Shown one piece after another: positions 1 through 64,000 of a stretch of DNA of 64,000 nt. Position 1 is the first letter of the stretch, and each line of letters begins with the position of its first letter. The stretch comes from Candidatus Eiseniibacteriota bacterium (lineage in GTDB: Bacteria > Eisenbacteria > RBG-16-71-46 > CAZAMP01). The position numbers and the translations under genes are program-made. The stretch lies in contig OZ245046.1 of the NCBI GenBank assembly GCA_965224245.1, forward strand, positions 4,960,001 through 5,024,000, read 5' to 3'. Under the pieces are notes generated by a model, which was not told the origin of the DNA, did not search any database, and worked only from the letters and a program-made list of their open reading frames with translations.

Positions 1-897
1 CTGGACGGCGAGGTCACGGATGCCGAGCGTCACGTCGCAGTAGTAGTAGTCGTCGTCGGGCGGGGCGAAGCGGACGACCACATCCCGATACTGGCCGGGG
101 CTCAACGTGTATGGACCCCCACCCGCCACGATGGAGAAGCCCGTGCATCCGGCGGCGAGGGCCACATTGCCGGAGATGGGATCGTCGCCGACCGACTGAA
201 TCCGGAACGACCGATCGACGGGCTCGTTCACGTAGACGCCGCCGTAGTGGATTGCGCTCTGATCCGGTACCGTGCGCGCTGTGCGTACGCGAAGCCGAAC
301 GGCGTTGATCCGCATCGTCGTGGTGTTGTCGTGTCGCTGGACGCCGATGTTCAGGTCGAAGAAGGGGTCGTCCGGATCGGCGTTCCAGTCCCACATCGAC
401 GTGAGATCGCTGAACGCCGCGGGGATGCGCCACCGGCAGATCGAGTTGTTCGTGAAGCTGTTCCCCGGATTCTGGACACCGATGACGGTCTCGCCCCAGC
501 GGATGCGGTTGTTGAAGCTGCCGCCGTCGGCCCCCGAGTAGCGGCCGTGCACGTTGAAGTGCACCCCGGTGATGACCTCGCCGTCCGCCAGCGAGAAATA
601 CGACCCGTCCAGGTGCCGGAAGTCCCCACAGAAGAGACGGCGCGTGCCGGACGCCACGGTGTTGTAGGCGGTCTCACCGTTCGAGCAAGGACAGTCCTGG
701 CAACCCGGGTCGAAGCCGTACGCACCCGCGTGGTTCTGCCACTGATCGAAGTTGTCGTCGTTGTCGAACGAGTAGAGCTCGTAGATGGCACCGGCAGTGC
801 CGGGCCACGTGAGAATGAGCAGCGCGAGCCAGAGAACCGGGACGAAAGGCGACAGATGCCGGAGACGCGACATGTGGCGGAAACCGAGTCGTGACAT
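1..897 (-). CDS. Secreted protein (3' end beyond window) with probable choice-of-anchor D/ASH-type Ig domain
   Basis: Absent from the ORF track because it has no stop in the window. Manual translation: ATG at 897 after AGGAGG, signal peptide (VLWLALLILTWPGTAGA|IY), open to base 1; includes HYGGVYVNEPVDRSFRIQSVG...YTLSPGQYRDVVVRFAP. Confidence 0.8.
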   Translation of the reverse strand, partial: MSRLGFRHMSRLRHLSPFVPVLWLALLILTWPGTAGAIYELYSFDNDDNFDQWQNHAGAYGFDPGCQDCPCSNGETAYNTVASGTRRLFCGDFRHLDGSYFSLADGEVITGVHFNVHGRYSGADGGSFNNRIRWGETVIGVQNPGNSFTNNSICRWRIPAAFSDLTSMWDWNADPDDPFFDLNIGVQRHDNTTTMRINAVRLRVRTARTVPDQSAIHYGGVYVNEPVDRSFRIQSVGDDPISGNVALAAGCTGFSIVAGGGPYTLSPGQYRDVVVRFAPPDDDYYYCDVTLGIRDLAVQ

Positions 898-991
898 GAT
901 CGATCCTCCTCGATGACGACCGTGAAATGACGCGATCCGATCGTGCGAGCGGGTCGAGCACGAGAACGGAGGCGCCCGCGTGACGTCTGGG

Positions 992-1019
992 AGGTCGGTC
1001 GGGAGGCGGCAGCGTTACG
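992..1019 (-). promoter_or_regulatory. Putative ECF-sigma promoter CGTAAC-N16-CGACCT
   Basis: Same motif and spacing as at 9205-9232; about 95 nt upstream of the ATG at 897. Confidence 0.55.
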
Positions 1020-1067
1020 TGCAGCCGCAATAAAAAGGGGAGCCCGACGGTGGATTCTCGGTGAGCG

Positions 1068-4046
1068 CTAGTCGGGGTCTCCGAGGTAGATCAGGCCGGC
1101 CCAGTGGTACGGATGGGGGTACGTGCTTGTTACGCTGCGTTTTGCGTCGGCGAGTGCGCTCAGCTTTCCCCCGAGGCCGGCGGCCGCGAGTCGTTCGTAG
1201 AAAGCATCCATGACCACGGCGGTCGCGGCGTCGTCGACGGGCCAGAGCGTGGCCACGACAGACGGCGCCCCGGCGTAGAAGAAGCCCCAGGCGACGGAGA
1301 CCTGACTGTCCCCGACCTCGACGCCACGCCTGGTGTCGCACGCGGAGAGCACCACGAGCTCGGTGTTGGCGAGGCGGCCGCCCCAGTCGCGAATGAGATC
1401 CTCGAGGGTCAGAAACCCGTCGTCGATCGCCGTGGGCACCTCGGGCGGCGTGAAGGCAAGGCAAGCGTCGTACGGCTGTGCGATGGAGCCGGCCAGACCG
1501 TGCATCGCCAGATGCAGAATGCGTGCGTTCGGCGCCATCGCGCGTGTGTTGGAGATCGTGGCGTCCTCTGCCAGAAGCAGCGACGTCGACCGATCGTGGC
1601 GTCGGAATGCACGGTCGATCTCGGTCGCCTCCCACCCCGACGCGGCGAGGTCCGGCATCCAGCCGCCGTCGCGGATGAACGCCTCCAGCGGGCTGCGTTC
1701 ATCATCGGTGGTCCCCCCACGTGAGGCCGCAAACAACGGCACGACCGAGCGCGCGTACCGGGGATCGGCGGCCATCAACAGATCGAGATCGGCTTCTTCA
1801 ACCCGAGCCCGGCGCCGGCGCTGCAGCTCGTCGTAGACCGCGATGGACTCCACGTACGCGACCGGCGGGCCGACGTCGACGAACCGGTCGCGCGTTCCCG
1901 GTACCCGAAGCACCTCCAGTGGTACGCCCGAGATCCTGCGATCGAGCGAGCACAGGACGCGCTTCGCGCGTGCGATCGTCGCCCACACATCCGGCGGAAA
2001 GTACGCTGACGCGAGATAGGACTGCAGGGAGTCCGAGGGCTCAATCGCGATCCCGGGCGGCTGCTCGATGAACTGGCGGACCTGTCGTACCGCCGGTCCC
2101 AGCTCGTGCCACGGCACCGTCGACTGCCAGTGGATCGGCTCCGGATCCGTGACGTCGACGAGGAACACCGAGAACCAGTAGGAGCGCACCGCATAGCTCA
2201 CATACACGTCGCCGGGTTGGAGTGTGGCGAGGATCTCGTCCCCGGTGAGCGGCGTCTCGGTCGGCCACGCGGCGCGATCGCGCGAGGCGAGCACGACCTC
2301 GAGGCTGTCACGCTCACCGCGGGCGGCCGACAAGCGCTGCTCGAGTGCGCGGAGCTCCGGCGAGCGCACGTCGGATCCCGATCGACGCCGGAGCTCGAGG
2401 TAGCGACGCTCGAGCGCCACCTCGGCTTCTCGTGCACGGCCGACGGCGGTGGCGAGATCGTGCTGCTGCGAGCCGGGCTCGGCACGCGTTCGGCGATCGC
2501 GGCGCAAGAGGTCCAAGAGTCCGAGCCCGCGGCCGGACTCCGTGATCGCGAGCCCCCGCACGGGATCTCCTTCCTTGGTCTCCAGCGCTCCCAGCTTCTC
2601 GGTGATGGCCTCGATCTCGGCATGGCGTCTGTAGGTCGCCCGCTGGCGCTCGTCGGCATGGTCGGCCGGCATGTTCCGGAAGGCGAACTCGAGAGCCTCC
2701 TCGAGGAGGGGGCGCAGCTCGCCCAGGGTGTCCGGCTCCTCGAGAGCGCAGGCGAGTCGAAACAGCGCCGCGGATCGATTCCACCCGGAGCGGCGTCCAC
2801 CGATCGCGTCGTCCCAGGCCAGCCATCGCCGGATCCAGTAGACCATGCTCTTTTTGTCGAGACGAGACGAGGCACGAGCGGCGAGGTCGTGATAGAGAAG
2901 TCCCCGCAGATTGGAGTCGAGTCGCGTGTGGGACTCGAATTCGCGAACCAGGTCCTCTACCTGTTCGTCCGGCTCGAGAACCGCGCACGAACGAATGGAG
3001 TCGAGCACGATGTGGCTGGAGGGACCGAGACACTCGACGCCGTCGCTCACAACCTCGCCGAACAACGTGACCGCCGCCTCCGGTGAGCCGCTGTTCGCGA
3101 GGTGCTGCGCCAGGCGATACTTCGCGGCGATCGTGGCATAGTGACGGGAGCCGAACGCGGAGTCCGCCCTCGCGACCGCGCGCTCGTAGAGCCCGAGCGC
3201 GTTCGCGCCGTCGCCCTTCATCGAGAGCACGTACGCCAGCCCGATCGTGCCCACGACAGCCGTCGTCACCGATCCGACCGTGTCGGCCGCCGCGATGCCA
3301 CGGCGCATGGCGATCTCGGCGGCGTCGAGGGCATTGCTGTAGACGTAGAATCGACTTCGTTCGAGCTGCACGAAGGCGCGGAAGCCCTCCGGGTCGGGCC
3401 GGTCCGCGACGAACGACCCCTCGAGGCGATCCAGGAGGACGCGAGCCGAGTCGAGCTTCGATGTCTCGAGCAATCGCGATACATCCGCCATGCGAGCCTC
3501 GATCGCGTCGGGGTGTCCATCCCCCAGCGAGGCCACGAGCGCGTCGATCGCTCTCCGGGCGAGCGGATACGCCGCCGCGGGCTCCTCGGACAGCGACAGC
3601 GCCGAGTAGGCGGCGAGGTACGCACGGCCGACCTCCGCGTCGACATCTCCCAGCCACCGCGCCTTCCACTCCGCGACCCTGAGGCTGCGGCGGTAGGCCT
3701 CCCCGGGATCGGCCCCGACGAGGTCCGGATCCCAGGTGATCGGCTCGGTCTCCAGCTGCGAGAGCTCGGTGCGAGCTTCCTCGGGCAGATCGCAGATCCG
3801 CGTCAGTCGGTCGACCAGCGCGCTCGCCTCACGGACGCGCCAGTCGGCCGCCCGCGATGCGCGTAGCGAGTCCAGCTCGGCGTGCGCGAGGGCCAGAGCG
3901 CTCTGGTAACGACCCGCCACGCGCTCCGACGCGATCGTGATCGGCGGGTCTCGGTCCGGCGCGCACGCGAGGAGCACCCCGACGGCCAGCCCGCTACCGA
4001 GGTACGACCACCTCGAAGAGATGCCGGACCGGATTCGAAGGTGCAT
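1068..4046 (-). CDS. TPR-CHAT (caspase-like, clan CD) protease, predicted lipoprotein
   Basis: N-terminal hydrophobic stretch with lipobox LLAC; helical TPR-like repeats; C-terminal CHAT motifs ILHLAMHG, LVVLSACDT, VVATLWPVDD, HPYHWAG. Confidence 0.9.
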   Translation of the reverse strand: MHLRIRSGISSRWSYLGSGLAVGVLLACAPDRDPPITIASERVAGRYQSALALAHAELDSLRASRAADWRVREASALVDRLTRICDLPEEARTELSQLETEPITWDPDLVGADPGEAYRRSLRVAEWKARWLGDVDAEVGRAYLAAYSALSLSEEPAAAYPLARRAIDALVASLGDGHPDAIEARMADVSRLLETSKLDSARVLLDRLEGSFVADRPDPEGFRAFVQLERSRFYVYSNALDAAEIAMRRGIAAADTVGSVTTAVVGTIGLAYVLSMKGDGANALGLYERAVARADSAFGSRHYATIAAKYRLAQHLANSGSPEAAVTLFGEVVSDGVECLGPSSHIVLDSIRSCAVLEPDEQVEDLVREFESHTRLDSNLRGLLYHDLAARASSRLDKKSMVYWIRRWLAWDDAIGGRRSGWNRSAALFRLACALEEPDTLGELRPLLEEALEFAFRNMPADHADERQRATYRRHAEIEAITEKLGALETKEGDPVRGLAITESGRGLGLLDLLRRDRRTRAEPGSQQHDLATAVGRAREAEVALERRYLELRRRSGSDVRSPELRALEQRLSAARGERDSLEVVLASRDRAAWPTETPLTGDEILATLQPGDVYVSYAVRSYWFSVFLVDVTDPEPIHWQSTVPWHELGPAVRQVRQFIEQPPGIAIEPSDSLQSYLASAYFPPDVWATIARAKRVLCSLDRRISGVPLEVLRVPGTRDRFVDVGPPVAYVESIAVYDELQRRRRARVEEADLDLLMAADPRYARSVVPLFAASRGGTTDDERSPLEAFIRDGGWMPDLAASGWEATEIDRAFRRHDRSTSLLLAEDATISNTRAMAPNARILHLAMHGLAGSIAQPYDACLAFTPPEVPTAIDDGFLTLEDLIRDWGGRLANTELVVLSACDTRRGVEVGDSQVSVAWGFFYAGAPSVVATLWPVDDAATAVVMDAFYERLAAAGLGGKLSALADAKRSVTSTYPHPYHWAGLIYLGDPD

Positions 4047-4773
4047 CGAGTGGGTCTCCGTTCCACAGAAGGACGGTGTACGGTCCCGGGATGAACGTGC
4101 TGTCGCTGGAGAACGTCACGTCGACCGATCGCGTCGAGCTGCGGCGAAGCACCGCGATCGTGGCGCCGTCGGGAGATGACAGGGCGATGCACATGGGCGC
4201 GTCCGCCACCAGCGGCGGAATGGTCGGTCGGACGGTCAGCTCGAGCTGCCGGGCGGACGGCTCGATCTCGACTCGCGGCGCAGTACCGCGTGTGCCCGTG
4301 AGATCGACGTGTGGGATCAGCTTCGGCGTCGGCCGCAGGAGCGGCACGATGAGCAGCGTGGCCGCGAGCGCCGTGGCGGCACCGGCCCAGGCGCCGAGCA
4401 CCCAGCGAAACCGAGAATCTCGAGATCGGTCTGGCCGAGCCGGGTGGCCGGCGGCTCGCGTGTCGTTCGCGGTCCCCAATCGCGCCTCGGCCCGACACGT
4501 GTCACATCGTGCGTAGTGGGCCCGCAGGAGCTGTTGCTCGGACTCGGAGAGCGCTGCGATCGAGTCGGGCCAGCCGACGACGTACCGCACCGGAATGTGA
4601 CCCGGCGACTCCCCGTCGAGCTCCGTCCCCACCATCGCGTCGTACACGAGCCGGTACTCGGGCTGCTCGAGCAGCGCGCGGAATCGGACGGCGTCTTCGT
4701 GCTCCAGGGTGCCGACCTCGAACGCGAGGACGTGCTCTCGGAACCACGCGAGCGTCTCGGTGCCGTCGCTCAT
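3994..4773 (-). CDS. Anti-sigma factor-like membrane protein (zf-HC2, one TM helix, extracytoplasmic domain)
   Basis: HYARCDTC zinc motif; TM helix WVLGAWAGAATALAATLLIVPLL; 4-bp overlap with the upstream sigma gene. Confidence 0.75.
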   Translation of the reverse strand: MSDGTETLAWFREHVLAFEVGTLEHEDAVRFRALLEQPEYRLVYDAMVGTELDGESPGHIPVRYVVGWPDSIAALSESEQQLLRAHYARCDTCRAEARLGTANDTRAAGHPARPDRSRDSRFRWVLGAWAGAATALAATLLIVPLLRPTPKLIPHVDLTGTRGTAPRVEIEPSARQLELTVRPTIPPLVADAPMCIALSSPDGATIAVLRRSSTRSVDVTFSSDSTFIPGPYTVLLWNGDPLDAPSNPVRHLFEVVVPR

Positions 4774-5303
4774 AGGAATCTCCGGAACCTCTCGAGGGTC
4801 GGCAGCCGGCCCTCGTCAATGGCTCGCTTCAGGCGACCCACGCAACGCATCCATCTCGCCCGGACGGCCCCCGGCTTCTCGTGCCCACTCCGCGCGACGG
4901 CCTCCCACGACTCGGACGAGAAGTAGGCGCGCGCGAGTGCCGCGCACGGCGGATGCTCCTCTTCGAAGAGCTCCACGACGAGCACGCGTATCAGCGAGAC
5001 GTCCTCGGGTGACATCGCATCGATGCTCTCCGTCGCCGCCGGATCGGGAGCGCCCGCCGTCGCATGCGGGACCTCGATCGCCGAGCGCCGATAGTGACGT
5101 CTGAGCCACGTGTCCAGCGCGCGCCTGACCACGACACGCGCGAGCGCGTCGAGGTTCTGGACCTTCTGAGACCGGGCGACACGCCAGAGACGCACCATGC
5201 CCTCCTGGGCGACCTCGGCCCGATCCGCGGCCTGCCGTCGGGGCATGAGGTCGTCGACCGCCCGCTGGCATGCGTCCCGAATGTCGCGCAGGTCCACGTC
5301 CAC
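4770..5303 (-). CDS. Divergent ECF sigma factor
   Basis: Region-2-like DRAEVAQEGMVRLW...VVRRALDTWLRR; region-4 HTH SWEAVARSGHEKPGAVRARWMRCVGRL; coupled to the anti-sigma gene. Confidence 0.75.
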   Translation of the reverse strand: MDVDLRDIRDACQRAVDDLMPRRQAADRAEVAQEGMVRLWRVARSQKVQNLDALARVVVRRALDTWLRRHYRRSAIEVPHATAGAPDPAATESIDAMSPEDVSLIRVLVVELFEEEHPPCAALARAYFSSESWEAVARSGHEKPGAVRARWMRCVGRLKRAIDEGRLPTLERFRRFL

Positions 5304-5420
5304 GTTTGTGATCTCGGAGTGTCATGGCCATCGTTCCCGGGACTACACGCGTGGCGGTCACGCGCGCGCCGCTCGGTCGGGGAACGATAGCCAATCGACA
5401 GGGAGACTCCCAACTCTTCC

Positions 5421-7436
5421 TCAGTGGCCATACGGATCCTCGGCGTGGTAGGGGTCCGCTGCATCGAGCTGCTCGACCGCGTCGGCGTCGCCGAGCCCAC
5501 CTATTCCATCCATCTCCTGGAGACAGTCGAGGGCCATGGCCAGCACGTTGCACCCCGAGCACGACAGCGTCTCCAGAACGGATGCGGCACCGTCCTCGGC
5601 GCCGGGTGGCACGGGCAGCACCGACGACCCCGACGCCATGAGCCCCATGAGCTCTTGCATGTACCCCATCGCATCTTCGACCGACCTGGCGAGGTAGTCG
5701 CATACGATGTCTCGGGCCTCGCCGCACGGACGGCACTCGGGATCGCGATCCTCCTCGAACGCCTCGAGGTAGTAGCCCCACGGACACTCGTCACAGGGAT
5801 CGACGACCGGGACACAGCCGAGCTCTGGATCCCAGTGTCCGCCGCAAAGCTCGACGCAGCTCCCATCGGCATCGCGGGCCATCCCCGGGCCGCAGTCGGG
5901 CTCGCAGCGACACGTCACGAAGTTCGGCCGTTCCCCAGGAGGGCATGTCTTCGCACAGCGATCGGTGCACTCCCCGGTGAGCGGGTTGAGTGCGCGTCCC
6001 GGGCACGGACCCGTGGCCACCGGCTCCTCCTCGCCGGACGTCGGGGTCTCGACGTCATCGGGAGGTGTGTTCTCCACGAGGTCGCTTCCACCCGGCCCGC
6101 CACCGGTCGGACCGCCGGCAACGGGGACACACTCGCCACGTCCGTGATCCGCAACGGTGCCCTCTGGACACTTGCAGGTGTCCTGGACGACCTCACTTCC
6201 GGCGAAGCAGTCACATGTCCGGGACCATTCGTCGAACGTCGCGTCGCCATCGCAGATGCACGTCTCGAGACCCGGATCGTACGATGCCGTGGCGGCTCCG
6301 CAGTTGCACTCCAAGGCCTTACGGTCGTGGACCAGTGCCTCGTTCTCGCACTGACACGTACCGGCGACCGTCCGAACGGCGCCGGGAGGACAATCACAGC
6401 GCGCCTCCACGTCGTTCCAGATCATGCCGCGTTGCTGACAGCGATTGAAGAAGCCACAGACGACGCCTTTCAGGCGTTGCTTCGCATCGAGTCCGGTGAA
6501 CAGCTCGTACACATCCGCCCATCCGAAGAGGGGGACACAGATGACGTCGCTTCCGGATAGCCTGAAGGTGCCGGCCAGGTCGCGAATGGACTCGAGCCGT
6601 TCGAGTCCGGCCTCGCCGACGTGGCACAGACCGCTGAGCATGAGCCTGGCCGCGGCAAGTGCGCGAAGAGCGCCGCCCGACAGATCCTCGTCCTCCACCG
6701 CGAGATCGATCAGCAGCTGCATGCGCTTGCAGGCGGCGTCGAGCGCCATCTTCATCTTGTCGGTTCCCGCGCCACTGAACCCGACGATGTCGCAGGCCCC
6801 TTCCATCGTCGTCCACAACAGCTCCAGGTCGGAAAGGCAGGGACCGGCGTCGGCCCAGTCGTCGGCGCGGGAGCGAAAGGTCGGCTCGTCGCGAAGTGGC
6901 GAGGTCTGGGTAACGGCATCGAACGCCGCGGTCGGACCACCGTAGTCGACACGCTCGGTCAGGCCGCGGGGGACGACGACGCTCTCGCGCACGATCGAGC
7001 CCGCCAGAGCGTCCACCGTGAACGATGCGTCGATCGGCGGATCCGTGCTCCAGAGACGGAGATCGATCGACGCCGCTTCCTCGCTCGCGGACCGGAAGAC
7101 GATCTCGTCTCGCGACGGTAGCGTCCACTCCACCGCGTCCTGATCGAACTCGACGCCGAAGGTGAGGTAGCCGTCGGGGCTCACCAGCGTGTATCCGGTC
7201 AGGTGGTCGATGTCCCCGCGGAGCCACAGGACCGAGCCGTCGGTGAGCGCGAGCGCAGCCACGACGTCCGGCGGACCGGAACGCGGATCCGCGAGCCCGA
7301 TGAGCGTCGTGCCCGTCGGCGGCAGCAGCTGGTCGAGCAGAACGTCCGGGGTCGAGCCCGCGCTCGCCCCCGAGGGGTGCCCGACAGCAACCAGGAGTGC
7401 CATCAGTCCGCCGAGGTGTGTGGTTCGCCGCCACAT
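5421..7436 (-). CDS. Secreted cysteine-rich protein with CxC/EGF-like repeats
   Basis: ATG at 7436 after GGAGG; signal peptide; tandem CxC repeats (CDC, CQC, CNC, CIC, CDC, CKC). Confidence 0.8.
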   Translation of the reverse strand: MWRRTTHLGGLMALLVAVGHPSGASAGSTPDVLLDQLLPPTGTTLIGLADPRSGPPDVVAALALTDGSVLWLRGDIDHLTGYTLVSPDGYLTFGVEFDQDAVEWTLPSRDEIVFRSASEEAASIDLRLWSTDPPIDASFTVDALAGSIVRESVVVPRGLTERVDYGGPTAAFDAVTQTSPLRDEPTFRSRADDWADAGPCLSDLELLWTTMEGACDIVGFSGAGTDKMKMALDAACKRMQLLIDLAVEDEDLSGGALRALAAARLMLSGLCHVGEAGLERLESIRDLAGTFRLSGSDVICVPLFGWADVYELFTGLDAKQRLKGVVCGFFNRCQQRGMIWNDVEARCDCPPGAVRTVAGTCQCENEALVHDRKALECNCGAATASYDPGLETCICDGDATFDEWSRTCDCFAGSEVVQDTCKCPEGTVADHGRGECVPVAGGPTGGGPGGSDLVENTPPDDVETPTSGEEEPVATGPCPGRALNPLTGECTDRCAKTCPPGERPNFVTCRCEPDCGPGMARDADGSCVELCGGHWDPELGCVPVVDPCDECPWGYYLEAFEEDRDPECRPCGEARDIVCDYLARSVEDAMGYMQELMGLMASGSSVLPVPPGAEDGAASVLETLSCSGCNVLAMALDCLQEMDGIGGLGDADAVEQLDAADPYHAEDPYGH

Positions 7437-7497
7437 GGGATCCTCCCGGAGTGAGGCGGAGCGAAGCGCCGGCGGCGGCACCTCGCCCCGCCGACGG

Positions 7498-8079
7498 TCA
7501 TGGGATGTCGAATGTGATGCCGCCCAGGACCGACGTGCCGCCGAGCCCCGCGGTCTGGTGGCGTATCTCGAGAAACCCGCTGACGCCCTCCGACACGGGG
7601 GCCTCGAGACCGGCCAGGAGATTCGCGCCGGTCTCGGTACCCTCCAGCCGCTTCGCGCCCGGCACCCCGGCCACGTCCGCGCCCAGCGAGGTCGTCACGG
7701 CACCGATGCCGCCGCCCACGTAGATGTCGGTGGTCCCATCGCGGGGAATGAAGTACCGCGCGTCGACATTCAGAGCGACCTCGCTGAAGTCGAACTCGAC
7801 GCCCTCCAGCTCGATCCCGTACAGGCTCCTCGTCGTCTGCTTCCAGTAGCTGATGCTCGGGTATATCGCCAGGTTCGGCACCAGCAAGTCGCCCATGTCC
7901 GCGTGCACGCCGAACCCCAACACGCTGTCGATACCGTCCTCCGACGGACTCGTGTACATCACACGACCTCCGATCCGATGGAGCCCGATCGGGATTGGCT
8001 CCTCTTTCTGGGCGAATGCATCCTCGGCGAGCAGTGTCGACGTGAGTGCGGTCAGAGCGATCGTCAACATCTTTCTCAT
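7498..8079 (-). CDS. Small outer-membrane beta-barrel protein
   Basis: Signal peptide, amphipathic strands (YVGGGIG, GFLEIRH), terminal GGITFDIP. Confidence 0.8.
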   Translation of the reverse strand: MRKMLTIALTALTSTLLAEDAFAQKEEPIPIGLHRIGGRVMYTSPSEDGIDSVLGFGVHADMGDLLVPNLAIYPSISYWKQTTRSLYGIELEGVEFDFSEVALNVDARYFIPRDGTTDIYVGGGIGAVTTSLGADVAGVPGAKRLEGTETGANLLAGLEAPVSEGVSGFLEIRHQTAGLGGTSVLGGITFDIP

Positions 8080-8108
8080 CGGTTCGATCTCCTCTCGTGT
8101 CGTTCGAG

Positions 8109-9158
8109 CTAGCTTCCGGACGGGATGACGGTCATGCCTTCTGCCACGGGACTCGAGACGTCGATCACACGCAGGAACGCGATCTTCTCCTCGACGTCCA
8201 CGACCTCGAGCGTGCCGATTGCATGGAGGTCCACGTAGAGCAGCTCACCGGTGTCGGGATCGGAGATCGTCTCGCTCTCACCGACGGTGAAGTGCTGACC
8301 GACCGAGACCCCTTCACGCAGTCCACGATTGATGATCACGCGCGTCGGCCTGTCGGCGGAGACGATCGTGCCTTCCCACTGGACGGCGTCGAGCTGCGCC
8401 TCGAGCGTTCGCACTGCATCTGCCAGGCAATCCAGCAGCGCGCTGCCGAGGTTGTCGTCGTCGAGACCTTCGTACCGGCCACCGCCGATGAGCGGAAGAT
8501 TCCGTACGCTCACCCGGTTCTGCTTCGCGACGCCGGTGACGTTCTCCGAGGCCGTGACGACTCCGGTCGTCGCGTCGATCATGTGGATCGTCATCGTGAT
8601 TCGCGAGGTACGTGACTTGAAGTCGAAGCGCGAGGCTGTGCCCGGGATGGAGATCCCCCCCAACGTGCTGCCTCCGGCGTCGATCGTGATCGTGGTGATG
8701 TGGGCACGCACCAGGAGCTGCGCCGGCGTGAGTCGACCGACCTCGGCTTGCTTCTTGCCACCGGCGACTCGACCGGAGACGCCGAAGTCCTGCTCGACCA
8801 AGGCGTCCCGCCGCGCGTCGATCCCGCCGATCGTGACAAATCGATCCGAAGCGTGTAGCTGACCGGTGAGGACCGCGGCCACCGCCGCGCTCAGATCGCC
8901 GTAGCGGGAGTGATCCCAGTAGTGCTCCCAACCGGTGGCGTGATTCCGGACCTCACTCACCATGACCGAATACCGGAGACCGCCTCCGGTGTCGTCTCGA
9001 ACCGAGCCGCCGTCGGTCTCCGACGACATGGTTCCATCACCCGCCGAGACGCCTGTCTTCGCGCGGATCCGATCACCGCGACCGGCATCCGCGCCGTCCG
9101 GGGCCACGAGTGCCAGACCGACGAGTGTGCCGACGACGGCGAACGCCCTGTTCCACAT
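8109..9158 (-). CDS. CsgG/HfaB-family protein with C-terminal FlgT-like domain
   Basis: Signal peptide; LVEQDFGVSGRV...VGRLTPAQLLVRAHIT, IDATTGVV; C-terminal VIINRGLREGVSVGQHFTV...ISDPDTGELL. Confidence 0.75.
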   Translation of the reverse strand: MWNRAFAVVGTLVGLALVAPDGADAGRGDRIRAKTGVSAGDGTMSSETDGGSVRDDTGGGLRYSVMVSEVRNHATGWEHYWDHSRYGDLSAAVAAVLTGQLHASDRFVTIGGIDARRDALVEQDFGVSGRVAGGKKQAEVGRLTPAQLLVRAHITTITIDAGGSTLGGISIPGTASRFDFKSRTSRITMTIHMIDATTGVVTASENVTGVAKQNRVSVRNLPLIGGGRYEGLDDDNLGSALLDCLADAVRTLEAQLDAVQWEGTIVSADRPTRVIINRGLREGVSVGQHFTVGESETISDPDTGELLYVDLHAIGTLEVVDVEEKIAFLRVIDVSSPVAEGMTVIPSGS

Positions 9159-9204
9159 GTCTGCTCCTTGGGTTCGAGTCCATCGGACGGTGCTCTCGTC
9201 GAGA

Positions 9205-9232
9205 ACGTCGACCGAGGCGGAGGAGTGTTACG
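9205..9232 (-). promoter_or_regulatory. Putative ECF-sigma promoter CGTAAC-N16-CGACGT
   Basis: Matches the motif at 992-1019; about 46 nt upstream of the CsgG-like start. Confidence 0.55.
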
Positions 9233-9383
9233 GGAGTTCCGCAGAAATGCCGGGAACTCGTGACGTGAGGCGGGGCTTACCTGTCAGGGACAAGGGCCCC
9301 AGGAGGCCACGGTGACGTGACGGGGGACGAGGTGCTGGTATGGACGTTCATCGGTGTCCGCCACGCGAGAACGGTGACCGGGG

Positions 9384-11126
9384 TCAATGAAGGAGGAGCG
9401 TGACCCCCGCTCGCACGCGCGACGGAACGAGCCCCGTGACGTCCAGCTCCAGCCTGGGCGATAGGCCGGAGTATCGCAGCCCCGGCCCGATCGTGAACGG
9501 GACGTACCCGACGCGCCCCCGGAATCCCCAGTCGATCGACGACCCGGCATCGGCGCGCGCGACTCCCATCTCGATCCACACCGACGGGCGATGCAAGGGA
9601 CCCCCGAGACCCACCACCGCCGTCGCCGCGGCGACCTCGCGCCCGTCTTGCAGGAAGCGGGGCGACAGCTCCAGCTGGGTGCCGAGCCAGGCCAGCGCCA
9701 GGTGGCGGAGGTATCCCACCGAGATCGCGTGCGCGGCCTCGAGATCGCCGCCCGCGACTCCCGCGCCCAGCGATCCCGACACGTAGAGCCCCGACATGCT
9801 GGGCGGATACCGCACGAGATGCACGAACCGAGTCGACGCCATATCGCGATCGCTCGCGATCGCGTGCGCCGGACCGCGCGCCAGCCACTCGGCCGGCGAT
9901 GCCCAGTCGGGGAACGCCGCGGCGGGATGCAGCTCGTCCAGACCGACGAGCGCGCGGCGCGATGCGGGCCCAGCGTCGGACGCGACGTCGTCCCCGTCGA
10001 CCGGCGCCGGGCCGATCGACGGATCGTGGAGGCCCTCCTCCCGGAGCTGCGGCCGGTACGCGGCCGGGCGAATCCCGTCCTCGTCCGGCGTGCCGGCCTT
10101 CCGGCGCCAGGCCGCCCAGATCGGGGTCGGGAGCGCGGCCAGCGACCCGAGCCGCTGATCGGTCAGCCACGCCGGACCCGATCGGTCGGCCGACCACTCC
10201 CGGACGATCGTCTCGGGCTCACGACCCAGAGGATCGCGAGCCACCCAGCGGTCCAGGTAGGGCGGCAGCGGGCGCGAGCGCGACACGATCGCGGTCAGGA
10301 ACAGCTCGCGCACCGCCTCCTGCGACGCCGCCATCACCCGGCAGAGGTGCGGGTGGTACCACTCGAGCTGATCGCGGCCGTGCGCCTGCCACACGTGACC
10401 GAGGTGATCGATCACGTAGACCCCGTTGCCGGCGAAGTAGCGTTCGGCGTCGCGCCGGTTCCGCGACAGCGCGAGGAACGGTCCGGAGCCTCGCGCGTCG
10501 AGCATTCGATCGGCGCTCATCGCGTCGACGAGATAGCCCAGCGCCGCGGCCTCGTGGGCGAGCGCGAACGACCAGGCGGGGTCCGAGGCGAGGGTGTCGG
10601 TGGCCATCGCGGCGAATCGCAGCGCGACCACGTGGTTCACCAGGAAGCCACAGACGGCGTTCGGGCCCGGGTCGATCCCGAGCGGCGTCGTGTGCCCGAG
10701 CCATCCCGGATCGAGGGACTCCGAGCCCACGCTCTCGGCGAAGCGCGCTTGTGCATGCGCCCATGCCGTCGCGACGTCCGCGACCGTCAGATCGGCGAGC
10801 TGTTCGAGGACGGACTCGTCCCGGTCGCGAACGCGCGAGCCCCCACCGGCCCGACTCAGTCGCTCGGCGAGCGAGCCGATCGAGAGCGTCACGTCACCGG
10901 CATCGATCGCACGCGTCGAGTCGAGCCGCACGTCGCCGAACACCCGGGGAAGGTCCTCGACGTCGGGCCGGCAGACGTCGTCGATCGCCCGGCTCCGGTA
11001 CGTGAGGTCGGCGATCATCCGGACCGGGTGGGGGGCCAGGTTCCGGGGCGACGAGCAGCCGGCACCGAGCGCGGCGGCTACGACCGCGATGCCGGCGAGG
11101 AGTGGTCGGACTCGGCTTCGGGACAT
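9384..11126 (-). CDS. Lipoprotein with degenerate Zn-phospholipase C-like region and C-terminal beta-barrel
   Basis: Start reassigned to MSRSRVRP (11126); lipobox GAGC; AALGYLVDAMSADR and GVYVIDHLGHVWQAHG; amphipathic C-terminal strands. Confidence 0.65.
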   Translation of the reverse strand: MSRSRVRPLLAGIAVVAAALGAGCSSPRNLAPHPVRMIADLTYRSRAIDDVCRPDVEDLPRVFGDVRLDSTRAIDAGDVTLSIGSLAERLSRAGGGSRVRDRDESVLEQLADLTVADVATAWAHAQARFAESVGSESLDPGWLGHTTPLGIDPGPNAVCGFLVNHVVALRFAAMATDTLASDPAWSFALAHEAAALGYLVDAMSADRMLDARGSGPFLALSRNRRDAERYFAGNGVYVIDHLGHVWQAHGRDQLEWYHPHLCRVMAASQEAVRELFLTAIVSRSRPLPPYLDRWVARDPLGREPETIVREWSADRSGPAWLTDQRLGSLAALPTPIWAAWRRKAGTPDEDGIRPAAYRPQLREEGLHDPSIGPAPVDGDDVASDAGPASRRALVGLDELHPAAAFPDWASPAEWLARGPAHAIASDRDMASTRFVHLVRYPPSMSGLYVSGSLGAGVAGGDLEAAHAISVGYLRHLALAWLGTQLELSPRFLQDGREVAAATAVVGLGGPLHRPSVWIEMGVARADAGSSIDWGFRGRVGYVPFTIGPGLRYSGLSPRLELDVTGLVPSRVRAGVTLLLH

Positions 11127-12391
11127 GGGGCTCCCCAGTTGGTCACCAAGAAGTCGATCGCGTTCTGTCCGATGATGGCGTTCGCCGCGCGCTCCCCGAA
11201 CGCGTGCACGAGCCTCGCGCGCAGCCGGCCGATCTGGCTGACGCGCTCGATGTCGTAGGGCCCGGGAATGTAGCCCTCGAAGTCGGTTCCGATCGCGACG
11301 TGATCGAAGCCGCCGGTCAGCTTGCCGACGTGCTGGGTGGTCCGGACCACGTCGTCGAGACCGCCGTATGCGCGCGCCAGGGGCTGGGTGGCGTAGTTGC
11401 CCAGGAAGTACGGCATCAGAATGACGCCGACGACGCCGCCGCGGCTCGCGATCTCCTGGATGAGCTCGTCGGGAAGCGAGTACGGGTGCGCGCCGAGCGC
11501 GGCCACCGAGGAGTGCGTGGCCAGCACCGGGTACCGCGACACGCGCAGCACGTCGGCCACGGTTGGCGCCGCCGCGTGCGAGACGTCGACCAGGACGCCG
11601 GCGTCGTTCATCGCGCTCACGATGTCGGCGCCCAGCGCCGTCAACCCGTGTCGCGGCGGCGGGGTGAACGCATCCGGAAAGAACGGGATCGCATTGCCGC
11701 TGGCGCCGACCCCCCTTCCGAAGAAGTGCGTGACCGTGATCAGCGCGACGCCGCGGTCGGCGAACATCCTCACCGCATCCGGTGAGCCGCCGAGGTGATG
11801 ACCTCCCTCGAGGGTGTGCACGACCGCGATCCGGTAGTCGGGGTGGATCTCGCCGTCGTCCGTCGTCTTCCGGGCGTCGGTGAGCCGCTTCAGGTCCGCC
11901 GGTGTTCGTGCGAGCTCCGCGTACGGCGCCGCCGTCGTGGAGAGCTCGAACTCCAGCTGGTCCAGCATGCGCAGCGCCTGACGCGGCGCGTCGGGATTCG
12001 GATCGACGGGCATCGACGCGAACTCGTCGAACAGGTTGAAGTGCGCGACCGCCATCATGTCGATGCCCGCGCGCCACGCCCGCTCCCAGCTCACGTCGGT
12101 GTGATTCAAGAGGTTCTCGGCCAGGTCGGCCAGGGCGGGCGCGGACGTGCCCACGGCGCTGTACCGGATCCAGCTGGCGATCAGCGGATGCACGTGGAGA
12201 TCGGCGAGCTGGCGACGCGACAGATCGTTCGCGAGCGCCGGGGGTGCCGGCAGGCCTGACGCCGCCATCGCGGCGACCGCCGCAGCGGTGGTGCGGAGAA
12301 ACCGCCGGCGGCTCATGTCCTGACCCGACGCGAGGCCCTTCGACGGCCGATCGACTCGCGACGCGCGAGGCGGCCCAGGCACGGGCGTCAT
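11078..12391 (-). CDS. Tat-exported membrane dipeptidase (peptidase M19 family)
   Basis: SRRRFL twin-arginine signal; DLHVH, LEGG, GLTALG, VDVSH, ATHS, IGTDFEG. Start is 12391 (GGAGAGG upstream) or 12316. Confidence 0.9.
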   Translation of the reverse strand: MTPVPGPPRASRVDRPSKGLASGQDMSRRRFLRTTAAAVAAMAASGLPAPPALANDLSRRQLADLHVHPLIASWIRYSAVGTSAPALADLAENLLNHTDVSWERAWRAGIDMMAVAHFNLFDEFASMPVDPNPDAPRQALRMLDQLEFELSTTAAPYAELARTPADLKRLTDARKTTDDGEIHPDYRIAVVHTLEGGHHLGGSPDAVRMFADRGVALITVTHFFGRGVGASGNAIPFFPDAFTPPPRHGLTALGADIVSAMNDAGVLVDVSHAAAPTVADVLRVSRYPVLATHSSVAALGAHPYSLPDELIQEIASRGGVVGVILMPYFLGNYATQPLARAYGGLDDVVRTTQHVGKLTGGFDHVAIGTDFEGYIPGPYDIERVSQIGRLRARLVHAFGERAANAIIGQNAIDFLVTNWGAPCPEAESDHSSPASRS

Positions 12392-12797
12392 GGCGTGCGA
12401 CCTCTCCCGATGGCGTCCGGATTCACTCGACGCGCGCGTACGTGACGATTGAGACCGCAATGTACCAGCATGCGTCGGGCCCCTCAATTCGCGTCGCGGT
12501 GGTCGGCACGGCGCGGGCGATGATCCTCTAACACAAAGTTATTCATGCATTTGAAGCGACGACCGTCGCGGGCGGGTCGGCGTCCTGGAGCCATCGGTTC
12601 GATGCGTTCGGGCACCGAACGACGGCTGTCTCCGGTTTCCCCACGGGCCCGGGTTACACATCGAGCCCCGAGTGCGCCTCTCCCCATGTCGGCAGGTACG
12701 CCGTAGCTCGTCTCCCCCGCGACCTCCTCCTCGCGGGCCGACGGAGCCGGCGCGCCCGTAACCCGTTGGTCCGCAGTAATCGATGAGGATGAGAACG

Positions 12798-15653
12798 ATG
12801 TCGAAGACGAGATGGAATGCCTTGACACTGGCGTGTATCGCCACCGTCGCGACCCTCGGCGCCGTCGCGGACGCGTCGTTCGCCGAGAGCGCCGATGCGC
12901 ACAGGACGCACCCCTCCGAGAGCATCCCGTTCGGCCCGGGGACACCGGCTCCGCCCGATCCGGACAACCGGTGCGAGCTCTCACGCGTGTACCTGAGCCA
13001 CGGTGAAACGCTGTCACCCGCGGCCGCGTCCGCGGAACGCGCATGCGACCTCGTGACCGATCGGTCCCCGGCCACCGCGATCACGATCCCCGGCGCGGAC
13101 CACGCGCTCGAGATCCGCTTCATCGGCGCGCCGCGATGGGTCAACCGGGTCTCGGTGGACACCGACGGCGACGTGAGCATCGATGCCTGGATGCTCGACG
13201 GCTCGTGGAAGCCCCTGGGCACCGTCGCCGCCGGCGAGGTCCTGGAGACGTCCGATCTCCGCGTCCGGGGTCTCAGGGTCTCCCCGCCGGATCCGGCTCA
13301 GGGTGACCTGGCGATCTCCGACGTCGACGCGCGGTGGGTTCAGTTCGATCCCGATCATGGATCCGACACCGCGCGCAGCGGCGGCTACCTCTATCACTAC
13401 GACTGGGTCAACGACTACCCATGGACGTCGAACCTCAGCAAGTGCGACAACGACGCGAGGGGACTGCGCGACAAGCTCCCGGGCTGGGGCTGGGGCGGTC
13501 ACGGCAACTCGAGCGCACACGAGCATCACTTCGTACGCGACGACATCGGATCGGGGCAGAACACGAACCACATCGACTGGGCCGACCTGAGCTACTTCTC
13601 GGGGCACGGGAGCGGCTCGATCTACGACGGCGGCTACGAAGCGAACTACGGTGCGATGCGGTTCGGCGTCTCGGTCGATGGCACGGCCATGAATCCCAGC
13701 GAGGGCTATCACGCGTGGGGCAACTCGAACATGGAGTGGCTGATGGCCACGTCCTGCCAGACGCTCAACGACGTCTCGCGCGGCGTGTGGTACCACACCA
13801 TGGCGGGCATGCACCTGTTCTGCGGCACCGTCACGAACATCTACGACAAGGACTACGGCAGCGCGATCGGTCGGAAGCTCGTGGACTCGGGTGCGTTCGA
13901 CTCGGCGGACAAGGTGCGCATCGCGTGGTTCGACGCGCTCGACTATCGCAACTACTCGGGCATGGCCCAGATCGTCGGCGAGACGTCGAGCTGCGGCAAC
14001 GACTACATCTGGGGCCAGGGCTCGGTGGTGGCCGACCCGACCCACGACGGCTACTACGCCTACTGGCACCGGGATCTCTCGGGCCTGCGCGAGCCCGGTG
14101 AGTCGATCCTCGAGACGCACATGATCTCGAACCCCGAGCGGTACCGCCCGCCCTCCGATCCCGTCGTGTTCGCCAGGACCGGCGAGAACGGCATCCGGGT
14201 ATCCATCGATCGGTCCGTGATGTCGCAACGACGCGGCACCTTCGTGACCTCCTACCTGGTCGTCTCGACTGCCGCCGAGCCGGTCTACGTTCGGGGCATC
14301 GCGGACGCGATCTGTGCCCGCACCGGTGCGCTCTGCGGCGGCGACATCGGCCCCGGACACGAGGGCGAGATGTGCCTCGTGGTGGGCCCCGACGAGCTGA
14401 CCGTGTACGACGGCAGCGGTGGCTGGGAGTTCAAGGACGTCGAGTCCTGGCTCGCGTGGCACACGACGCCGCCCGCCATTCCCATGGGCACCGCGGCGCA
14501 GGCGCTGGCCGACGGCGTCGTCCGCGACGTCCTCGGCGCGATGCCGGACGACGCGGTGTTCGATCGCGTCGACTACATCGGGCAAGGCGGCATGTTCGCG
14601 CCCGAAGACGGACCGGAACGGATCGATCCCGACAGCACGTTCACCATCGGATCGCGCGCGCTGTATCAGCGGCGCATCGCCGACGGACCGAACAGCTATC
14701 CCGTCGTGGGTGGCGCCAAGATGTCCGTCACGTTCGGGAACGGCGGCGACGTGGATCGCTTCTTCGTGAACGGATGGCGGAAGATGGTGCCCGGCGAGTC
14801 GGTGCCGGTGATCGACTTCTCGGAGGTCGTCGACGGACTGACCGAGAACGGCTGGGCGGCCACCGTCGACCCGATCCGCACGCCGGCCGACGAGATCCAG
14901 ATCACCGACGTGGAGATCGGCTACTACGAGCCCGGCGCCGACATCGACGTGGACGAGATCAAGCCGGTGTACGTGATTCGCGCCAACCTCCTGGTCGACG
15001 GCGAGTCGACCGGGACCCCGGCCGAGTTCTATGCGTGGGTCGAGTATCCGGGGCTGACCGGAGAGATCCTCAGCCCGGCCGACAGCAGCGTGGTCGAGCC
15101 CGGCTCGATCGTCTGCTTCGACGCGCGCGGAAACGGTGGTGCGCCGCCCTACACGTACGAGTGGGTCGACGAGACCGGCGCGGTCGTGGGGGTAGGTGAG
15201 TCGATCTGCATCCCGGTCGACCTTCCGCCGCTGGGGCACGAGGAGCAGGAGTACGTCCGCACGTTCGAGGTGCGCGTGCGCGACAGCGACGGCAACGAGG
15301 CGAACGACGAGGTGCGCGTGTACCTGGCCGATGCGCTGGCCACCGAGAGCGTGTCGAGCCCCGTCGCGTTCACGCTGGGTCAGAACCGACCGAACCCGTT
15401 CAACCCGCGCACGACGATCTCGTTCGAGATCCCGACGTCGGCGGGCGATGCGGTCGACGTTCACCTCGCCATCTACGACGCGCGGGGACGCCGCGTGCGG
15501 ACGCTGGTCGACGGCGCGCGCGTGCCCAACCGTTACACGGTCACCTGGGACGGCATGGATGACTCGGGGCTCGCGGTGTCGAGCGGGATCTACTTCTCGC
15601 GGCTCGAGGCGCCCGGGTTCCAGGCCACGCGACAGATGACGCTCATCAGATGA
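12798..15653 (+). CDS. Secreted DUF6345-like protein with PKD-like and C-terminal FlgD-Ig domains
   Basis: Signal peptide; DWADLSYFSGHG...WGNSNMEWLMATSCQTL...GMHLFCG; terminal QNRPNPFNPRTTISF...TWDGMDDSG...SGIYF. Confidence 0.8.
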   Translation: MSKTRWNALTLACIATVATLGAVADASFAESADAHRTHPSESIPFGPGTPAPPDPDNRCELSRVYLSHGETLSPAAASAERACDLVTDRSPATAITIPGADHALEIRFIGAPRWVNRVSVDTDGDVSIDAWMLDGSWKPLGTVAAGEVLETSDLRVRGLRVSPPDPAQGDLAISDVDARWVQFDPDHGSDTARSGGYLYHYDWVNDYPWTSNLSKCDNDARGLRDKLPGWGWGGHGNSSAHEHHFVRDDIGSGQNTNHIDWADLSYFSGHGSGSIYDGGYEANYGAMRFGVSVDGTAMNPSEGYHAWGNSNMEWLMATSCQTLNDVSRGVWYHTMAGMHLFCGTVTNIYDKDYGSAIGRKLVDSGAFDSADKVRIAWFDALDYRNYSGMAQIVGETSSCGNDYIWGQGSVVADPTHDGYYAYWHRDLSGLREPGESILETHMISNPERYRPPSDPVVFARTGENGIRVSIDRSVMSQRRGTFVTSYLVVSTAAEPVYVRGIADAICARTGALCGGDIGPGHEGEMCLVVGPDELTVYDGSGGWEFKDVESWLAWHTTPPAIPMGTAAQALADGVVRDVLGAMPDDAVFDRVDYIGQGGMFAPEDGPERIDPDSTFTIGSRALYQRRIADGPNSYPVVGGAKMSVTFGNGGDVDRFFVNGWRKMVPGESVPVIDFSEVVDGLTENGWAATVDPIRTPADEIQITDVEIGYYEPGADIDVDEIKPVYVIRANLLVDGESTGTPAEFYAWVEYPGLTGEILSPADSSVVEPGSIVCFDARGNGGAPPYTYEWVDETGAVVGVGESICIPVDLPPLGHEEQEYVRTFEVRVRDSDGNEANDEVRVYLADALATESVSSPVAFTLGQNRPNPFNPRTTISFEIPTSAGDAVDVHLAIYDARGRRVRTLVDGARVPNRYTVTWDGMDDSGLAVSSGIYFSRLEAPGFQATRQMTLIR

Positions 15654-15901
15654 CGTGATGGCGGGCCGTCGGCGCCCAGGTCGTCGGACCTTGCGCGGCG
15701 ACGGCGGCCGGCCCCGAACGGCCCTCATCACGTCCTGCCCCGGGACGCCGATCCGGTCACTGGAGCCGGGTCGGCGTCTCTTCTTCTCCACCGGCGCATC
15801 TCAGCCGTCCGGCGGCCGCCGGATCCATCCCGGGCCCTCTTCGAGCCGATGAATCCACCATCTCGATTGGACACCATTCCCGCTCGAACAGGAGATCGAA
15901 G

Positions 15902-17248
15902 ATGAAGCTCGCCAGCCTCGGTGCCCTCGCCCTCATGGGTGCGATCGGGTTCTCGACCGGATGCTCGCCCGCCGCCATGAAGCAGCAAACGCTCGTCCCG
16001 GAGCTCACGTCACCGCCCGCCGGCGTGCGCTCGGTGCGCACGATGTCCACGACCACGCCCGAGGTCGTGGAGATCTCCAGCCGCGGGGGCTCGATGCAGC
16101 TGGGACTGTACGAGCTCGGCGAGCTCGTGCGCCTCGATCTCGTCCTGCACAACGACACGGACAAGCCGCTGCGCCTCCCCGCGTCGTTCTTCACGCTGGC
16201 CGATGCGAACGGGGTCGAGATGGTGCGGCTCGACACGCACGACGCGGCCAATCGCACGCTGGTCGACGAGGACACGGGGCCGTACACGCCGAAGGTCCAC
16301 GCCACCGCGCGCGCGACCGGGTCCGACGACCCGGCGGACGACGCGCACCGCTCGCGCGGGTCGATCGCGCTGGGCATGGCCGGCGACGAGGGCATGTCGG
16401 CGATCATGGCCGCCGAGGCGATCTACGCGACCGGGCTCGCGGACGAGACCGAGATCGAGCCCCACGCGACCCTCCACGCGACGGCCTACTGGGAGAACGT
16501 GGCGAAGAAGGCGTATCCCCTGGTGCTCGGCATCCCGCAGCTCGGTCATGCGCTTCACTACATGCCCGGCACCGCCTGGCACGCCCGGGCGACGCCGGGC
16601 GCCGGGCGCCACGACACCGCCCCGCCGCTGCCGTCCGACCAGCGCACCGGGTCGACGTCGTTCTTCCTGTACGGGTCGTACAACACGTACGCGATGGGCG
16701 ACGTGAACGATCAGATCGACGCGACGAACGAGACGATCGATCCGCTGGCGCTGGACCGGGTGACCGGCGGGATGGGCTTCGGCGTCGACGTCCTCCAGCG
16801 TCGGAGCCGGCACTGGACCTTCGGCCTCGGCGCCGAGCGTCTCCTGGGCAGGACGAACGTCAGCCAGGACGGGAGCGAGCTCGCGTACAACGTCGACGGC
16901 TGGGCTTTCCGTGCGCTGACGCAGTACGCGCTGATCGGCGGCCGCGGCATGCGCGTGTCCCTCGAGGGAGGCGCCGGTATGGTCATGACCACCGCCAGCG
17001 TGTTCGCGTCGGAGGACGGCGTCGAGGCGGAGATCGATCTGAAGGGCAAGGGTCTCATGGCGGAGGCCGGCCTGCCGATCGAGTTCCCGGTCAGCGATCG
17101 GGCGGCGTTCGTGACGCGCGTCGGCTACCGCCACGCGGTCGTGAGCAAGACCGAGGCGCTCGGCGTGGAGCTGGAGACCGCCGACGGCGATCCGTACACG
17201 ATCGACTACTCGGGGGCCACGATGCACGTGGGGTTCCGGGTGCGCTGA
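15902..17248 (+). CDS. Lipoprotein with N-terminal Ig-like domain and C-terminal outer-membrane beta-barrel
   Basis: Lipobox STGC; amphipathic strands ending YSGATMHVGFRVR; RBS AGGAG. Confidence 0.75.
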   Translation: MKLASLGALALMGAIGFSTGCSPAAMKQQTLVPELTSPPAGVRSVRTMSTTTPEVVEISSRGGSMQLGLYELGELVRLDLVLHNDTDKPLRLPASFFTLADANGVEMVRLDTHDAANRTLVDEDTGPYTPKVHATARATGSDDPADDAHRSRGSIALGMAGDEGMSAIMAAEAIYATGLADETEIEPHATLHATAYWENVAKKAYPLVLGIPQLGHALHYMPGTAWHARATPGAGRHDTAPPLPSDQRTGSTSFFLYGSYNTYAMGDVNDQIDATNETIDPLALDRVTGGMGFGVDVLQRRSRHWTFGLGAERLLGRTNVSQDGSELAYNVDGWAFRALTQYALIGGRGMRVSLEGGAGMVMTTASVFASEDGVEAEIDLKGKGLMAEAGLPIEFPVSDRAAFVTRVGYRHAVVSKTEALGVELETADGDPYTIDYSGATMHVGFRVR

Positions 17249-17416
17249 TCCGGCAAGACCGCCTGGAGCGCCGCGCACGGTCGGCGCTACCGGGTCGTCC
17301 CGGTGCTGGGAGACGGGTCGGGCTCATCCTGGATCGACGAATCGGCCGGATGGACGCCCGTCGGGCACTCGAATGCGGTACGATTCCGGTTCGGGGCCAG
17401 CACCGGGAGGTACAGG

Positions 17417-19378
17417 ATGACCCGGAACGTCCGCACCGCATGGCTGCTCGGTTCGTGCCTGGCGCTCCCGGCCGCCTCCGAGCCGGTCACGTGGATGGCG
17501 ACCGAGACGGTCGACACGGGGGTCGCCGAGCTCTCACACGTCGGCGCACGCGCTCTCGTCTACGTCGAGGATGCGTGGCTCGTGGCCTACGTCGCCTCGG
17601 GCGAGGTCGTCGTGCGAGAGCGGGACGACGTCGCCGGGTGGGGTGCGCCTCAGCCGATGACGTCCGGCGCGGGCGTGGTCAGCGCGCCCCAGCTCGCCTA
17701 CTCCGGTGGGATCGTCCACCTCGTCTGGGAGGACGACCGGAACGGCCACCCCGAGATTTACACCCGGCGCCACGACGGCATCGCGTGGACGGCCGAGGAC
17801 TGCCTCACCTGTGACGAGGTCCGGTCCGCCGCCGCCGCACTCGCGGGGCGGGATCGCCACGAGACCGGACCCAACGACGACGCATTCGTCGTGTGGGAAG
17901 AGGGCTCGATCGGAAGCACCGCGATTCGCGGGCGCCTGTTCACCGGCGGCGCCTGGCAGTCCGACGTGCCGATCTCGCTCAGCCCCGCGTCGGCCGGCGA
18001 GCCGGCGATCGCCCGGCGGCGGGGCTCGTTCGCGTTCACGTGGACGGACACGCGAAACGGCGAGCTCGACATCTATCATCGCCACGGGCGAACGAGCCTC
18101 TCCTCCGAGACCAACGTGACGGCGTTCATCACCGGCGACGCGATACGAAGCTCGATCCGGTGCGAGAGCGAGATGACCGACTACGAGGAGCCGTTCGACG
18201 TCATCACGTATCGCGGGCACATCGGGTCGTTTCCGATCCTGTCCGCGGTGGTCGTCGCCTACGACACCCTGTGGCCGATCGAAGGCATCGGCGGCGGCGC
18301 GGACGCCGTCGCCCAGACGTCCTCCTTCGCGAAGCCGACCGCCGACTTCTGCTCGTTCTGGGGCGGTATTCTGAGTCGCGGCGAGTGGCTGACGGCGACG
18401 AGCGCGGGTGCCGACGGCGCCCGGACCGCGAGCGTCCTCTGCTTCACGGAGCTGCCGGAGGGCGTCGTCGAGGCATCGGAGACGATGACGTCGACCGGGA
18501 TAGGCGCCCTGCATCTGGGCGCCTACGAGGGCAAGCCACAGGCGAAGCTGATGGCGCTGTGGGTCGAGGACGTCGGAGGCACGGCCACGCTGAAGGCGCG
18601 GCGCGGCTCCGAGATCGGCGGCAGCGCGTCCACCGTCGTCCAGACGTCTCCCTCCCTGCTGATCTCACCGGAGGGAACACTGGCGTCGTCGGCGGTCGTC
18701 GAGGACACGTACTCCGGTGAGACGGTGAGCTGCGAGGCGTGCCTGTATTTCGAGAGCGTTGCGGTGTTCGATTCCGGCGAGACGGTCTACTGCGAGGATC
18801 CGCCGGGTCCGTTCACGTGGACCGTGCGCGGCGGCGGCTGCGATCCCTCGGGCCGCGCCACCATCTCGAGCACGCAGGACGATCTCGGCTTCCAGTGGAT
18901 CGGGGTCCGTTCACCCGACGTCGACGGAAACTGCCTGGTGGACCTGGGTGATCGCGCCTACGTGGAGGCGATGCAGGGCACGAGCGACTTCTGCGCCGAT
19001 CTCGACGGATCGGGTCTCGTGGACGCGACCGATCTGGCCATCGTCGACGGGACCCTGGGTGACGCGTGCGCGAGCGTCGGCGTGGAGAACACCGTGCCCG
19101 GGATCGTCCGCCCCCGACTGTCGCTCGCGCCGAACCCGGCTCGGTCCACGGCGATCATTCGTCTCACGGCGGGAGGACCGTCCTCGGCCACGATGACCGT
19201 TCTCGATGCGGCCGGCCGCCGTGTGCGGGAGCTCGCCGCGGACGTGAGCGAGGGGCAGGCGACCGTGCCATGGGACCTCACGGACGGACGAGGGGTCCGG
19301 GTCGGCGCCGGCACCTACTTCGTCGTCGCGCGAGTCGCGGACACGACGTCGCGGGCGCGGCTCATCGTGATCGATTGA
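17417..19378 (+). CDS. Secreted beta-propeller-like protein with dockerin-like Ca loops and FlgD-Ig tail
   Basis: ATG at 17417 after GGGAGG; repeats HLVWEDDRNG/FVVWEE/FTWTDTRNG; SPDVDGNCLVD and ADLDGSGLVD; APNP...WDLTDGRG...GTYFV. Confidence 0.8.
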   Translation: MTRNVRTAWLLGSCLALPAASEPVTWMATETVDTGVAELSHVGARALVYVEDAWLVAYVASGEVVVRERDDVAGWGAPQPMTSGAGVVSAPQLAYSGGIVHLVWEDDRNGHPEIYTRRHDGIAWTAEDCLTCDEVRSAAAALAGRDRHETGPNDDAFVVWEEGSIGSTAIRGRLFTGGAWQSDVPISLSPASAGEPAIARRRGSFAFTWTDTRNGELDIYHRHGRTSLSSETNVTAFITGDAIRSSIRCESEMTDYEEPFDVITYRGHIGSFPILSAVVVAYDTLWPIEGIGGGADAVAQTSSFAKPTADFCSFWGGILSRGEWLTATSAGADGARTASVLCFTELPEGVVEASETMTSTGIGALHLGAYEGKPQAKLMALWVEDVGGTATLKARRGSEIGGSASTVVQTSPSLLISPEGTLASSAVVEDTYSGETVSCEACLYFESVAVFDSGETVYCEDPPGPFTWTVRGGGCDPSGRATISSTQDDLGFQWIGVRSPDVDGNCLVDLGDRAYVEAMQGTSDFCADLDGSGLVDATDLAIVDGTLGDACASVGVENTVPGIVRPRLSLAPNPARSTAIIRLTAGGPSSATMTVLDAAGRRVRELAADVSEGQATVPWDLTDGRGVRVGAGTYFVVARVADTTSRARLIVID

Positions 19379-19503
19379 ACGACGCCGCCGTCCACCGCGA
19401 CCGGTGACGTTCGGCGAGCGAACACGCGCAGAAGGCCGGAGATGACACGCCACGTCTCATCTCCTACACTCGACGCCGATCCGACGCCACCGACCCCATC
19501 CCC

Positions 19504-21300
19504 GTGGACGCGACCGCGTTGGCAGAGCCCTCGACATCGATCCGGTCCGAGCTGGACCGGGCGCTAGCGGACCTCCCGATCCTGGTCGTCGACCTTCAGA
19601 CGACGGGCGCGACCCCCGAGCGCGGCACCATTCTCGACGCCGCCTGGATCGTGACGAACGCCCGTGACCGGCCCGACGAGAGCCGCATCCGGCACACGCT
19701 CGTCGCCCAGCCCGACGGTGCGTCGATCCCGCGACCGATCGCACGCCTGACCGGTCTCACGGACTCCGATCTCACCGATGCCGTCTCGCCGGCCGATCTC
19801 TGGGCGGCCCTCACCGCGTGCATGCAGGCCGACGGTCGCGAGCGTCCGCTTCCCCTGGCGCACTGCGCGAGCTTCGAGGACCGCTTCCTCCGCGCCCTCC
19901 ACGTCTCGGCAGCGCCGGCGACTCCGTATCCGTTCGAGTTTCTGTGCACGCTGGAGATCGCGCGGCGGCTCTATCCGGATCTCCCGCGCCGAGGGCTTCG
20001 CGCGCTGTCGGGCTACTTCGGGCTCGTTCTGCCCGAGCTGAAGCGGGCCCGCGCACAGGTGCTCGCGACGATGCGCGTGTGGTCGTCACTCGTCGACCGA
20101 CTCGAGGGCGAGGGCGTTCACACGCTGGGCGATCTTCATCGTCTCGTGACGCGACCGTCGCCGAGGCGGGGCAAGACGTGGGCGGTGCCGCTCGTTCGAG
20201 ACCGACGGCTCTCGCTCCCCGACGCGCCAGGGGTGTACAGGCTCTTAGGACCCCGAGGCGAGGTGCTCTACGTCGGGAAGGCGCGCTCGCTCAGGACCCG
20301 CGTCAACAGCTACTACCGACGGCGCCGGATGGAGGAGAAGCTGCTGGAGCTGATCTCCCAGGTTCGCGAGGTCCGGGTGACCCGGACGAGATCCGCGCTG
20401 GAGGCGGCCATCGTCGAGGACGCCGAGATCAAGCACCTCGCGCCGCCGTACAACCGGGCGCTCCGGGATCGAGGGCGAAGCGTGTGGTACTTCACGTGCG
20501 ACCTGTCCGGCGCGGTTCCCGGCGAGGAGGCCCGCCCCGGCGTGCACCGCGTGGGGCCGTTCCCGTCCCGCGACGTTGTCGACGCCGTCGCGACCATCGG
20601 ACGTTGCCTCGATCGAGACGAGCCGCGCGTGCCCGACGTCGCGTCCGCCCGGACGGCGCTCGGCCTCTCCCGCGCGCGCGTGACACCCGAGACCCTCGTG
20701 GACGGGCTCGCCCGGTTCGCCGTCACCCACGCGCTCCGCCCGGGCGTGTCCGATCCTCGCCACCTCTTCCAGCTCGGGACGCGACTCTGGCGGGAGCGCC
20801 GGGACGCGGACGGCGAGGACGTCGCCGCCGACGTCACCGACGTCACCGACGCCACCGACGCCACGGAGACCGCTCGGTCGGATACCGCGGCCGATCCCCT
20901 CGACGCCGACGGCGTGGCCCGCCACCTCGAGTGGCTCGTGATCTCGTGCGCGCGCCTGCGCCGCCGTGCGAGAGTTCTCCGGCTCCTCGGTTCGTCGACG
21001 CTCCGCTGGACACGGGACCCGCACGCACGAGAGCTTCACGTTCGCGACGGACGGCTCGATGGCCTCGACGTCGGCGACCCGGCAGTCGCGGCTCGCGCAC
21101 GAGGTGGAGACGACCGCGCGGTGTCGAGCGATGGCACGGACGCCGCGTTCCTGATCCGCGACCGCGTCACGTACGATCGCCTTCGTGTCCTAATGACCGA
21201 GATCCGCCGTCTCGCCCGTGACCGGGACGTCACCCTCCGGATTCGAGGAGGCCCCGTCATGGGGTCGCGTGCGATCGCCCGCATGCTGGCCGACGCATGA
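19504..21300 (+). CDS. DEDD exonuclease-like domain fused to GIY-YIG (UvrC/Cho-like) nuclease
   Basis: VVDLQTTG, AHCASFE, LCTLEIARRLYP; PGVYRL...LYVGKARSLRTRVNSY...EIKHLAPPYN. Confidence 0.85.
   Translation: MDATALAEPSTSIRSELDRALADLPILVVDLQTTGATPERGTILDAAWIVTNARDRPDESRIRHTLVAQPDGASIPRPIARLTGLTDSDLTDAVSPADLWAALTACMQADGRERPLPLAHCASFEDRFLRALHVSAAPATPYPFEFLCTLEIARRLYPDLPRRGLRALSGYFGLVLPELKRARAQVLATMRVWSSLVDRLEGEGVHTLGDLHRLVTRPSPRRGKTWAVPLVRDRRLSLPDAPGVYRLLGPRGEVLYVGKARSLRTRVNSYYRRRRMEEKLLELISQVREVRVTRTRSALEAAIVEDAEIKHLAPPYNRALRDRGRSVWYFTCDLSGAVPGEEARPGVHRVGPFPSRDVVDAVATIGRCLDRDEPRVPDVASARTALGLSRARVTPETLVDGLARFAVTHALRPGVSDPRHLFQLGTRLWRERRDADGEDVAADVTDVTDATDATETARSDTAADPLDADGVARHLEWLVISCARLRRRARVLRLLGSSTLRWTRDPHARELHVRDGRLDGLDVGDPAVAARARGGDDRAVSSDGTDAAFLIRDRVTYDRLRVLMTEIRRLARDRDVTLRIRGGPVMGSRAIARMLADA
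20830..20865 (+). repeat. In-frame 9-bp tandem repeat, 4 units (GACGYCACS; DVT-DVT-DAT-DAT)
   Basis: gacgtcacc gacgtcacc gacgccacc gacgccacg. Confidence 0.8.
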
Positions 21301-22355
21301 CGCTGCGGGTGCTCCTGCTCGCGGACACGCATCTGGGCTTCGATCACCCTCTGAAGCCCCGCGTGCGACGGCGCCACCGCGGACCCGACTTCGTCGCGAA
21401 CCTGGACCGGGCGCTGGCGCCGGCGCTGGAGGGTCGCGTGCACCTGGTGCTGCACGGCGGCGACGTCTTCCACACGCCACGGGTGCCGGCCTCGATCGTC
21501 ACCCATGCGATCGATCGCTTCCGGCGCGTGGCGGAGCGGGTTCCCGTGGTCGTGGTCGCCGGCAATCACGAGCGGTCGGTGATCCCGATGCGCCTGTGCT
21601 GGGGCGCCGACGGCCTCCACATCCTCGACGAGCCCTCGACGATCGTGCTGAACGCGGCCGGCCGGCGCGTCGCGATCTCGGGGTTTCCGTTCTCGCGAAC
21701 CGATCTCCGGCGGACGTTCTCCGATCTGGTCGATGCGACAGGATGGCGGACCGCCGGCGCCGACATCCGCCTGCTCCTGATGCATCACACCGTCGAGGGA
21801 GCGACGGTCGGTCCCGCGGACTACACGTTTCGCCGGGGCCGCGACGTCGTACCCGGGCGACGGTTGCCGGCGGGGTTCGACGCCATCCTGTCGGGGCACA
21901 TCCACCGGGCGCAGGTCCTCGAGCGCGGCCTCGACGGCCGGCCGTTCCCGTGCCCCGTGATCTACCCCGGATCCATCGAGCGCACCTCGTTCGCCGAGCG
22001 GGACGAGCCCAAGAGCACGACCCACCTGATCTGGTCCGATCGTGGCGACCTGACGATCGAGCGATGTCCTCTGCCCGCCCGGCCGATGACCACGATCCGG
22101 CTCGACGTGACCGGTCGCTCCGAGACCTGGATCGAGGCCGCGCTCCGCTCCGCGCTCGCGGAGCAGCCCGACGACGCGATCATTCGCCTCCAGATCGTCG
22201 GTGACCCGGGGCCCTCGATCGCGCCCCTCCGCGCCGCGGCGCTGCGCGGTGTGATCCGCCGGACGCAGACGCTCGAAACGTCGTGGCGATCCCCGGCGAT
22301 CGCGTCGTACTCTGCCCGCGACACATCCATGCCCTCCGCCGGGGACCGTTCATGA
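21297..22355 (+). CDS. SbcD/Mre11-like metallophosphoesterase (DNA repair nuclease)
   Basis: ADTHLG, GGDVFH, AGNHE, MHH, SGHIH, YPGSIER; ATGA overlap with upstream gene. Confidence 0.9.
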   Translation: MTLRVLLLADTHLGFDHPLKPRVRRRHRGPDFVANLDRALAPALEGRVHLVLHGGDVFHTPRVPASIVTHAIDRFRRVAERVPVVVVAGNHERSVIPMRLCWGADGLHILDEPSTIVLNAAGRRVAISGFPFSRTDLRRTFSDLVDATGWRTAGADIRLLLMHHTVEGATVGPADYTFRRGRDVVPGRRLPAGFDAILSGHIHRAQVLERGLDGRPFPCPVIYPGSIERTSFAERDEPKSTTHLIWSDRGDLTIERCPLPARPMTTIRLDVTGRSETWIEAALRSALAEQPDDAIIRLQIVGDPGPSIAPLRAAALRGVIRRTQTLETSWRSPAIASYSARDTSMPSAGDRS

Positions 22356-23113
22356 CGTCGAGACTCTCACACGCGCTGATCACGACCGCCGTCGGTCTGG
22401 TCATCGCGACCGCCGCCGACGCGCAGATCCTGAACACGCTCCGGGGCTGGTCCGACACCGAGCCGGGGTGGAGCGGCAAGCTGGGGGCGTCGTTCAGTGC
22501 CAGCGGCGGCAACACGGACGTCGTGTCCCTCGCGGCCTCGGCGCGGGCCCAGTGGCGCGGGGGCCGCCATCGGGTCCGGGGGCTGGTCGGCGGGTCGCGC
22601 ACCGAGTCCGATGGCCGGAAATCCTCCGAGTCGCTGGTCGGTCACGTCCGACACAACGTCGAGGTCGTGACCGGGATCTCGACTCTCGTGTTCGCGCAGG
22701 TCCAGGAGAACCCCTTTCAGCGCCTGAAGAGCCGCGTTCTCCTGGGGGCCGGCGGTCGTGTCGACGTCGCCCGCCGCGAGACGTGGGAGCTCTCGGTGGG
22801 GGTCGCCCACATGTTCGAGGCCGAGCGCCTCGACGGCGAGTCCGGCCGCCGCGAGGATCACCGCCTTTCCAGCTTCGCCTCGGCCGAGGGTGAGCTATCG
22901 GAAACCGTAACCATTGATGCGACAGCGTTTTACCAGCCGCTGTGGTCGGACTTCGCCGACAGCCGGCTGGTCGCGAGCGGATCGATCTCGGTCGCGCTGG
23001 TGGGGTCGCTGTCCCTCGACGTGGCGGGCGCCGTCCAGGTCGACACCCGTCCGCCGGACGGCGTCGGGCGGCGGGACTGGAGCCAGATCACGGGGCTCTC
23101 GGTGTCGTTCTGA
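22352..23113 (+). CDS. DUF481-family outer-membrane beta-barrel
   Basis: Signal peptide AQILN; WSGKLGASFSASGGNT; FYQP; terminal ITGLSVSF; ATGA overlap. Confidence 0.8.
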   Translation: MTSRLSHALITTAVGLVIATAADAQILNTLRGWSDTEPGWSGKLGASFSASGGNTDVVSLAASARAQWRGGRHRVRGLVGGSRTESDGRKSSESLVGHVRHNVEVVTGISTLVFAQVQENPFQRLKSRVLLGAGGRVDVARRETWELSVGVAHMFEAERLDGESGRREDHRLSSFASAEGELSETVTIDATAFYQPLWSDFADSRLVASGSISVALVGSLSLDVAGAVQVDTRPPDGVGRRDWSQITGLSVSF

Positions 23114-23156
23114 GCCACCGCGGAGCCGGCGGCCGAGCGCCCAAAAGAAAGACCTA

Positions 23157-23185
23157 TTGACACCCTTCGGAGTTGCCGATAGCCT
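23157..23185 (+). promoter_or_regulatory. Sigma70-type promoter for the RRM gene
   Basis: TTGACA (23157-23162), 17-bp spacer, TAGCCT (23180-23185). Confidence 0.7.
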
Positions 23186-23384
23186 TTTCCGAGCGGCCCC
23201 TGGCGAGCCGTGAAGTTCAGGTAAGAACTGCTCGAGGATCCTAGACCCTTCCGCACGCCTTCCTAGCCTCACTCGTGCCCAGATCAGCCGTCTTCGTAAA
23301 GGGATTCGACCTCGGTCGTTTCCCGGGTTTTCTCAGAGAGCACGCCGGTTTTTCGAACGGTGTGCGGCAAAAGGATCCGTTTCA

Positions 23385-23654
23385 ATGACCAAGAAGATCT
23401 ATGTCGGCAACCTCCCGTTCAGCGCAGCCGAGAGCGACATTCGTGAGCTCTTCGAGGCCCACGGTGCCGTTCACTCGGTCGCCCTGATCGAGGACCGCGA
23501 CACGGGCCGCCCGCGCGGTTTCGGTTTCGTCGAGATGGATGACGACGGCGCGGCGGCCGCGATCGCGGCCCTCAACGGCACCGAGATGGGTGGCCGTACG
23601 CTCAACATCAACGAGGCTCGCCCCCGCGAGGACCGCTCGCGCAATCGCTGGTAA
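23385..23654 (+). CDS. RRM (RNP-1) RNA-binding protein
   Basis: RNP2 IYVGNL, RNP1 RGFGFVEM, LNGTEMGGRTLNINEARPR. Confidence 0.97.
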   Translation: MTKKIYVGNLPFSAAESDIRELFEAHGAVHSVALIEDRDTGRPRGFGFVEMDDDGAAAAIAALNGTEMGGRTLNINEARPREDRSRNRW

Positions 23655-23666
23655 GCTGAACCGACT

Positions 23667-23706
23667 CGGCGCCGCTCGGGGTTTCCCGGGCGGCGCCGTT
23701 TTTTTG
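23667..23706 (+). terminator. Rho-independent terminator
   Basis: CGGCGCCGCTCGGG-GTTT-CCCGGGCGGCGCCG followed by T7. Confidence 0.9.
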
Positions 23707-24155
23707 TGCCCGCCCGATCACCTCCCGTCGCCCATAGCCGGCTATGGCCACGCGGCTCCCCAGCACATGGCCCTCCTCGTTCGCGACCCCCGGACCACGG
23801 GCGCGGACTTGACGTCAATTCAAATATGATATAACGTTCATCCATGATTGGCTCGATGGTTTGATCGTCCTTCGTGGGACGTTCGCCACGGATGGCGACC
23901 GCCCGCCGTCGCGCAGGATCCGCACACCCTGGCATTGCGGAGCGGCGCTGGATCCCGACGCGCCTCTGGGCACGGCGCGGAGGGAACATCGCCGGCTGCA
24001 CCGGTGACGGCGTCGTCGAGGGTGACCCGGGCGCGGGGTTGCTCACATTCGACGACGTCGTCGCCGGTGCTTTATGTGGGCCGGCACGAGTCCGTCGTCA
24101 GCTGCCGGTGGCCGGCGCGTCGGGGCCCGTCTCGGTCTCGAGTCGACCAGGAAGC

Positions 24156-25973
24156 TCACCCACCGACGACGGCGGGCTCCCGCGACTGCGGCGGAACGAG
24201 CGAATCCAGCTCGCGCCCGAGCGCGGCCAGGATCTCCATCGCGCGCTCGCGGCCGGGGATGATCCCGTGGGCGACGAGATCGCGGTAGTACTCGAGTCCC
24301 TCGCGGAGGTTGGCGCCGTACTCGAGCAGGTTGCGGATGGCGCCGCCCAGTCCGGCCTTGCGCCGATCGATCTCGGTGCGGAGGAAGTCGAGGTACAGCG
24401 AGAACTCCCGTACGAACATGTGCGGTCGCATCTCGTTCGACATCACCGAGCCGCGCCCGTAGATGTGCCCGACCATCTCGTCGAGCGAGCACGTCCGGTG
24501 AAAGTTCACGATGTTCGGACCACAGCAGACCGCCGGCGTGACGACGTCGCTCTCGTCGGCGCCCGGGGCCACGCCCGCGAGGTCGTGGCAGATGCACGAC
24601 TTCGACAGCATCAGCTCCTCGGTCAGCGTGGGATCGGCCGACGCATCCACCTCGCTCTCCAGCTCCTTCAGCTTCCGGCGCTGATAGCCTCGCGAGGCGG
24701 TGCAGATCGGCGTCTCGGTGAACTCGGTGTTGAACTGCAGGAACCCCTTCGGGCAAGAGCTCCCGGGGGCGCCCCGCCGGATGCGTGCGCGACGGGCCTC
24801 CTCGCTCGCCGACGAGCGTAGGTTCCAGAAGGGAATCCCCAGCGGGGACGCGTCGCTGAGGAACACGTCGTCGTCGTCGGCCTCGCAGAGCTTCGCCACG
24901 TGCTCGTCGTCCACGTTCACGACGTCGGGAACGAGGAGAAACGGCGTGCCCCACCCGGTACCGTCCAGCCCGTAGTGGGTCATCATCAGCTGCTGCTCCT
25001 CGTGGGTGCCGATCCCCCCCTGCGCGGTCACGCGCTGCTCGGGCATCCCGGCCGACGGCCGACGTCCCGCCCGCCGGAGTGCCTCGACGTAGAGCTCGTA
25101 CAGCTGAATGGCCATCGTCTCACGCGTGCGCCGGAACTCGTCGAGAATGGGTCCCATCAGGTGACCCTGGGTAGCGAAGGCATGACCGCCGCAGTTCAGA
25201 CCCGACTCGATGCGAAACTCGGTGACCCACAGCCCCATCTTGGCCAGGAACCGCCCCTGGATCATCGCGGAGCGGAGATCGCTCACCTTGAGGATGATGT
25301 GCTTGGTCAGCTCGCCGCGCCCATCGGGGAAGAAGTCGTCGAACTTCGAGATGTACGAGTACAGCCGTCGGTTCATGCCCGCCGACAGGACGACCGAGCC
25401 GCGGATCCGGCTGCGCGCGAAGCCACGAAGCGCGGAGAGCGCGTCCGAGTTCTCCGGCGTTTGCGGGACGCCCTTCTTGACGGGGTCGCGATCGAGCTTC
25501 GTCATGATGTTGACGTCGATGCGTCCAGGCACGACCGCCGCGCGGAGCTCGCGCTCCAGTCGGGCGCGGGCATCGGGATCGCGCATGGACGTCATGCGTT
25601 CGTACATCCGCCGGAGCGGGGACTCGGGAAGCAGCTCGAAGTACCGGGTGATCTCGCTTCCCGGCTCGAAGCGCGCACGCTTCAGCCGTCGCACCTGCCT
25701 GGCCACGAGCCGATCGAGCAGGTCGAGATACGACGTGATGCGCCGGGCGCGGCTGTCGTGCTCGTCGGCGGCGATCTCCTCGTAATGATGTCCCGCCAGT
25801 CGACTGTGCAGCCGACGCATGCGCTCGATGAGCACGTCGTCGACCAGCGACACCACCGACGAGATCCCGAAGCGCGCCACCTTCAGTGGTGTGTCGATCG
25901 TGAACCCGGTTCCCATGACGGGAATGTGAAACGTGTGAACGGGGGGTCGATCGCGACCGGGACTGGTGGACAT
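24156..25973 (-). CDS. Conserved ~600-aa putative flavin-dependent TIM-barrel oxidoreductase (nitronate monooxygenase/FabK-like) with Cys cluster
   Basis: HTFHIPVMGTGFTIDTP, IDVNIMTKLD, ESGLNCGGHAF, TAQGGIG, GWGTPFL; CPKG, PICTAS, CICHDL; start reassigned to MSTSPG. Confidence 0.7.
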   Translation of the reverse strand: MSTSPGRDRPPVHTFHIPVMGTGFTIDTPLKVARFGISSVVSLVDDVLIERMRRLHSRLAGHHYEEIAADEHDSRARRITSYLDLLDRLVARQVRRLKRARFEPGSEITRYFELLPESPLRRMYERMTSMRDPDARARLERELRAAVVPGRIDVNIMTKLDRDPVKKGVPQTPENSDALSALRGFARSRIRGSVVLSAGMNRRLYSYISKFDDFFPDGRGELTKHIILKVSDLRSAMIQGRFLAKMGLWVTEFRIESGLNCGGHAFATQGHLMGPILDEFRRTRETMAIQLYELYVEALRRAGRRPSAGMPEQRVTAQGGIGTHEEQQLMMTHYGLDGTGWGTPFLLVPDVVNVDDEHVAKLCEADDDDVFLSDASPLGIPFWNLRSSASEEARRARIRRGAPGSSCPKGFLQFNTEFTETPICTASRGYQRRKLKELESEVDASADPTLTEELMLSKSCICHDLAGVAPGADESDVVTPAVCCGPNIVNFHRTCSLDEMVGHIYGRGSVMSNEMRPHMFVREFSLYLDFLRTEIDRRKAGLGGAIRNLLEYGANLREGLEYYRDLVAHGIIPGRERAMEILAALGRELDSLVPPQSREPAVVGG

Positions 25974-26204
25974 GAGGGATCGACCTCTTCGTGTCGGGGG
26001 TCGGGGCGCCTTCGGACTCGAACGAGACCGATCGTGCCGGGTGAGAGTAACGCACCGCCGGACAATCGCGTAGGACTGCGTTGCCGGCGCCGCGGTCCGG
26101 CCCCGTGTCGCCACTCCCCCGGATGCCTCTCGATGTACCCGTTCGTACTTCAGCCAGCCGGCCGGAGGTCCCGGCAGCGGCGGTCTATGTCATAAGTCAT
26201 TCAA

Positions 26205-26217
26205 TATCAACAAGTTG
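26205..26217. promoter_or_regulatory. IHF-like binding site
   Basis: TATCAACAAGTTG matches WATCAANNNNTTR exactly, inside an AT-rich patch between divergent genes. Confidence 0.55.
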
Positions 26218-26337
26218 AGCAACACGGCAGTCGGGCCGGGCGCGCGTGCTCCAGAATCGGCACGCCCGGCCCCACACCCGAAACCGGTTTCTGTGAAGCT
26301 CGATGCTGTAGTATGAGCGTCACGAAGGGGGACGAAC

Positions 26338-26838
26338 GTGCGAGCTGTCCGCCATGCCGAGACCAGACGCGACGCGAGCGTCCGCCCTCGCGTCCCGGGC
26401 TGGCTGAGCCTCGTGGCCGTCGTCGCCTGCGGGGCCGCGACCGGCTGCACGGCGGTGGGCTACGGGCTCGGGTCGGCCGCCGACGGACTGCGCTACGCGC
26501 CGGTCCCGATGGACACCCCCGTCGCAGACGACGAGAGCGTCAAAGTCGTCACGAGCGACGGGCGAACGTACGTCGGTTCCTACGACCCGATCCGCGACGG
26601 CGAGGGCCGCCCGGTCGCGCTCGTGTTCGAGCGCCGGGGTGAGGCGACCTCGCCCTGGACGTCCGCGTCGGTGCGGGACACGATCGACGTCGCCTCGATC
26701 GAGCGCCTCGAGACCCGGTCCTCGGACTCCCACGAGTGGCGGACGGTGGGTCTCGCGGTGGGTCTTGTCGTGGACGTCTCGACGTTCGTCGCCGTGATGA
26801 CCGTGGCGAGGTCACTCGACAACATGTTCTCGCGCTGA
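26338..26838 (+). CDS. Hypothetical lipoprotein with C-terminal hydrophobic helix
   Basis: Hydrophobic leader ending ATGC; C-terminal VGLAVGLVVDVSTFVAVM; start uncertain. Confidence 0.6.
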   Translation: MRAVRHAETRRDASVRPRVPGWLSLVAVVACGAATGCTAVGYGLGSAADGLRYAPVPMDTPVADDESVKVVTSDGRTYVGSYDPIRDGEGRPVALVFERRGEATSPWTSASVRDTIDVASIERLETRSSDSHEWRTVGLAVGLVVDVSTFVAVMTVARSLDNMFSR

Positions 26839-26914
26839 CCCGGACGCGATCGCCCCTCGCCCCCGCGCGCCGCATCCAGGGCGCCGCATCCCACCAGGCG
26901 CCGATCCGGCCCGA

Positions 26915-27604
26915 TCAGAACGGGACGTCGACCGCGCGGCAGAGGAACCGCATGAAGGGCGTGGCATCGGCGCAGCGCCGGGCGATCTCGTCGGGGAGCG
27001 TCCGGCTCGCCACGAGGCGCGGCGTCAGCGCGGTGACCGCGATGAAGTCCTTGCGCATCAGATCGTCCACGAACGGGTGCCCGGGATCGAAGCCTCGCGG
27101 CGGCCGCTTCAGCCGGCCCCCTTCGAGCCGGAACGCCTCGGCGAAGGGTGCGGCATCCCTCGCCTTTCGCCAGTCCGCGGGGCGCCCGGCGATGCGCTCC
27201 CGGATCCCGCGGAGGGCGTCGGGCTCCGGATGCCACATCCCAACGCCCAGGAACAGCGAGCCCGGCTCGACGTGGACGTAGTAGCCGGGCGCGTGGACGT
27301 CTTTTCCCGCCGCATGCCGGAACTGGATGCCCACGTTGGTCTTGTAGGGCGCCTTGTTCTTCGAGAATCGCGTGTCGCGGTAGACGCGCATGATCGACCC
27401 GCCGCTCTTCTTGGGCACGGCCTCGAAGTGCCGGCTGATCCTCCGGAGCCGGGGACCCATCTCCGACACGAACGCCAGCGCCGGCTCCATCACGTCGCGC
27501 TCGTAGCGCGCCTTGTTCGCGGTGAACCACTCACGGTCGTTGTTCGACGAGAGCTCGGTCAGGAACGACATCGTCTTCCGCCCGAAGCCCGAAAAGTCCG
27601 CCAT
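26915..27604 (-). CDS. DUF2461 family protein
   Basis: FLTELSSNNDREWF, RVYRDTRFSKNKAPYK, LKRPPRGF; ATG at 27604 after GAGGAG. Confidence 0.9.
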   Translation of the reverse strand: MADFSGFGRKTMSFLTELSSNNDREWFTANKARYERDVMEPALAFVSEMGPRLRRISRHFEAVPKKSGGSIMRVYRDTRFSKNKAPYKTNVGIQFRHAAGKDVHAPGYYVHVEPGSLFLGVGMWHPEPDALRGIRERIAGRPADWRKARDAAPFAEAFRLEGGRLKRPPRGFDPGHPFVDDLMRKDFIAVTALTPRLVASRTLPDEIARRCADATPFMRFLCRAVDVPF

Positions 27605-27739
27605 GCGTCGCACTCCTCTTCCGGTTCTGTCGACCTCCACGACGATCAGGGTATACTGACGGGCCGCTCCACACACGATCAACCGGTTCGGCCGGCTGCG
27701 CCGGGTCCGACGCACACGTCCGAGAAAGGGTCGCTCGCC

Positions 27740-28174
27740 GTGCACCGATCACAGCACATCAAGGACATCATGATTCGTGACGTCGTCACTCTGAGCCCGC
27801 AGGATCCGGTCACCGAGGCGATCGCGCTCATGGCCGAGGAGCGCGTATCCGCGATCCCCGTCGTGGACGCCAAGCGGCGATGCGTGGGAGTCCTGTCGGT
27901 CACCGATCTCGTTCGCCTGGCGGGGGCGACGCTCCCGGGAGCGCCCGATCCCGACGAGCTTCTCGGAGCCGGAGCGGCGCACGATCACGGCCAGCTCGTC
28001 CGAGACGTCATGGAGACCCGTGTGCTGAGCGTGAAGCCCGAGGAGCCGGTGCTCGATGCGGCGCGCGAGATGGTCAGAAGTCGTGTGCACCGACTCGTCG
28101 TGATCGACGGCGACGATCGCGTTCAGGGGATCGTGTCCACGATGGATCTTCTCGAGGCGCTCACGGCCGAATAG
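27740..28174 (+). CDS. CBS-pair protein
   Basis: IKDIMIRDVVTL...IPVVD...GVLSVTDL; VRDVM...RLVVID...GIVSTMDLL; GTG start. Confidence 0.9.
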   Translation: MHRSQHIKDIMIRDVVTLSPQDPVTEAIALMAEERVSAIPVVDAKRRCVGVLSVTDLVRLAGATLPGAPDPDELLGAGAAHDHGQLVRDVMETRVLSVKPEEPVLDAAREMVRSRVHRLVVIDGDDRVQGIVSTMDLLEALTAE

Positions 28175-28613
28175 CCTGCCGTCCGGCGAGCACACGCGCC
28201 GCCGGAGGGACGCGACCGTCCCACGCGCCATATGAACTCCGAGATGTGTTCACGAGCCTCGCGTGCAATGCGCGCTCACGATGCGCGAACGACTCGCACC
28301 TTGACACGTCCTCCGCACGCGCGAGACCATTGAGTCATTCGGAGAGTCTCGACCGCCATCGTTCGGTAGATGATGCCATACGACGACGCCATTGCACGGA
28401 CCCCATTCGTCCCGCCGTCGCGACAGCCCGCGTTGCGACGTCACCGGTCGCGAGGCGGCTGTCCCGTGCCGAGACGCGTCGCGCGCGGATCCGGCACTCT
28501 CAGGTCCTTTCACCCCCATACGACGGAGGCCGCACCCCGTCCGAGCCACGATTCACGAGAACCCGCCCGCACACCCACGCGTGGCGCCATGCCACTCTCC
28601 CAAAGGTGGAGCC

Positions 28614-31600
28614 ATGGAGAATGCAGAACACGCGGTCCTGACGAGACCGCCGGGATCGACGTCTTCGCCACCTGCTCACTCCGACTCCTCACGTTGCGAC
28701 CGCTCTCCCTCCCCGACGACCCGACACCTCTCGACGATACGCCAGCTCACAGCGATGCCGCATCGTCTCGCCGGACCGGCGCTCCTCGCGCTGTGCCTGG
28801 TGGCGACGCCGGCCGCGGCGGAGTCCCCGTACGGGCTCTTCAAGGACGGCCGGAAGGTCCTGGACATCTCCGACTTCGCGACCACCCGCGATGCCGCGCG
28901 AACGCTCGAGCAGGCGTTGCCGACGTTCACGCGGGGTCTCGAGCTCTATCGCGACGTGCTCGGGCGTGATCACGTTCCGTCCGGAGAGGCCACACGCTAC
29001 GGAGCGCTGGCCGTCGCGGCCCGTGACCTGGTGGCGACACTCGAGAGGCCCGGATCGCTGAGCGAGCCCGGCGCCGCGGATCGCGTGGCGAGGCTGGCCG
29101 AGCTGGCCGCGCCGGTGCGTGAGGCGAACGACGCCTACCTGAACCGGCTCGCCGCGATCGGACGGAACATCGCCGACGCGGGGTTCCCGACCGAGAAGCA
29201 AGCTCGCCACGCGGCGCTGGTTCGCGCGCACGGCGAGGCGGCGGCCTCGCTGATCGATCGCCTGGACTCGCTGTCCCGCGCGCATGCCACCGGCTCGCCG
29301 GTGGCGGCCCCGATCGCGCGTCTGGCGGACTGGTTCGCCGAGAACCCCCTGGAGCCCGAACGGGCGGAGACGTCCGACGTGCCCCGGGGTCCGACGTTGA
29401 TGGAGATCGTTCCCGCGCCGGTCGTGCCGCTGGATCCCAACCGCCGCGTGACGAGCGCGTATCCGATCGCGCCGGGCACCGAACGGGGCACGCCGTCGGA
29501 CCTGGACGAGACCATCGACGTCCAGTTCACCCCGGACATCGATGCGCTGGCCGCGTCGCTGGGCAGCTCGCCGGCGCGGATGTACGAGTACGTCCGCAAC
29601 AACGTCGAGTTCGAGGCCTACCTCGGATCGCGGAAGGGTGCCCAGCAGACGCTGGATCACGGGCGGGGTAACGACGTGGACATCGCCTCGCTCCTGATCG
29701 CGCTGTATCGCACGTCGGGCATCCCGGCGCGCTACGCCGAGGGACGCGTTCGCGTCCCGATCGATCGCTACACGAACTGGCTGGGCGTCGACGACAAGAC
29801 CCAGGCGGGAAGCCTGCTGGCCACCGCCGGACTGCAAGCGACACTCGAGATCTTCGGATCGGACACCGTGTCGGTGTCGCTGCAGCGCGTCTGGGTCGAG
29901 GCCTACGTGCCGTTCGACAACTACCGAGGGGCACCGAGCGACACGGCCGGCGCCCGGTGGATCCCGCTGGACCCCGCGTTCAAGCAATACGACGTGACGC
30001 CGGGGATCAACTTCGCCGCCGAGCAGGGCGTCGACGGCGACACGTTCGTGGACGACTACATCTCGACGTTCCGGGTCGAGCCGCCGATCGAGAAGCTCGA
30101 GGCCGATCTCCTCGCGGCGCTGCCCGGCGCACATCCGGGTCTCGGCATCGACGACATCGTGGACCGGCGATCGGTTCGCGCCGAAGAAGACGGCATCCTG
30201 CCGGGGACGTTGCCCTACGAGCTGGTCACCAAGGACGGTGTCTTCTCCGAGGTCGTGACCGACGATCGGTACCACGTTCGTTTTCATCTGCACGACGGCG
30301 GCGGCATGGATCTCGACTACACCACGTCGACGCCCGAGCTGGCCGGCAAGCAGGTGACGATCTCGTACATCGGTGCCACAACGGCCGACCAGGACGTCAT
30401 CGATGCGGCCGGGAGCTTCTTCAACATCGCGACACCCTACCTCGTGGACGTGGTGCCGCAGCTGAAGATCGACGGCTGCGTGGTGGCCACCGCCAGCGGC
30501 TTCGTGACGATGGGCTACTCGCACGGCTCGGACATGCACTTCACGCCGCCGGTCGGCGCGTCGAACCAGGTTCCCGCGGTCTTCAACACGATCGCGGCCG
30601 GCAACTCGCAGGGCATCGGCATCGACACGCAGGACGCGCTGCCCGCGCTCTTCGACGTCCCGTCCACGACGTGTGACGAGGACTACCTGACCCAGGAGCT
30701 GCATCAGACGGCGTTGACGTACCTGAACAACGTGGATCGGGCCGAGGATCGACTGGCCGAGCTGCTTCACGTGGTGCACATCAACGACGTCTCCGAGGCC
30801 ATCGTCGAGAGCTCGGTGCGCATCCTGTTCTCCAGCGGTCTCCCGATCACGTTCGACTGGACCGGGATGATCGTCGACGCGGACCGGAAGATCGTCGGCT
30901 CGTTCGCCGTGGACGGACAGGCCACGCCGTACGACTTCCTGCGCATCGGAGGCGCCGACGGGTCGGTGCAGGAGAATCGCGTCTTCGAGACGCGCTACGA
31001 CGAGGAGGCGATCTCGGCCATCAAGATCCTCGGTCTGGCCGCGGACTCGCTGATCACGATCTGCGACATCACGACCTCGATCGGCGTGGACTGCCCCGAC
31101 ATCGATCAGTCGGCGTCGGTGATCGCGGCCATCAACGCCGCGCTCGGCATCGGCCATCGCGTGATCATTCCCGAGCGCGACTTCACGTACTACAACTGGT
31201 CGGGCACGGGATACATCGATCTCGATCCCACGTCGGGAGCGGCGGGATACATCATCGCCGGCGGCCAGAGCGGCGGCGCCACGGTGCAGGACTGGTCCGC
31301 GGAGCTGGCGGGCATGCTGGCGTCGGGAACGATCTGCATCGAGCCCTCGGGCACGATCACGGTGGCCCCGGCCGCCGACGTCGGCGACGACAAGTATTGC
31401 CGTGACAACGACGCCAACTGGGAGTTCACCGTCCCCACGATCCAGGGTTGGGGCGTGGACGAGGACGACAACTGCAAGGCCACGAACACGCTCACCAACG
31501 AGACGTTCACGGTCACGAACTACACGATCAAGGAGCTGGCCGACAGCGACACGTTCGGGCCGGGCACGTACACGTTCCGCATCGGATCGCCGATCGACCC

Positions 31601-32300
31601 CTACGGCTGCGGCTGCACCATCATCGAGAAGGAAGTGACGATCTACGCCGCGGTCGTGAAGACGCTGAACCCGAGCGGCGAGTTCGAGCTCGGATCCGAC
31701 CTCGCGATCGACTACGAGGTCGTCCCGTCGGACTTCAGCTTCGACAGCGCCAAGCTCCAGGTGAAGAACGCCAACGACGACCTGGTCTACGAGATGACCG
31801 GCCTCGACGGCAGCGGGGGAGCCCACTCCACGATGTGGGAGAAGGGCAAGTGGAACCAGGGTTCCACGCCGTACCCGTACGCGAACCCCAAGAACGGGGA
31901 GTACGAGATCATCGTGGTCGGAACCGTGGGCGGGATGGACTGCGAGTCGGAGCCGGAGACGGTCGAGACGAAGCTCGTGCTGGAGGCCGACATCACGGAT
32001 CCCGAGCCGGGGGCGATGATCGATCGCGCCGGGCTCGAGGACATGATCGACGCGCTCAAGATCGTGCTGAGTCTGGGTGGCTCGGAGACGATCTTCCAGG
32101 GCACGAGCCAGATCACCGAGACGCCCACCGACGACTACGAGACCAAGATCAAGGTCGAGGACCCCGGGCTCAACAGCCTCGACGACGGAGACTACGAGGT
32201 CATCTTCCGAGATCTCCGCGACGAGCTCGGCAACTTCGGCGACGAGGATCCCGGCACCGCCGGCATCCAGGAGATCAAATTCGATCTGAGGTTGAAATGA
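28614..32300 (+). CDS. Large secreted transglutaminase-like domain protein (catalytic residues substituted)
   Basis: YEYVRNNVEFEAYLGSRKGA...GNDVDIASLLIALYRTSGIPARY, RVWVEAY, WIPLDP; start is 28614 or the downstream MPHRLAG. Confidence 0.85.
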   Translation: MENAEHAVLTRPPGSTSSPPAHSDSSRCDRSPSPTTRHLSTIRQLTAMPHRLAGPALLALCLVATPAAAESPYGLFKDGRKVLDISDFATTRDAARTLEQALPTFTRGLELYRDVLGRDHVPSGEATRYGALAVAARDLVATLERPGSLSEPGAADRVARLAELAAPVREANDAYLNRLAAIGRNIADAGFPTEKQARHAALVRAHGEAAASLIDRLDSLSRAHATGSPVAAPIARLADWFAENPLEPERAETSDVPRGPTLMEIVPAPVVPLDPNRRVTSAYPIAPGTERGTPSDLDETIDVQFTPDIDALAASLGSSPARMYEYVRNNVEFEAYLGSRKGAQQTLDHGRGNDVDIASLLIALYRTSGIPARYAEGRVRVPIDRYTNWLGVDDKTQAGSLLATAGLQATLEIFGSDTVSVSLQRVWVEAYVPFDNYRGAPSDTAGARWIPLDPAFKQYDVTPGINFAAEQGVDGDTFVDDYISTFRVEPPIEKLEADLLAALPGAHPGLGIDDIVDRRSVRAEEDGILPGTLPYELVTKDGVFSEVVTDDRYHVRFHLHDGGGMDLDYTTSTPELAGKQVTISYIGATTADQDVIDAAGSFFNIATPYLVDVVPQLKIDGCVVATASGFVTMGYSHGSDMHFTPPVGASNQVPAVFNTIAAGNSQGIGIDTQDALPALFDVPSTTCDEDYLTQELHQTALTYLNNVDRAEDRLAELLHVVHINDVSEAIVESSVRILFSSGLPITFDWTGMIVDADRKIVGSFAVDGQATPYDFLRIGGADGSVQENRVFETRYDEEAISAIKILGLAADSLITICDITTSIGVDCPDIDQSASVIAAINAALGIGHRVIIPERDFTYYNWSGTGYIDLDPTSGAAGYIIAGGQSGGATVQDWSAELAGMLASGTICIEPSGTITVAPAADVGDDKYCRDNDANWEFTVPTIQGWGVDEDDNCKATNTLTNETFTVTNYTIKELADSDTFGPGTYTFRIGSPIDPYGCGCTIIEKEVTIYAAVVKTLNPSGEFELGSDLAIDYEVVPSDFSFDSAKLQVKNANDDLVYEMTGLDGSGGAHSTMWEKGKWNQGSTPYPYANPKNGEYEIIVVGTVGGMDCESEPETVETKLVLEADITDPEPGAMIDRAGLEDMIDALKIVLSLGGSETIFQGTSQITETPTDDYETKIKVEDPGLNSLDDGDYEVIFRDLRDELGNFGDEDPGTAGIQEIKFDLRLK

Positions 32301-34927
32301 TGACGCGACGACGAGTACCGACGCGCGCCTCCGAGCGCGCATCCACGGGAAGACGCGCGCACTGGCTGACGGCGGCGCTCACCGTCGTCGCGGCCGTCAC
32401 GATCGGTGCGGTGACGCCGGGCGCGGGGCGCGCGGAGACCGAGGTCCGCTACACGAACATGATCACCGCGTACGAGGAGGGAGACCTCGTCCGAGCGCGT
32501 GAGCTGGCCGGAGAGTGGCTCGCCACATTCACCGGCGAGTACGCCGAATCGGAGCAGGACGCTGATCGCGAGGGCGCGCTCGTCCGGCTCATGAGCACGG
32601 TGCGCTCGATCCACGAGGCGGAGCTCGCGCTGGATCCGGCCGAGCGGCTCGCGATCGACGCGGACGTCATGACGGCGACGCGGGCGGCGATGACACTGAC
32701 GCAGTCGGCGCTCGCGACCCTCGACGACGAGAAGACGTCCCAGAAGGCGTGGCTCCAGCGCGAGCTCGGCTGGACGGCGGTTTCGGTGATCCGGGCGCAA
32801 AACGGCCTGGCGCCCCGGGCGGCGCTCGACGAGATCGCGGGCTCGTTCGCCGACGAGATGCAGCTCGTCGGCTTCGACGGGGTGGACGCCGCGCTGGCGC
32901 CGCCGCCGGCGGTCGACGAGGGGCGGATCCTGGAGCTGGATGGTCCGGAGCGGGCCGCACTGCGCGCCGTCCTCGAGGACTACGTGCGCGGCCTCTACAT
33001 GGGACGAGCCGAGCTCGTGACCGCGACGACGTCGGCCGGATCCCCCGAAGTGGTGCGGCTGATCACCACCGTCCAGGCGGAGCAGCGGGCCAGGGGCATT
33101 CGCTCCGTCCAGTCGGTGGACCTCGCTCCGCCGGACGTGTCCCCGCTCCTCTTGCGCCGCACGGCGACCGATCGCTCGATCTACGTCGTGGGGCTACGGG
33201 ACGTCGCCGTGCGCGTCGAGCGCACCGACGGCGGTACCGAGAGCCTCGAGTGGGTCGACATGGTCCGCGTTCGGCGCGACGAGGCCGGCCGGTGGCAGGT
33301 CGTGCTCCCGGACGTGGACGCGATCGGATCGCCGGACGACACGGGCGCCTCCGGAGGGCTCCACCGTCGGCTGGCGTACACGGTAACCGGCCAGGTGCGA
33401 ACCCCGCTCACGGGGGGCTCGGCCACCGCGAACGATCAGCCCGTCCAGTACATCCGCGTGATCGTCATGGACGAGGAGGCGGGAGCCGACGAGGAACTCG
33501 CGCGCGGCTACACGACGTCGGCGGGATCGTTCTCGATCGCGGCCGAGGACACCTCCGAGGCGGCGGATCTCTACGTCGACATCGAGTACGTCGGTGACGC
33601 CGTGGACGGCCAGGAGGTCGAGGTGCGCGCCAGCGACGGAAACGCCGACCCGGACAAGGACACGATGGTCAACGGATCGGTCCTGACCGATCAGCCGGCG
33701 GGGACGGTCGCGCTCGACACCCTGCGCACGAGCACGCATCGCTCGACGGTCGTCTCGCACGGGACCCGCGCGTTCAAGTACCTCGACGGGCAGTACTCCG
33801 GGTACACGCTGGGGGAGAACCCGCGCTACGAGGCCACGTCGGGCACGGGCGGCAGCTACGTCACGTCGGACGGCGGCTACCTGCGCATCAGCCGGGACGA
33901 CTGGCGCGACCCGGGATCGGGGAACGCCCAGTACTCGGACATCCATCACGAGACCTGGCACTGGCTCTCGTACCGCACGTACGGCAGCCGGTGGCCGGAC
34001 TACGGCTGCTCGTGCAACCCCCACTACGCGAACAAGGAATGCTGTGAAGGCTTCGCGATGCAGGAGGGGAGCGCGCAGTACTTCGGCAACATCTCGGCGA
34101 TCGCGATGTTCGGCGGAGACGGCAAGACGAACCTCCCGGGCGTCGACACGTGGCGCGGCGAGGACGACACCGGCGACGACAACAGCGGCGAGATCGTCGA
34201 GGGCACGTTCACCCGGGGGCTGCGCAACCACGGCGAGCACCCCGGTGTGCTGGAGGCCTTCTGCTCGAAAGCACCCGACAACTGGGAGGAGCTCTACCAG
34301 GCGTACGGCGACGTGAAGGGCAAGACCTCGTCGGACATGAGCGATCTCCTGGACGAGATGGCGCTCAACGGCATCGTCTACACGCGGGGCAAGATCAACA
34401 AGTTTCTCCCCGAGGACGATCCCCCGGACATGGGACCGCCGGCGGACGGCAACGTGAAGGAGATCCGGGACGTCGTCTTCGTTCGCGGCGAGATCGAGCC
34501 CGAGATCGAAGCGCTCGCGAAGGCCGATCTCAACATCGCTCCGAACGCGAACGTCGTGGATCCCGACCAGAAGGACATCGGGTACAAGACGGCGGCCAGC
34601 GGGACCGGTGAGGACAACCCGCTTCCATCTCTCACGTTCGTGGGTGCGGTCGGATGGGCGTCGATGCTGATGTGGGACACGACCACGGCCGCCGACGGCG
34701 AGTACGACGTCGTCGTCAAGACGCGCATGAAGGACTACCAGTGGGAGGACACGCTTGAGCCGGACTTCACCGGTGACGCGACGGCCACGGTGAACACGAA
34801 CGAGAAGTGGCTCAAGACCCTCCAGACGTGGTTCAACCAGGACGACACGCCCACCGACGACAAAGAGGGCAAGGTGATCATCGACAACGCCGGCCCCGAG
34901 GTCGAGAACTTCAAACCAGAGCCGTGA
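32297..34927 (+). CDS. Secreted putative zinc metallopeptidase (HExxH)
   Basis: ATGA overlap; signal peptide; DIHHETWHW...AMQEGSAQYF; C-terminal Ig-like WDTTTAADGEY...IDNAGP. Confidence 0.75.
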   Translation: MMTRRRVPTRASERASTGRRAHWLTAALTVVAAVTIGAVTPGAGRAETEVRYTNMITAYEEGDLVRARELAGEWLATFTGEYAESEQDADREGALVRLMSTVRSIHEAELALDPAERLAIDADVMTATRAAMTLTQSALATLDDEKTSQKAWLQRELGWTAVSVIRAQNGLAPRAALDEIAGSFADEMQLVGFDGVDAALAPPPAVDEGRILELDGPERAALRAVLEDYVRGLYMGRAELVTATTSAGSPEVVRLITTVQAEQRARGIRSVQSVDLAPPDVSPLLLRRTATDRSIYVVGLRDVAVRVERTDGGTESLEWVDMVRVRRDEAGRWQVVLPDVDAIGSPDDTGASGGLHRRLAYTVTGQVRTPLTGGSATANDQPVQYIRVIVMDEEAGADEELARGYTTSAGSFSIAAEDTSEAADLYVDIEYVGDAVDGQEVEVRASDGNADPDKDTMVNGSVLTDQPAGTVALDTLRTSTHRSTVVSHGTRAFKYLDGQYSGYTLGENPRYEATSGTGGSYVTSDGGYLRISRDDWRDPGSGNAQYSDIHHETWHWLSYRTYGSRWPDYGCSCNPHYANKECCEGFAMQEGSAQYFGNISAIAMFGGDGKTNLPGVDTWRGEDDTGDDNSGEIVEGTFTRGLRNHGEHPGVLEAFCSKAPDNWEELYQAYGDVKGKTSSDMSDLLDEMALNGIVYTRGKINKFLPEDDPPDMGPPADGNVKEIRDVVFVRGEIEPEIEALAKADLNIAPNANVVDPDQKDIGYKTAASGTGEDNPLPSLTFVGAVGWASMLMWDTTTAADGEYDVVVKTRMKDYQWEDTLEPDFTGDATATVNTNEKWLKTLQTWFNQDDTPTDDKEGKVIIDNAGPEVENFKPEP

Positions 34928-34955
34928 GAACGGCCGAGCGGAGACGAACGAAACC

Positions 34956-37900
34956 ATGACGACTCGACGACACACGACGCGAGGACGCTGGTTGACGTCG
35001 GTACTTGCCGGCCTCTCGACCGGTGTCCTGATCGGCGCCGGCTTCGCGCCCGGCGCGCTGGCCACGAGCCTCGAGGACGGCGTCGCCTGGCTGGAAGCCA
35101 ATCAGGACGCCTCGGGCCTCTGGAACGCAACCGGTGAAACACCGTTCCGCGACACGGCGTTCGTGACCGAGATTCTCGCGCGCTTCGGCACGCTGCCCGC
35201 CGTCCTGGCCGCCGGCGAGGCCGTGCTCGACGGCACGGAGGTCCAGTCGGTGGACTTCCGGGCCCGTCGTGTGCTGGCGCTCGCCTCGGGGAGCCTCCTC
35301 GACGCGGACGAGGTCACCGCGCTGGCCGCCGACCAGAACGAGGACGGCGGCTGGGGCTACGCGCCCGGCTACGCCAGCAACGCGCTCGACACGGGGCTCG
35401 CGCTCCGCGCCCTGAAGACCGCGGGCTACACGGGCGCCGCTCTGTACATCGCGGGCGCCGGCTTCCTCACCGGGACCCAGAACGGCGACGGTGGCTGGGG
35501 ACTCGTCGACGCCGATGCCAGCGACGTCTTCGTGACGTCGCACGCCGTGATCGCGCTGGCCGCGGTCGCCTCCGAGGTCTCGGTGGGCACCGAGATCACC
35601 GCGGGCGTGGACTGGCTCCAGACGCAGGACAACGGCGACGGTGGCTTCGGGCCCGCCGGCGTGAGCACGCCGTACCACACGGGACTGGCCATGGCGGCGG
35701 TGTTCCGCGACGAGCCGGCGGCCACCGAGCTCTCGGCGGGCAAGACGTACCTCGAGTCCATTCAGAACCCCAGCGGGAGCTGGACGGACGATGCCTACCA
35801 CACGGCGGCGGCCATCTTCGGCCTCAGTCAGGTGGGACCGGACCTCGAGATCACCTCGCCCGACATCGCACTCTCGGATCCGACCCCCATCGACGGCGAT
35901 CTCGTGACCGTCACCGTCACCGTGCACAACGCCGGTGTCGTGGACGCCGCCGACGTCACGGTGCAGCTCTTCGACGGCGATCCGTCGTCCGGCGGAACGC
36001 AGATCGGAACCGACGTGGTGGTGCCCCTGCTGGCCGCGGGCACGAGCACCGGCGTGGACTTCGACTGGGATACCACCGACCTCGGGGGGGACCACTTCCT
36101 CTACGCGCGGGTCGATCCCGCCGACGCGGTGTTCGAGCCGGACGAGCTCAACAACGAGGCCAACACGTTCGTGCACGTGTTCCTGCCCCCGAACCTCACG
36201 TTCGACCCCGACGGGATCACGTTCGACCCGGAGGCGCCGGAGGTGGGCGAGACCGTCATCGTCTCGATCACCGTGCGCAACGACGGCGAGACCGAGGCGG
36301 TCGACGCCTCGCTCCAGCTGTATCGGCTCCCGCTGGAGCAGGACGGCGACCTGGTCGCCCTGCTCGGCTCGCCTTACATCATCCCGTCGATCATTCCGGG
36401 GTCGCAGTTCACGCTGAACGTGAACATGGGCACCTACTTCAACCAGGAGCGCGACTACGATCTGATGGCGTGCGCCGACGAGGAGGACGCGATCCGCGAG
36501 GTCTCCGAGTTCGACAACTGCCACCAGGCCACGCTGTGGGTCGGTCCTCAGCCGTTCCCGGTGTCGATGGCGACCGGGCTCAACTTCCTGAGCCTGCCCG
36601 CCACCCCGGACGAGCCTCTTTTCGCCAACGAGGCCATCGCCGGCCTCCCGGGCGGTGACGAGGTGTCCGGCTGGAGCCGAGCGGATCAGCGCTGGCTGAG
36701 CGCGGTGCACGCCGGCGGTGGGGTCTACGTGGGCGAGGACTTCCCGATCCCGCTGCGCGACGGGTTCTTCGCACGCACGACGAGCCCGGGCACGTATCCG
36801 TTCGTCGGGCGCGCCCTCGGGTCGCACGACTGCACGTCGCTCGAGGTCGGGTTGAATGCGGTCTCGGTGCCGAATGCGGACGCGTGCTACACCGCATACA
36901 CGCTGATCGACGCCGTGACCGGAGCCGACGCGGCCTATCGGTGGGACGCCACGCTCCAGATGTGGGAGACCACGATCAAGACCGCGCCCGACACGTTCGT
37001 CGGACCGGACTTCGCGATCACCCCGGGGCACGCGTACTTCGTGCGAACGATCACCGCGGCCGACTTCTGCAGCGAGACGTGCACCGGTCCGATGCTGCCG
37101 GATCTCCGGGTGACGCCGAGCGACATCTTCTTCGACACGAACCCGGTGGGTGTGGGACAGCCCGTCGGCATCTACGTCAACATCGACAACATCGGCGAGG
37201 TGGACGTCACCACGCCGCGACTGGACATCTGGGCCGGCGACCCGGACGGGGGCGGCTCCCAGCTCCTGTCCGCGCCGCTCCCGGTGGATGCGCCGGCCGG
37301 CGGCTCGACGGGCTTCTGGGGCGGGACGTTCTCGTTCGGATCGCCCGGCACCATCGACATCTACGGCATCGCGGACTTTCTGGACGAGGTCCTGGAGTCG
37401 GACGAGACCAACAACCAGGCGTCGAGCCCGCTCATCGTGACCACGGCCAGCCGCCCCGAGGGTCCGGAGTCGTCCTCTGCCATCGCGAAGGCGGGCCCGG
37501 GCGCACGCCCGAGCTCGTCCGAGCCGGTGCTCACCGATCCCGTCCATACCGTGGTCGCTCCCGACGGCACGGACGTCACGTCTCGGGTGACATCCGATGC
37601 TCCGGCGAGCATCCAGGACGTCCTGGTGACGAACGTGACGAGCTCGTCGGCCACGATCACTTGGATCACCGACCGCGCCACGGTGGGATGCGTCCGGGCA
37701 GGCCGTTCGTCGCCGGCGCAGACGTTCTGCGAGCGAACCATCGCGGGTACGACGCACGCCGTCGTGGTGGAGGGACTTCGAGCCGACACCGAGCACGTCT
37801 TTGCGATCGTCGACGGTGACGCCGGGGTCGAGACCTCGGTCGACTTCGTGTTCCGGACCACACCGGTCGGTGCGGGCACGCCCGTGGCCCTCCACGGACG

Positions 37901-38528
37901 CCTGGTCGAGAGGGGCGCGGAAGACGGGTCGGACGGGGACGTGTCCGCCGGCGACGTCGGCGTCGCGCACGCGATCGTGAGCGCGGCGCTGCTGCGCGAC
38001 GGCGGTGGCTCCATTCCGCTGTCGACCCGGACCGCCTCCGACGGCTCGTGGTCGATGAACCTCGGGAACCTCAAGGACCCGGCCACCGGCGCGCCGCTCG
38101 GCGCACGAGTCGGTGATGCGGTGATCCTCAGGGCCCAGGCCGGACCGGAGCGGGTCGGTACCCAGCGGGTGATGATCGGTTCGCTCGACGTGATCGACGC
38201 CGGAACGCTGCGACTCGGTGCCGAGGACGTGCCGGAGACGACGCCCCCGGCGGCGTACTTCCTGGCCGCGAACCGGCCCAACCCCTTCACGTCGCAGACC
38301 ACGTTCACGTTCGGGCTGCCCGAGTCCGAGCTCGTGACGCTCGAGGTGTTCGACGTCCTGGGCCGCCGCATCGTGGAGCTCCAGCACGGCGAGCTTCCGG
38401 CGGCCACGCACGCGATCACCTGGGACGGCCGCGACCGATCGGGGCGGATCGTCCCCGCGGGGGCGTATTTCTATCGGCTGCGGGCCGGGTCCTTCACGCA
38501 GGTGCGAAAGCTCCTGATCGTGCGGTGA
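34956..38528 (+). CDS. Secreted prenyltransferase/squalene-cyclase (QW) repeat protein with three CARDB domains, FN3-like module and FlgD-Ig tail
   Basis: QDASGLW, QNEDGGWG, QNGDGGWG, QDNGDGGFG, QNPSGSW; PDL...E-x-DE-x-NN CARDB signatures; NRPNPF...WDGRDRSG. Confidence 0.85.
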   Translation: MTTRRHTTRGRWLTSVLAGLSTGVLIGAGFAPGALATSLEDGVAWLEANQDASGLWNATGETPFRDTAFVTEILARFGTLPAVLAAGEAVLDGTEVQSVDFRARRVLALASGSLLDADEVTALAADQNEDGGWGYAPGYASNALDTGLALRALKTAGYTGAALYIAGAGFLTGTQNGDGGWGLVDADASDVFVTSHAVIALAAVASEVSVGTEITAGVDWLQTQDNGDGGFGPAGVSTPYHTGLAMAAVFRDEPAATELSAGKTYLESIQNPSGSWTDDAYHTAAAIFGLSQVGPDLEITSPDIALSDPTPIDGDLVTVTVTVHNAGVVDAADVTVQLFDGDPSSGGTQIGTDVVVPLLAAGTSTGVDFDWDTTDLGGDHFLYARVDPADAVFEPDELNNEANTFVHVFLPPNLTFDPDGITFDPEAPEVGETVIVSITVRNDGETEAVDASLQLYRLPLEQDGDLVALLGSPYIIPSIIPGSQFTLNVNMGTYFNQERDYDLMACADEEDAIREVSEFDNCHQATLWVGPQPFPVSMATGLNFLSLPATPDEPLFANEAIAGLPGGDEVSGWSRADQRWLSAVHAGGGVYVGEDFPIPLRDGFFARTTSPGTYPFVGRALGSHDCTSLEVGLNAVSVPNADACYTAYTLIDAVTGADAAYRWDATLQMWETTIKTAPDTFVGPDFAITPGHAYFVRTITAADFCSETCTGPMLPDLRVTPSDIFFDTNPVGVGQPVGIYVNIDNIGEVDVTTPRLDIWAGDPDGGGSQLLSAPLPVDAPAGGSTGFWGGTFSFGSPGTIDIYGIADFLDEVLESDETNNQASSPLIVTTASRPEGPESSSAIAKAGPGARPSSSEPVLTDPVHTVVAPDGTDVTSRVTSDAPASIQDVLVTNVTSSSATITWITDRATVGCVRAGRSSPAQTFCERTIAGTTHAVVVEGLRADTEHVFAIVDGDAGVETSVDFVFRTTPVGAGTPVALHGRLVERGAEDGSDGDVSAGDVGVAHAIVSAALLRDGGGSIPLSTRTASDGSWSMNLGNLKDPATGAPLGARVGDAVILRAQAGPERVGTQRVMIGSLDVIDAGTLRLGAEDVPETTPPAAYFLAANRPNPFTSQTTFTFGLPESELVTLEVFDVLGRRIVELQHGELPAATHAITWDGRDRSGRIVPAGAYFYRLRAGSFTQVRKLLIVR

Positions 38529-38547
38529 GCGAATGGAGGGATCAACC

Positions 38548-39534
38548 ATGACACGGATCGAGATCGGCGCCACGCGGGGCGCGCTGCTCGCGGTCGTCGC
38601 GTCGGTGGTTCCGGCGCTCGTCGCGTCGGCGCAGACGATCGAGGACGTCGCCGCGTCGAATCTCTCTAGCACGGCGGCCGCCGTGACCTGGACGACCGAC
38701 GTTCCGACCGACGGCACCGTCAACTACGGCACCACCACGTCCCTGGGAGGCTCGTCGTCGGATCCCCGGCCCGACGACGACGTACATGCGGTCTCCCTGT
38801 CCGGGCTGGCCGAGGACACGCTGTACTACTACGAGGTCGTGTCGAACGGCGTGACCGACGACAACGGCGGTGCGTTCTACACGTTCCGGACCAGCGTGGT
38901 CGGGAGCGGCGTTCCCTACGTCGTCTACGGCGCGACGACGATGATGGACGGCACCACGCCGGCCGTGGACGTCATCGTGATGGTGACCGTGACCGGCGTG
39001 AGCGGGACGTCCTCGGCGCTGACGACCCTGTCCGACGCCGGAGGCAACTGGGCGCTGAACCTGGGAAACCTCAAAGAGACCTCGGACGGTCAGGCGTATG
39101 CCTACGCGGCCGGAGACGCGCTGGACGTCGTGGCCAGCGGAGCGGCCGACGGAGACGCCATCGCGGCGGAGACGATCAGCGGCTCGAGTCCGCAGCTGGT
39201 ACCCCCGCTCGTTCTGGGGGGCGCCCTGGCCACACCGGACGCCGGGGGGCGTCCGAGCGTGGCTCTGACCGGCGCACCGAACCCGTTTCGCGCGTCGGTC
39301 ACGCTGAGCGTCTCGAGCCGCGACCCCCTGGCGGAAGCCGAGCTCGAGGTTCTCGACGTCCGGGGGCGGCGCGTCCGCGTCCAGCGCCTCGGCTCGGTGG
39401 CGGTCGGGATCAACCACTTCGTGTGGGACGGTCGGGACGGCTCGGGAGTCGACGTTCCCGCCGGTGCGTACTTCTACCGGATCGTCCACCGCGACGGACG
39501 CACGCCAGCGGCTCGCATCACGCTGACGCGGTAG
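38548..39534 (+). CDS. Secreted FN3/purple-acid-phosphatase-N-like protein with FlgD-Ig tail
   Basis: ATG at 38548 after GGAGG; VTWTTD...HAVSLSGLAEDTLYYYEV; APNPF...WDGRDGSG. Confidence 0.85.
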   Translation: MTRIEIGATRGALLAVVASVVPALVASAQTIEDVAASNLSSTAAAVTWTTDVPTDGTVNYGTTTSLGGSSSDPRPDDDVHAVSLSGLAEDTLYYYEVVSNGVTDDNGGAFYTFRTSVVGSGVPYVVYGATTMMDGTTPAVDVIVMVTVTGVSGTSSALTTLSDAGGNWALNLGNLKETSDGQAYAYAAGDALDVVASGAADGDAIAAETISGSSPQLVPPLVLGGALATPDAGGRPSVALTGAPNPFRASVTLSVSSRDPLAEAELEVLDVRGRRVRVQRLGSVAVGINHFVWDGRDGSGVDVPAGAYFYRIVHRDGRTPAARITLTR

Positions 39535-39745
39535 CCGGTACAGACCCGACGCAGGCGGGCGCCCGGACCGGGGGCGCTCGCCGGTCCGGCCGGGGCTCGG
39601 ATCCCCGTGGCTCTCCGCCGCCATTCCCGCGTGGCAAGACGGCCCGAATCACCGGACTCCCGCCCCCCGCGGCCGTCCCGTCATCGAGGAAAACGATGGC
39701 CGACGCCTCTAATTCCCGCTGCCGAACGGGACGATAACTAGCGTC

Positions 39746-40345
39746 ATGAGCTCCCACCTCTCACGGCATGCATCCGGCCGTCGGACGAGCCGACTCCGGC
39801 CGGCGCGGCTTCTCGGGCTCGGTGCGTTGCTCGCGCTCCTTGCGCTGAGCGCCGGCCCGACGCCAGCCGTCGTGGCCGGGTCCGGCGAGCCGACGTCGGC
39901 GGAGCGTCGAACCGACTACATCCTGAACTGTCTCCGGTTCGTCCACTGGCCCGTCGAGCCCGACCACGCGATCGACGTCGTCGTGCTCGACGACGTCGAT
40001 CTCTCGGTGGCGCTTCGAAGAGCCGCGGAGACCCGGCAGGTGCGCGGCCACGACGTGACGGTGAGCACCGACCCGCGACTCGTCGAGCGTGGGCTCGCAG
40101 ACGTGGTGTTCGCGGCGGATCGATGCCCGCGAGCCGACGAGATCATCCGCGCCGCCACGTCGGGGACGCGCGCCGTCCTGACCATCGGAGACGGCGATGC
40201 CTTCACGAAGGCCGGCGGCATGCTCGCCCTCGTCCAGCGAGACGACGGCCTCGCCGTTCGTGTGAACATGACGGCCGTCATGCAGTCGGAGATCGAGATC
40301 TGCTCGCGGCTCCTCGTGGTCGCCGAGCTCGTGGAGAGCGAATGA
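39746..40345 (+). CDS. yfiR: YfiR family periplasmic protein
   Basis: [22 protein letters not shown]...GGML, VN...SRLL. Confidence 0.8.
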
Positions 40346-42726
40346 AGTTCCTCGCCACGCGCATGGCGGCGATCCCGTTCCGCCGAAAGATCCATGTTCT
40401 CGTCACCGCGACGAGCTGCGGCGCCCTCGCGCTGGCCTGCGCCAGCATGGCGATCCGCGACTTCATCAGCTACAAGACGGCGCTCGTGAACGAGCTGGAC
40501 AGCATCACGGCGATCGTCAGCCTCAACAGCACCGCCCCGGTGCTGTTCGACGATGCGCAGTCGGGAACCGAGGTACTGGACGCCTTGTCCGCCCATCCGT
40601 CGGTCATCTACGCGCGGCTCGTCCGCAGCGGGATGCGTCCCCTGGCCGAGTTCCGGCGTCACGACGCCGACACCTTCATCCCGCCGGCGCCCGGGAGACC
40701 GGGTCACGAGTTCACACCAAACCTGCTGATCATGCGTCGCGCGGTCATCTTCGACGGCGAGCAGATCGGATCTCTCATCCTGGTCTCGGACGTCTCGCCG
40801 CTCTACTACCGGATGCGCGGCGCCGTGCTCACGGCGCTCGTGGTGCTGGTCAGCGCGGTGGGGCTCTCGTTCATCCTCTCCACGCGCGCGCACTACATGG
40901 TCACCCGTCCGCTGATCGCGCTCGCGGACGCGGCCCGCCGGGTGTCGGCCAGTCAGGACTACGACGTGCGCGTGGAGCGAGCGGCCGACGACGAGATCGG
41001 CGCGCTGACCGACGCCTTCAACGACATGCTCGCGCGGATCAAGTCCACGAACGACGAGCTGACCCGTGCGCACGAGGAGCTCGAGCAGCGCGTCGCCGAG
41101 CGCACCAAGCAGCTCCGGGTGGCCAAGGAGTCGGCTCTCGAGAGCTCTCGCCTGAAGTCGGAGTTCCTGGCCAACATGAGTCACGAGATTCGCACGCCGA
41201 TGAACGGTGTGCTCGGCATGGCCAAGCTCGCGCTGGAGTCCGATCCGTCGCCCGAGCAGCGGGAGTACCTCAACTCGATCGTGGCATCGGGTCGATCCCT
41301 CCTGACGCTCTTGAACGACATCCTCGACTTCTCGAAGATCGAAGCGGGGAAGCTGGTCCTGAACACGGTCGCGTTCGACGTTCGGGACGTCATTCGCGAC
41401 GCGCTCAAGACCGTGGCGCCGATCGCGGCCCCACGACCACTCGACCTGCTGGGCGACATCTCCGCGGAGGTTCCGTCCACGGTGGAAGGAGATCCTGATC
41501 GGCTCCGTCAGATCGTGCTGAACCTCGTCGCCAACGCCACGAAGTTCACGAACGAGGGCACGGTCCTGGTGTCCGTCCGCTGTCTCTCCGAGCCATCCGC
41601 GTCGGTCGAGCTGGAGATCACGGTCAGCGACACCGGCATCGGAATCGCGCGAGAGAAGCTGGAGCACATCTTCGAATCCTTCACGCAAGCCGATGGATCG
41701 ATCACGCGCCGCTACGGTGGAACGGGCCTGGGGCTCGCCATCGCGTCGGGTCTCGTGACCGCGATGGGCGGCCGGATCCAGGTGGAGAGCGAGCAGGGGG
41801 TGGGGACCACGTTCTGTCTGACGATCCGGCTCGGCTGCGATCGGGCCGCCGTGAGCCCACCGAGCCGGCTGTCGCAACCCATCGACGTGCTCGTGGTGGA
41901 CGAGAGCGCGCCGCGCCGGCGGGCGATCGCGACCGCCGTCCGGAGATGGGGAGGCCGGCCCCTGTCGGTGGCGACGGCCGAGCGCGCACTCGGCGCCCTC
42001 GTCCACGGTCTCGAGTCCGGCCGGCCGTTCGACGTGTGCATCGTCAACGACAGGCTCCCGGACCAGAGCGCCCTCGGACTGGCCGAGCTCGTGCGCGTCG
42101 ACTCCGACTTCGACGATCTCGAGATGCTCTTCCTGCTCGGCTACGATAACCTGAATCTCGACGGACGCTACGCGAAGCTCTCGGTGAGCGGCTGGCTCAC
42201 CAAGCCGCTGCTCACGCACGAGCTGTTCGATCTCCTCGCGCCCATCGCGGCGCGACCGAGGCCATCGTCGCCGTCACGTCGACCGTGTCGGGTGCTGGTC
42301 GTGAGTGACCCCGCCAGGCTCCCGGTCATGCAACGCGCGTTCGAGCAACGAGGCCACTCCGTCCTGACGGCGAGCGACATCATGGACGTCGAAGGAATCC
42401 TCGCAGAGACGCAGGTGGACGCCGCGATCGTGGCCGCCGAGCCAGGCGGGGCGGTCGGCGGCCGGGACGTCCTCCGCGTGATCCGCGATGCAGACGACGC
42501 GTGCGGCGAGTGGACGCCGCTGATCCTCCTCGACGGCGCTCGTCCGGAAACCCCGCGCACGAGCACCGACGCGGCGGGCCTCCCGGGCGGCGACGCGCCG
42601 GCGACGGCGGACCGGACTCTCGACCCCGCGACACCGCCGACCCGACTCGTCGAGGCCGTCGTCGCGCTCGTCTCGGACCGAGCGAACGACGGCGATGGCA
42701 CGCGCGGGCCGCGCGCCGCCGCGTGA
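40342..42726 (+). CDS. Hybrid sensor histidine kinase (CHASE8-like, HAMP, HisKA, HATPase, two atypical REC domains)
   Basis: [48 protein letters not shown] overlap with yfiR. Confidence 0.92.
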
Positions 42727-42733
42727 GTGACCG

Positions 42734-44821
42734 ATGACGTGGACACTGGGTAACTACACGCTTCTCGAGCGCCTCGGCTCCGGCGGTATGAGCGAGGTGT
42801 GGCTCGGACATCCGACCGGTCACCCGGATCTGGCGGTGGCGATCAAGACCGCGGTGATCGACCCGGCCACCCGCCGGTGGTTCGAGAACGAGGTGCACAC
42901 GCTGGCCGAGATCGATCACCCGGGCATCGTGCGCGTGCTCGACGCGAACGAGGCGGAGGGCCGGATCTACGTCGTGATGGAGTACGTGGACGGGCCCACG
43001 TTGCGGCGCATCCTCAGCCACCGGCGCCGGGGTCGTCGAGTAGAGGAGACGGCGCGCTGGGTCGAGCTTGATCGCGCCGCGTTTCGGCGGTGGGTCGTGT
43101 CCAAGGCGGCCGAGGTCGCCGACGCGCTGGCCGCGGTCCACGCCACCGGGCTCGCGCACCTCGACGTCAAGCCGGACAACATCCTCGTGGACGAGAGCGA
43201 TCGCGTCCGACTCATCGACTTCAACCTGTCGCTACGCGAGGATTCGCCGTCGGTCCATCACGTGGGCACACCGGCCTACATGAGTCCCGAGCAGGCGGCG
43301 CGCGAGCAGGCACCGACCCTGGACGCGCGGGCCGACGTCTTCTCGCTCGGGGTCGTGCTCTACGAGGCGCTCACCGGCGAGCGTCCCTTCGGACGCGGGA
43401 GCTCGGACGAGGTTCTCGAGCGTGTTCGGACCCTGAACCCGCCGGCCCCGAGCTCGCTGGTTCCCGACGTCCCGCCGGATCTCGACATCGTCGTGCGAAA
43501 GGCGATCCAGAAGCGCCGCGACGACCGCTACCAGACCGCGCACGAGCTCGCCGCCGATCTCCGGCGCGTGCTTCGCGGCGAGCCGGTGCGTGCGACCGCC
43601 CCGCCGGAGCGGTCCGCGGTGCGGGAGTGGGCGGCGCAAAATCGGGCCTGGCTGCGTCGGGGCGTCCTCGTGGCGGCGGCCGTGGCGGCGGTGCTCGGAG
43701 CTCGATCCGCGCGCGAGGCCTACGTCGCGTGGCGCTCGGTGCCGCTCGTCGCGGTCAGGGCGTTCGACACCGGGGGTACCGAGATCGAAGACGCGGGCGT
43801 GTACGCATGTCGACTCGATGATTTCGGACGCGAGCAGGGACCCGTGGAACGGCTGGGCGCGACGCCCCTGGCGGGCACCCGCGTGGATGCGGATCGCGTG
43901 CGCCTGTTGATACTGGACGGCGACGGTCGTGCGGCCGAGCTCGTTCGCGAGCTCGAGCGAAGCGGACGCACGACGTACGCCCGCGCCGTGCTGCGCGAGC
44001 CACCGACGCAGGCGATGGTGCGCATGCCGCCCACACGCGCGCGGTTGATGGTCAGCGCCGGGGAGTCCCCGGGACTGGATCCGTGGGCGGAGGCCGAGGT
44101 CGACGTCGAGGCGTTCTGGATCGACCGCTACGAGGTGACGAACGCCGAGTTCCGAACGTTCCTGGCCGACTCGAGCTGGTTCGCGATCACGCGGCACGGG
44201 CGGCCCGGGCCCCATCCGCTGTGGCCGGACTCTCTCACCCGCGCCTGGGCGATACGTCCCGTGCTCGCCACGTATGCGCAGGCCGCGCTGTACGCCGAGT
44301 GGGCCGGCAAGCGGCTGCCCACGGCGATCGAGTGGCAACGCGCGGCGCGGGGGGCGGAGGGTCGCCGCTATCCATGGGGAGACACCCCCGACGATCCTCC
44401 GGGATCTCGGGCCGTCTACGGACGCCCCAACGTCCGCGACATCGCGGGCGCGGCCGCCGCGGAGGGGACTGCCTCGGACCGGCCGCACACTCGCGACATC
44501 GATCGTGCGAACTACCTGATGCACGTCGCCCCGGCTCGATCGTTCGCCGACGGCGCCACCCCCGAGGGACTCCATCACATGCTCGGCAACCTCGAGGAAT
44601 GGACCGTGAGCATCCCGAGCGAGTGGTCCGACTCCGGTGTCGTCACGTTTCCCGACGAGCGGATCGTCCTGGGTGGCTCGTGGCCGATGGCGCGCCACGC
44701 GGCACGTCTGGACGTGCTGTCACCCGAGCTGATCGACAACGTGACACGCAACACGATCGGGTTCCGCTGCGTCAGAAGCGACTACGGATCCGGGGTGTCG
44801 TTGATCGCCTGGACGCGATAG
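42734..44821 (+). CDS. Ser/Thr protein kinase fused to FGE-sulfatase (SUMF1-like) domain
   Basis: LGSGGMSEV, VAIK, HLDVKPDN, DFN, GTPAYMSPE; TM helix; IDRYEVTN, KRLPTAIEW, YPWG, MLGNLEEW, GFRCV. Confidence 0.92.
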   Translation: MTWTLGNYTLLERLGSGGMSEVWLGHPTGHPDLAVAIKTAVIDPATRRWFENEVHTLAEIDHPGIVRVLDANEAEGRIYVVMEYVDGPTLRRILSHRRRGRRVEETARWVELDRAAFRRWVVSKAAEVADALAAVHATGLAHLDVKPDNILVDESDRVRLIDFNLSLREDSPSVHHVGTPAYMSPEQAAREQAPTLDARADVFSLGVVLYEALTGERPFGRGSSDEVLERVRTLNPPAPSSLVPDVPPDLDIVVRKAIQKRRDDRYQTAHELAADLRRVLRGEPVRATAPPERSAVREWAAQNRAWLRRGVLVAAAVAAVLGARSAREAYVAWRSVPLVAVRAFDTGGTEIEDAGVYACRLDDFGREQGPVERLGATPLAGTRVDADRVRLLILDGDGRAAELVRELERSGRTTYARAVLREPPTQAMVRMPPTRARLMVSAGESPGLDPWAEAEVDVEAFWIDRYEVTNAEFRTFLADSSWFAITRHGRPGPHPLWPDSLTRAWAIRPVLATYAQAALYAEWAGKRLPTAIEWQRAARGAEGRRYPWGDTPDDPPGSRAVYGRPNVRDIAGAAAAEGTASDRPHTRDIDRANYLMHVAPARSFADGATPEGLHHMLGNLEEWTVSIPSEWSDSGVVTFPDERIVLGGSWPMARHAARLDVLSPELIDNVTRNTIGFRCVRSDYGSGVSLIAWTR

Positions 44822-46008
44822 CAGATGAACGCGAGCTCCCCGTCACCCTCGGACTCCGGCACGTCGGTCGTGGATCCGGCCGCCTGGAGCTCGGCATCGA
44901 TGATCGACGCATACTCCACGGCCACGTAGAGCCGATCACCCCGCATGGCCAGGAAGTCGCGCTCGGGGTCGCCCTCGCCGAAGAGGGTCACGACGTGGTC
45001 GAACCGGCCGTCCCGGTCGAACACGTCGAAGCGACCGAACGCCTCGGGCGTGAGCCCCTCCTGGCTCCGGCAGTGTCGCACCCAGAGCTCGCCCGGGCGT
45101 GGCGTGAACATCTCGACGATGGCCGGGGCGTCGGCTTCGATCTCGCTGGAGACGCCGGGCAGGCCGGCCGTCATGGCCTCGTAGTACGAGCCCACGTAGG
45201 CGCGCTCGAAGTCGTTTCGGCCTCGCGTCTCGAACTCCCTCTCGATGACGTGAGCCGGACGCCCGTCCGCGTGATAGACGTGAACCCGGTACGGCATCAA
45301 TGACTCGACCGCGTAGACGGTGCCGTCGGCGTCGAGCGCCCACCGCGAGTCGAAAGAGCTCCACTCCCGCTCACGCATGACGCCGCCGGCGAGAGCGACC
45401 GCGCGCGTGGCGCTCGTGTAGACCGCTGCGCGCGTGCCGTCGGGGTTCACGGCCACGAGATCGTGCGTCTGCTCGAGTCGCTCGTCGACCACCCGCTGGG
45501 TGTGCACGTGCATCACCGTGTGGCCGTGCTCGGCCCGCGTGCGCTGGACGTAGCGGTACCGGAACTCGCGGCGCATCGGCAGCTTCACGAGGCCCCGGTA
45601 CGTGCCGTCGGGTGCGAAGGCCTCGATCTTCGTGGGAACGGTCTGGAGGACGGCCAGATCGCCGTCCGGGGTCCAGTAGAGCTGCGTGGGATCGAGGAGC
45701 TCGCCCGGGCCTTCGCCACGGCGGCCGATCAGTCGCGAGACCTCGCCATCGGGCGTGACGACCATGACCCGAGCGTACGAGTAGTCGAGGAGATACGAGT
45801 TGCCGTCCTCGTCGACCTCGACCGCGTAGATCAGGCCGAAGTCGTCGTCGGCGTCGAGCCGCCACAGCTCCTCGAGCTGGATCGAGACGGGCTCGTGAGC
45901 CGGCGTGGCCGGGCTCGTGACCAGCGGAGCCTGGGGGGCTCCGGCCGCCGGCGCGATCAGGAGCAGGGTGGCGATTGCCGGGGTGATTCGAATGTGGTCG
46001 TAACGCAT
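44782..46008 (-). CDS. Secreted 6-bladed beta-propeller (NHL-like) protein
   Basis: Signal peptide; VDEDGNSYLLD, IGRRGEGPGEL, FDVFDRDGRF. Confidence 0.8.
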   Translation of the reverse strand: MRYDHIRITPAIATLLLIAPAAGAPQAPLVTSPATPAHEPVSIQLEELWRLDADDDFGLIYAVEVDEDGNSYLLDYSYARVMVVTPDGEVSRLIGRRGEGPGELLDPTQLYWTPDGDLAVLQTVPTKIEAFAPDGTYRGLVKLPMRREFRYRYVQRTRAEHGHTVMHVHTQRVVDERLEQTHDLVAVNPDGTRAAVYTSATRAVALAGGVMREREWSSFDSRWALDADGTVYAVESLMPYRVHVYHADGRPAHVIEREFETRGRNDFERAYVGSYYEAMTAGLPGVSSEIEADAPAIVEMFTPRPGELWVRHCRSQEGLTPEAFGRFDVFDRDGRFDHVVTLFGEGDPERDFLAMRGDRLYVAVEYASIIDAELQAAGSTTDVPESEGDGELAFICYRVQAINDTPDP

Positions 46009-46214
46009 GCACGCCCTCCGATGGATGGTGTCGTCGATCGCTCGATCGATTCGGATCTCGACGAGGACCGCAAACCTCGTGGGCGAGAGGAAAGCGGGGA
46101 AAATCTACCGCACGGCGGACGATGCTCCTCGACGGAATCGTTCGCGTGCGCGACCGAATAGCGCCTACCCTCGATCATGGACTGTAGCTCGTCCGGCGTG
46201 CTCCCGGCCACGAC

Positions 46215-47267
46215 TCATCCGGTGTTCTCGTGCCCGTGCCGCCGCGCGGACCGGACGGCCGGCGAGACGTCGCCGGCCAGCGACGTGCCCGCCCCGGCCG
46301 CGTCCACGACCGGCATCGCGCAGTCGGGGCAGATCTCGACCGTCAGCCGGAACGCCGAGCCGCACGCCGGGCACCACCCGCGCACGCCGCTCCCGAGGTC
46401 CGGCACGCGCATGACGCCCTCGACGTCGATCCCGAGCGCCGCGGCGGCCGCGCGCACGCGTCGCTCTCGGACGTTCCACAGCCGACGCCAACCCTCATCG
46501 GCCAGCCGGGCCCGGGCGATCGCGGCTCCCCATAGCTCACGGCGGACGACCGCGTCGCGGCGGTGGCCGCCGAACGTGGCCGCGGCCACGAGATGGGGAT
46601 CCGCATCCTCGTAGGCGTGTCGCAGGAGCCGTGTCGCCGCGTGATGCGTCGTCGGCGCATAGATCGCGAGCGCGACCACGGAGTCGACCGGCACACGCGC
46701 CGACGCGCGCCGGAGCCGCGCGACCAGCCGCCACGCCAGTGCGGCCGCGGTCACGTGAGCGATCACCACCAGCGCCATCACGACCTCGAAGACGCCCGGG
46801 ACATCGCGCGGTACCACGTAGAGCGAGACGGGAAGCGCGCTGACCGCCGTGACGAACGCGACCGTGCTCGCCCAGGTGGAGGCGCGCTCGGCGCCCGCGA
46901 TCGACTCCCGACGCTCGCGGAACGCCTCGAACGACGCGGGCTCCCGGACCTCCGCCGGCTCGGCACCGGCGGGAGCCGTCGCGTCGACGTATCTCGCGGG
47001 GTCGAAACGATCGGTGTCCCGGCCCGACGTGCTCGTGAACGTCCAGCGGGGATCGCCCTCCAGCGTGCGCGGAGGGGAGACGGCGTATCCGCGATCGAAC
47101 GGTGTCAGGCCGACGAGATGCCAGCCGCGTCCCGCGATCACTCCACCGGACGGACGGCGCACGACGAGGCGCCCGCGCCCGGTCACGCGGAAGATGCAGT
47201 CGGCGAGGAAGCCGGCGACGAGATAGGGATAGACCTCGGCGAACGCGACGAAGACCGCGTCGATCAC
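46215..47267 (-). CDS. Hypothetical membrane protein with C-terminal zinc ribbon
   Basis: TM segments; WCPAC...CPDC. Confidence 0.65.
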   Translation of the reverse strand: MIDAVFVAFAEVYPYLVAGFLADCIFRVTGRGRLVVRRPSGGVIAGRGWHLVGLTPFDRGYAVSPPRTLEGDPRWTFTSTSGRDTDRFDPARYVDATAPAGAEPAEVREPASFEAFRERRESIAGAERASTWASTVAFVTAVSALPVSLYVVPRDVPGVFEVVMALVVIAHVTAAALAWRLVARLRRASARVPVDSVVALAIYAPTTHHAATRLLRHAYEDADPHLVAAATFGGHRRDAVVRRELWGAAIARARLADEGWRRLWNVRERRVRAAAAALGIDVEGVMRVPDLGSGVRGWCPACGSAFRLTVEICPDCAMPVVDAAGAGTSLAGDVSPAVRSARRHGHENTG

Positions 47268-47328
47268 CGATCCGCCCGCCGATCCCGCCTGCGCCGATCC
47301 CGTCGCGCCGGTCGCGTCGCGCCGGTCA

Positions 47329-48363
47329 CTACGCGGTCGGCTCCGCGGGCTTCCGGCGGCCGGTCAGCGCCGCGATCAGACGCTTCGCCGCCGCGGCCAG
47401 CGCGACCAGACCGACCAGGAGGAGCTTGCCGGCCTTCTTCACCGCCAGCAGAAGCGCGCTGAACAGTCCGACCTTCGTGGCCGCCACCGCGGCACCGGCA
47501 CCGACGAGCGCGGCGAGGCCGTAGCCGGCCAGCTTGTCGCCCTGACGGTACTCGGCGTAGGTGTTCCCCGGGGTGTACTCGAACGAGTCGAGAATCGCGG
47601 CCATCTTCGGCAGCGTCTCGTCCATGGAGATGGGGTCGGTCACGAGCGTCACCGACGTGTAGCCGCCTCGACCGAGGAGTCGCACGTCGTAGTTGATGAT
47701 CTCCTCGCCACTGTCGGTCTCGGCCAGAAGCGCCCAGGTCAGGTCGTTGGTCACGGGGTCGTAGGCGGGTGCCTGGTACCAGCGGCGAACGTGCAAGGCC
47801 TCGAGCCCGTACTCGCGACGCGTCTCGTTCGCGGCCTCGGTACCGGCGATGTACGACTCCAGCAGGGCATCCGCGTCGATGTCGGCCTGATCCTCGTCGG
47901 TGACGTAGCCGACGTCGTCGAACTCGAAGTACAGCGACCAGTCCTCGTCCTCGGCGGTCGGGAACACCATCCCGAGCACGAGCAGATGAGAGGGGTTGCC
48001 CCACGACTCGAGAAGCGCCGCCGTCGTGGGACCGTCGGCGAAGGACTGACTCCCGGAGATCGCGATGTGCGCGAGATCCCGAAGCGGCATGACGCCGGGA
48101 CCCTGCACGAACGCGATCTGCGACCCACCGGCGGGTTCGGCCCCGGGGTCGTCCTGAGCGACCGCGACGTCCGGAAACGAGACGGCAAACAGGAAGACGG
48201 CGGCCAACGATCCGGCGCGGCTCGGCGGAATCCGGACCGCGGCGAGCGCGCGCCGCACGCGCTCGATCCCACGAGCGTCGGGAGTTCTCACGTCGGTTCT
48301 CCTTGGGCAGCGAGCCACCAGGTCCGATACTCTACGCCATCGCGCACGTCGGAGCCGAGCCAA
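47329..48363 (-). CDS. DUF2167 family membrane-anchored protein (start probably later than ORF start)
   Basis: GYVTDED, INYDVRLLGRGG, GDKLAGYGLAALVG, C-terminal TM helix. Confidence 0.85.
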   Translation of the reverse strand: MARLRRARWRRVSDLVARCPRRTDVRTPDARGIERVRRALAAVRIPPSRAGSLAAVFLFAVSFPDVAVAQDDPGAEPAGGSQIAFVQGPGVMPLRDLAHIAISGSQSFADGPTTAALLESWGNPSHLLVLGMVFPTAEDEDWSLYFEFDDVGYVTDEDQADIDADALLESYIAGTEAANETRREYGLEALHVRRWYQAPAYDPVTNDLTWALLAETDSGEEIINYDVRLLGRGGYTSVTLVTDPISMDETLPKMAAILDSFEYTPGNTYAEYRQGDKLAGYGLAALVGAGAAVAATKVGLFSALLLAVKKAGKLLLVGLVALAAAAKRLIAALTGRRKPAEPTA

Positions 48364-48471
48364 AAGTCAGACGACCGCGAGCTGGGCGAGGGTTTTCGAT
48401 CTGCCGATCCCGCAGGTAGGGGGAGCGAGCGGGAACGAGGCGAGCGACACCTGGAGGCAGCGGACGCGGCC

Positions 48472-48891
48472 ATGACGATCCGCCGAATGAGGACCGATCC
48501 GGAGGTGGAGGCGTGTCGAGAGGTCATGCGCGTGCTGCGCCCGCACGTATCCCGTGAGTCGTTCCTGTCGCGCGTGCGGGCCCAGGAGGCATCCGGATAC
48601 CGACTGGCCGCAGTCGCCGAGGACGACGCCGTCCGCGCCGTGGCCGGCTATCGCATCGGCGAGTGCCTCGCATGGGGTCGTTTCCTCTACGTCGACGACC
48701 TGGTCACCGATCCGGCGTCGCGCTCGCGCGGGTACGGCGCCGCGCTCCTGGACTGGCTGCGCGCCGAGGCCCGGCGAGAGGGCTGCTCCGCGCTGCATCT
48801 GGACTCGGGCGTGCAGCGCACCGACGCGCACCGTTTCTATGTGCGCGAGGGCATGACCCACACGAGCCATCACTTCGTCGAGGACCTCTGA
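48472..48891 (+). CDS. GNAT family acetyltransferase
   Basis: YVDDLVTD...RSRGYG, LHLDSGVQR...AHRFY. Confidence 0.92.
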   Translation: MTIRRMRTDPEVEACREVMRVLRPHVSRESFLSRVRAQEASGYRLAAVAEDDAVRAVAGYRIGECLAWGRFLYVDDLVTDPASRSRGYGAALLDWLRAEARREGCSALHLDSGVQRTDAHRFYVREGMTHTSHHFVEDL

Positions 48892-48892
48892 C

Positions 48893-49930
48893 GTGCCCGA
48901 CGAGCGACGCATCCGCCTCGACGACGACGCCCCCGCGATCGACGCACGCGATCCGTTCGGCCGGATCGTCACCGCCAGCCGCGACATGGCGGACGTCTGC
49001 CGGCGGGCTGCGATGGCGGCGCGCGTGGACCTCGCGACGATGATCGTGGGCGAGCGCGGCACGGGCAAGGAGCTGATCGCCCGGGCGATGCACGCGTCGA
49101 GCCCACGCGCGGCGCGGCCGTTCGTGGTGGTGGACTGCGCCGCGTTTTCGCCGGACGTGACGGCGCATCTTCTCTTCGGGCGAGCCGAGACGACGCCGGA
49201 CCCCGCAGAGCGGCCGCCGGCCGGCCTGCTCGCCGAGGCCGACGGCGGGACGCTCTTCCTCGACGAGATCCTCGAGCTGGACGTCGCCTCGCAGACGCGA
49301 CTGGTCGAGGCTCTAGACCGCGCCCGGACGCGTCGGCCCGGAGGCCCGGGCGGACGCGACGTCGACGCCCGCATCCTGGCCGCGACGAGCCGCGACCCGG
49401 GTCCGTCGATCGCGCGCGGCGCGTTCCGCCGGGATCTCCTCGCCCGCGTGAGCACGCTCGAGCTGCGCGTGCCCCCGCTTCGTCGGCGGCCCGGTGACGT
49501 CCCCGTTCTCGTCGATCACTTCGCGCGCCGGCACGCCGATGCCGACCACCGCGAGATCCGCGTGACCGAGAAGGCGATGGCGGTGCTCGAGTCGTGGACG
49601 TGGCCCGGCAACGTGCGCGAGCTCGAACAGGTCGTCGTACGCGCGGGGGCCGTCGCCCGCATCAGCGGGCGCGAGCGGATCATCGACGTGTCCGATCTCG
49701 CGCCGCTACTCACGCCCGGCGTCGCGCCGCCGGGGACGGCCGATGCCGCGCGGGACCAGAGCCCGGCCTCCGCCGCCTCACCGGCCGGGGCCACGCTCGA
49801 CGTTCACGAGCGGGCGCTGATCGAGGACGCGCTGGCCAGGGCCGAGGGCAACAAGTCCAAGGCGTCGCGCCTGCTCGGCATCCACCGGAACTCGCTGGCC
49901 CGCCGCATGGCACGCCTCGGCATCGGCTGA
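48893..49930 (+). CDS. Sigma54-activator-like AAA+ protein with Fis HTH, lacking GAFTGA
   Basis: GERGTGKE, TLFLDEI, FRRDL, WPGNVREL, GNKSKASRLLGI. Confidence 0.85.
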   Translation: MPDERRIRLDDDAPAIDARDPFGRIVTASRDMADVCRRAAMAARVDLATMIVGERGTGKELIARAMHASSPRAARPFVVVDCAAFSPDVTAHLLFGRAETTPDPAERPPAGLLAEADGGTLFLDEILELDVASQTRLVEALDRARTRRPGGPGGRDVDARILAATSRDPGPSIARGAFRRDLLARVSTLELRVPPLRRRPGDVPVLVDHFARRHADADHREIRVTEKAMAVLESWTWPGNVRELEQVVVRAGAVARISGRERIIDVSDLAPLLTPGVAPPGTADAARDQSPASAASPAGATLDVHERALIEDALARAEGNKSKASRLLGIHRNSLARRMARLGIG

Positions 49931-49971
49931 GTCCGCCGACGGGCGCGACATGTAGAACCGCTCACCGGTCG

Positions 49972-50544
49972 TCACTCGTCGGTGGTCATGTCCCGGTGGA
50001 GGCGCGCGACGATGTAGCGCCAGTCGTAGTCGACCGTCCGAACCGACACGCCGAGCGCCGCAGCCGTCTCCTCGCGGGTGAGGCCCGCGAAGTACCGGAG
50101 CTTGACGATGTCGGCCTTGCGGGGATCGTCGGCCTCGAGACGGGACAGCGCCTGGTCCAGCGCGAGCATGTCCTCGACCGGAGCATCGACCGCCACGTCC
50201 ACGTCGTCGACGTCCAGCCGCTTCTGATCCCCGCCTCGCTTGAGGCTGGACTTCCGGCGTGCCTGCTCCACCAGGATCTGGCGCATCGCCTCGGCCGCGA
50301 CCGCGAAGAAGTGCCCCCGGCCGTTCCACTTGGGATCGGTCGCTCCGACCAGGCGGATGTAGGCCTCGTGCACGAGCGCCGTCGGCTGGAGCGTGTTGCC
50401 GGGCGGTACCTTGGCCATGCGCGAGCGCGCCAGCTTGCGGAGCTCCCCGTACACGAGCGGCAGCAGCTCGGACGCCGCCCGCTCGTCGCCCTGGCTCGCC
50501 GCGATCAGGACGCGGGTGATTGGACCCTTCGGTTCCTCTGCCAT
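49972..50544 (-). CDS. ECF sigma factor, TIGR02999/ECF43-like
   Basis: LLPLVYGELRKLA, TLQPTALVHEAYIRL, AMRQILVEQARRK, KLRYFAGLT. Confidence 0.92.
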   Translation of the reverse strand: MAEEPKGPITRVLIAASQGDERAASELLPLVYGELRKLARSRMAKVPPGNTLQPTALVHEAYIRLVGATDPKWNGRGHFFAVAAEAMRQILVEQARRKSSLKRGGDQKRLDVDDVDVAVDAPVEDMLALDQALSRLEADDPRKADIVKLRYFAGLTREETAAALGVSVRTVDYDWRYIVARLHRDMTTDE

Positions 50545-50814
50545 GATCTCTCCGGAGCTAGCTCTTCAGAACGTCACCTTCAGGTGCACGCGGGACTCGG
50601 CGATCCTCGCGCGGCTGCCGATCTCGGCGGTTCGTTCGATCGACGTCGATCCTCCGGTCGTGCCCGGCGGCCGGCCCGCACGAGACCTTCGAGGATGGAC
50701 GCGAGTGCGAGCGAACGAGAGGATCATACCGCGTTTGGGGGGTCGGCACAGGCTCCGAGACCGAAGGCCGCCCGAACGCCCCGACGACCACCCGGAAACC
50801 GGTCCGCCCGACCC

Positions 50815-51552
50815 CTACGGGCGGGCGATTCGCCGGGGCTCGCCCGTGGGCTGAACGCCCTTCACGATGGTGGCGACGCCGTACCAGCTCGACCACCCGG
50901 CGGGATCGTCCACGTCGACGAACGGATCGTCACCCGCGTCGTGCGGCGCCGGAGCCGCGTCGGAGCTCGCGTCGTCGACGACGAGCGCGTAGAAGTCGTT
51001 CTCGGACTGGTACGCGTCCACGTCGGGCTCACCCTTGGCCGGACGCCCGCGGCGCATGCCGTCGTGATCGCGCACGTGCTCTCCCGCTCGGTCGCGCAGC
51101 GCGAGCGAGGTGCCGTCGACAGGAGAGCCTGGAGATTCGCCCCCCGCCGAGACCGGCGCGTCCACGATCGGAGGCGTGTCCACCTCGGCGAGGACGGGGG
51201 CGTCGGGTGAGGACTGACGACCCACGCCGATGCCGAGCCCGAACGCGGTGACGATGCTCGCGGCCAACGCGACCGGCCTCCACCAGGTTCGCGCACGGAG
51301 GTCGCCCGATGCCCGCGATGGCAGCGCGATCGGCTCGACCGGAGGCGTCGCCGACGGGGCACCCGCGTGGGCGGGATCCTCGGCGTCGGCCGCGCCGATC
51401 AGCCCGCGCGCCCGGAGCGCGGCGACGATGCGATCCTCCAGGTCCGGGGACGGGGCGTCGGCCGGCGTGCCCAGTGACTCGAACGCCGCTCGTTCGGCGT
51501 CGGTCAGGTGATCGGTGGGCTCGTGTCGTCGGTCAGAGTAGTCGTGGCTCAT
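50815..51552 (-). CDS. Putative anti-sigma membrane protein
   Basis: Overlaps the upstream ECF gene; PSPDLEDRIVAAL; TM helix ALAASIVTAFGLGIGVG. Confidence 0.6.
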   Translation of the reverse strand: MSHDYSDRRHEPTDHLTDAERAAFESLGTPADAPSPDLEDRIVAALRARGLIGAADAEDPAHAGAPSATPPVEPIALPSRASGDLRARTWWRPVALAASIVTAFGLGIGVGRQSSPDAPVLAEVDTPPIVDAPVSAGGESPGSPVDGTSLALRDRAGEHVRDHDGMRRGRPAKGEPDVDAYQSENDFYALVVDDASSDAAPAPHDAGDDPFVDVDDPAGWSSWYGVATIVKGVQPTGEPRRIARP

Positions 51553-52123
51553 GGGTTTCTCGTGCGTCTGTTTCCCGTGTGTCGTTCAGCCATGTGCGGA
51601 CCGCGCGCCTCGCGCGGCTCAGCTGGCTCTTCGAGGTTCCCGTCTCGATTCCGAGGAGCGACCCGATCTCCGCGTGAGTATACCCCTCGATGTCGTGCAG
51701 GATCAGCACCTCGCGATATCCCGCCGGCAGCCGGGAGATCGCCCGTTCCAGATCGATTCGACCCAGCGAGCCGTTCCGGGCCGGCGAGACCGGTCCGTCG
51801 AGCCCGTCCAGGGTGTCTCCATCGTCGCGTGCGCGGCGACGGATGGCCTCGCGGCAGCAGTTCAACGCGATCCCCGTCAGCCAGCTCGGGAGCGCCGACT
51901 CCCATCTGAACCCGGAGAGGCGCTCGGCGGCCCGGATCCACGTCGTCTGCACGATGTCCTCGGCGTCACGGCGCCGCCCGGCGGACATGCGAAGAGCGAC
52001 CCGGTAGAGAACGGGCGTGTGGCGTTGGTACAGGGCACGGAACGCACGTTCACACCGGTCGTTCAGAAACGACTCGACGAGTGATCGATCGCTGAATTCC
52101 GCGTGCAGCCCGGTATCCGCCAT
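51533..52123 (-). CDS. ECF sigma factor (sigma24/RpoE-like)
   Basis: DAEDIVQTTW, WLTGIALN, LPAGYREVLILHDIEGYTHAEI...TSKSQLSRAR. Confidence 0.93.
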   Translation of the reverse strand: MADTGLHAEFSDRSLVESFLNDRCERAFRALYQRHTPVLYRVALRMSAGRRRDAEDIVQTTWIRAAERLSGFRWESALPSWLTGIALNCCREAIRRRARDDGDTLDGLDGPVSPARNGSLGRIDLERAISRLPAGYREVLILHDIEGYTHAEIGSLLGIETGTSKSQLSRARRAVRTWLNDTRETDARETHEPRLL

Positions 52124-52312
52124 GTGTGTCGTTCCGTCCACCCCCGTCGACCCGACCCCCGGTCGACCCGATCGCGTGTGTCGAGTCGTCCACCGGACAT
52201 GGAAAGACCCACGTCCGTGGGTGAGTGGGGAGAGGGGGGATGCTCGAGCATCTCCCCCCCGCCGTATCGTCGGCACGCTCTCGCGCACCGTCTCTCCGCT
52301 AGCGTCGTCCCG

Positions 52313-53509
52313 TTACTTCGACGCGAGCTGCTGCTGACGCAGCTCCTCCTCGAACCTCGAGGCCTGCTGTGTGAAGTACGGGTTGTTCGGATCCTCGGCG
52401 ATCGCCATCTGGATCAGCGTGACGGCTTCCTCGCAGTCGCCCTTCAGATTGCAGATCTCGGCCAGCGTGTCGTAGATGTTGGCCTTCTGCGATCCGGCCT
52501 CGGCCAGCGAGATGCCCTGGTTGGCGATCTCGTACGCCTCGTCCAGGTTGATCGCGTTCTCGAAGCACCACCACGCGAAGTTGTTGAGCTGGTTGGGCTG
52601 GGTCTCCCAGTCCTCGGGCATCGACGCGCGCTTGGTCTCCACGGCCTTGTCCACGTCGCCTTCCACGTGCAGCACGTAGTCCGCGGCGTACCAGTTGCGG
52701 TACTTGGCGATCTCCTTGCCCTCCAGGCCCTCGGTCCGGTCCATCGCGGCCTGGAGGTACGGCACGAAGAAGTCGTCGTCGCCGGCCTTGCGCGACAGCT
52801 CGCGGACGTTCCAGAGCACGCCGAACAGCCGGGCCTGCTCGCCGCCGGAGGTGCGCGCGAAGACCGCATCGGCGGCCTCGCCGACCTGGTCCAGCGTGAA
52901 GAGGCTGTGCTTGGCTCCGGTCGAGACCGCGGTGAAGTAGCCCCAGGTGTGGTCGGCGCGCCGATCGAGATTCATCGCCTGCTGGAAGTACGCGGCGGCC
53001 TCGGCGGCCATTCCCTCCGAGAGGCGGATCTTGGCGATCTTGGCCGCGTCGCCGGCTGACGGATGCGACGCGAAGCGAGTGAGACGCTCGGAGAGCGGGA
53101 TCATGTCGGCGACCGCGTGATCGACGCTCTCGACGAAGTAGTCGGCCTTCTTGAAGCCCATCCAGCGGTCCATCACCGCCCCGTCGGCGTTGGTCAACAG
53201 GAAGGTCGGGTAGTTGGTGACGTTGTACTGCTTGGCGATCTCCACGCCGTCGCCCTTCTCGGCGTCGAGCTGGACGAGGATGACCTTCTCGCCGAGCGCG
53301 GTGCGGAAGTCGGCATTCTCGTCGACCGCGGCGTCGAAGCTCTTGCAGACCGAGCACCACTCGGTGCCGACCTTGAACAGGACCGGCTTCTCGGTCTCCG
53401 CCGACTTGACCATGGCATCGGCGACCGAGAGTGAATGCGTACCGGCGGACACCCAGCCCGCCGTGGCGAGGCTGAGCGCGGCGAACGTGATCAGAGCACG
53501 GGTTCTCAT
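52313..53509 (-). CDS. Exported thioredoxin-fold (CxxC) protein with TPR repeats
   Basis: Signal peptide; EWCSVC; NYPTF cis-Pro loop; LNNFAW...IYDTLAEI. Confidence 0.85.
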   Translation of the reverse strand: MRTRALITFAALSLATAGWVSAGTHSLSVADAMVKSAETEKPVLFKVGTEWCSVCKSFDAAVDENADFRTALGEKVILVQLDAEKGDGVEIAKQYNVTNYPTFLLTNADGAVMDRWMGFKKADYFVESVDHAVADMIPLSERLTRFASHPSAGDAAKIAKIRLSEGMAAEAAAYFQQAMNLDRRADHTWGYFTAVSTGAKHSLFTLDQVGEAADAVFARTSGGEQARLFGVLWNVRELSRKAGDDDFFVPYLQAAMDRTEGLEGKEIAKYRNWYAADYVLHVEGDVDKAVETKRASMPEDWETQPNQLNNFAWWCFENAINLDEAYEIANQGISLAEAGSQKANIYDTLAEICNLKGDCEEAVTLIQMAIAEDPNNPYFTQQASRFEEELRQQQLASK

Positions 53510-53836
53510 GAGCGAGCAGTCCTTTCGAGTGGGGGCGAACGCCCTAAGTATATAAGCCAGAGGTTTTTGCGAGTGAGCTCAAATCGCACCGGACCCATGA
53601 CGAGTGCGACGGGGGGCGGCGTGGGCCGGGTTGATCGCCACCCCCCATCACTCGAGTCGCTAGGTTAGTGCACGGACGGCGCGCCAGGGTTGCACCGCTA
53701 ACGGAATACATTCCAGCTGGATATGGGTCGCGAGGAGCGGAGGCGCCTCGCGGCCCTTGGCCGATGTCCCCGGGTTTGCGACACTCCCCGATCGGTTGAC
53801 ACGAGTCGGTCCTCTCGAGCGAAAGGACTCGTCGAG

Positions 53837-56266
53837 GTGCGGATTCGAGCGCTCGTTCGGTGCAAGGCCGGGCTAGCCGGGCTGTCGGTCGCCACGCTCG
53901 CGGTCGTGTGGACCCCGGTCCCACGGGCCGCCGAGACGGGCACGGCGCCGGGGCGCGCCGTGCAGATCGGGGTCGTCATCGATGGCCCGGGTCCATTGAA
54001 CGAGCCGGTCTCCGCGCTGGTGCGGGACGCCATCGACGAGCTGTCCGGCGACACGTTCGACATCACCTATCCCATCTCCGCGACCCGGGTCGCCGACTGG
54101 AGCGCCGGGGGCGTCTCGGCCGCGCTCGACGCCGTTCTGGCCGATCCGGACGTGGATCTGGTCCTGGCCATGGGCGTCATCGCCTCCTACGACGCCGCTC
54201 GCCGGGGACCGTTGCCGAAGCCGGTCATCGCGCCGTTCGTGCTGAACTCCGGGGGCGACATCGTTCCCGACCCCGACGGCGCGTCGGGCATCCGGAACCT
54301 GAGCTACCTCCTGATGCCACGGACGTTCCGGCGAGACGTGGAGGCCTTCTCCGAGATCGTCGCGCTTCACGAGCTCGCCGTGCTGTACAGCGGACGCATC
54401 GCCCGCGCGCTACCGGACATTCCGGCCAACGCGGCCGAGACCCTCGAGGAGATGGGCATCCGGTTCGAGAGTGTGTTGGTGGAGGACGACACCCGGGCCG
54501 CGCTGTCGCGCCTGGACAGCCTGGGGACGATCGACGGGGTCTTCGTGATGCCACAGATCCACCTGCCGGTGGCGGAGATGCGCGAGCTGGCGGACGGGCT
54601 CGTCGCCCGCCGCCTGCCGAGCTTCTCGCTCCTGGGGAGACGCGACGTCGAAGCGGGCATCCTCGGAAGTCTGAATCCCGACATCTTCCCGCGTCTCGCC
54701 CGACGCGTCGCATTGCACGTGCACAACACGCTCCTCGGCGACCCTCCCTCCGAGATGAGCGTCGCGTTTGCAGCGGGCGAGCGGCTGACCGTGAACACGG
54801 GCACCGCGGATGCGATCGGACTCCCGCTGAGCTGGAGCATGGTCACCCAGGCCGACATCGTGAGCCCCGAGGCGGACGAGCGGGCACGCCGCGTGAATCT
54901 CGATCTCATCGTCGAGGAGGCGCTACGCGTGAATGCCGATCTCGACGCGGCCGCTCTCGCGGTGGACGCGGGCGCGGCCGACGTGTCGCGGGCGCGCTCG
55001 GCGCTCCTGCCCCGGATCGACCTGCGCGGAACGGGCGTCGTGATCGACGAGGATCGGGCCTCTCCACTGAGCGCCGCCGAGCGGACGATCACCGGCGCCG
55101 CCAGCGCCTCGCAGGTGATCTGGTCCGAGCCGGCGCTGGCCGACCTGGCCATCCAGCGCTCGCGACAGGAGCAGCGGGTCGCCGAGTACGACGCCGTTCG
55201 CCTCGACGTGGCCCAGGCCGCGGCGACCGCCTACTTCCGGGTGCTGCGCGCGTCGAGCCTCGAGCAGATCCAGAAGCGCAACGTGCAGCTCACCCGGTCG
55301 AACCTGGAGCTCGCCGAGGTACGCGAGCTGATCGGTCAGTCCGGTCCGTCCGAGACGCTTCGGTTCCAGAGCCAGCTCGCGAGCGACACGCGCGACGCGA
55401 TCGAGGCGAACTCGCGGCGAAACGTGGCCGAGATGGAGCTGAACCGGATCCTGAGCCGGCCCCTGGAGGAGCCGTTCGCGCCGGAGGACGAGTCGCTCGA
55501 GGGCCTGATCCGGGCGCTGCGCGAGTCGGGCCTGACCCGGTTCTTCGACAGCAAGGCCTCGTTCGCGGCATTCCGGGAGTTCATGGCCCGCGAAGCGGTG
55601 GATGCCTCGCCGGAGCTGGCGGCCCTGGATGCAGCCATCACGGCCCAGGATCGCGCGCTCTCGTCGGCGTCGCGCGCGTTCTGGTCGCCCACGCTGACTC
55701 TCGCCGGGGAGGTGGCCCACCGCTTCGACGAGTCGGGGGCGGGCACCGGAGATCCGCCCGCCGTGCTGGGATCGGCGCCCGACGACACCGACTGGAACGT
55801 CGCGCTCTCGCTGACGTTTCCGCTCTTCTCGGGCGGCGGCAAGCTCGCGGATCGTTCACGGGCGCATGGCACGCTGGCCGAGCTCCGCCGCCGGCGGGAA
55901 GCGACGGCCGAGCGCATCGAGCAACGGGTCCGAGCCGCGTTGCACCTCGCGGGCGCGTCCCACGCCGGTATCTACCAGGCCGACATCGCCTCCGACGCCG
56001 CCCGCCGGAGCCTCGACGCGGTCGTCGACGCGTACGGGCAGGGCGTCGTCTCCATACTGGATCTTCTCGACGCCCAGACGACCGCACGGGTCGCCGAGGA
56101 GCAGGCGGCGGCGGCCATCTACGACTTCCTCATCGATCTGATGGAGGCACAGCGCGCCGTCGGACGACTCTCGCTCTTCATCGATCCCGCCGAGCGCCGG
56201 TCGCTGATCGAGCGCTGCACGGCCTACTTCGATTCCCGGGGGCTCGCCGATCCGGGCCGACGGTGA
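53837..56266 (+). CDS. TolC-family outer-membrane efflux protein with N-terminal solute-binding-like domain
   Basis: C-terminal OEP motifs ARSALLPRIDL, LSLTFPLFSGG, YGQGVVSILDLLDAQ; N-terminal ...VNTGTADAIGL; start uncertain. Confidence 0.85.
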   Translation: MRIRALVRCKAGLAGLSVATLAVVWTPVPRAAETGTAPGRAVQIGVVIDGPGPLNEPVSALVRDAIDELSGDTFDITYPISATRVADWSAGGVSAALDAVLADPDVDLVLAMGVIASYDAARRGPLPKPVIAPFVLNSGGDIVPDPDGASGIRNLSYLLMPRTFRRDVEAFSEIVALHELAVLYSGRIARALPDIPANAAETLEEMGIRFESVLVEDDTRAALSRLDSLGTIDGVFVMPQIHLPVAEMRELADGLVARRLPSFSLLGRRDVEAGILGSLNPDIFPRLARRVALHVHNTLLGDPPSEMSVAFAAGERLTVNTGTADAIGLPLSWSMVTQADIVSPEADERARRVNLDLIVEEALRVNADLDAAALAVDAGAADVSRARSALLPRIDLRGTGVVIDEDRASPLSAAERTITGAASASQVIWSEPALADLAIQRSRQEQRVAEYDAVRLDVAQAAATAYFRVLRASSLEQIQKRNVQLTRSNLELAEVRELIGQSGPSETLRFQSQLASDTRDAIEANSRRNVAEMELNRILSRPLEEPFAPEDESLEGLIRALRESGLTRFFDSKASFAAFREFMAREAVDASPELAALDAAITAQDRALSSASRAFWSPTLTLAGEVAHRFDESGAGTGDPPAVLGSAPDDTDWNVALSLTFPLFSGGGKLADRSRAHGTLAELRRRREATAERIEQRVRAALHLAGASHAGIYQADIASDAARRSLDAVVDAYGQGVVSILDLLDAQTTARVAEEQAAAAIYDFLIDLMEAQRAVGRLSLFIDPAERRSLIERCTAYFDSRGLADPGRR

Positions 56267-56280
56267 GAAAGGGACTGCCC

Positions 56281-57375
56281 ATGAGACGCATGTACGCGCA
56301 CGTGATGCCGCTCCTGTCGCTCGGTCTCGCGGTCGCGCTCGCATGCGATCGTGAGGAGCCCGGGCGCGAGACGATCGTTCGTCCCGTTCGCTACGAACGC
56401 GTGTACTCGGGCGCCACGAGTCGTGTCCGGTCGTTCTCGGGAACCGCCCGAGCCAGCATCGAGTCACGGCTGAGCTTCAAGGTCGCGGGAACGATCGAAC
56501 GACTCAACGTGACCATGGGAGACGCCGTGTCGGCCGGCGACGAGATCGGCCACCTCGACGACGACGACTACCGGATCCGCGTGGATCAGACGTCGGCCTC
56601 GCTGGAGCAGGCCAAGGCCCAGGCTCGCAACGCGGAGAGCAGCTATCGCCGCACGCTCGGCCTGTACGAGAACAACAACGCGTCGCGTGATCAGCTCGAT
56701 GCCGCGCGCGCGGCCAAGGAATCGGCCGAGGCGCAGGTGCGATCCCTCGAGAACAGCCTGGAGCTCGCGCGTCTCCAGCTCAGCTACACGCGTCTGATCG
56801 CGCCGGTGACCGGGAGCATCATGTCGGCGCCGGTCGAGGTGAACGAGAACGTGCAGGCCGGTCAGACCATCGTCACGCTCTCCGCGGGCGCCGAGCCCGA
56901 GGTCGTCGTCGGGGTGCCGGAGATCCTGATCTCGCAGATCCGGGACGGCGCGCCGGTGACGGTCACGTTCGACGCGATCTCCGGCCGGCGGTTCGCCGCC
57001 GTCGTGACCGAGGTAGCGATCGCGCCGTCACCGGGCTCGTCCACGTTCCAGGTGACCGCGCGTCTCGAGGAATCCGATCCGGCCATCCGATCGGGAATGG
57101 CGTGCGAGGTCGCCTTCGAGTTCGAGTCCGCGCACCGCGACGGCTTCCTCGTGCCGCCCGTCGCCGTGCTGGAGGATCGTACCGGACGCTTCGTCTATGT
57201 CGTGGACATCGGCGAGGGCGACAGCGGCACCACCCGCCGGGTGAGCGTGGAGACCGGCGAGCTGACCTCCGACGGTCTCGAGATCCTCAGCGGCCTCACC
57301 GACGGCGACATCGTGGTCACGGCCGGGGTGTCCCGGATCACCGACGGCCAGACCGTCCGGCTCCTCGCGAACTGA
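56281..57375 (+). CDS. RND periplasmic adaptor (membrane fusion protein)
   Basis: Lipobox ALAC; LSFKVAGTI, LIAPVTG, GLTDGDIVVTAG. Confidence 0.93.
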   Translation: MRRMYAHVMPLLSLGLAVALACDREEPGRETIVRPVRYERVYSGATSRVRSFSGTARASIESRLSFKVAGTIERLNVTMGDAVSAGDEIGHLDDDDYRIRVDQTSASLEQAKAQARNAESSYRRTLGLYENNNASRDQLDAARAAKESAEAQVRSLENSLELARLQLSYTRLIAPVTGSIMSAPVEVNENVQAGQTIVTLSAGAEPEVVVGVPEILISQIRDGAPVTVTFDAISGRRFAAVVTEVAIAPSPGSSTFQVTARLEESDPAIRSGMACEVAFEFESAHRDGFLVPPVAVLEDRTGRFVYVVDIGEGDSGTTRRVSVETGELTSDGLEILSGLTDGDIVVTAGVSRITDGQTVRLLAN

Positions 57376-57391
57376 CCGCGAAAGGATTGAC

Positions 57392-60300
57392 GTGAACGTC
57401 ACCCGCGCCGCGATCGAGAAGAGCACCGTCACGCTGGTCGCGCTCACGTGTGTCGTGCTGGGCGGCCTGTCGGCGTACCGCACGCTCCCGCGCTCGGAGG
57501 ATCCGGGCTTCGTCATTCGCACGGCCCTCGTCCAGACCGTCTTTCCCGGCGCGAGCCCCGAACGCGTCGAGCTCCTCGTGACCGACAAGCTCGAGAAGGC
57601 GATCCAGGAGATTCCGGAGCTCGACTACGTATCCAGCACCTCGAAGACCGGCATCTCGATCATCTACGTGAACATCCTGGAGAGCGAGACGCACATGCGT
57701 CCCATCTGGGACGACCTTCGCCGGAAGGTCGAGCGGGTCAGGAGCGAGCTGCCCGAGGGCATCATCGGCCCCAGCGTGAACGACGAGTTCGGCGACGTCT
57801 TCGGTACCGTGATCACGATCGTCGGCGAGGGCTTCAGCTACGCCGAGCTGAAGAACGTGGCGGACGAGGTGCGCGACGAGTTCCTGCTCCTGCCCGACGT
57901 GGCCAAGGTGGATCTCTACGGTGCTCAGGACGAGCGCATCTTCGTCGAGTACAGCAACGCCCGTTTGGCCGAGCTCGGCATGTCGCCCCATCAGCTCCGG
58001 ACGGCGCTGTCGGGACTCAACATCATCATTCCCGGCGGCGAGATCCAGAGCGGCCGGGAGCGGGTGGCGCTCGAGCCTTCGGGCAACTTCCAGTCCGTGG
58101 ACGACATCCGTCGCTCGATCATCAACGTCCCCGGCAGCCGCGACCTGGTGTTCCTCGAGGACATCGCCGAGGTGACGCGCGGCTACGTCGATCCGCCCAC
58201 GGCGCGCGCGCGGGCGAGCGGCGAGAACGCGATCGCGCTGGCCATCTCCATGCGAGAGGGCGGCAACATCGTCGATCTCGGAGACCAGGTGCTGGCCACG
58301 CTGGATCGGATCGAAACCCAGTACCCGATCGGGATCGAGTTCGACCTGCAGCTCTTTCAGCCGCGGGAGGTATCGGAGATCGTCGACGGATTCGTGTCGA
58401 ACCTCCTCCAGGCGATCGGCATCGTGATGGTGGTGATGCTGTTCAGCCTCGGCGTGCGGACCGGGCTGATCGTGGCGAGCTTGATCCCGTCGGCGATGAT
58501 CCTGAGCCTTCTCGTCATGTCGGTGTTCGGGATCGGGCTCAATCAGATGTCGCTGGCGGCGCTGATCATCGCGCTCGGGCTCCTGGTGGACAACGCGATC
58601 GTCATGTCGGAGTCCATCATGGTCCAGATGACGGCCGGGAAGTCCGGCATCAGGGCCGCCGTGGACTCCGCGAGCGAGCTCCGCGTCCCGCTCCTGACGT
58701 CGTCGCTGACCACGGCCGCGGCGTTCATGCCCATCGCGCTGGCCGAGTCGGCGGTCGGCGAGTACACCGCGCCGATCTTCTACGTGGTCTCGATCGCGCT
58801 GCTCTCGTCGTGGGTGCTCTCTCTGACGATCATCCCGCTCTTCTGTGCCAAGGGCCTTCGTGTCCAGCCGACCGGGGCGAACGATGGAGACACGTTCGAC
58901 GGGCGATGGTATCGCCTCTACCGGTCGTGGCTGACCGGCGCGCTCGGAAGGCCGCTCGTGTTTCTGCTCGCGGTCGTCCTGATTTTCGTCGGCGTCATGG
59001 GGCTCATGCGGTTCGTGCCCAACATCTTCTTCCCGGGCAAGGACGTGACGTTCTTCACCGTGGAGTTCCAGTTTCCCACCGGTACGGACTTCCGGTACAC
59101 CGAGTCGGCCGTCCGGGACGTGGAATCCTACATGGGCGAGACCCTGATGGCGCCGGCCCCCGGCGAGCCCGGCATCCAGAAGTGGGTCACCTACGTCGGC
59201 GAGGGCGGGCCGCGGTTTCAGCTGCCCTTCAACCCCGAGCCTCCAAACCCCGGCTACGCGTTGACGGTGATCAACGCCACCAGCAAGCGCGACTTCGACC
59301 TCATCACCCCCGCGATCGAGACCTACTGCCGTGATCGATACCCGGACATGAAGACGACGATCACCGAGATCGCCAACGGTCCGCCGGTGGCCAGTCCGGT
59401 GGAGATCCGGATCCGGGGACGCGAGCAGGATCGCATCTTCGACATCGTCGACCGGGTCAAGGCCGAGCTGGCGTCGATTCCCGGCACCAAGAACATCGAC
59501 GACGACTGGGGCGTCCGCACCAAGAAGCTCGTCGTCCGCGTGGACCAGGCGCGTGCCCAGCGGGCCGGCATCAGCAGCCAGGATGTGGCGCTTTCCCTCC
59601 AGACGACCCTGAGCGGGCTCGAGCTCTCGCAGTACCGTGAGGGCGATCAGGTGATCCCGATCAGCCTCCGATCGGTGGAAGCCGACCGGCAGGATCTCGG
59701 CAAGCTGGAGAGCCTCAACGTGTACTCCCAGGCCACCGGGCGGGCGGTCCCGCTCAAGCAGGTGGCCGACGTCGAGATGGTCTGGGAGCCCTCGAAGATC
59801 CTCCGTCGCGATCGGCTGCCCACGGTGAACGTGTCTTGTCAGATCGACGAGAGCGTCACTGCGTCCGACGTGTTCACGGCGATCGCGCCCTGGCTCGAGG
59901 CACAGGCGCCGAGCTGGGGGCTCGGATACGGCTACGAGTTCGGTGGGGAAGCCGAGGCGTCCGTGACCGCGCAGGCGTCGGTCATGGCCAAGCTCCCGAT
60001 CGCGGCGCTGGTGATCGTGCTGCTCCTGGTCGCGCAGTTCAACAGCGTCCGCAAGCCGGTGATCATCCTGCTGACGATCCCGCTGGGACTGATCGGCGTG
60101 GTCATCGGACTCCTGGTGGCCGATTCGTACTTCGGGTTCATGACCTTTCTCGGGGTCATCTCGCTCTCGGGAATCGTGATCAACAACGCGATCGTGCTGC
60201 TCGACCGCATTCAGATCGAGATCGACGCCGGACTCGAGCCGGCGGCCGCGATCGTCGAGGCCTCGCAGCGCCGGCTGAGGCCGATTCTCCTGACCACGCT

Positions 60301-60472
60301 GACCACCATCGGCGGTCTGATCCCGCTCTGGATCGGGGGCGGCGCCATGTTCGAGACGATGGCGATCGCGATCCTGTTCGGGCTCTTCTTCGCCACCGGA
60401 CTCACGCTGGGGGTGGTGCCGGTACTGTACGCGGTCCTGTTCCGGGTGCGGGTCCGCAAGGCCGGAGCCTGA
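57392..60472 (+). CDS. RND efflux permease (AcrB/AcrD/AcrF family)
   Basis: PGASPERVE, GLLVDNAIV, GIVINNAIV, RLRPILLT; 1026 aa. Confidence 0.96.
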   Translation: MNVTRAAIEKSTVTLVALTCVVLGGLSAYRTLPRSEDPGFVIRTALVQTVFPGASPERVELLVTDKLEKAIQEIPELDYVSSTSKTGISIIYVNILESETHMRPIWDDLRRKVERVRSELPEGIIGPSVNDEFGDVFGTVITIVGEGFSYAELKNVADEVRDEFLLLPDVAKVDLYGAQDERIFVEYSNARLAELGMSPHQLRTALSGLNIIIPGGEIQSGRERVALEPSGNFQSVDDIRRSIINVPGSRDLVFLEDIAEVTRGYVDPPTARARASGENAIALAISMREGGNIVDLGDQVLATLDRIETQYPIGIEFDLQLFQPREVSEIVDGFVSNLLQAIGIVMVVMLFSLGVRTGLIVASLIPSAMILSLLVMSVFGIGLNQMSLAALIIALGLLVDNAIVMSESIMVQMTAGKSGIRAAVDSASELRVPLLTSSLTTAAAFMPIALAESAVGEYTAPIFYVVSIALLSSWVLSLTIIPLFCAKGLRVQPTGANDGDTFDGRWYRLYRSWLTGALGRPLVFLLAVVLIFVGVMGLMRFVPNIFFPGKDVTFFTVEFQFPTGTDFRYTESAVRDVESYMGETLMAPAPGEPGIQKWVTYVGEGGPRFQLPFNPEPPNPGYALTVINATSKRDFDLITPAIETYCRDRYPDMKTTITEIANGPPVASPVEIRIRGREQDRIFDIVDRVKAELASIPGTKNIDDDWGVRTKKLVVRVDQARAQRAGISSQDVALSLQTTLSGLELSQYREGDQVIPISLRSVEADRQDLGKLESLNVYSQATGRAVPLKQVADVEMVWEPSKILRRDRLPTVNVSCQIDESVTASDVFTAIAPWLEAQAPSWGLGYGYEFGGEAEASVTAQASVMAKLPIAALVIVLLLVAQFNSVRKPVIILLTIPLGLIGVVIGLLVADSYFGFMTFLGVISLSGIVINNAIVLLDRIQIEIDAGLEPAAAIVEASQRRLRPILLTTLTTIGGLIPLWIGGGAMFETMAIAILFGLFFATGLTLGVVPVLYAVLFRVRVRKAGA

Positions 60473-60558
60473 GCGGCAGCGCGGGAGGTCGTCGCCGTCG
60501 TGGGCGGCGTCCCCGTCGTCGTCGGGCGCGGATCCGGGGACGAGCCGTCGACGCCGGG

Positions 60559-62412
60559 TCACGCGTCGAGGTCGAGGCGCTCCTCGCGCACGGGGCATTG
60601 CGGCTCGTCCCGCTCGGCGAGCACGCGGGTGATGGTCCGCGTCAGATCGGCGGCGGTGAACGGCTTCGCGATGAACGCATCGGCCGTCTCGTCGACCCGG
60701 TCGGTGTCTCGATGTGGGTAGCCCGACATGAACACCACCGGAACGTGGACGCCGCGAGCGCGCACCGCCTTGGCCAGATCGAAGCCGTCGCCGTCCGGCA
60801 TCACGACGTCGGTCAGGATCAGATCGATGTGATCGCGGTCGTCGTCGAGCAGTGCGAGCGCCTCCTGCATGCCGGCCGCGAGCAGCACCCCGAGCCCACA
60901 CGTCTCCAGCATGCGCCCGAGCAGGGTTCGCACGCTCGACTCGTCCTCGACCACGAGCGCCATCCGGGTCGCCCGGGTGCCGGGCGTCGCACGCACCGCG
61001 GCGTCACCGGCGGTGCGCTCGATCGCGGCGGGTAGCCTCACCGTGAACGTCGAGCCGGCACGCGGCGCACTTCGCACCCGGATCTCTCCTCCGAGCTGCT
61101 GGACGATTCCGTAGACCGTCGCCAGACCGAGACCCGTGCCCTGACCGATCTCCTTGGTGGTGAAGAAGGGCTCGAACACACGCTCCTGGGAGACCGGATC
61201 GATGCCGATGCCGTCGTCCTGGACCGTCAGCGAGACGAACGTGCGCTCGCCAGGCGCGGTCGGCTCGGTCGACCCGCCGGCGGACGTGGAGATCGCGATC
61301 ACGCCGCCGTCGGGCATCGCGTCCCGAGCGTTCAGAGCGAGGTTCAGCACGATCTGCTCGATCTGCCCGGGATCGGCCATGACGGCGACCTCGCGTGCGT
61401 CGAGCTCGAGGGTGATCGAGACGTCGTCCTCCACGAGCCGTTCCAGAACCTCCGCGACGTCGCGTACGACGGCGTTGAGGTCCACGCGCTCGGCCGGAAG
61501 AGGCTGGCGTCTGGCGAACGTCAGGAGCTGTCGCGTAATGGACGCCGCCCGCTCGGCCGCACGGCGGGCCTGCTCGAGAACCCGGGTGTTCGCGGTGGCG
61601 GAGGCGCCCTCGCGAGAAGCGAGGTCCAGCCCGCCCAGGATCACGGTCAGGAGGTTGTTGAAGTCGTGCGCGATCCCTCCCGCCAGTCGGCCGATTGCGT
61701 CCATCTTGTGGCCCTGGACGAGCTGCTGCTGGGCGTGCTCCAGCCGCTCCAGGCTCTCGCGAAGCTGCGCGTTCGCGGTCTCGAGCGCCAGACCGCGCGT
61801 GCGGAGCGCGTCCCGTAGACGCGCGTTCTGCAGGACACGCTCGAGGTGTCCGGCCAGAAGGGCCAGAAACGCTCCGTCCTCCCGAGAGGGCCGCGGCCTG
61901 AAGAAGCTGCCACGGCTCTCGGCCCTCTTCTGACCGGCCACGTACGCCACCAGGTCTCCATCGTCCAGGCGAAGCGGGACCACGAGCACCGAGCCGTCCG
62001 GCGACTCCGCCGATGACGAGACGAGCGGCGACGCCGGCGCGAGCGACGCCAGGTCGTACACGCCGGCCGCGGTCAAGGTGCCGATCCAGGCGGTGACCTC
62101 GGCGGTCGCGTTCCACGGTGCCGGCGGCACCTCGCCCACGATCACCCATCGATCCTCGGGATCTCGATGGGCGGCGGTGACGACGTCGAGGTCGAACGTC
62201 TCGGCGACGAGCTTCAGGGCGCGCGACATCAGGCACTGGCGCGTCTCCTCGACCGGGCTCTCCAGCACCAGCTCGCTCAGCGCACGGATGCGACCCAGCT
62301 CCCGGTCGAGCTGTCCCTGCGATCGCGAGAGTCGGTGCTCGGTCCGGACCAGCAGCTTGACCTGCTCGTGAAGACGCTCCGGATCGCCGGGCGAGGAGGA
62401 TCGCTCCGTCAC
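60559..62412 (-). CDS. Cytoplasmic hybrid histidine kinase with intact REC domain
   Basis: AGGIAHDFNNLL, NARDAM, FEPFFTTK, GTGLGL; LTDVVMP; GTGA overlap with FIST gene. Confidence 0.92.
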   Translation of the reverse strand: MTERSSSPGDPERLHEQVKLLVRTEHRLSRSQGQLDRELGRIRALSELVLESPVEETRQCLMSRALKLVAETFDLDVVTAAHRDPEDRWVIVGEVPPAPWNATAEVTAWIGTLTAAGVYDLASLAPASPLVSSSAESPDGSVLVVPLRLDDGDLVAYVAGQKRAESRGSFFRPRPSREDGAFLALLAGHLERVLQNARLRDALRTRGLALETANAQLRESLERLEHAQQQLVQGHKMDAIGRLAGGIAHDFNNLLTVILGGLDLASREGASATANTRVLEQARRAAERAASITRQLLTFARRQPLPAERVDLNAVVRDVAEVLERLVEDDVSITLELDAREVAVMADPGQIEQIVLNLALNARDAMPDGGVIAISTSAGGSTEPTAPGERTFVSLTVQDDGIGIDPVSQERVFEPFFTTKEIGQGTGLGLATVYGIVQQLGGEIRVRSAPRAGSTFTVRLPAAIERTAGDAAVRATPGTRATRMALVVEDESSVRTLLGRMLETCGLGVLLAAGMQEALALLDDDRDHIDLILTDVVMPDGDGFDLAKAVRARGVHVPVVFMSGYPHRDTDRVDETADAFIAKPFTAADLTRTITRVLAERDEPQCPVREERLDLDA

Positions 62413-63623
62413 GCACGGACCTCGTCGTAGAGCGCACACAGAACGACGGTGTAGTTGTGGTAGTACGGCCGGCTCCCGATCGGGGCGATCTCGCCGTAGG
62501 TGTGGAATCCGATCCACGGAACGTCCCGGCCGGCGGTGTTCTGTAGCGGACGCACGATGTGGTCGCTCGCCGAGCTCCCGAACAGGATCCGACCCCGCCC
62601 CGCGCAATCGAACTGGAACACGGCGACCGGCGCTCGATCACTCTCGACGTCCCAGATCTGTCGCACACATGCCTTGGCGCTCTCGGTGATGCGCTCCCGG
62701 TCCCGGCGCGTGATGCGGATGGTCTGGTCCTGCTGGATGCCGCCGCCCGGGAAGTGGAGCGCCCCGCTGGCCTGGTCGAGCTTCAAGGGCGTCCGGATGA
62801 CGTGCGTGCCGTAGGACGAGGCGCGGAGGCTTTCGGCGAGCGGGAGTCCCACGCACAGGTGGGCCATGCCCTCCGCGTTGAGGTCCGCCGGATCGCCGTC
62901 GAGATACTCCTTGAAGACGGCCCACGCGGGCTCGTCGTCGATCTCGATCACCCACTCCGCGTCGACCTTCGTGACGCGACGCTCCAGGCCGATCGGGGTA
63001 CAGCCGTGGCTCACCGCCACCCGGAGCGAGCCGCCGCGAACGAGCAGCGCCGACGCCGCGCCGGTGTGAACCTCGCCGTCGAGGTACTGGTACGTGCGGT
63101 CGAACGTCATCGCATCGCCGGACGTCCCGCCGACGATGATGGGGCAGCCGCCCTCCAGTCCGGTCTTGAGGCCGGCCAGAAACGACGTGCAGTTCCCACT
63201 CAGACCGTCGGGAAACACGAACATCCCCGTGATCCCGTCGAGATCGCGACCGACTCGCTCGGCCAGCTCGGTACCGGCGCCCGCGGGATCGGCCGCATAG
63301 CGGGTCGTGAGCATCGGCTCGAACGACAGCGTCCCGGACCGGATCGCCATGACGACGACCGCGTGCTCGCACTCGTCGGAGTGCGAGCGAGAGATGACGC
63401 CCTCGCCCGAGCAGCCCACGATCCGGGCGCTGCCCGCCACCCTGGCGACGCCGTCGAGGATCGCGCGCTGATCGTGACATGCGGTGGCGAACACGAGGCA
63501 CACGTCCGCCGGTCCATCCAGCGGACGGCAAGCCTCGCCGGCGGCCGCGACCGACGCCGCCCGGCTGTCGTCGTCGAGGCTCCGGCCTGTGCCGACGCGT
63601 GTGGTCACCTGGGTCCTCACCAT
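62409..63623 (-). CDS. FIST-domain (NosP-like) sensory protein
   Basis: IVGCSGEG, IVGGTSGD, SHGCTPIG, FDCAGR, GFHTYGEI, HNYT. Confidence 0.92.
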   Translation of the reverse strand: MVRTQVTTRVGTGRSLDDDSRAASVAAAGEACRPLDGPADVCLVFATACHDQRAILDGVARVAGSARIVGCSGEGVISRSHSDECEHAVVVMAIRSGTLSFEPMLTTRYAADPAGAGTELAERVGRDLDGITGMFVFPDGLSGNCTSFLAGLKTGLEGGCPIIVGGTSGDAMTFDRTYQYLDGEVHTGAASALLVRGGSLRVAVSHGCTPIGLERRVTKVDAEWVIEIDDEPAWAVFKEYLDGDPADLNAEGMAHLCVGLPLAESLRASSYGTHVIRTPLKLDQASGALHFPGGGIQQDQTIRITRRDRERITESAKACVRQIWDVESDRAPVAVFQFDCAGRGRILFGSSASDHIVRPLQNTAGRDVPWIGFHTYGEIAPIGSRPYYHNYTVVLCALYDEVRA

Positions 63624-63678
63624 CGTGGGTCGCGGAGCTCGTGAGTGGCTCGACCGGGAAACGGCTCCATCATGATAC

Positions 63679-63707
63679 AAAAACGCCCCGGGGCGAACCC
63701 CGGGGCG
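63679..63707 (-). terminator. Rho-independent terminator
   Basis: Minus strand CGCCCCGGGG-TTCG-CCCCGGGGCG-TTTTT. Confidence 0.9.
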
Positions 63708-63733
63708 CGATCGAAACGGACTCGAAGGTCGGC

Positions 63734-64000
63734 TCAGTCGTTGTACGTCGACTTGATGTGTCCCCAGCTGCTCTCGACGACGGGCGTGCCACCGCACTCG
63801 GAGCAGTCCTCGACGACGACGCCGCCGAGCGTCGAACACTGACCTTCGAGGACCTCGAAGCAATCGGTGTTGTCGACGCAGCACAGCTCGGTCCGGCCCA
63901 TGCCGACGCAGTTCAGGATGACCTGCTCGATGGCATCGGCCGTGCCGGCGCCGGAGGCGTCGGTCTCGCCGTACACGCCACCGGTCGTGGCCGCGTAGTC
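63734..64000 (-). CDS. C-terminal part of a probable secreted protein (possible vWA end) with SWGxIKxxY tail
   Basis: Open from the window edge: DYAATTGGVY...CCVDNTDC...TPVVESSWGHIKSTYND*. Confidence 0.75.
   Translation of the reverse strand, partial: DYAATTGGVYGETDASGAGTADAIEQVILNCVGMGRTELCCVDNTDCFEVLEGQCSTLGGVVVEDCSECGGTPVVESSWGHIKSTYND

Follow-up and report, generated by a model that had tools for sequence, protein, structure and literature searches.

Gene content of the locus

The window analysed in this study is a stretch of 64,000 nucleotides, which harbors four co-directional and closely packed genes, here named A to D.

28755..32300, + strand: gene A, encoding an exported protein of 1181 aa with a transglutaminase fold that lacks the catalytic Cys
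32297..34927, + strand: gene B, open reading frame call
34956..38528, + strand: gene C, 1190-aa toroid-CARDB-FN3-CTD protein
38548..39534, + strand: gene D, 328-aa protein with FN3-like domain, beta-sandwich and FlgD_ig tail

The A and B frames share 4 bp (ATGA), and gaps of 28 bp and 19 bp separate B from C and C from D, as described in the initial annotation; with an alternative start of D at 38533 the C-D gap is only 4 bp. The four frames have a GC3 of 0.88-0.90, and all four proteins are acidic (pI 4.18-4.48, D+E 10-17%). The signal peptides of A-D were assigned by visual inspection of hydrophobic N-terminal segments alone; the n-regions of B and C are long and Arg-rich. The start of A, previously placed at 28614, is corrected here on the basis of the public gene call (P0005, 1181 aa, start 28755) and of a homologue alignment. 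Position 28755 is the Met immediately 5' of the hydrophobic signal segment (MPHRLAGPALLALCLVATPAAA), none of the 28 aligned A homologues has anything equivalent to the 47 residues that begin at 28614, and a start at 28755 is more likely than one at 28614. Residue numbers of A follow P0005. A Ser/Thr kinase gene is located near the four genes in the window, and another exoprotein cluster of this sort lies 10 kb upstream.

Domain architecture of the encoded proteins

Protein A can be divided into the following regions.

28932..29354, + strand: A ~60-200, N-terminal helical bundle (AF2 secondary structure; VIA)
29442..30269, + strand: A 230-505, transglutaminase-like core (Pfam, VIA, residue alignment)
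29913..29957, + strand: A 387-401, beta-hairpin loop (NYRG...G), predicted toroid-docking element (complex prediction)
30180..30224, + strand: A 476-490 (EEDGILPGTLPY), second predicted contact segment (complex prediction and conservation)
30192..31334, + strand: A 480-860, best-conserved part of the A family (structure prediction, profile searches)
31332..32297, + strand: A ~860-1181, beta-sandwich (Ig/FN3/MG-like) domains (AF2, VIA, Pfam)

The helical bundle reaches VIA Z 9-10.5 with other helical bundles, a range that is common for helical folds. The core matches Transglut_core (PF01841) with 58 bits (cut-off 23), a transglutaminase Pfam match is present in 29 of 29 A-family members, and by VIA the core resembles 3isr (Z 11.7, rmsd 3.7, 150 aligned) and the pseudomurein endoisopeptidase PeiW (Z 9.9). 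The triad positions are occupied by D307 (Cys site), R378 (His site) and D406 (Asp retained). Across 31 A-family members the nucleophile site holds Asp in 26, Ala in 3 and Pro in one, one member has a gap there, and none has Cys, which supports the earlier designation as a pseudo-transglutaminase. The His site is Arg in 17 and His in 14 members, and D406 is kept in 30. Other positions of the domain are more rigid: D309, R319, Y327, W380 and W402 are invariant, and N306 and S312 are kept in 30 of the 31 sequences.

A-family proteins are 1200-2000 aa long, with the transglutaminase domain adjoining a domain of no known fold. Identity of the A core across phyla is 40-60%, and the region from about 860 to 1181 is the variable part of the family. 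The most conserved 381 residues have a confident predicted fold (pLDDT 86.1, pTM 0.84), and for A 480-860 neither a Pfam model nor a solved structural relative was found (best Z 5.2). This central domain is matched at E <= 0.001 by 5188 sequence clusters (50% identity). Its polar invariant residues, taken from 35 sequences with identity down to 24%, are Y177, D229, S258, E261, S275 and Y353 (fragment numbering). The strong conservation of the A core across phyla is more in keeping with an enzyme or a precise binder than with a passive scaffold.

In protein C, a toroid is followed by several beta-sandwich modules.

35031..35870, + strand: C 26-305, alpha/alpha toroid, predicted receptor for the A hairpin (Pfam, pattern, complex prediction)
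35838..36164, + strand: C 295-403, first CARDB domain, with more CARDB-like sandwiches following (Pfam)
37626..37859, + strand: C 891-968, FN3-like (Pur_ac_phosph_N; 22.8 bits, under the cut-off of 30)
38277..38519, + strand: C 1108-1188, FlgD_ig / T9SS type A sorting domain (Pfam, TIGR04183)

C matches SQHop_cyclase_C with 31.6 bits (cut-off 26.1), its N-terminus also matches SQHop_cyclase_N and Prenyltrans, and CARDB is found with 99.8 bits. A pattern search of the toroid returned four Q..DGGW-type repeats, and its PDB relatives are squalene-cyclase-domain proteins. The D.DD pattern is absent from C residues 1-310, in line with the initial observation that the QW-repeat domain has no DxDD motif. 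The C.EQ pattern is absent from C, and no conserved Cys is present in the invariant or near-invariant columns of 27 toroids.

The tail of C passes both FlgD_ig (33.1 bits, cut-off 27) and TIGR04183 (33.1 bits, cut-off 23), and that of D passes FlgD_ig (42.7 bits, cut-off 27), with TIGR04183 at 19.4 bits, under the cut-off of 23. D further matches Pur_ac_phosph_N (29.9 bits) and is 33% identical to C residues 885-1175 over 300 aa (E 1e-29); judged by its sequence, D is a paralogue of the C-terminus of C. Pfam and NCBIfam scans returned no tail domain in A or B, so that the tail is confined to C and D, as first noted. The host genome encodes PorU (NF033707, 469.6 bits, cut-off 420) and at least 150 FlgD_ig ORFs. 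According to a review (PMC11611037, section 4.1), the T9SS type B CTDs of Cytophaga hutchinsonii at times bear the label FlgD_ig superfamily.

Protein B consists of two halves, the second of which carries a putative metal site.

32297..33346, + strand: BN, residues 1-350, N-terminal half, helical plus alpha/beta, exported, no family
33347..34927, + strand: BC, C-terminal half, transthyretin-like beta-sandwich, then putative zincin domain
33947..33961, + strand: HETWH zinc-binding motif, residues 551-555 (motif search)

The HExxH...E motif agrees with the gluzincin assignment: an invariant Glu follows 35 residues past the second His of HETWH, and H201, E202, H205 and E240 are invariant in 22 B-family sequences. 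This Glu is the presumed zinc ligand. B has no match in Pfam or NCBIfam or in a PDB sequence search, and at E <= 5 no peptidase Pfam model matches any of the 22 B-family members. The Atlas lead for B, Mycolysin_M (score 0.88, 14% of the members of one cluster), is below trust level. BN and BC come next after A in all six loci with upstream DNA (the window, L003, L006, L045, L047 and L049); BN is a separate gene in the five others, and the BN-BC fusion is unique to the window. As gene order would have it, B is an accessory of an A-family subclade.

Linkage of A with the toroid protein and their predicted interface

Forty A-family loci were fetched, and 38 contain an A ORF; L028 and L041 were dropped (short matches only). 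A same-strand toroid gene is found within 4 kb of A in 26 of the 38 loci (within 2.5 kb in 23). By record labels, related A loci span more than 10 phyla, and the toroid-paired loci are labelled Ignavibacteriales, Zixibacteria, Acidobacteriota, Verrucomicrobiota, Planctomycetota, Chloroflexota (Anaerolineae), Desulfobacterales, Binatia, Nitrospirae, Gammaproteobacteria and Thermincola. The co-occurrence of transglutaminase-like and toroid genes across phyla, which the initial annotation had proposed to examine, was therefore found. Contig ends cut 6 of the 12 toroid-less loci, and 4 of the 5 genomes concerned encode a strong toroid homologue (E 1e-70 to 4e-89) at or close to the end of another contig. 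The toroid profile matches 27 of 28 toroid neighbours of A. The host genome (6.94 Mb) contains one copy of A and one match to the toroid profile, yet the two lie 2.6 kb apart. The A family is absent from 40 sampled relatives of the host (1 of the same family, 39 of the same class), and close kin are thus uninformative. D-like genes occur in two other loci. The four genes had been regarded as one operon acting together; as a conserved unit they did not hold up, and from these loci the unit is the A-C pair, with B and D as accessories.

Complex prediction for A and C gave ipSAE values of 0.87, 0.87 and 0.90, against 0.00 for the best of three controls. Of 157 solved complexes, 116 attain the score mark applied, as do 2 of 215 mismatched pairs, counts that are only roughly valid here because our own alignments were used. 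The runs have at least 94% of contacts in common, and partner pLDDT is at least 88. In the model, the A hairpin 387-401 and the segment 476-490 contact the loop-rich face of the C toroid. On A, the interface includes the conserved residues R391 (present in 30/31 members), G392 (31/31), P483 (27/31) and P487 (26/31); on C it is formed by the periodic loops behind each GGWG repeat. No solved complex related by sequence was found, the best PDB match to the A family profile being E 0.012. An interface between the two proteins is thus predicted, as the first reading of the locus had anticipated.

The contact hairpin is exchanged in one lineage. In four Chloroflexota A proteins, the hairpin (15-23 residues) is replaced by a 68-residue stretch, and the respective loci (L031, L034, L035 and L036) have full flanks and no toroid gene. 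All four inserts match Dockerin_1 over profile positions 3 to 52-54 of 57, with 14-19 bits, under the cut-off of 22.9. Their upstream neighbours encode proteins of ~1750-1790 aa, three of which have an N-terminal Cohesin domain above the cut-off of 24.1 (27.9, 29.4 and 34.6 bits); for the L034 neighbour the Pfam scan reported no Cohesin. At the hairpin position, this clade thus seems to rely on a dockerin-like insert and a cohesin partner. In L040, which has no partner, the hairpin is deleted. The earlier suggestion that enzyme folds act as scaffolds gains support from the predicted hairpin-toroid interface together with this swap.

Proposed mechanism, alternatives and relation to known systems

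Taken together, we consider it reasonably probable that the locus is built around an exported module of two proteins, A and C, in which disarmed enzyme folds would serve as a docking pair. A would combine the helical bundle, a transglutaminase fold with an Asp-Arg-Asp triad, the novel domain of ~380 residues and beta-sandwiches; C would begin with a terpene-cyclase/TED-like toroid lacking DxDD and CxEQ. The two A segments are predicted to seat on the loop face of this toroid, and thus two former enzyme folds would form the docking pair. C is probably exported and anchored by the T9SS, and A may be held at the surface through C. B would be a fusion of two genes that follow A in a subclade, probably contributing a zinc protease. 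The domain of no known fold in A and variable enzyme add-ons are the most likely seat of the output.

No periplasmic protein without a tail is known to cross the outer membrane together with T9SS cargo, and A could remain in the periplasm or exit in another way. Carriage of the tail-less A by the tailed C through the T9SS is thus hypothetical, as are the toxin delivery and the surface lattice suggested in the first reading. No tail domain was found in 29 A-family members at E <= 1e-4. A tail family is present on 8 of 28 toroid neighbours, 20 carry neither tail family, and among the sampled loci the A-toroid pair is also seen in records assigned to phyla in which the T9SS is not known to occur. 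The tail is therefore a lineage-specific add-on, and surface display by the T9SS is not the general mechanism of the module. More tentatively, the hairpin-toroid contact might be an unrecognised and widespread docking pair, functionally interchangeable with cohesin-dockerin, that assembles enzymes or adhesins outside the cell in more than 10 phyla; in T9SS-bearing lineages a tail-less A, perhaps with B, might then ride on or be captured by a tailed partner, which would be the first 'hitch-hiker' or adaptor route for the T9SS, and the 380-residue domain of A could be the catalytic or ligand-binding payload.

Several other explanations were weighed. That no complex exists, the four genes encode co-regulated independent exoproteins (adhesins, enzymes) and the interface is a modelling artefact appears improbable. 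It is favoured by the abundance of FlgD_ig-tailed ORFs (at least 150) and exoproteins in this genome, by a similar cluster 10 kb upstream, by the generic nature of CARDB, FN3 and Ig modules, and by the limited conservation of B and D, which accompany the A-C pair in no more than a few loci. However, A-toroid adjacency recurs in 26 of 38 loci and many phyla with both genes single-copy in the host, the A-C score of 0.87 contrasts with controls at 0.00, and the contact hairpin gives way to a dockerin-like module exactly where the neighbour becomes a cohesin protein. A role in antagonism as a polymorphic toxin is likewise unlikely; here A would be the carrier, its variable C-terminus or neighbours hydrolytic effectors (protease, amidase), the small ORF after A an immunity protein or chaperone, and C the means of delivery or anchoring. 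Among 29 A-family members we counted seven Pfam matches to extra C-terminal domains (TGL, Amidase_3, Reprolysin_5 and DUF6973 one each, DUF7689 two, plus Big_2 two). The gene directly 3' of A is short and highly variable with few BLAST links, has no Pfam family in 20 of 30 cases and a hydrophobic N-terminus in 23 of 30; in L039 it has a sub-threshold Ntox16 match, and the B zincin occupies this same slot. On the other hand, the C-terminus of A in the window has beta-sandwich domains only, no toxin-delivery or pre-toxin domains were found in A at the Pfam and NCBIfam thresholds used, most A-family members are missing an effector-like domain, and selection is strongest on the conserved core and not on the tip.

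Residual catalysis must also be considered. A and C might still be enzymes of non-canonical chemistry that act sequentially on one extracellular substrate (glycan, lipid or cell-wall peptide), with the invariant Asp residues or the toroid cavity being catalytic. The invariant and near-invariant residues of the transglutaminase domain, the polar invariants of the novel domain in 35 sequences and the carbohydrate-type modules on toroid partners (F5_F8_type_C, Glucodextran_B) are in accordance with this, but the nucleophile site of A tolerates Ala (3/31) and Pro (1/31), and in the predicted complex the 'active' face of the toroid is filled by the A loops. We regard such chemistry as quite unlikely. 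Least plausible is a split alpha-2-macroglobulin-like protease trap or envelope-protection system, composed of the TED-like toroid of C together with the arrayed beta-sandwiches in both proteins. TED_complement (PF07678) is matched by 7 of 28 toroid neighbours (best E 8.8e-07), the beta-sandwich A 964-1075 compares with MG domains at Z 9-10, and a Foldseek search with the whole of A ranks complement C5/C3/C4, E. coli A2M and CD109 highest. The latter have a TM of about 0.1 and rmsd >27 A, and titin, DSCAM and antibodies score alike, so that they reflect generic multi-Ig likeness. Moreover, the toroid has neither a CxEQ thioester motif nor a conserved Cys, no A2M-type Pfam or NCBIfam match was found in A or C of the window at the thresholds used, and the window C falls below the TED_complement listing at E <= 1e-4.

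If the preferred A-C docking is real, it would represent a new assembly route for extracellular complexes, with disarmed enzyme folds as plug and socket. It can now be tested whether a tailed partner brings proteins that lack a T9SS sorting domain to the surface. The central domain of A defines a large unannotated family, and the pair would give a functional handle on the many exoproteins of the "prenyltransferase/squalene oxidase repeat" type in environmental bacteria. Consistent with the earlier view that the system was undescribed, key parts have no Pfam, NCBIfam or PDB relative, and no published description of the A-C system was found in the literature.

Compared with known systems, A 230-505 shares the fold and the triad Asp of the transglutaminase superfamily; it differs in that the Cys is replaced in 31 of 31 members and the His by Arg in 17, and in that a hairpin is the predicted docking element. 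The bifidobacterial PFNA cluster (PMC8430577) is one of the MoxR-DUF58-transglutaminase clusters. Like these, the window has a transglutaminase-like gene clustered with a gene for an FN3 protein, and a Ser/Thr kinase gene is nearby, whereas Pfam scans of window genes 12780-49930 found no MoxR-type AAA ATPase or DUF58, and A is a Cys-less exported protein and not a membrane transglutaminase. The N-terminus of C resembles class II terpene cyclases and prenyltransferase beta subunits by its profile matches, and 7 of 28 orthologous neighbours match the A2M/complement TED; unlike these, the C toroid is exported, about 270 residues long, single and fused to CARDB/FN3 and a T9SS tail, it lacks DxDD, CxEQ and any conserved Cys, and its loop face is predicted to bind a protein hairpin. 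C and D resemble T9SS cargo by their sorting domains, and PorU is encoded in the genome, in contrast to the tail-less A and B and to the presence of the module in records labelled as phyla not known to have a T9SS. A further parallel is the cohesin-dockerin assembly of the cellulosome type, where a protein with enzyme domains is attached by a dedicated docking pair to an adjacently encoded multi-module surface protein. The A-D locus differs by having no glycoside hydrolases, the Chloroflexota dockerin matches are sub-threshold, and the window and 25 further loci would use the hairpin and toroid, which is no known docking pair. In one lineage, this plug and socket has apparently been swapped for cohesin-dockerin.

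Organization of the locus and sorting of its products

The window is GC-rich (0.65-0.72) and contains, between 28.4 and 39.6 kb, four long plus-strand ORFs with a GC3 of 0.88-0.90, here called A to D.

Genes of the locus and its surroundings (window positions, strand, description)
Within 12780-19378, +, upstream-cluster protein 1: 957-aa DUF6345 protein with FlgD_ig tail
Within 12780-19378, +, upstream-cluster protein 2: 529-aa protein, no family
Within 12780-19378, +, upstream-cluster protein 3: 709-aa protein with FlgD_ig tail
28755 (alternative 28614)..32300, +, A: transglutaminase-fold protein lacking the Cys; 4-bp ATGA overlap with B
32297..34927, +, B: putative zincin; 28 bp gap to C
34956..38528, +, C: alpha/alpha toroid protein; 19 bp gap to D
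38548..39534, +, D: tailed protein, last of the four
39742-42726, +, hybrid histidine kinase with CHASE8 sensor, directly downstream of D
42734-44821, +, Ser/Thr protein kinase fused to an FGE-sulfatase domain, downstream of D

The initial annotation described four secreted, tightly packed genes, which is confirmed by the ORFs, their spacing and their GC3. The spacing was exactly as claimed; the start of A is probably 28755, not 28614. The public gene call of A (P0005, 1181 aa) begins there, at a Met just ahead of the hydrophobic signal segment. In 28 aligned homologues, the mature parts of which start at a conserved G-L-[FY]-K-D-G, nothing corresponds to the 47 residues that a start at 28614 would add. 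For D, an alternative ATG at 38533 would leave 4 bp between C and D. All four products are acidic (pI 4.2-4.5) and, as judged by eye, possess hydrophobic N-terminal segments, with long Arg-rich n-regions in B and C. A promoter and terminator scan of the locus gave nothing beyond shuffled expectation. The AT skew, which reaches 0.11-0.17 across the 3' half of A, B and the start of C (30001-36000), is probably due to the acidic, A-rich codon use of the genes there. Exported proteins are also encoded by a further cluster 10 kb upstream (12780-19378), and BLAST-cluster relatives of the kinase gene are also found near A in two other loci (L007 and L027).

In Pfam searches, C matched SQHop_cyclase_C with 31.6 bits (cut-off 26.1) and CARDB with 99.8 bits, while SQHop_cyclase_N, Prenyltrans and an FN3-like Pur_ac_phosph_N stretch stayed below threshold. 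The motifs D.DD and C.EQ were absent from C in a motif search, and the proposed toroid fold lacking the DxDD cyclase motif was thus borne out. The C-terminus of C is a FlgD_ig domain that also passes the type A sorting model of the type IX secretion system (T9SS; TIGR04183, 33.1 bits, cut-off 23). D consists of an FN3-like stretch and FlgD_ig (42.7 bits) and is paralogous to residues 885-1175 of C (33% identity over 300 residues, E 1e-29). As stated before, such tails occur on the last two genes only, and a T9SS tail is absent from all 29 A-family proteins examined. T9SS type B C-terminal domains of Cytophaga hutchinsonii are sometimes labelled as FlgD_ig superfamily, according to section 4.1 of PMC11611037. 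PorU is encoded in the genome of the window (469.6 bits, cut-off 420; G000:C1:2571843-2575325), together with at least 150 FlgD_ig ORFs: among 451 first-look candidates 150 were scored, and all 150 exceeded the cut-off. The predicted T9SS cargo set of this genome is unusually large.

The A family, its central domain and gene B

A matched Transglut_core with 58 bits (cut-off 23, Pfam). Of 7997 candidates scored in a search of 5.8 billion proteins, 39 were relatives at E <= 0.001; they are 898-1699 aa long and have 27-61% identity over most of the query (40-61% apart from the weakest match). In an alignment of 29 relatives, the G-x-C-x-D segment of the transglutaminase core reads G-N-D-x-D. When the set is widened to 31 sequences, with identities down to about 25%, the nucleophile position is occupied by Asp (26), Ala (3), Pro (1) or a gap (1) and in no case by Cys; at the position of the His, 17 sequences, that of the window among them, have Arg and 14 have His. 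Therefore, the name pseudo-transglutaminase, initially given to A, is right for the whole family. The AlphaFold2 model of A, based on the 29-sequence alignment (mean pLDDT 80.7), comprises a helical bundle (about residues 60-200), the transglutaminase core, a long conserved middle and three to four beta-sandwiches. With VIA-align, the core (230-505) matched 3isr (Z 11.7) and PeiW (Z 9.9), and a PDB sequence search with A returned only 3isr (E 0.012). Elsewhere in the same genome, A has a single, weak match, to a transglutaminase core (E 1.7e-6, 37% identity over 76 residues) at C1:1233211-1233444, inside a 378-aa frame.

Residues 480-860 are the best-conserved part of A, with 24-67% identity in 35 sequences, and no Pfam or NCBIfam model covers them. 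D708, S737, E740, S754 and Y832 (P0005 numbering) are invariant in this part. Folded alone, this part reached a pLDDT of 86.1 and a pTM of 0.84. Foldseek gave no PDB match at E <= 0.001, and VIA-align found a single chain among 48161 at Z >= 5, an OsmC-like protein (Z 5.2, 114 aligned residues), where models without a clear match usually reach Z 7-8. Model residues outside 130-362 were barely tested in this comparison, so that novelty of the first beta subdomain carries less weight. An Atlas search gave a score of 0.76 and returned nothing. Among 1.84 billion representatives, a profile of the domain matched 5188 clusters (50% identity) at E <= 0.001, of which 3792 reached E <= 1e-10 and 2027 reached E <= 1e-30.

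B belongs to no Pfam or NCBIfam family and contains one HExxH motif (HETWH, residue 551). Its C-terminal half (BC) has 22 relatives of 501-616 aa with 41-61% identity, in which H201, E202, H205, E240 and two Cys are invariant; a transthyretin-like N-terminal sandwich was weakly detected in 16 of them. None of the 22 matched a peptidase model of Pfam, PDB sequence searches with B found nothing, and an Atlas search for BC (score 0.88) provides a lead only. Thus B may be called a gluzincin on its motif only, and a thermolysin-like zincin fold would be expected for residues 351-876. The gene order A, BN (residues 1-350 of B), BC recurs in L003, L006 and the three metagenome loci for which upstream DNA is available (L045, L047, L049), and both halves are linked to A in all six informative loci, including the window (L046 and L048 were too short to count). 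Fusion of BN and BC is seen only in the window (32297-34927), where BC has lost its own signal peptide; each of the other five loci encodes them as two genes, in different frames.

Gene neighbourhood of A and the predicted A-C complex

One genome per species was scanned for neighbourhoods of A. Of 40 loci, 38 were used; L028 and L041, with short matches only and no A ORF, were left out. A same-strand toroid gene of the C type lies within 2.5 kb of A in 23/38 loci (downstream in 15, upstream in eight) and within 4 kb in 26/38. The record labels include Ignavibacteriales, Zixibacteria, Acidobacteriota, Verrucomicrobiota, Planctomycetota, Anaerolineae, Binatia, Desulfobacterales, Nitrospirae, Gammaproteobacteria, Thermincola and others, and the predicted co-occurrence of the two genes was found across many phyla. 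The remaining 12 loci have no toroid gene; in six of them the contig ends right beside A. Of the five genomes with such cut loci, four encode a strong homologue of the toroid (E 1e-70 to 4e-89) on another contig, at or close to its end. Both A and the toroid profile occur once in the genome of the window. Common to 28 toroid neighbours is the toroid alone (SQHop_cyclase_C in 27, TED_complement in seven), and the remainder varies: CARDB (11), FlgD_ig (5), Por_Secre_tail (3), as well as PKD, F5/8 type C, FG-GAP and TSP3 modules. Genes similar to D follow C in L004 and L005 only, and the proposal that all four genes form a unit did not hold. No member of the A family turned up in 40 relatives sampled for the window's genome (one of the same family, 39 of the same class), and this patchy distribution suggests horizontal spread of the A-C module.

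Often a short, variable and mostly exported ORF lies between A and the toroid gene. Among 30 such ORFs, 23 have a hydrophobic N-terminus and 20 no Pfam family; the others gave weak HEAT, SnoaL or PQQ-propeller matches. A common origin of these genes was not supported: phmmer, an iterated HMM and all-against-all BLAST found BN relatives only in L003 and L006. In L039, the small exported ORF that follows A directly (12061-12501) matches the toxin domain Ntox16 below threshold (E 2.4e-4, 21.7 bits, cut-off 25). A second A copy in the Thermincola record (L033:436-7730), with no toroid neighbour, adjoins BrxL and DUF6079 genes (BREX-type defence).

For complex prediction, residues 240-860 of A with their alignment were combined with the toroid and an alignment of 27 neighbours. 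The ipSAE was 0.87, 0.87 and 0.90, compared with 0.00 for the best of three controls; the predictor's mark, which 116 of 157 solved complexes attained as against 2 of 215 mismatched pairs, is a rough guide here, since custom alignments were supplied. At least 94% of contacts are shared between the runs, and the partner pLDDT is at least 88. A PDB search with A found no similar solved complex by sequence, and recall of a known complex by the predictor is therefore unlikely. The predicted contacts of A are 272, 335, 338, 387-401 (the hairpin) and 476-490, and its contact loops are among its best conserved (R391 in 30/31, G392 in 31/31, P483 in 27/31, P487 in 26/31). The predicted toroid contacts (35-40, 71-76, 109-117, 158-167, 207-216 and 254-256 in fragment numbering, which is 25 below that of C) are six periodic loop groups that form one face and directly follow the GGWG repeats.

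A toroid gene is missing from four loci with complete flanks (L031, L034, L035, L036), which carry the labels Ardenticatenaceae, Anaerolineae or Thermoflexales. Here, 68 residues separate the two conserved Trp that flank the hairpin, compared with 15-23 in the window and 25 toroid-linked loci that include the region (L022, cut by its contig, was left out). All four inserts match Dockerin_1 over profile positions 3-52..54 of 57, below threshold (14-19 bits, cut-off 22.9; E 0.0016-0.057), and the EF-hand loops match too. The gene directly upstream of A encodes about 1750-1790 aa in these loci, with an N-terminal Cohesin over the cut-off of 24.1 bits in three of four (27.9, 29.4 and 34.6 bits). 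This joint change, from toroid to cohesin neighbour and from hairpin to dockerin-like insert, is as expected if the hairpin is the partner-docking site. In L031, a GH44 glycoside hydrolase gene (1787-3526) upstream of the giant cohesin-bearing protein fits a cellulosome-like setting. In L040, which lacks a partner gene, the hairpin position is down to 10 residues; L033 retains the hairpin without a toroid gene and is a second copy, the other copy of that genome (L032) having one. The anticipated interface was hence predicted, and with the hairpin swap it supports, in silico, the proposal that enzyme folds act as scaffolds.

Interpretation and comparison with known systems

The best-supported reading is a conserved, exported two-protein module of A and C. 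The transglutaminase hairpin of A would serve as a plug and the toroid face of C as its socket, both folds being catalytically disarmed. The output activity would reside in the central domain of A and in variable add-ons, namely the putative zincin B here and fused Reprolysin_5, Amidase_3 or TGL domains in relatives. As C and D are T9SS cargo in this genome, the A-C complex probably ends up on the cell surface or is released from it, and it is tempting to speculate that A hitch-hikes on its tailed partner. Of the initial interpretation, the folds, the tails, the novelty and, in silico, the scaffolding stand, and the four-gene unit does not.

Four rival readings are less likely than this module. 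As independent exoproteins, the products would form no complex; the neighbourhoods and the predicted interface speak for a pair. A polymorphic toxin system would account for exchangeable add-ons and for the variable small ORFs; the strongest conservation lies in the core of A. Non-canonical enzymes would still use the altered sites; the Asp of the triad is retained in 30 of 31 A-family sequences, and the nucleophile position varies. An A2M-like trap would fit the TED_complement matches and by the sandwich of A at 964-1075, which matches MG/FN3-type domains with Z 9-10 (VIA-align). A complement/A2M identity of whole-chain A was rejected: the Foldseek matches had a TM of about 0.1 and stood among titin and antibody matches, and are read as a generic multi-Ig likeness.

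No description of the A-toroid gene pair was found in CC-licensed PMC papers and bioRxiv preprints, in line with the claim of novelty. Among known systems, YfaS/YfaT represents an A2M operon, possibly with a papain-like DUF1175 protein. A and its relatives form a large family that lacks annotation and for which a new docking principle is predicted.
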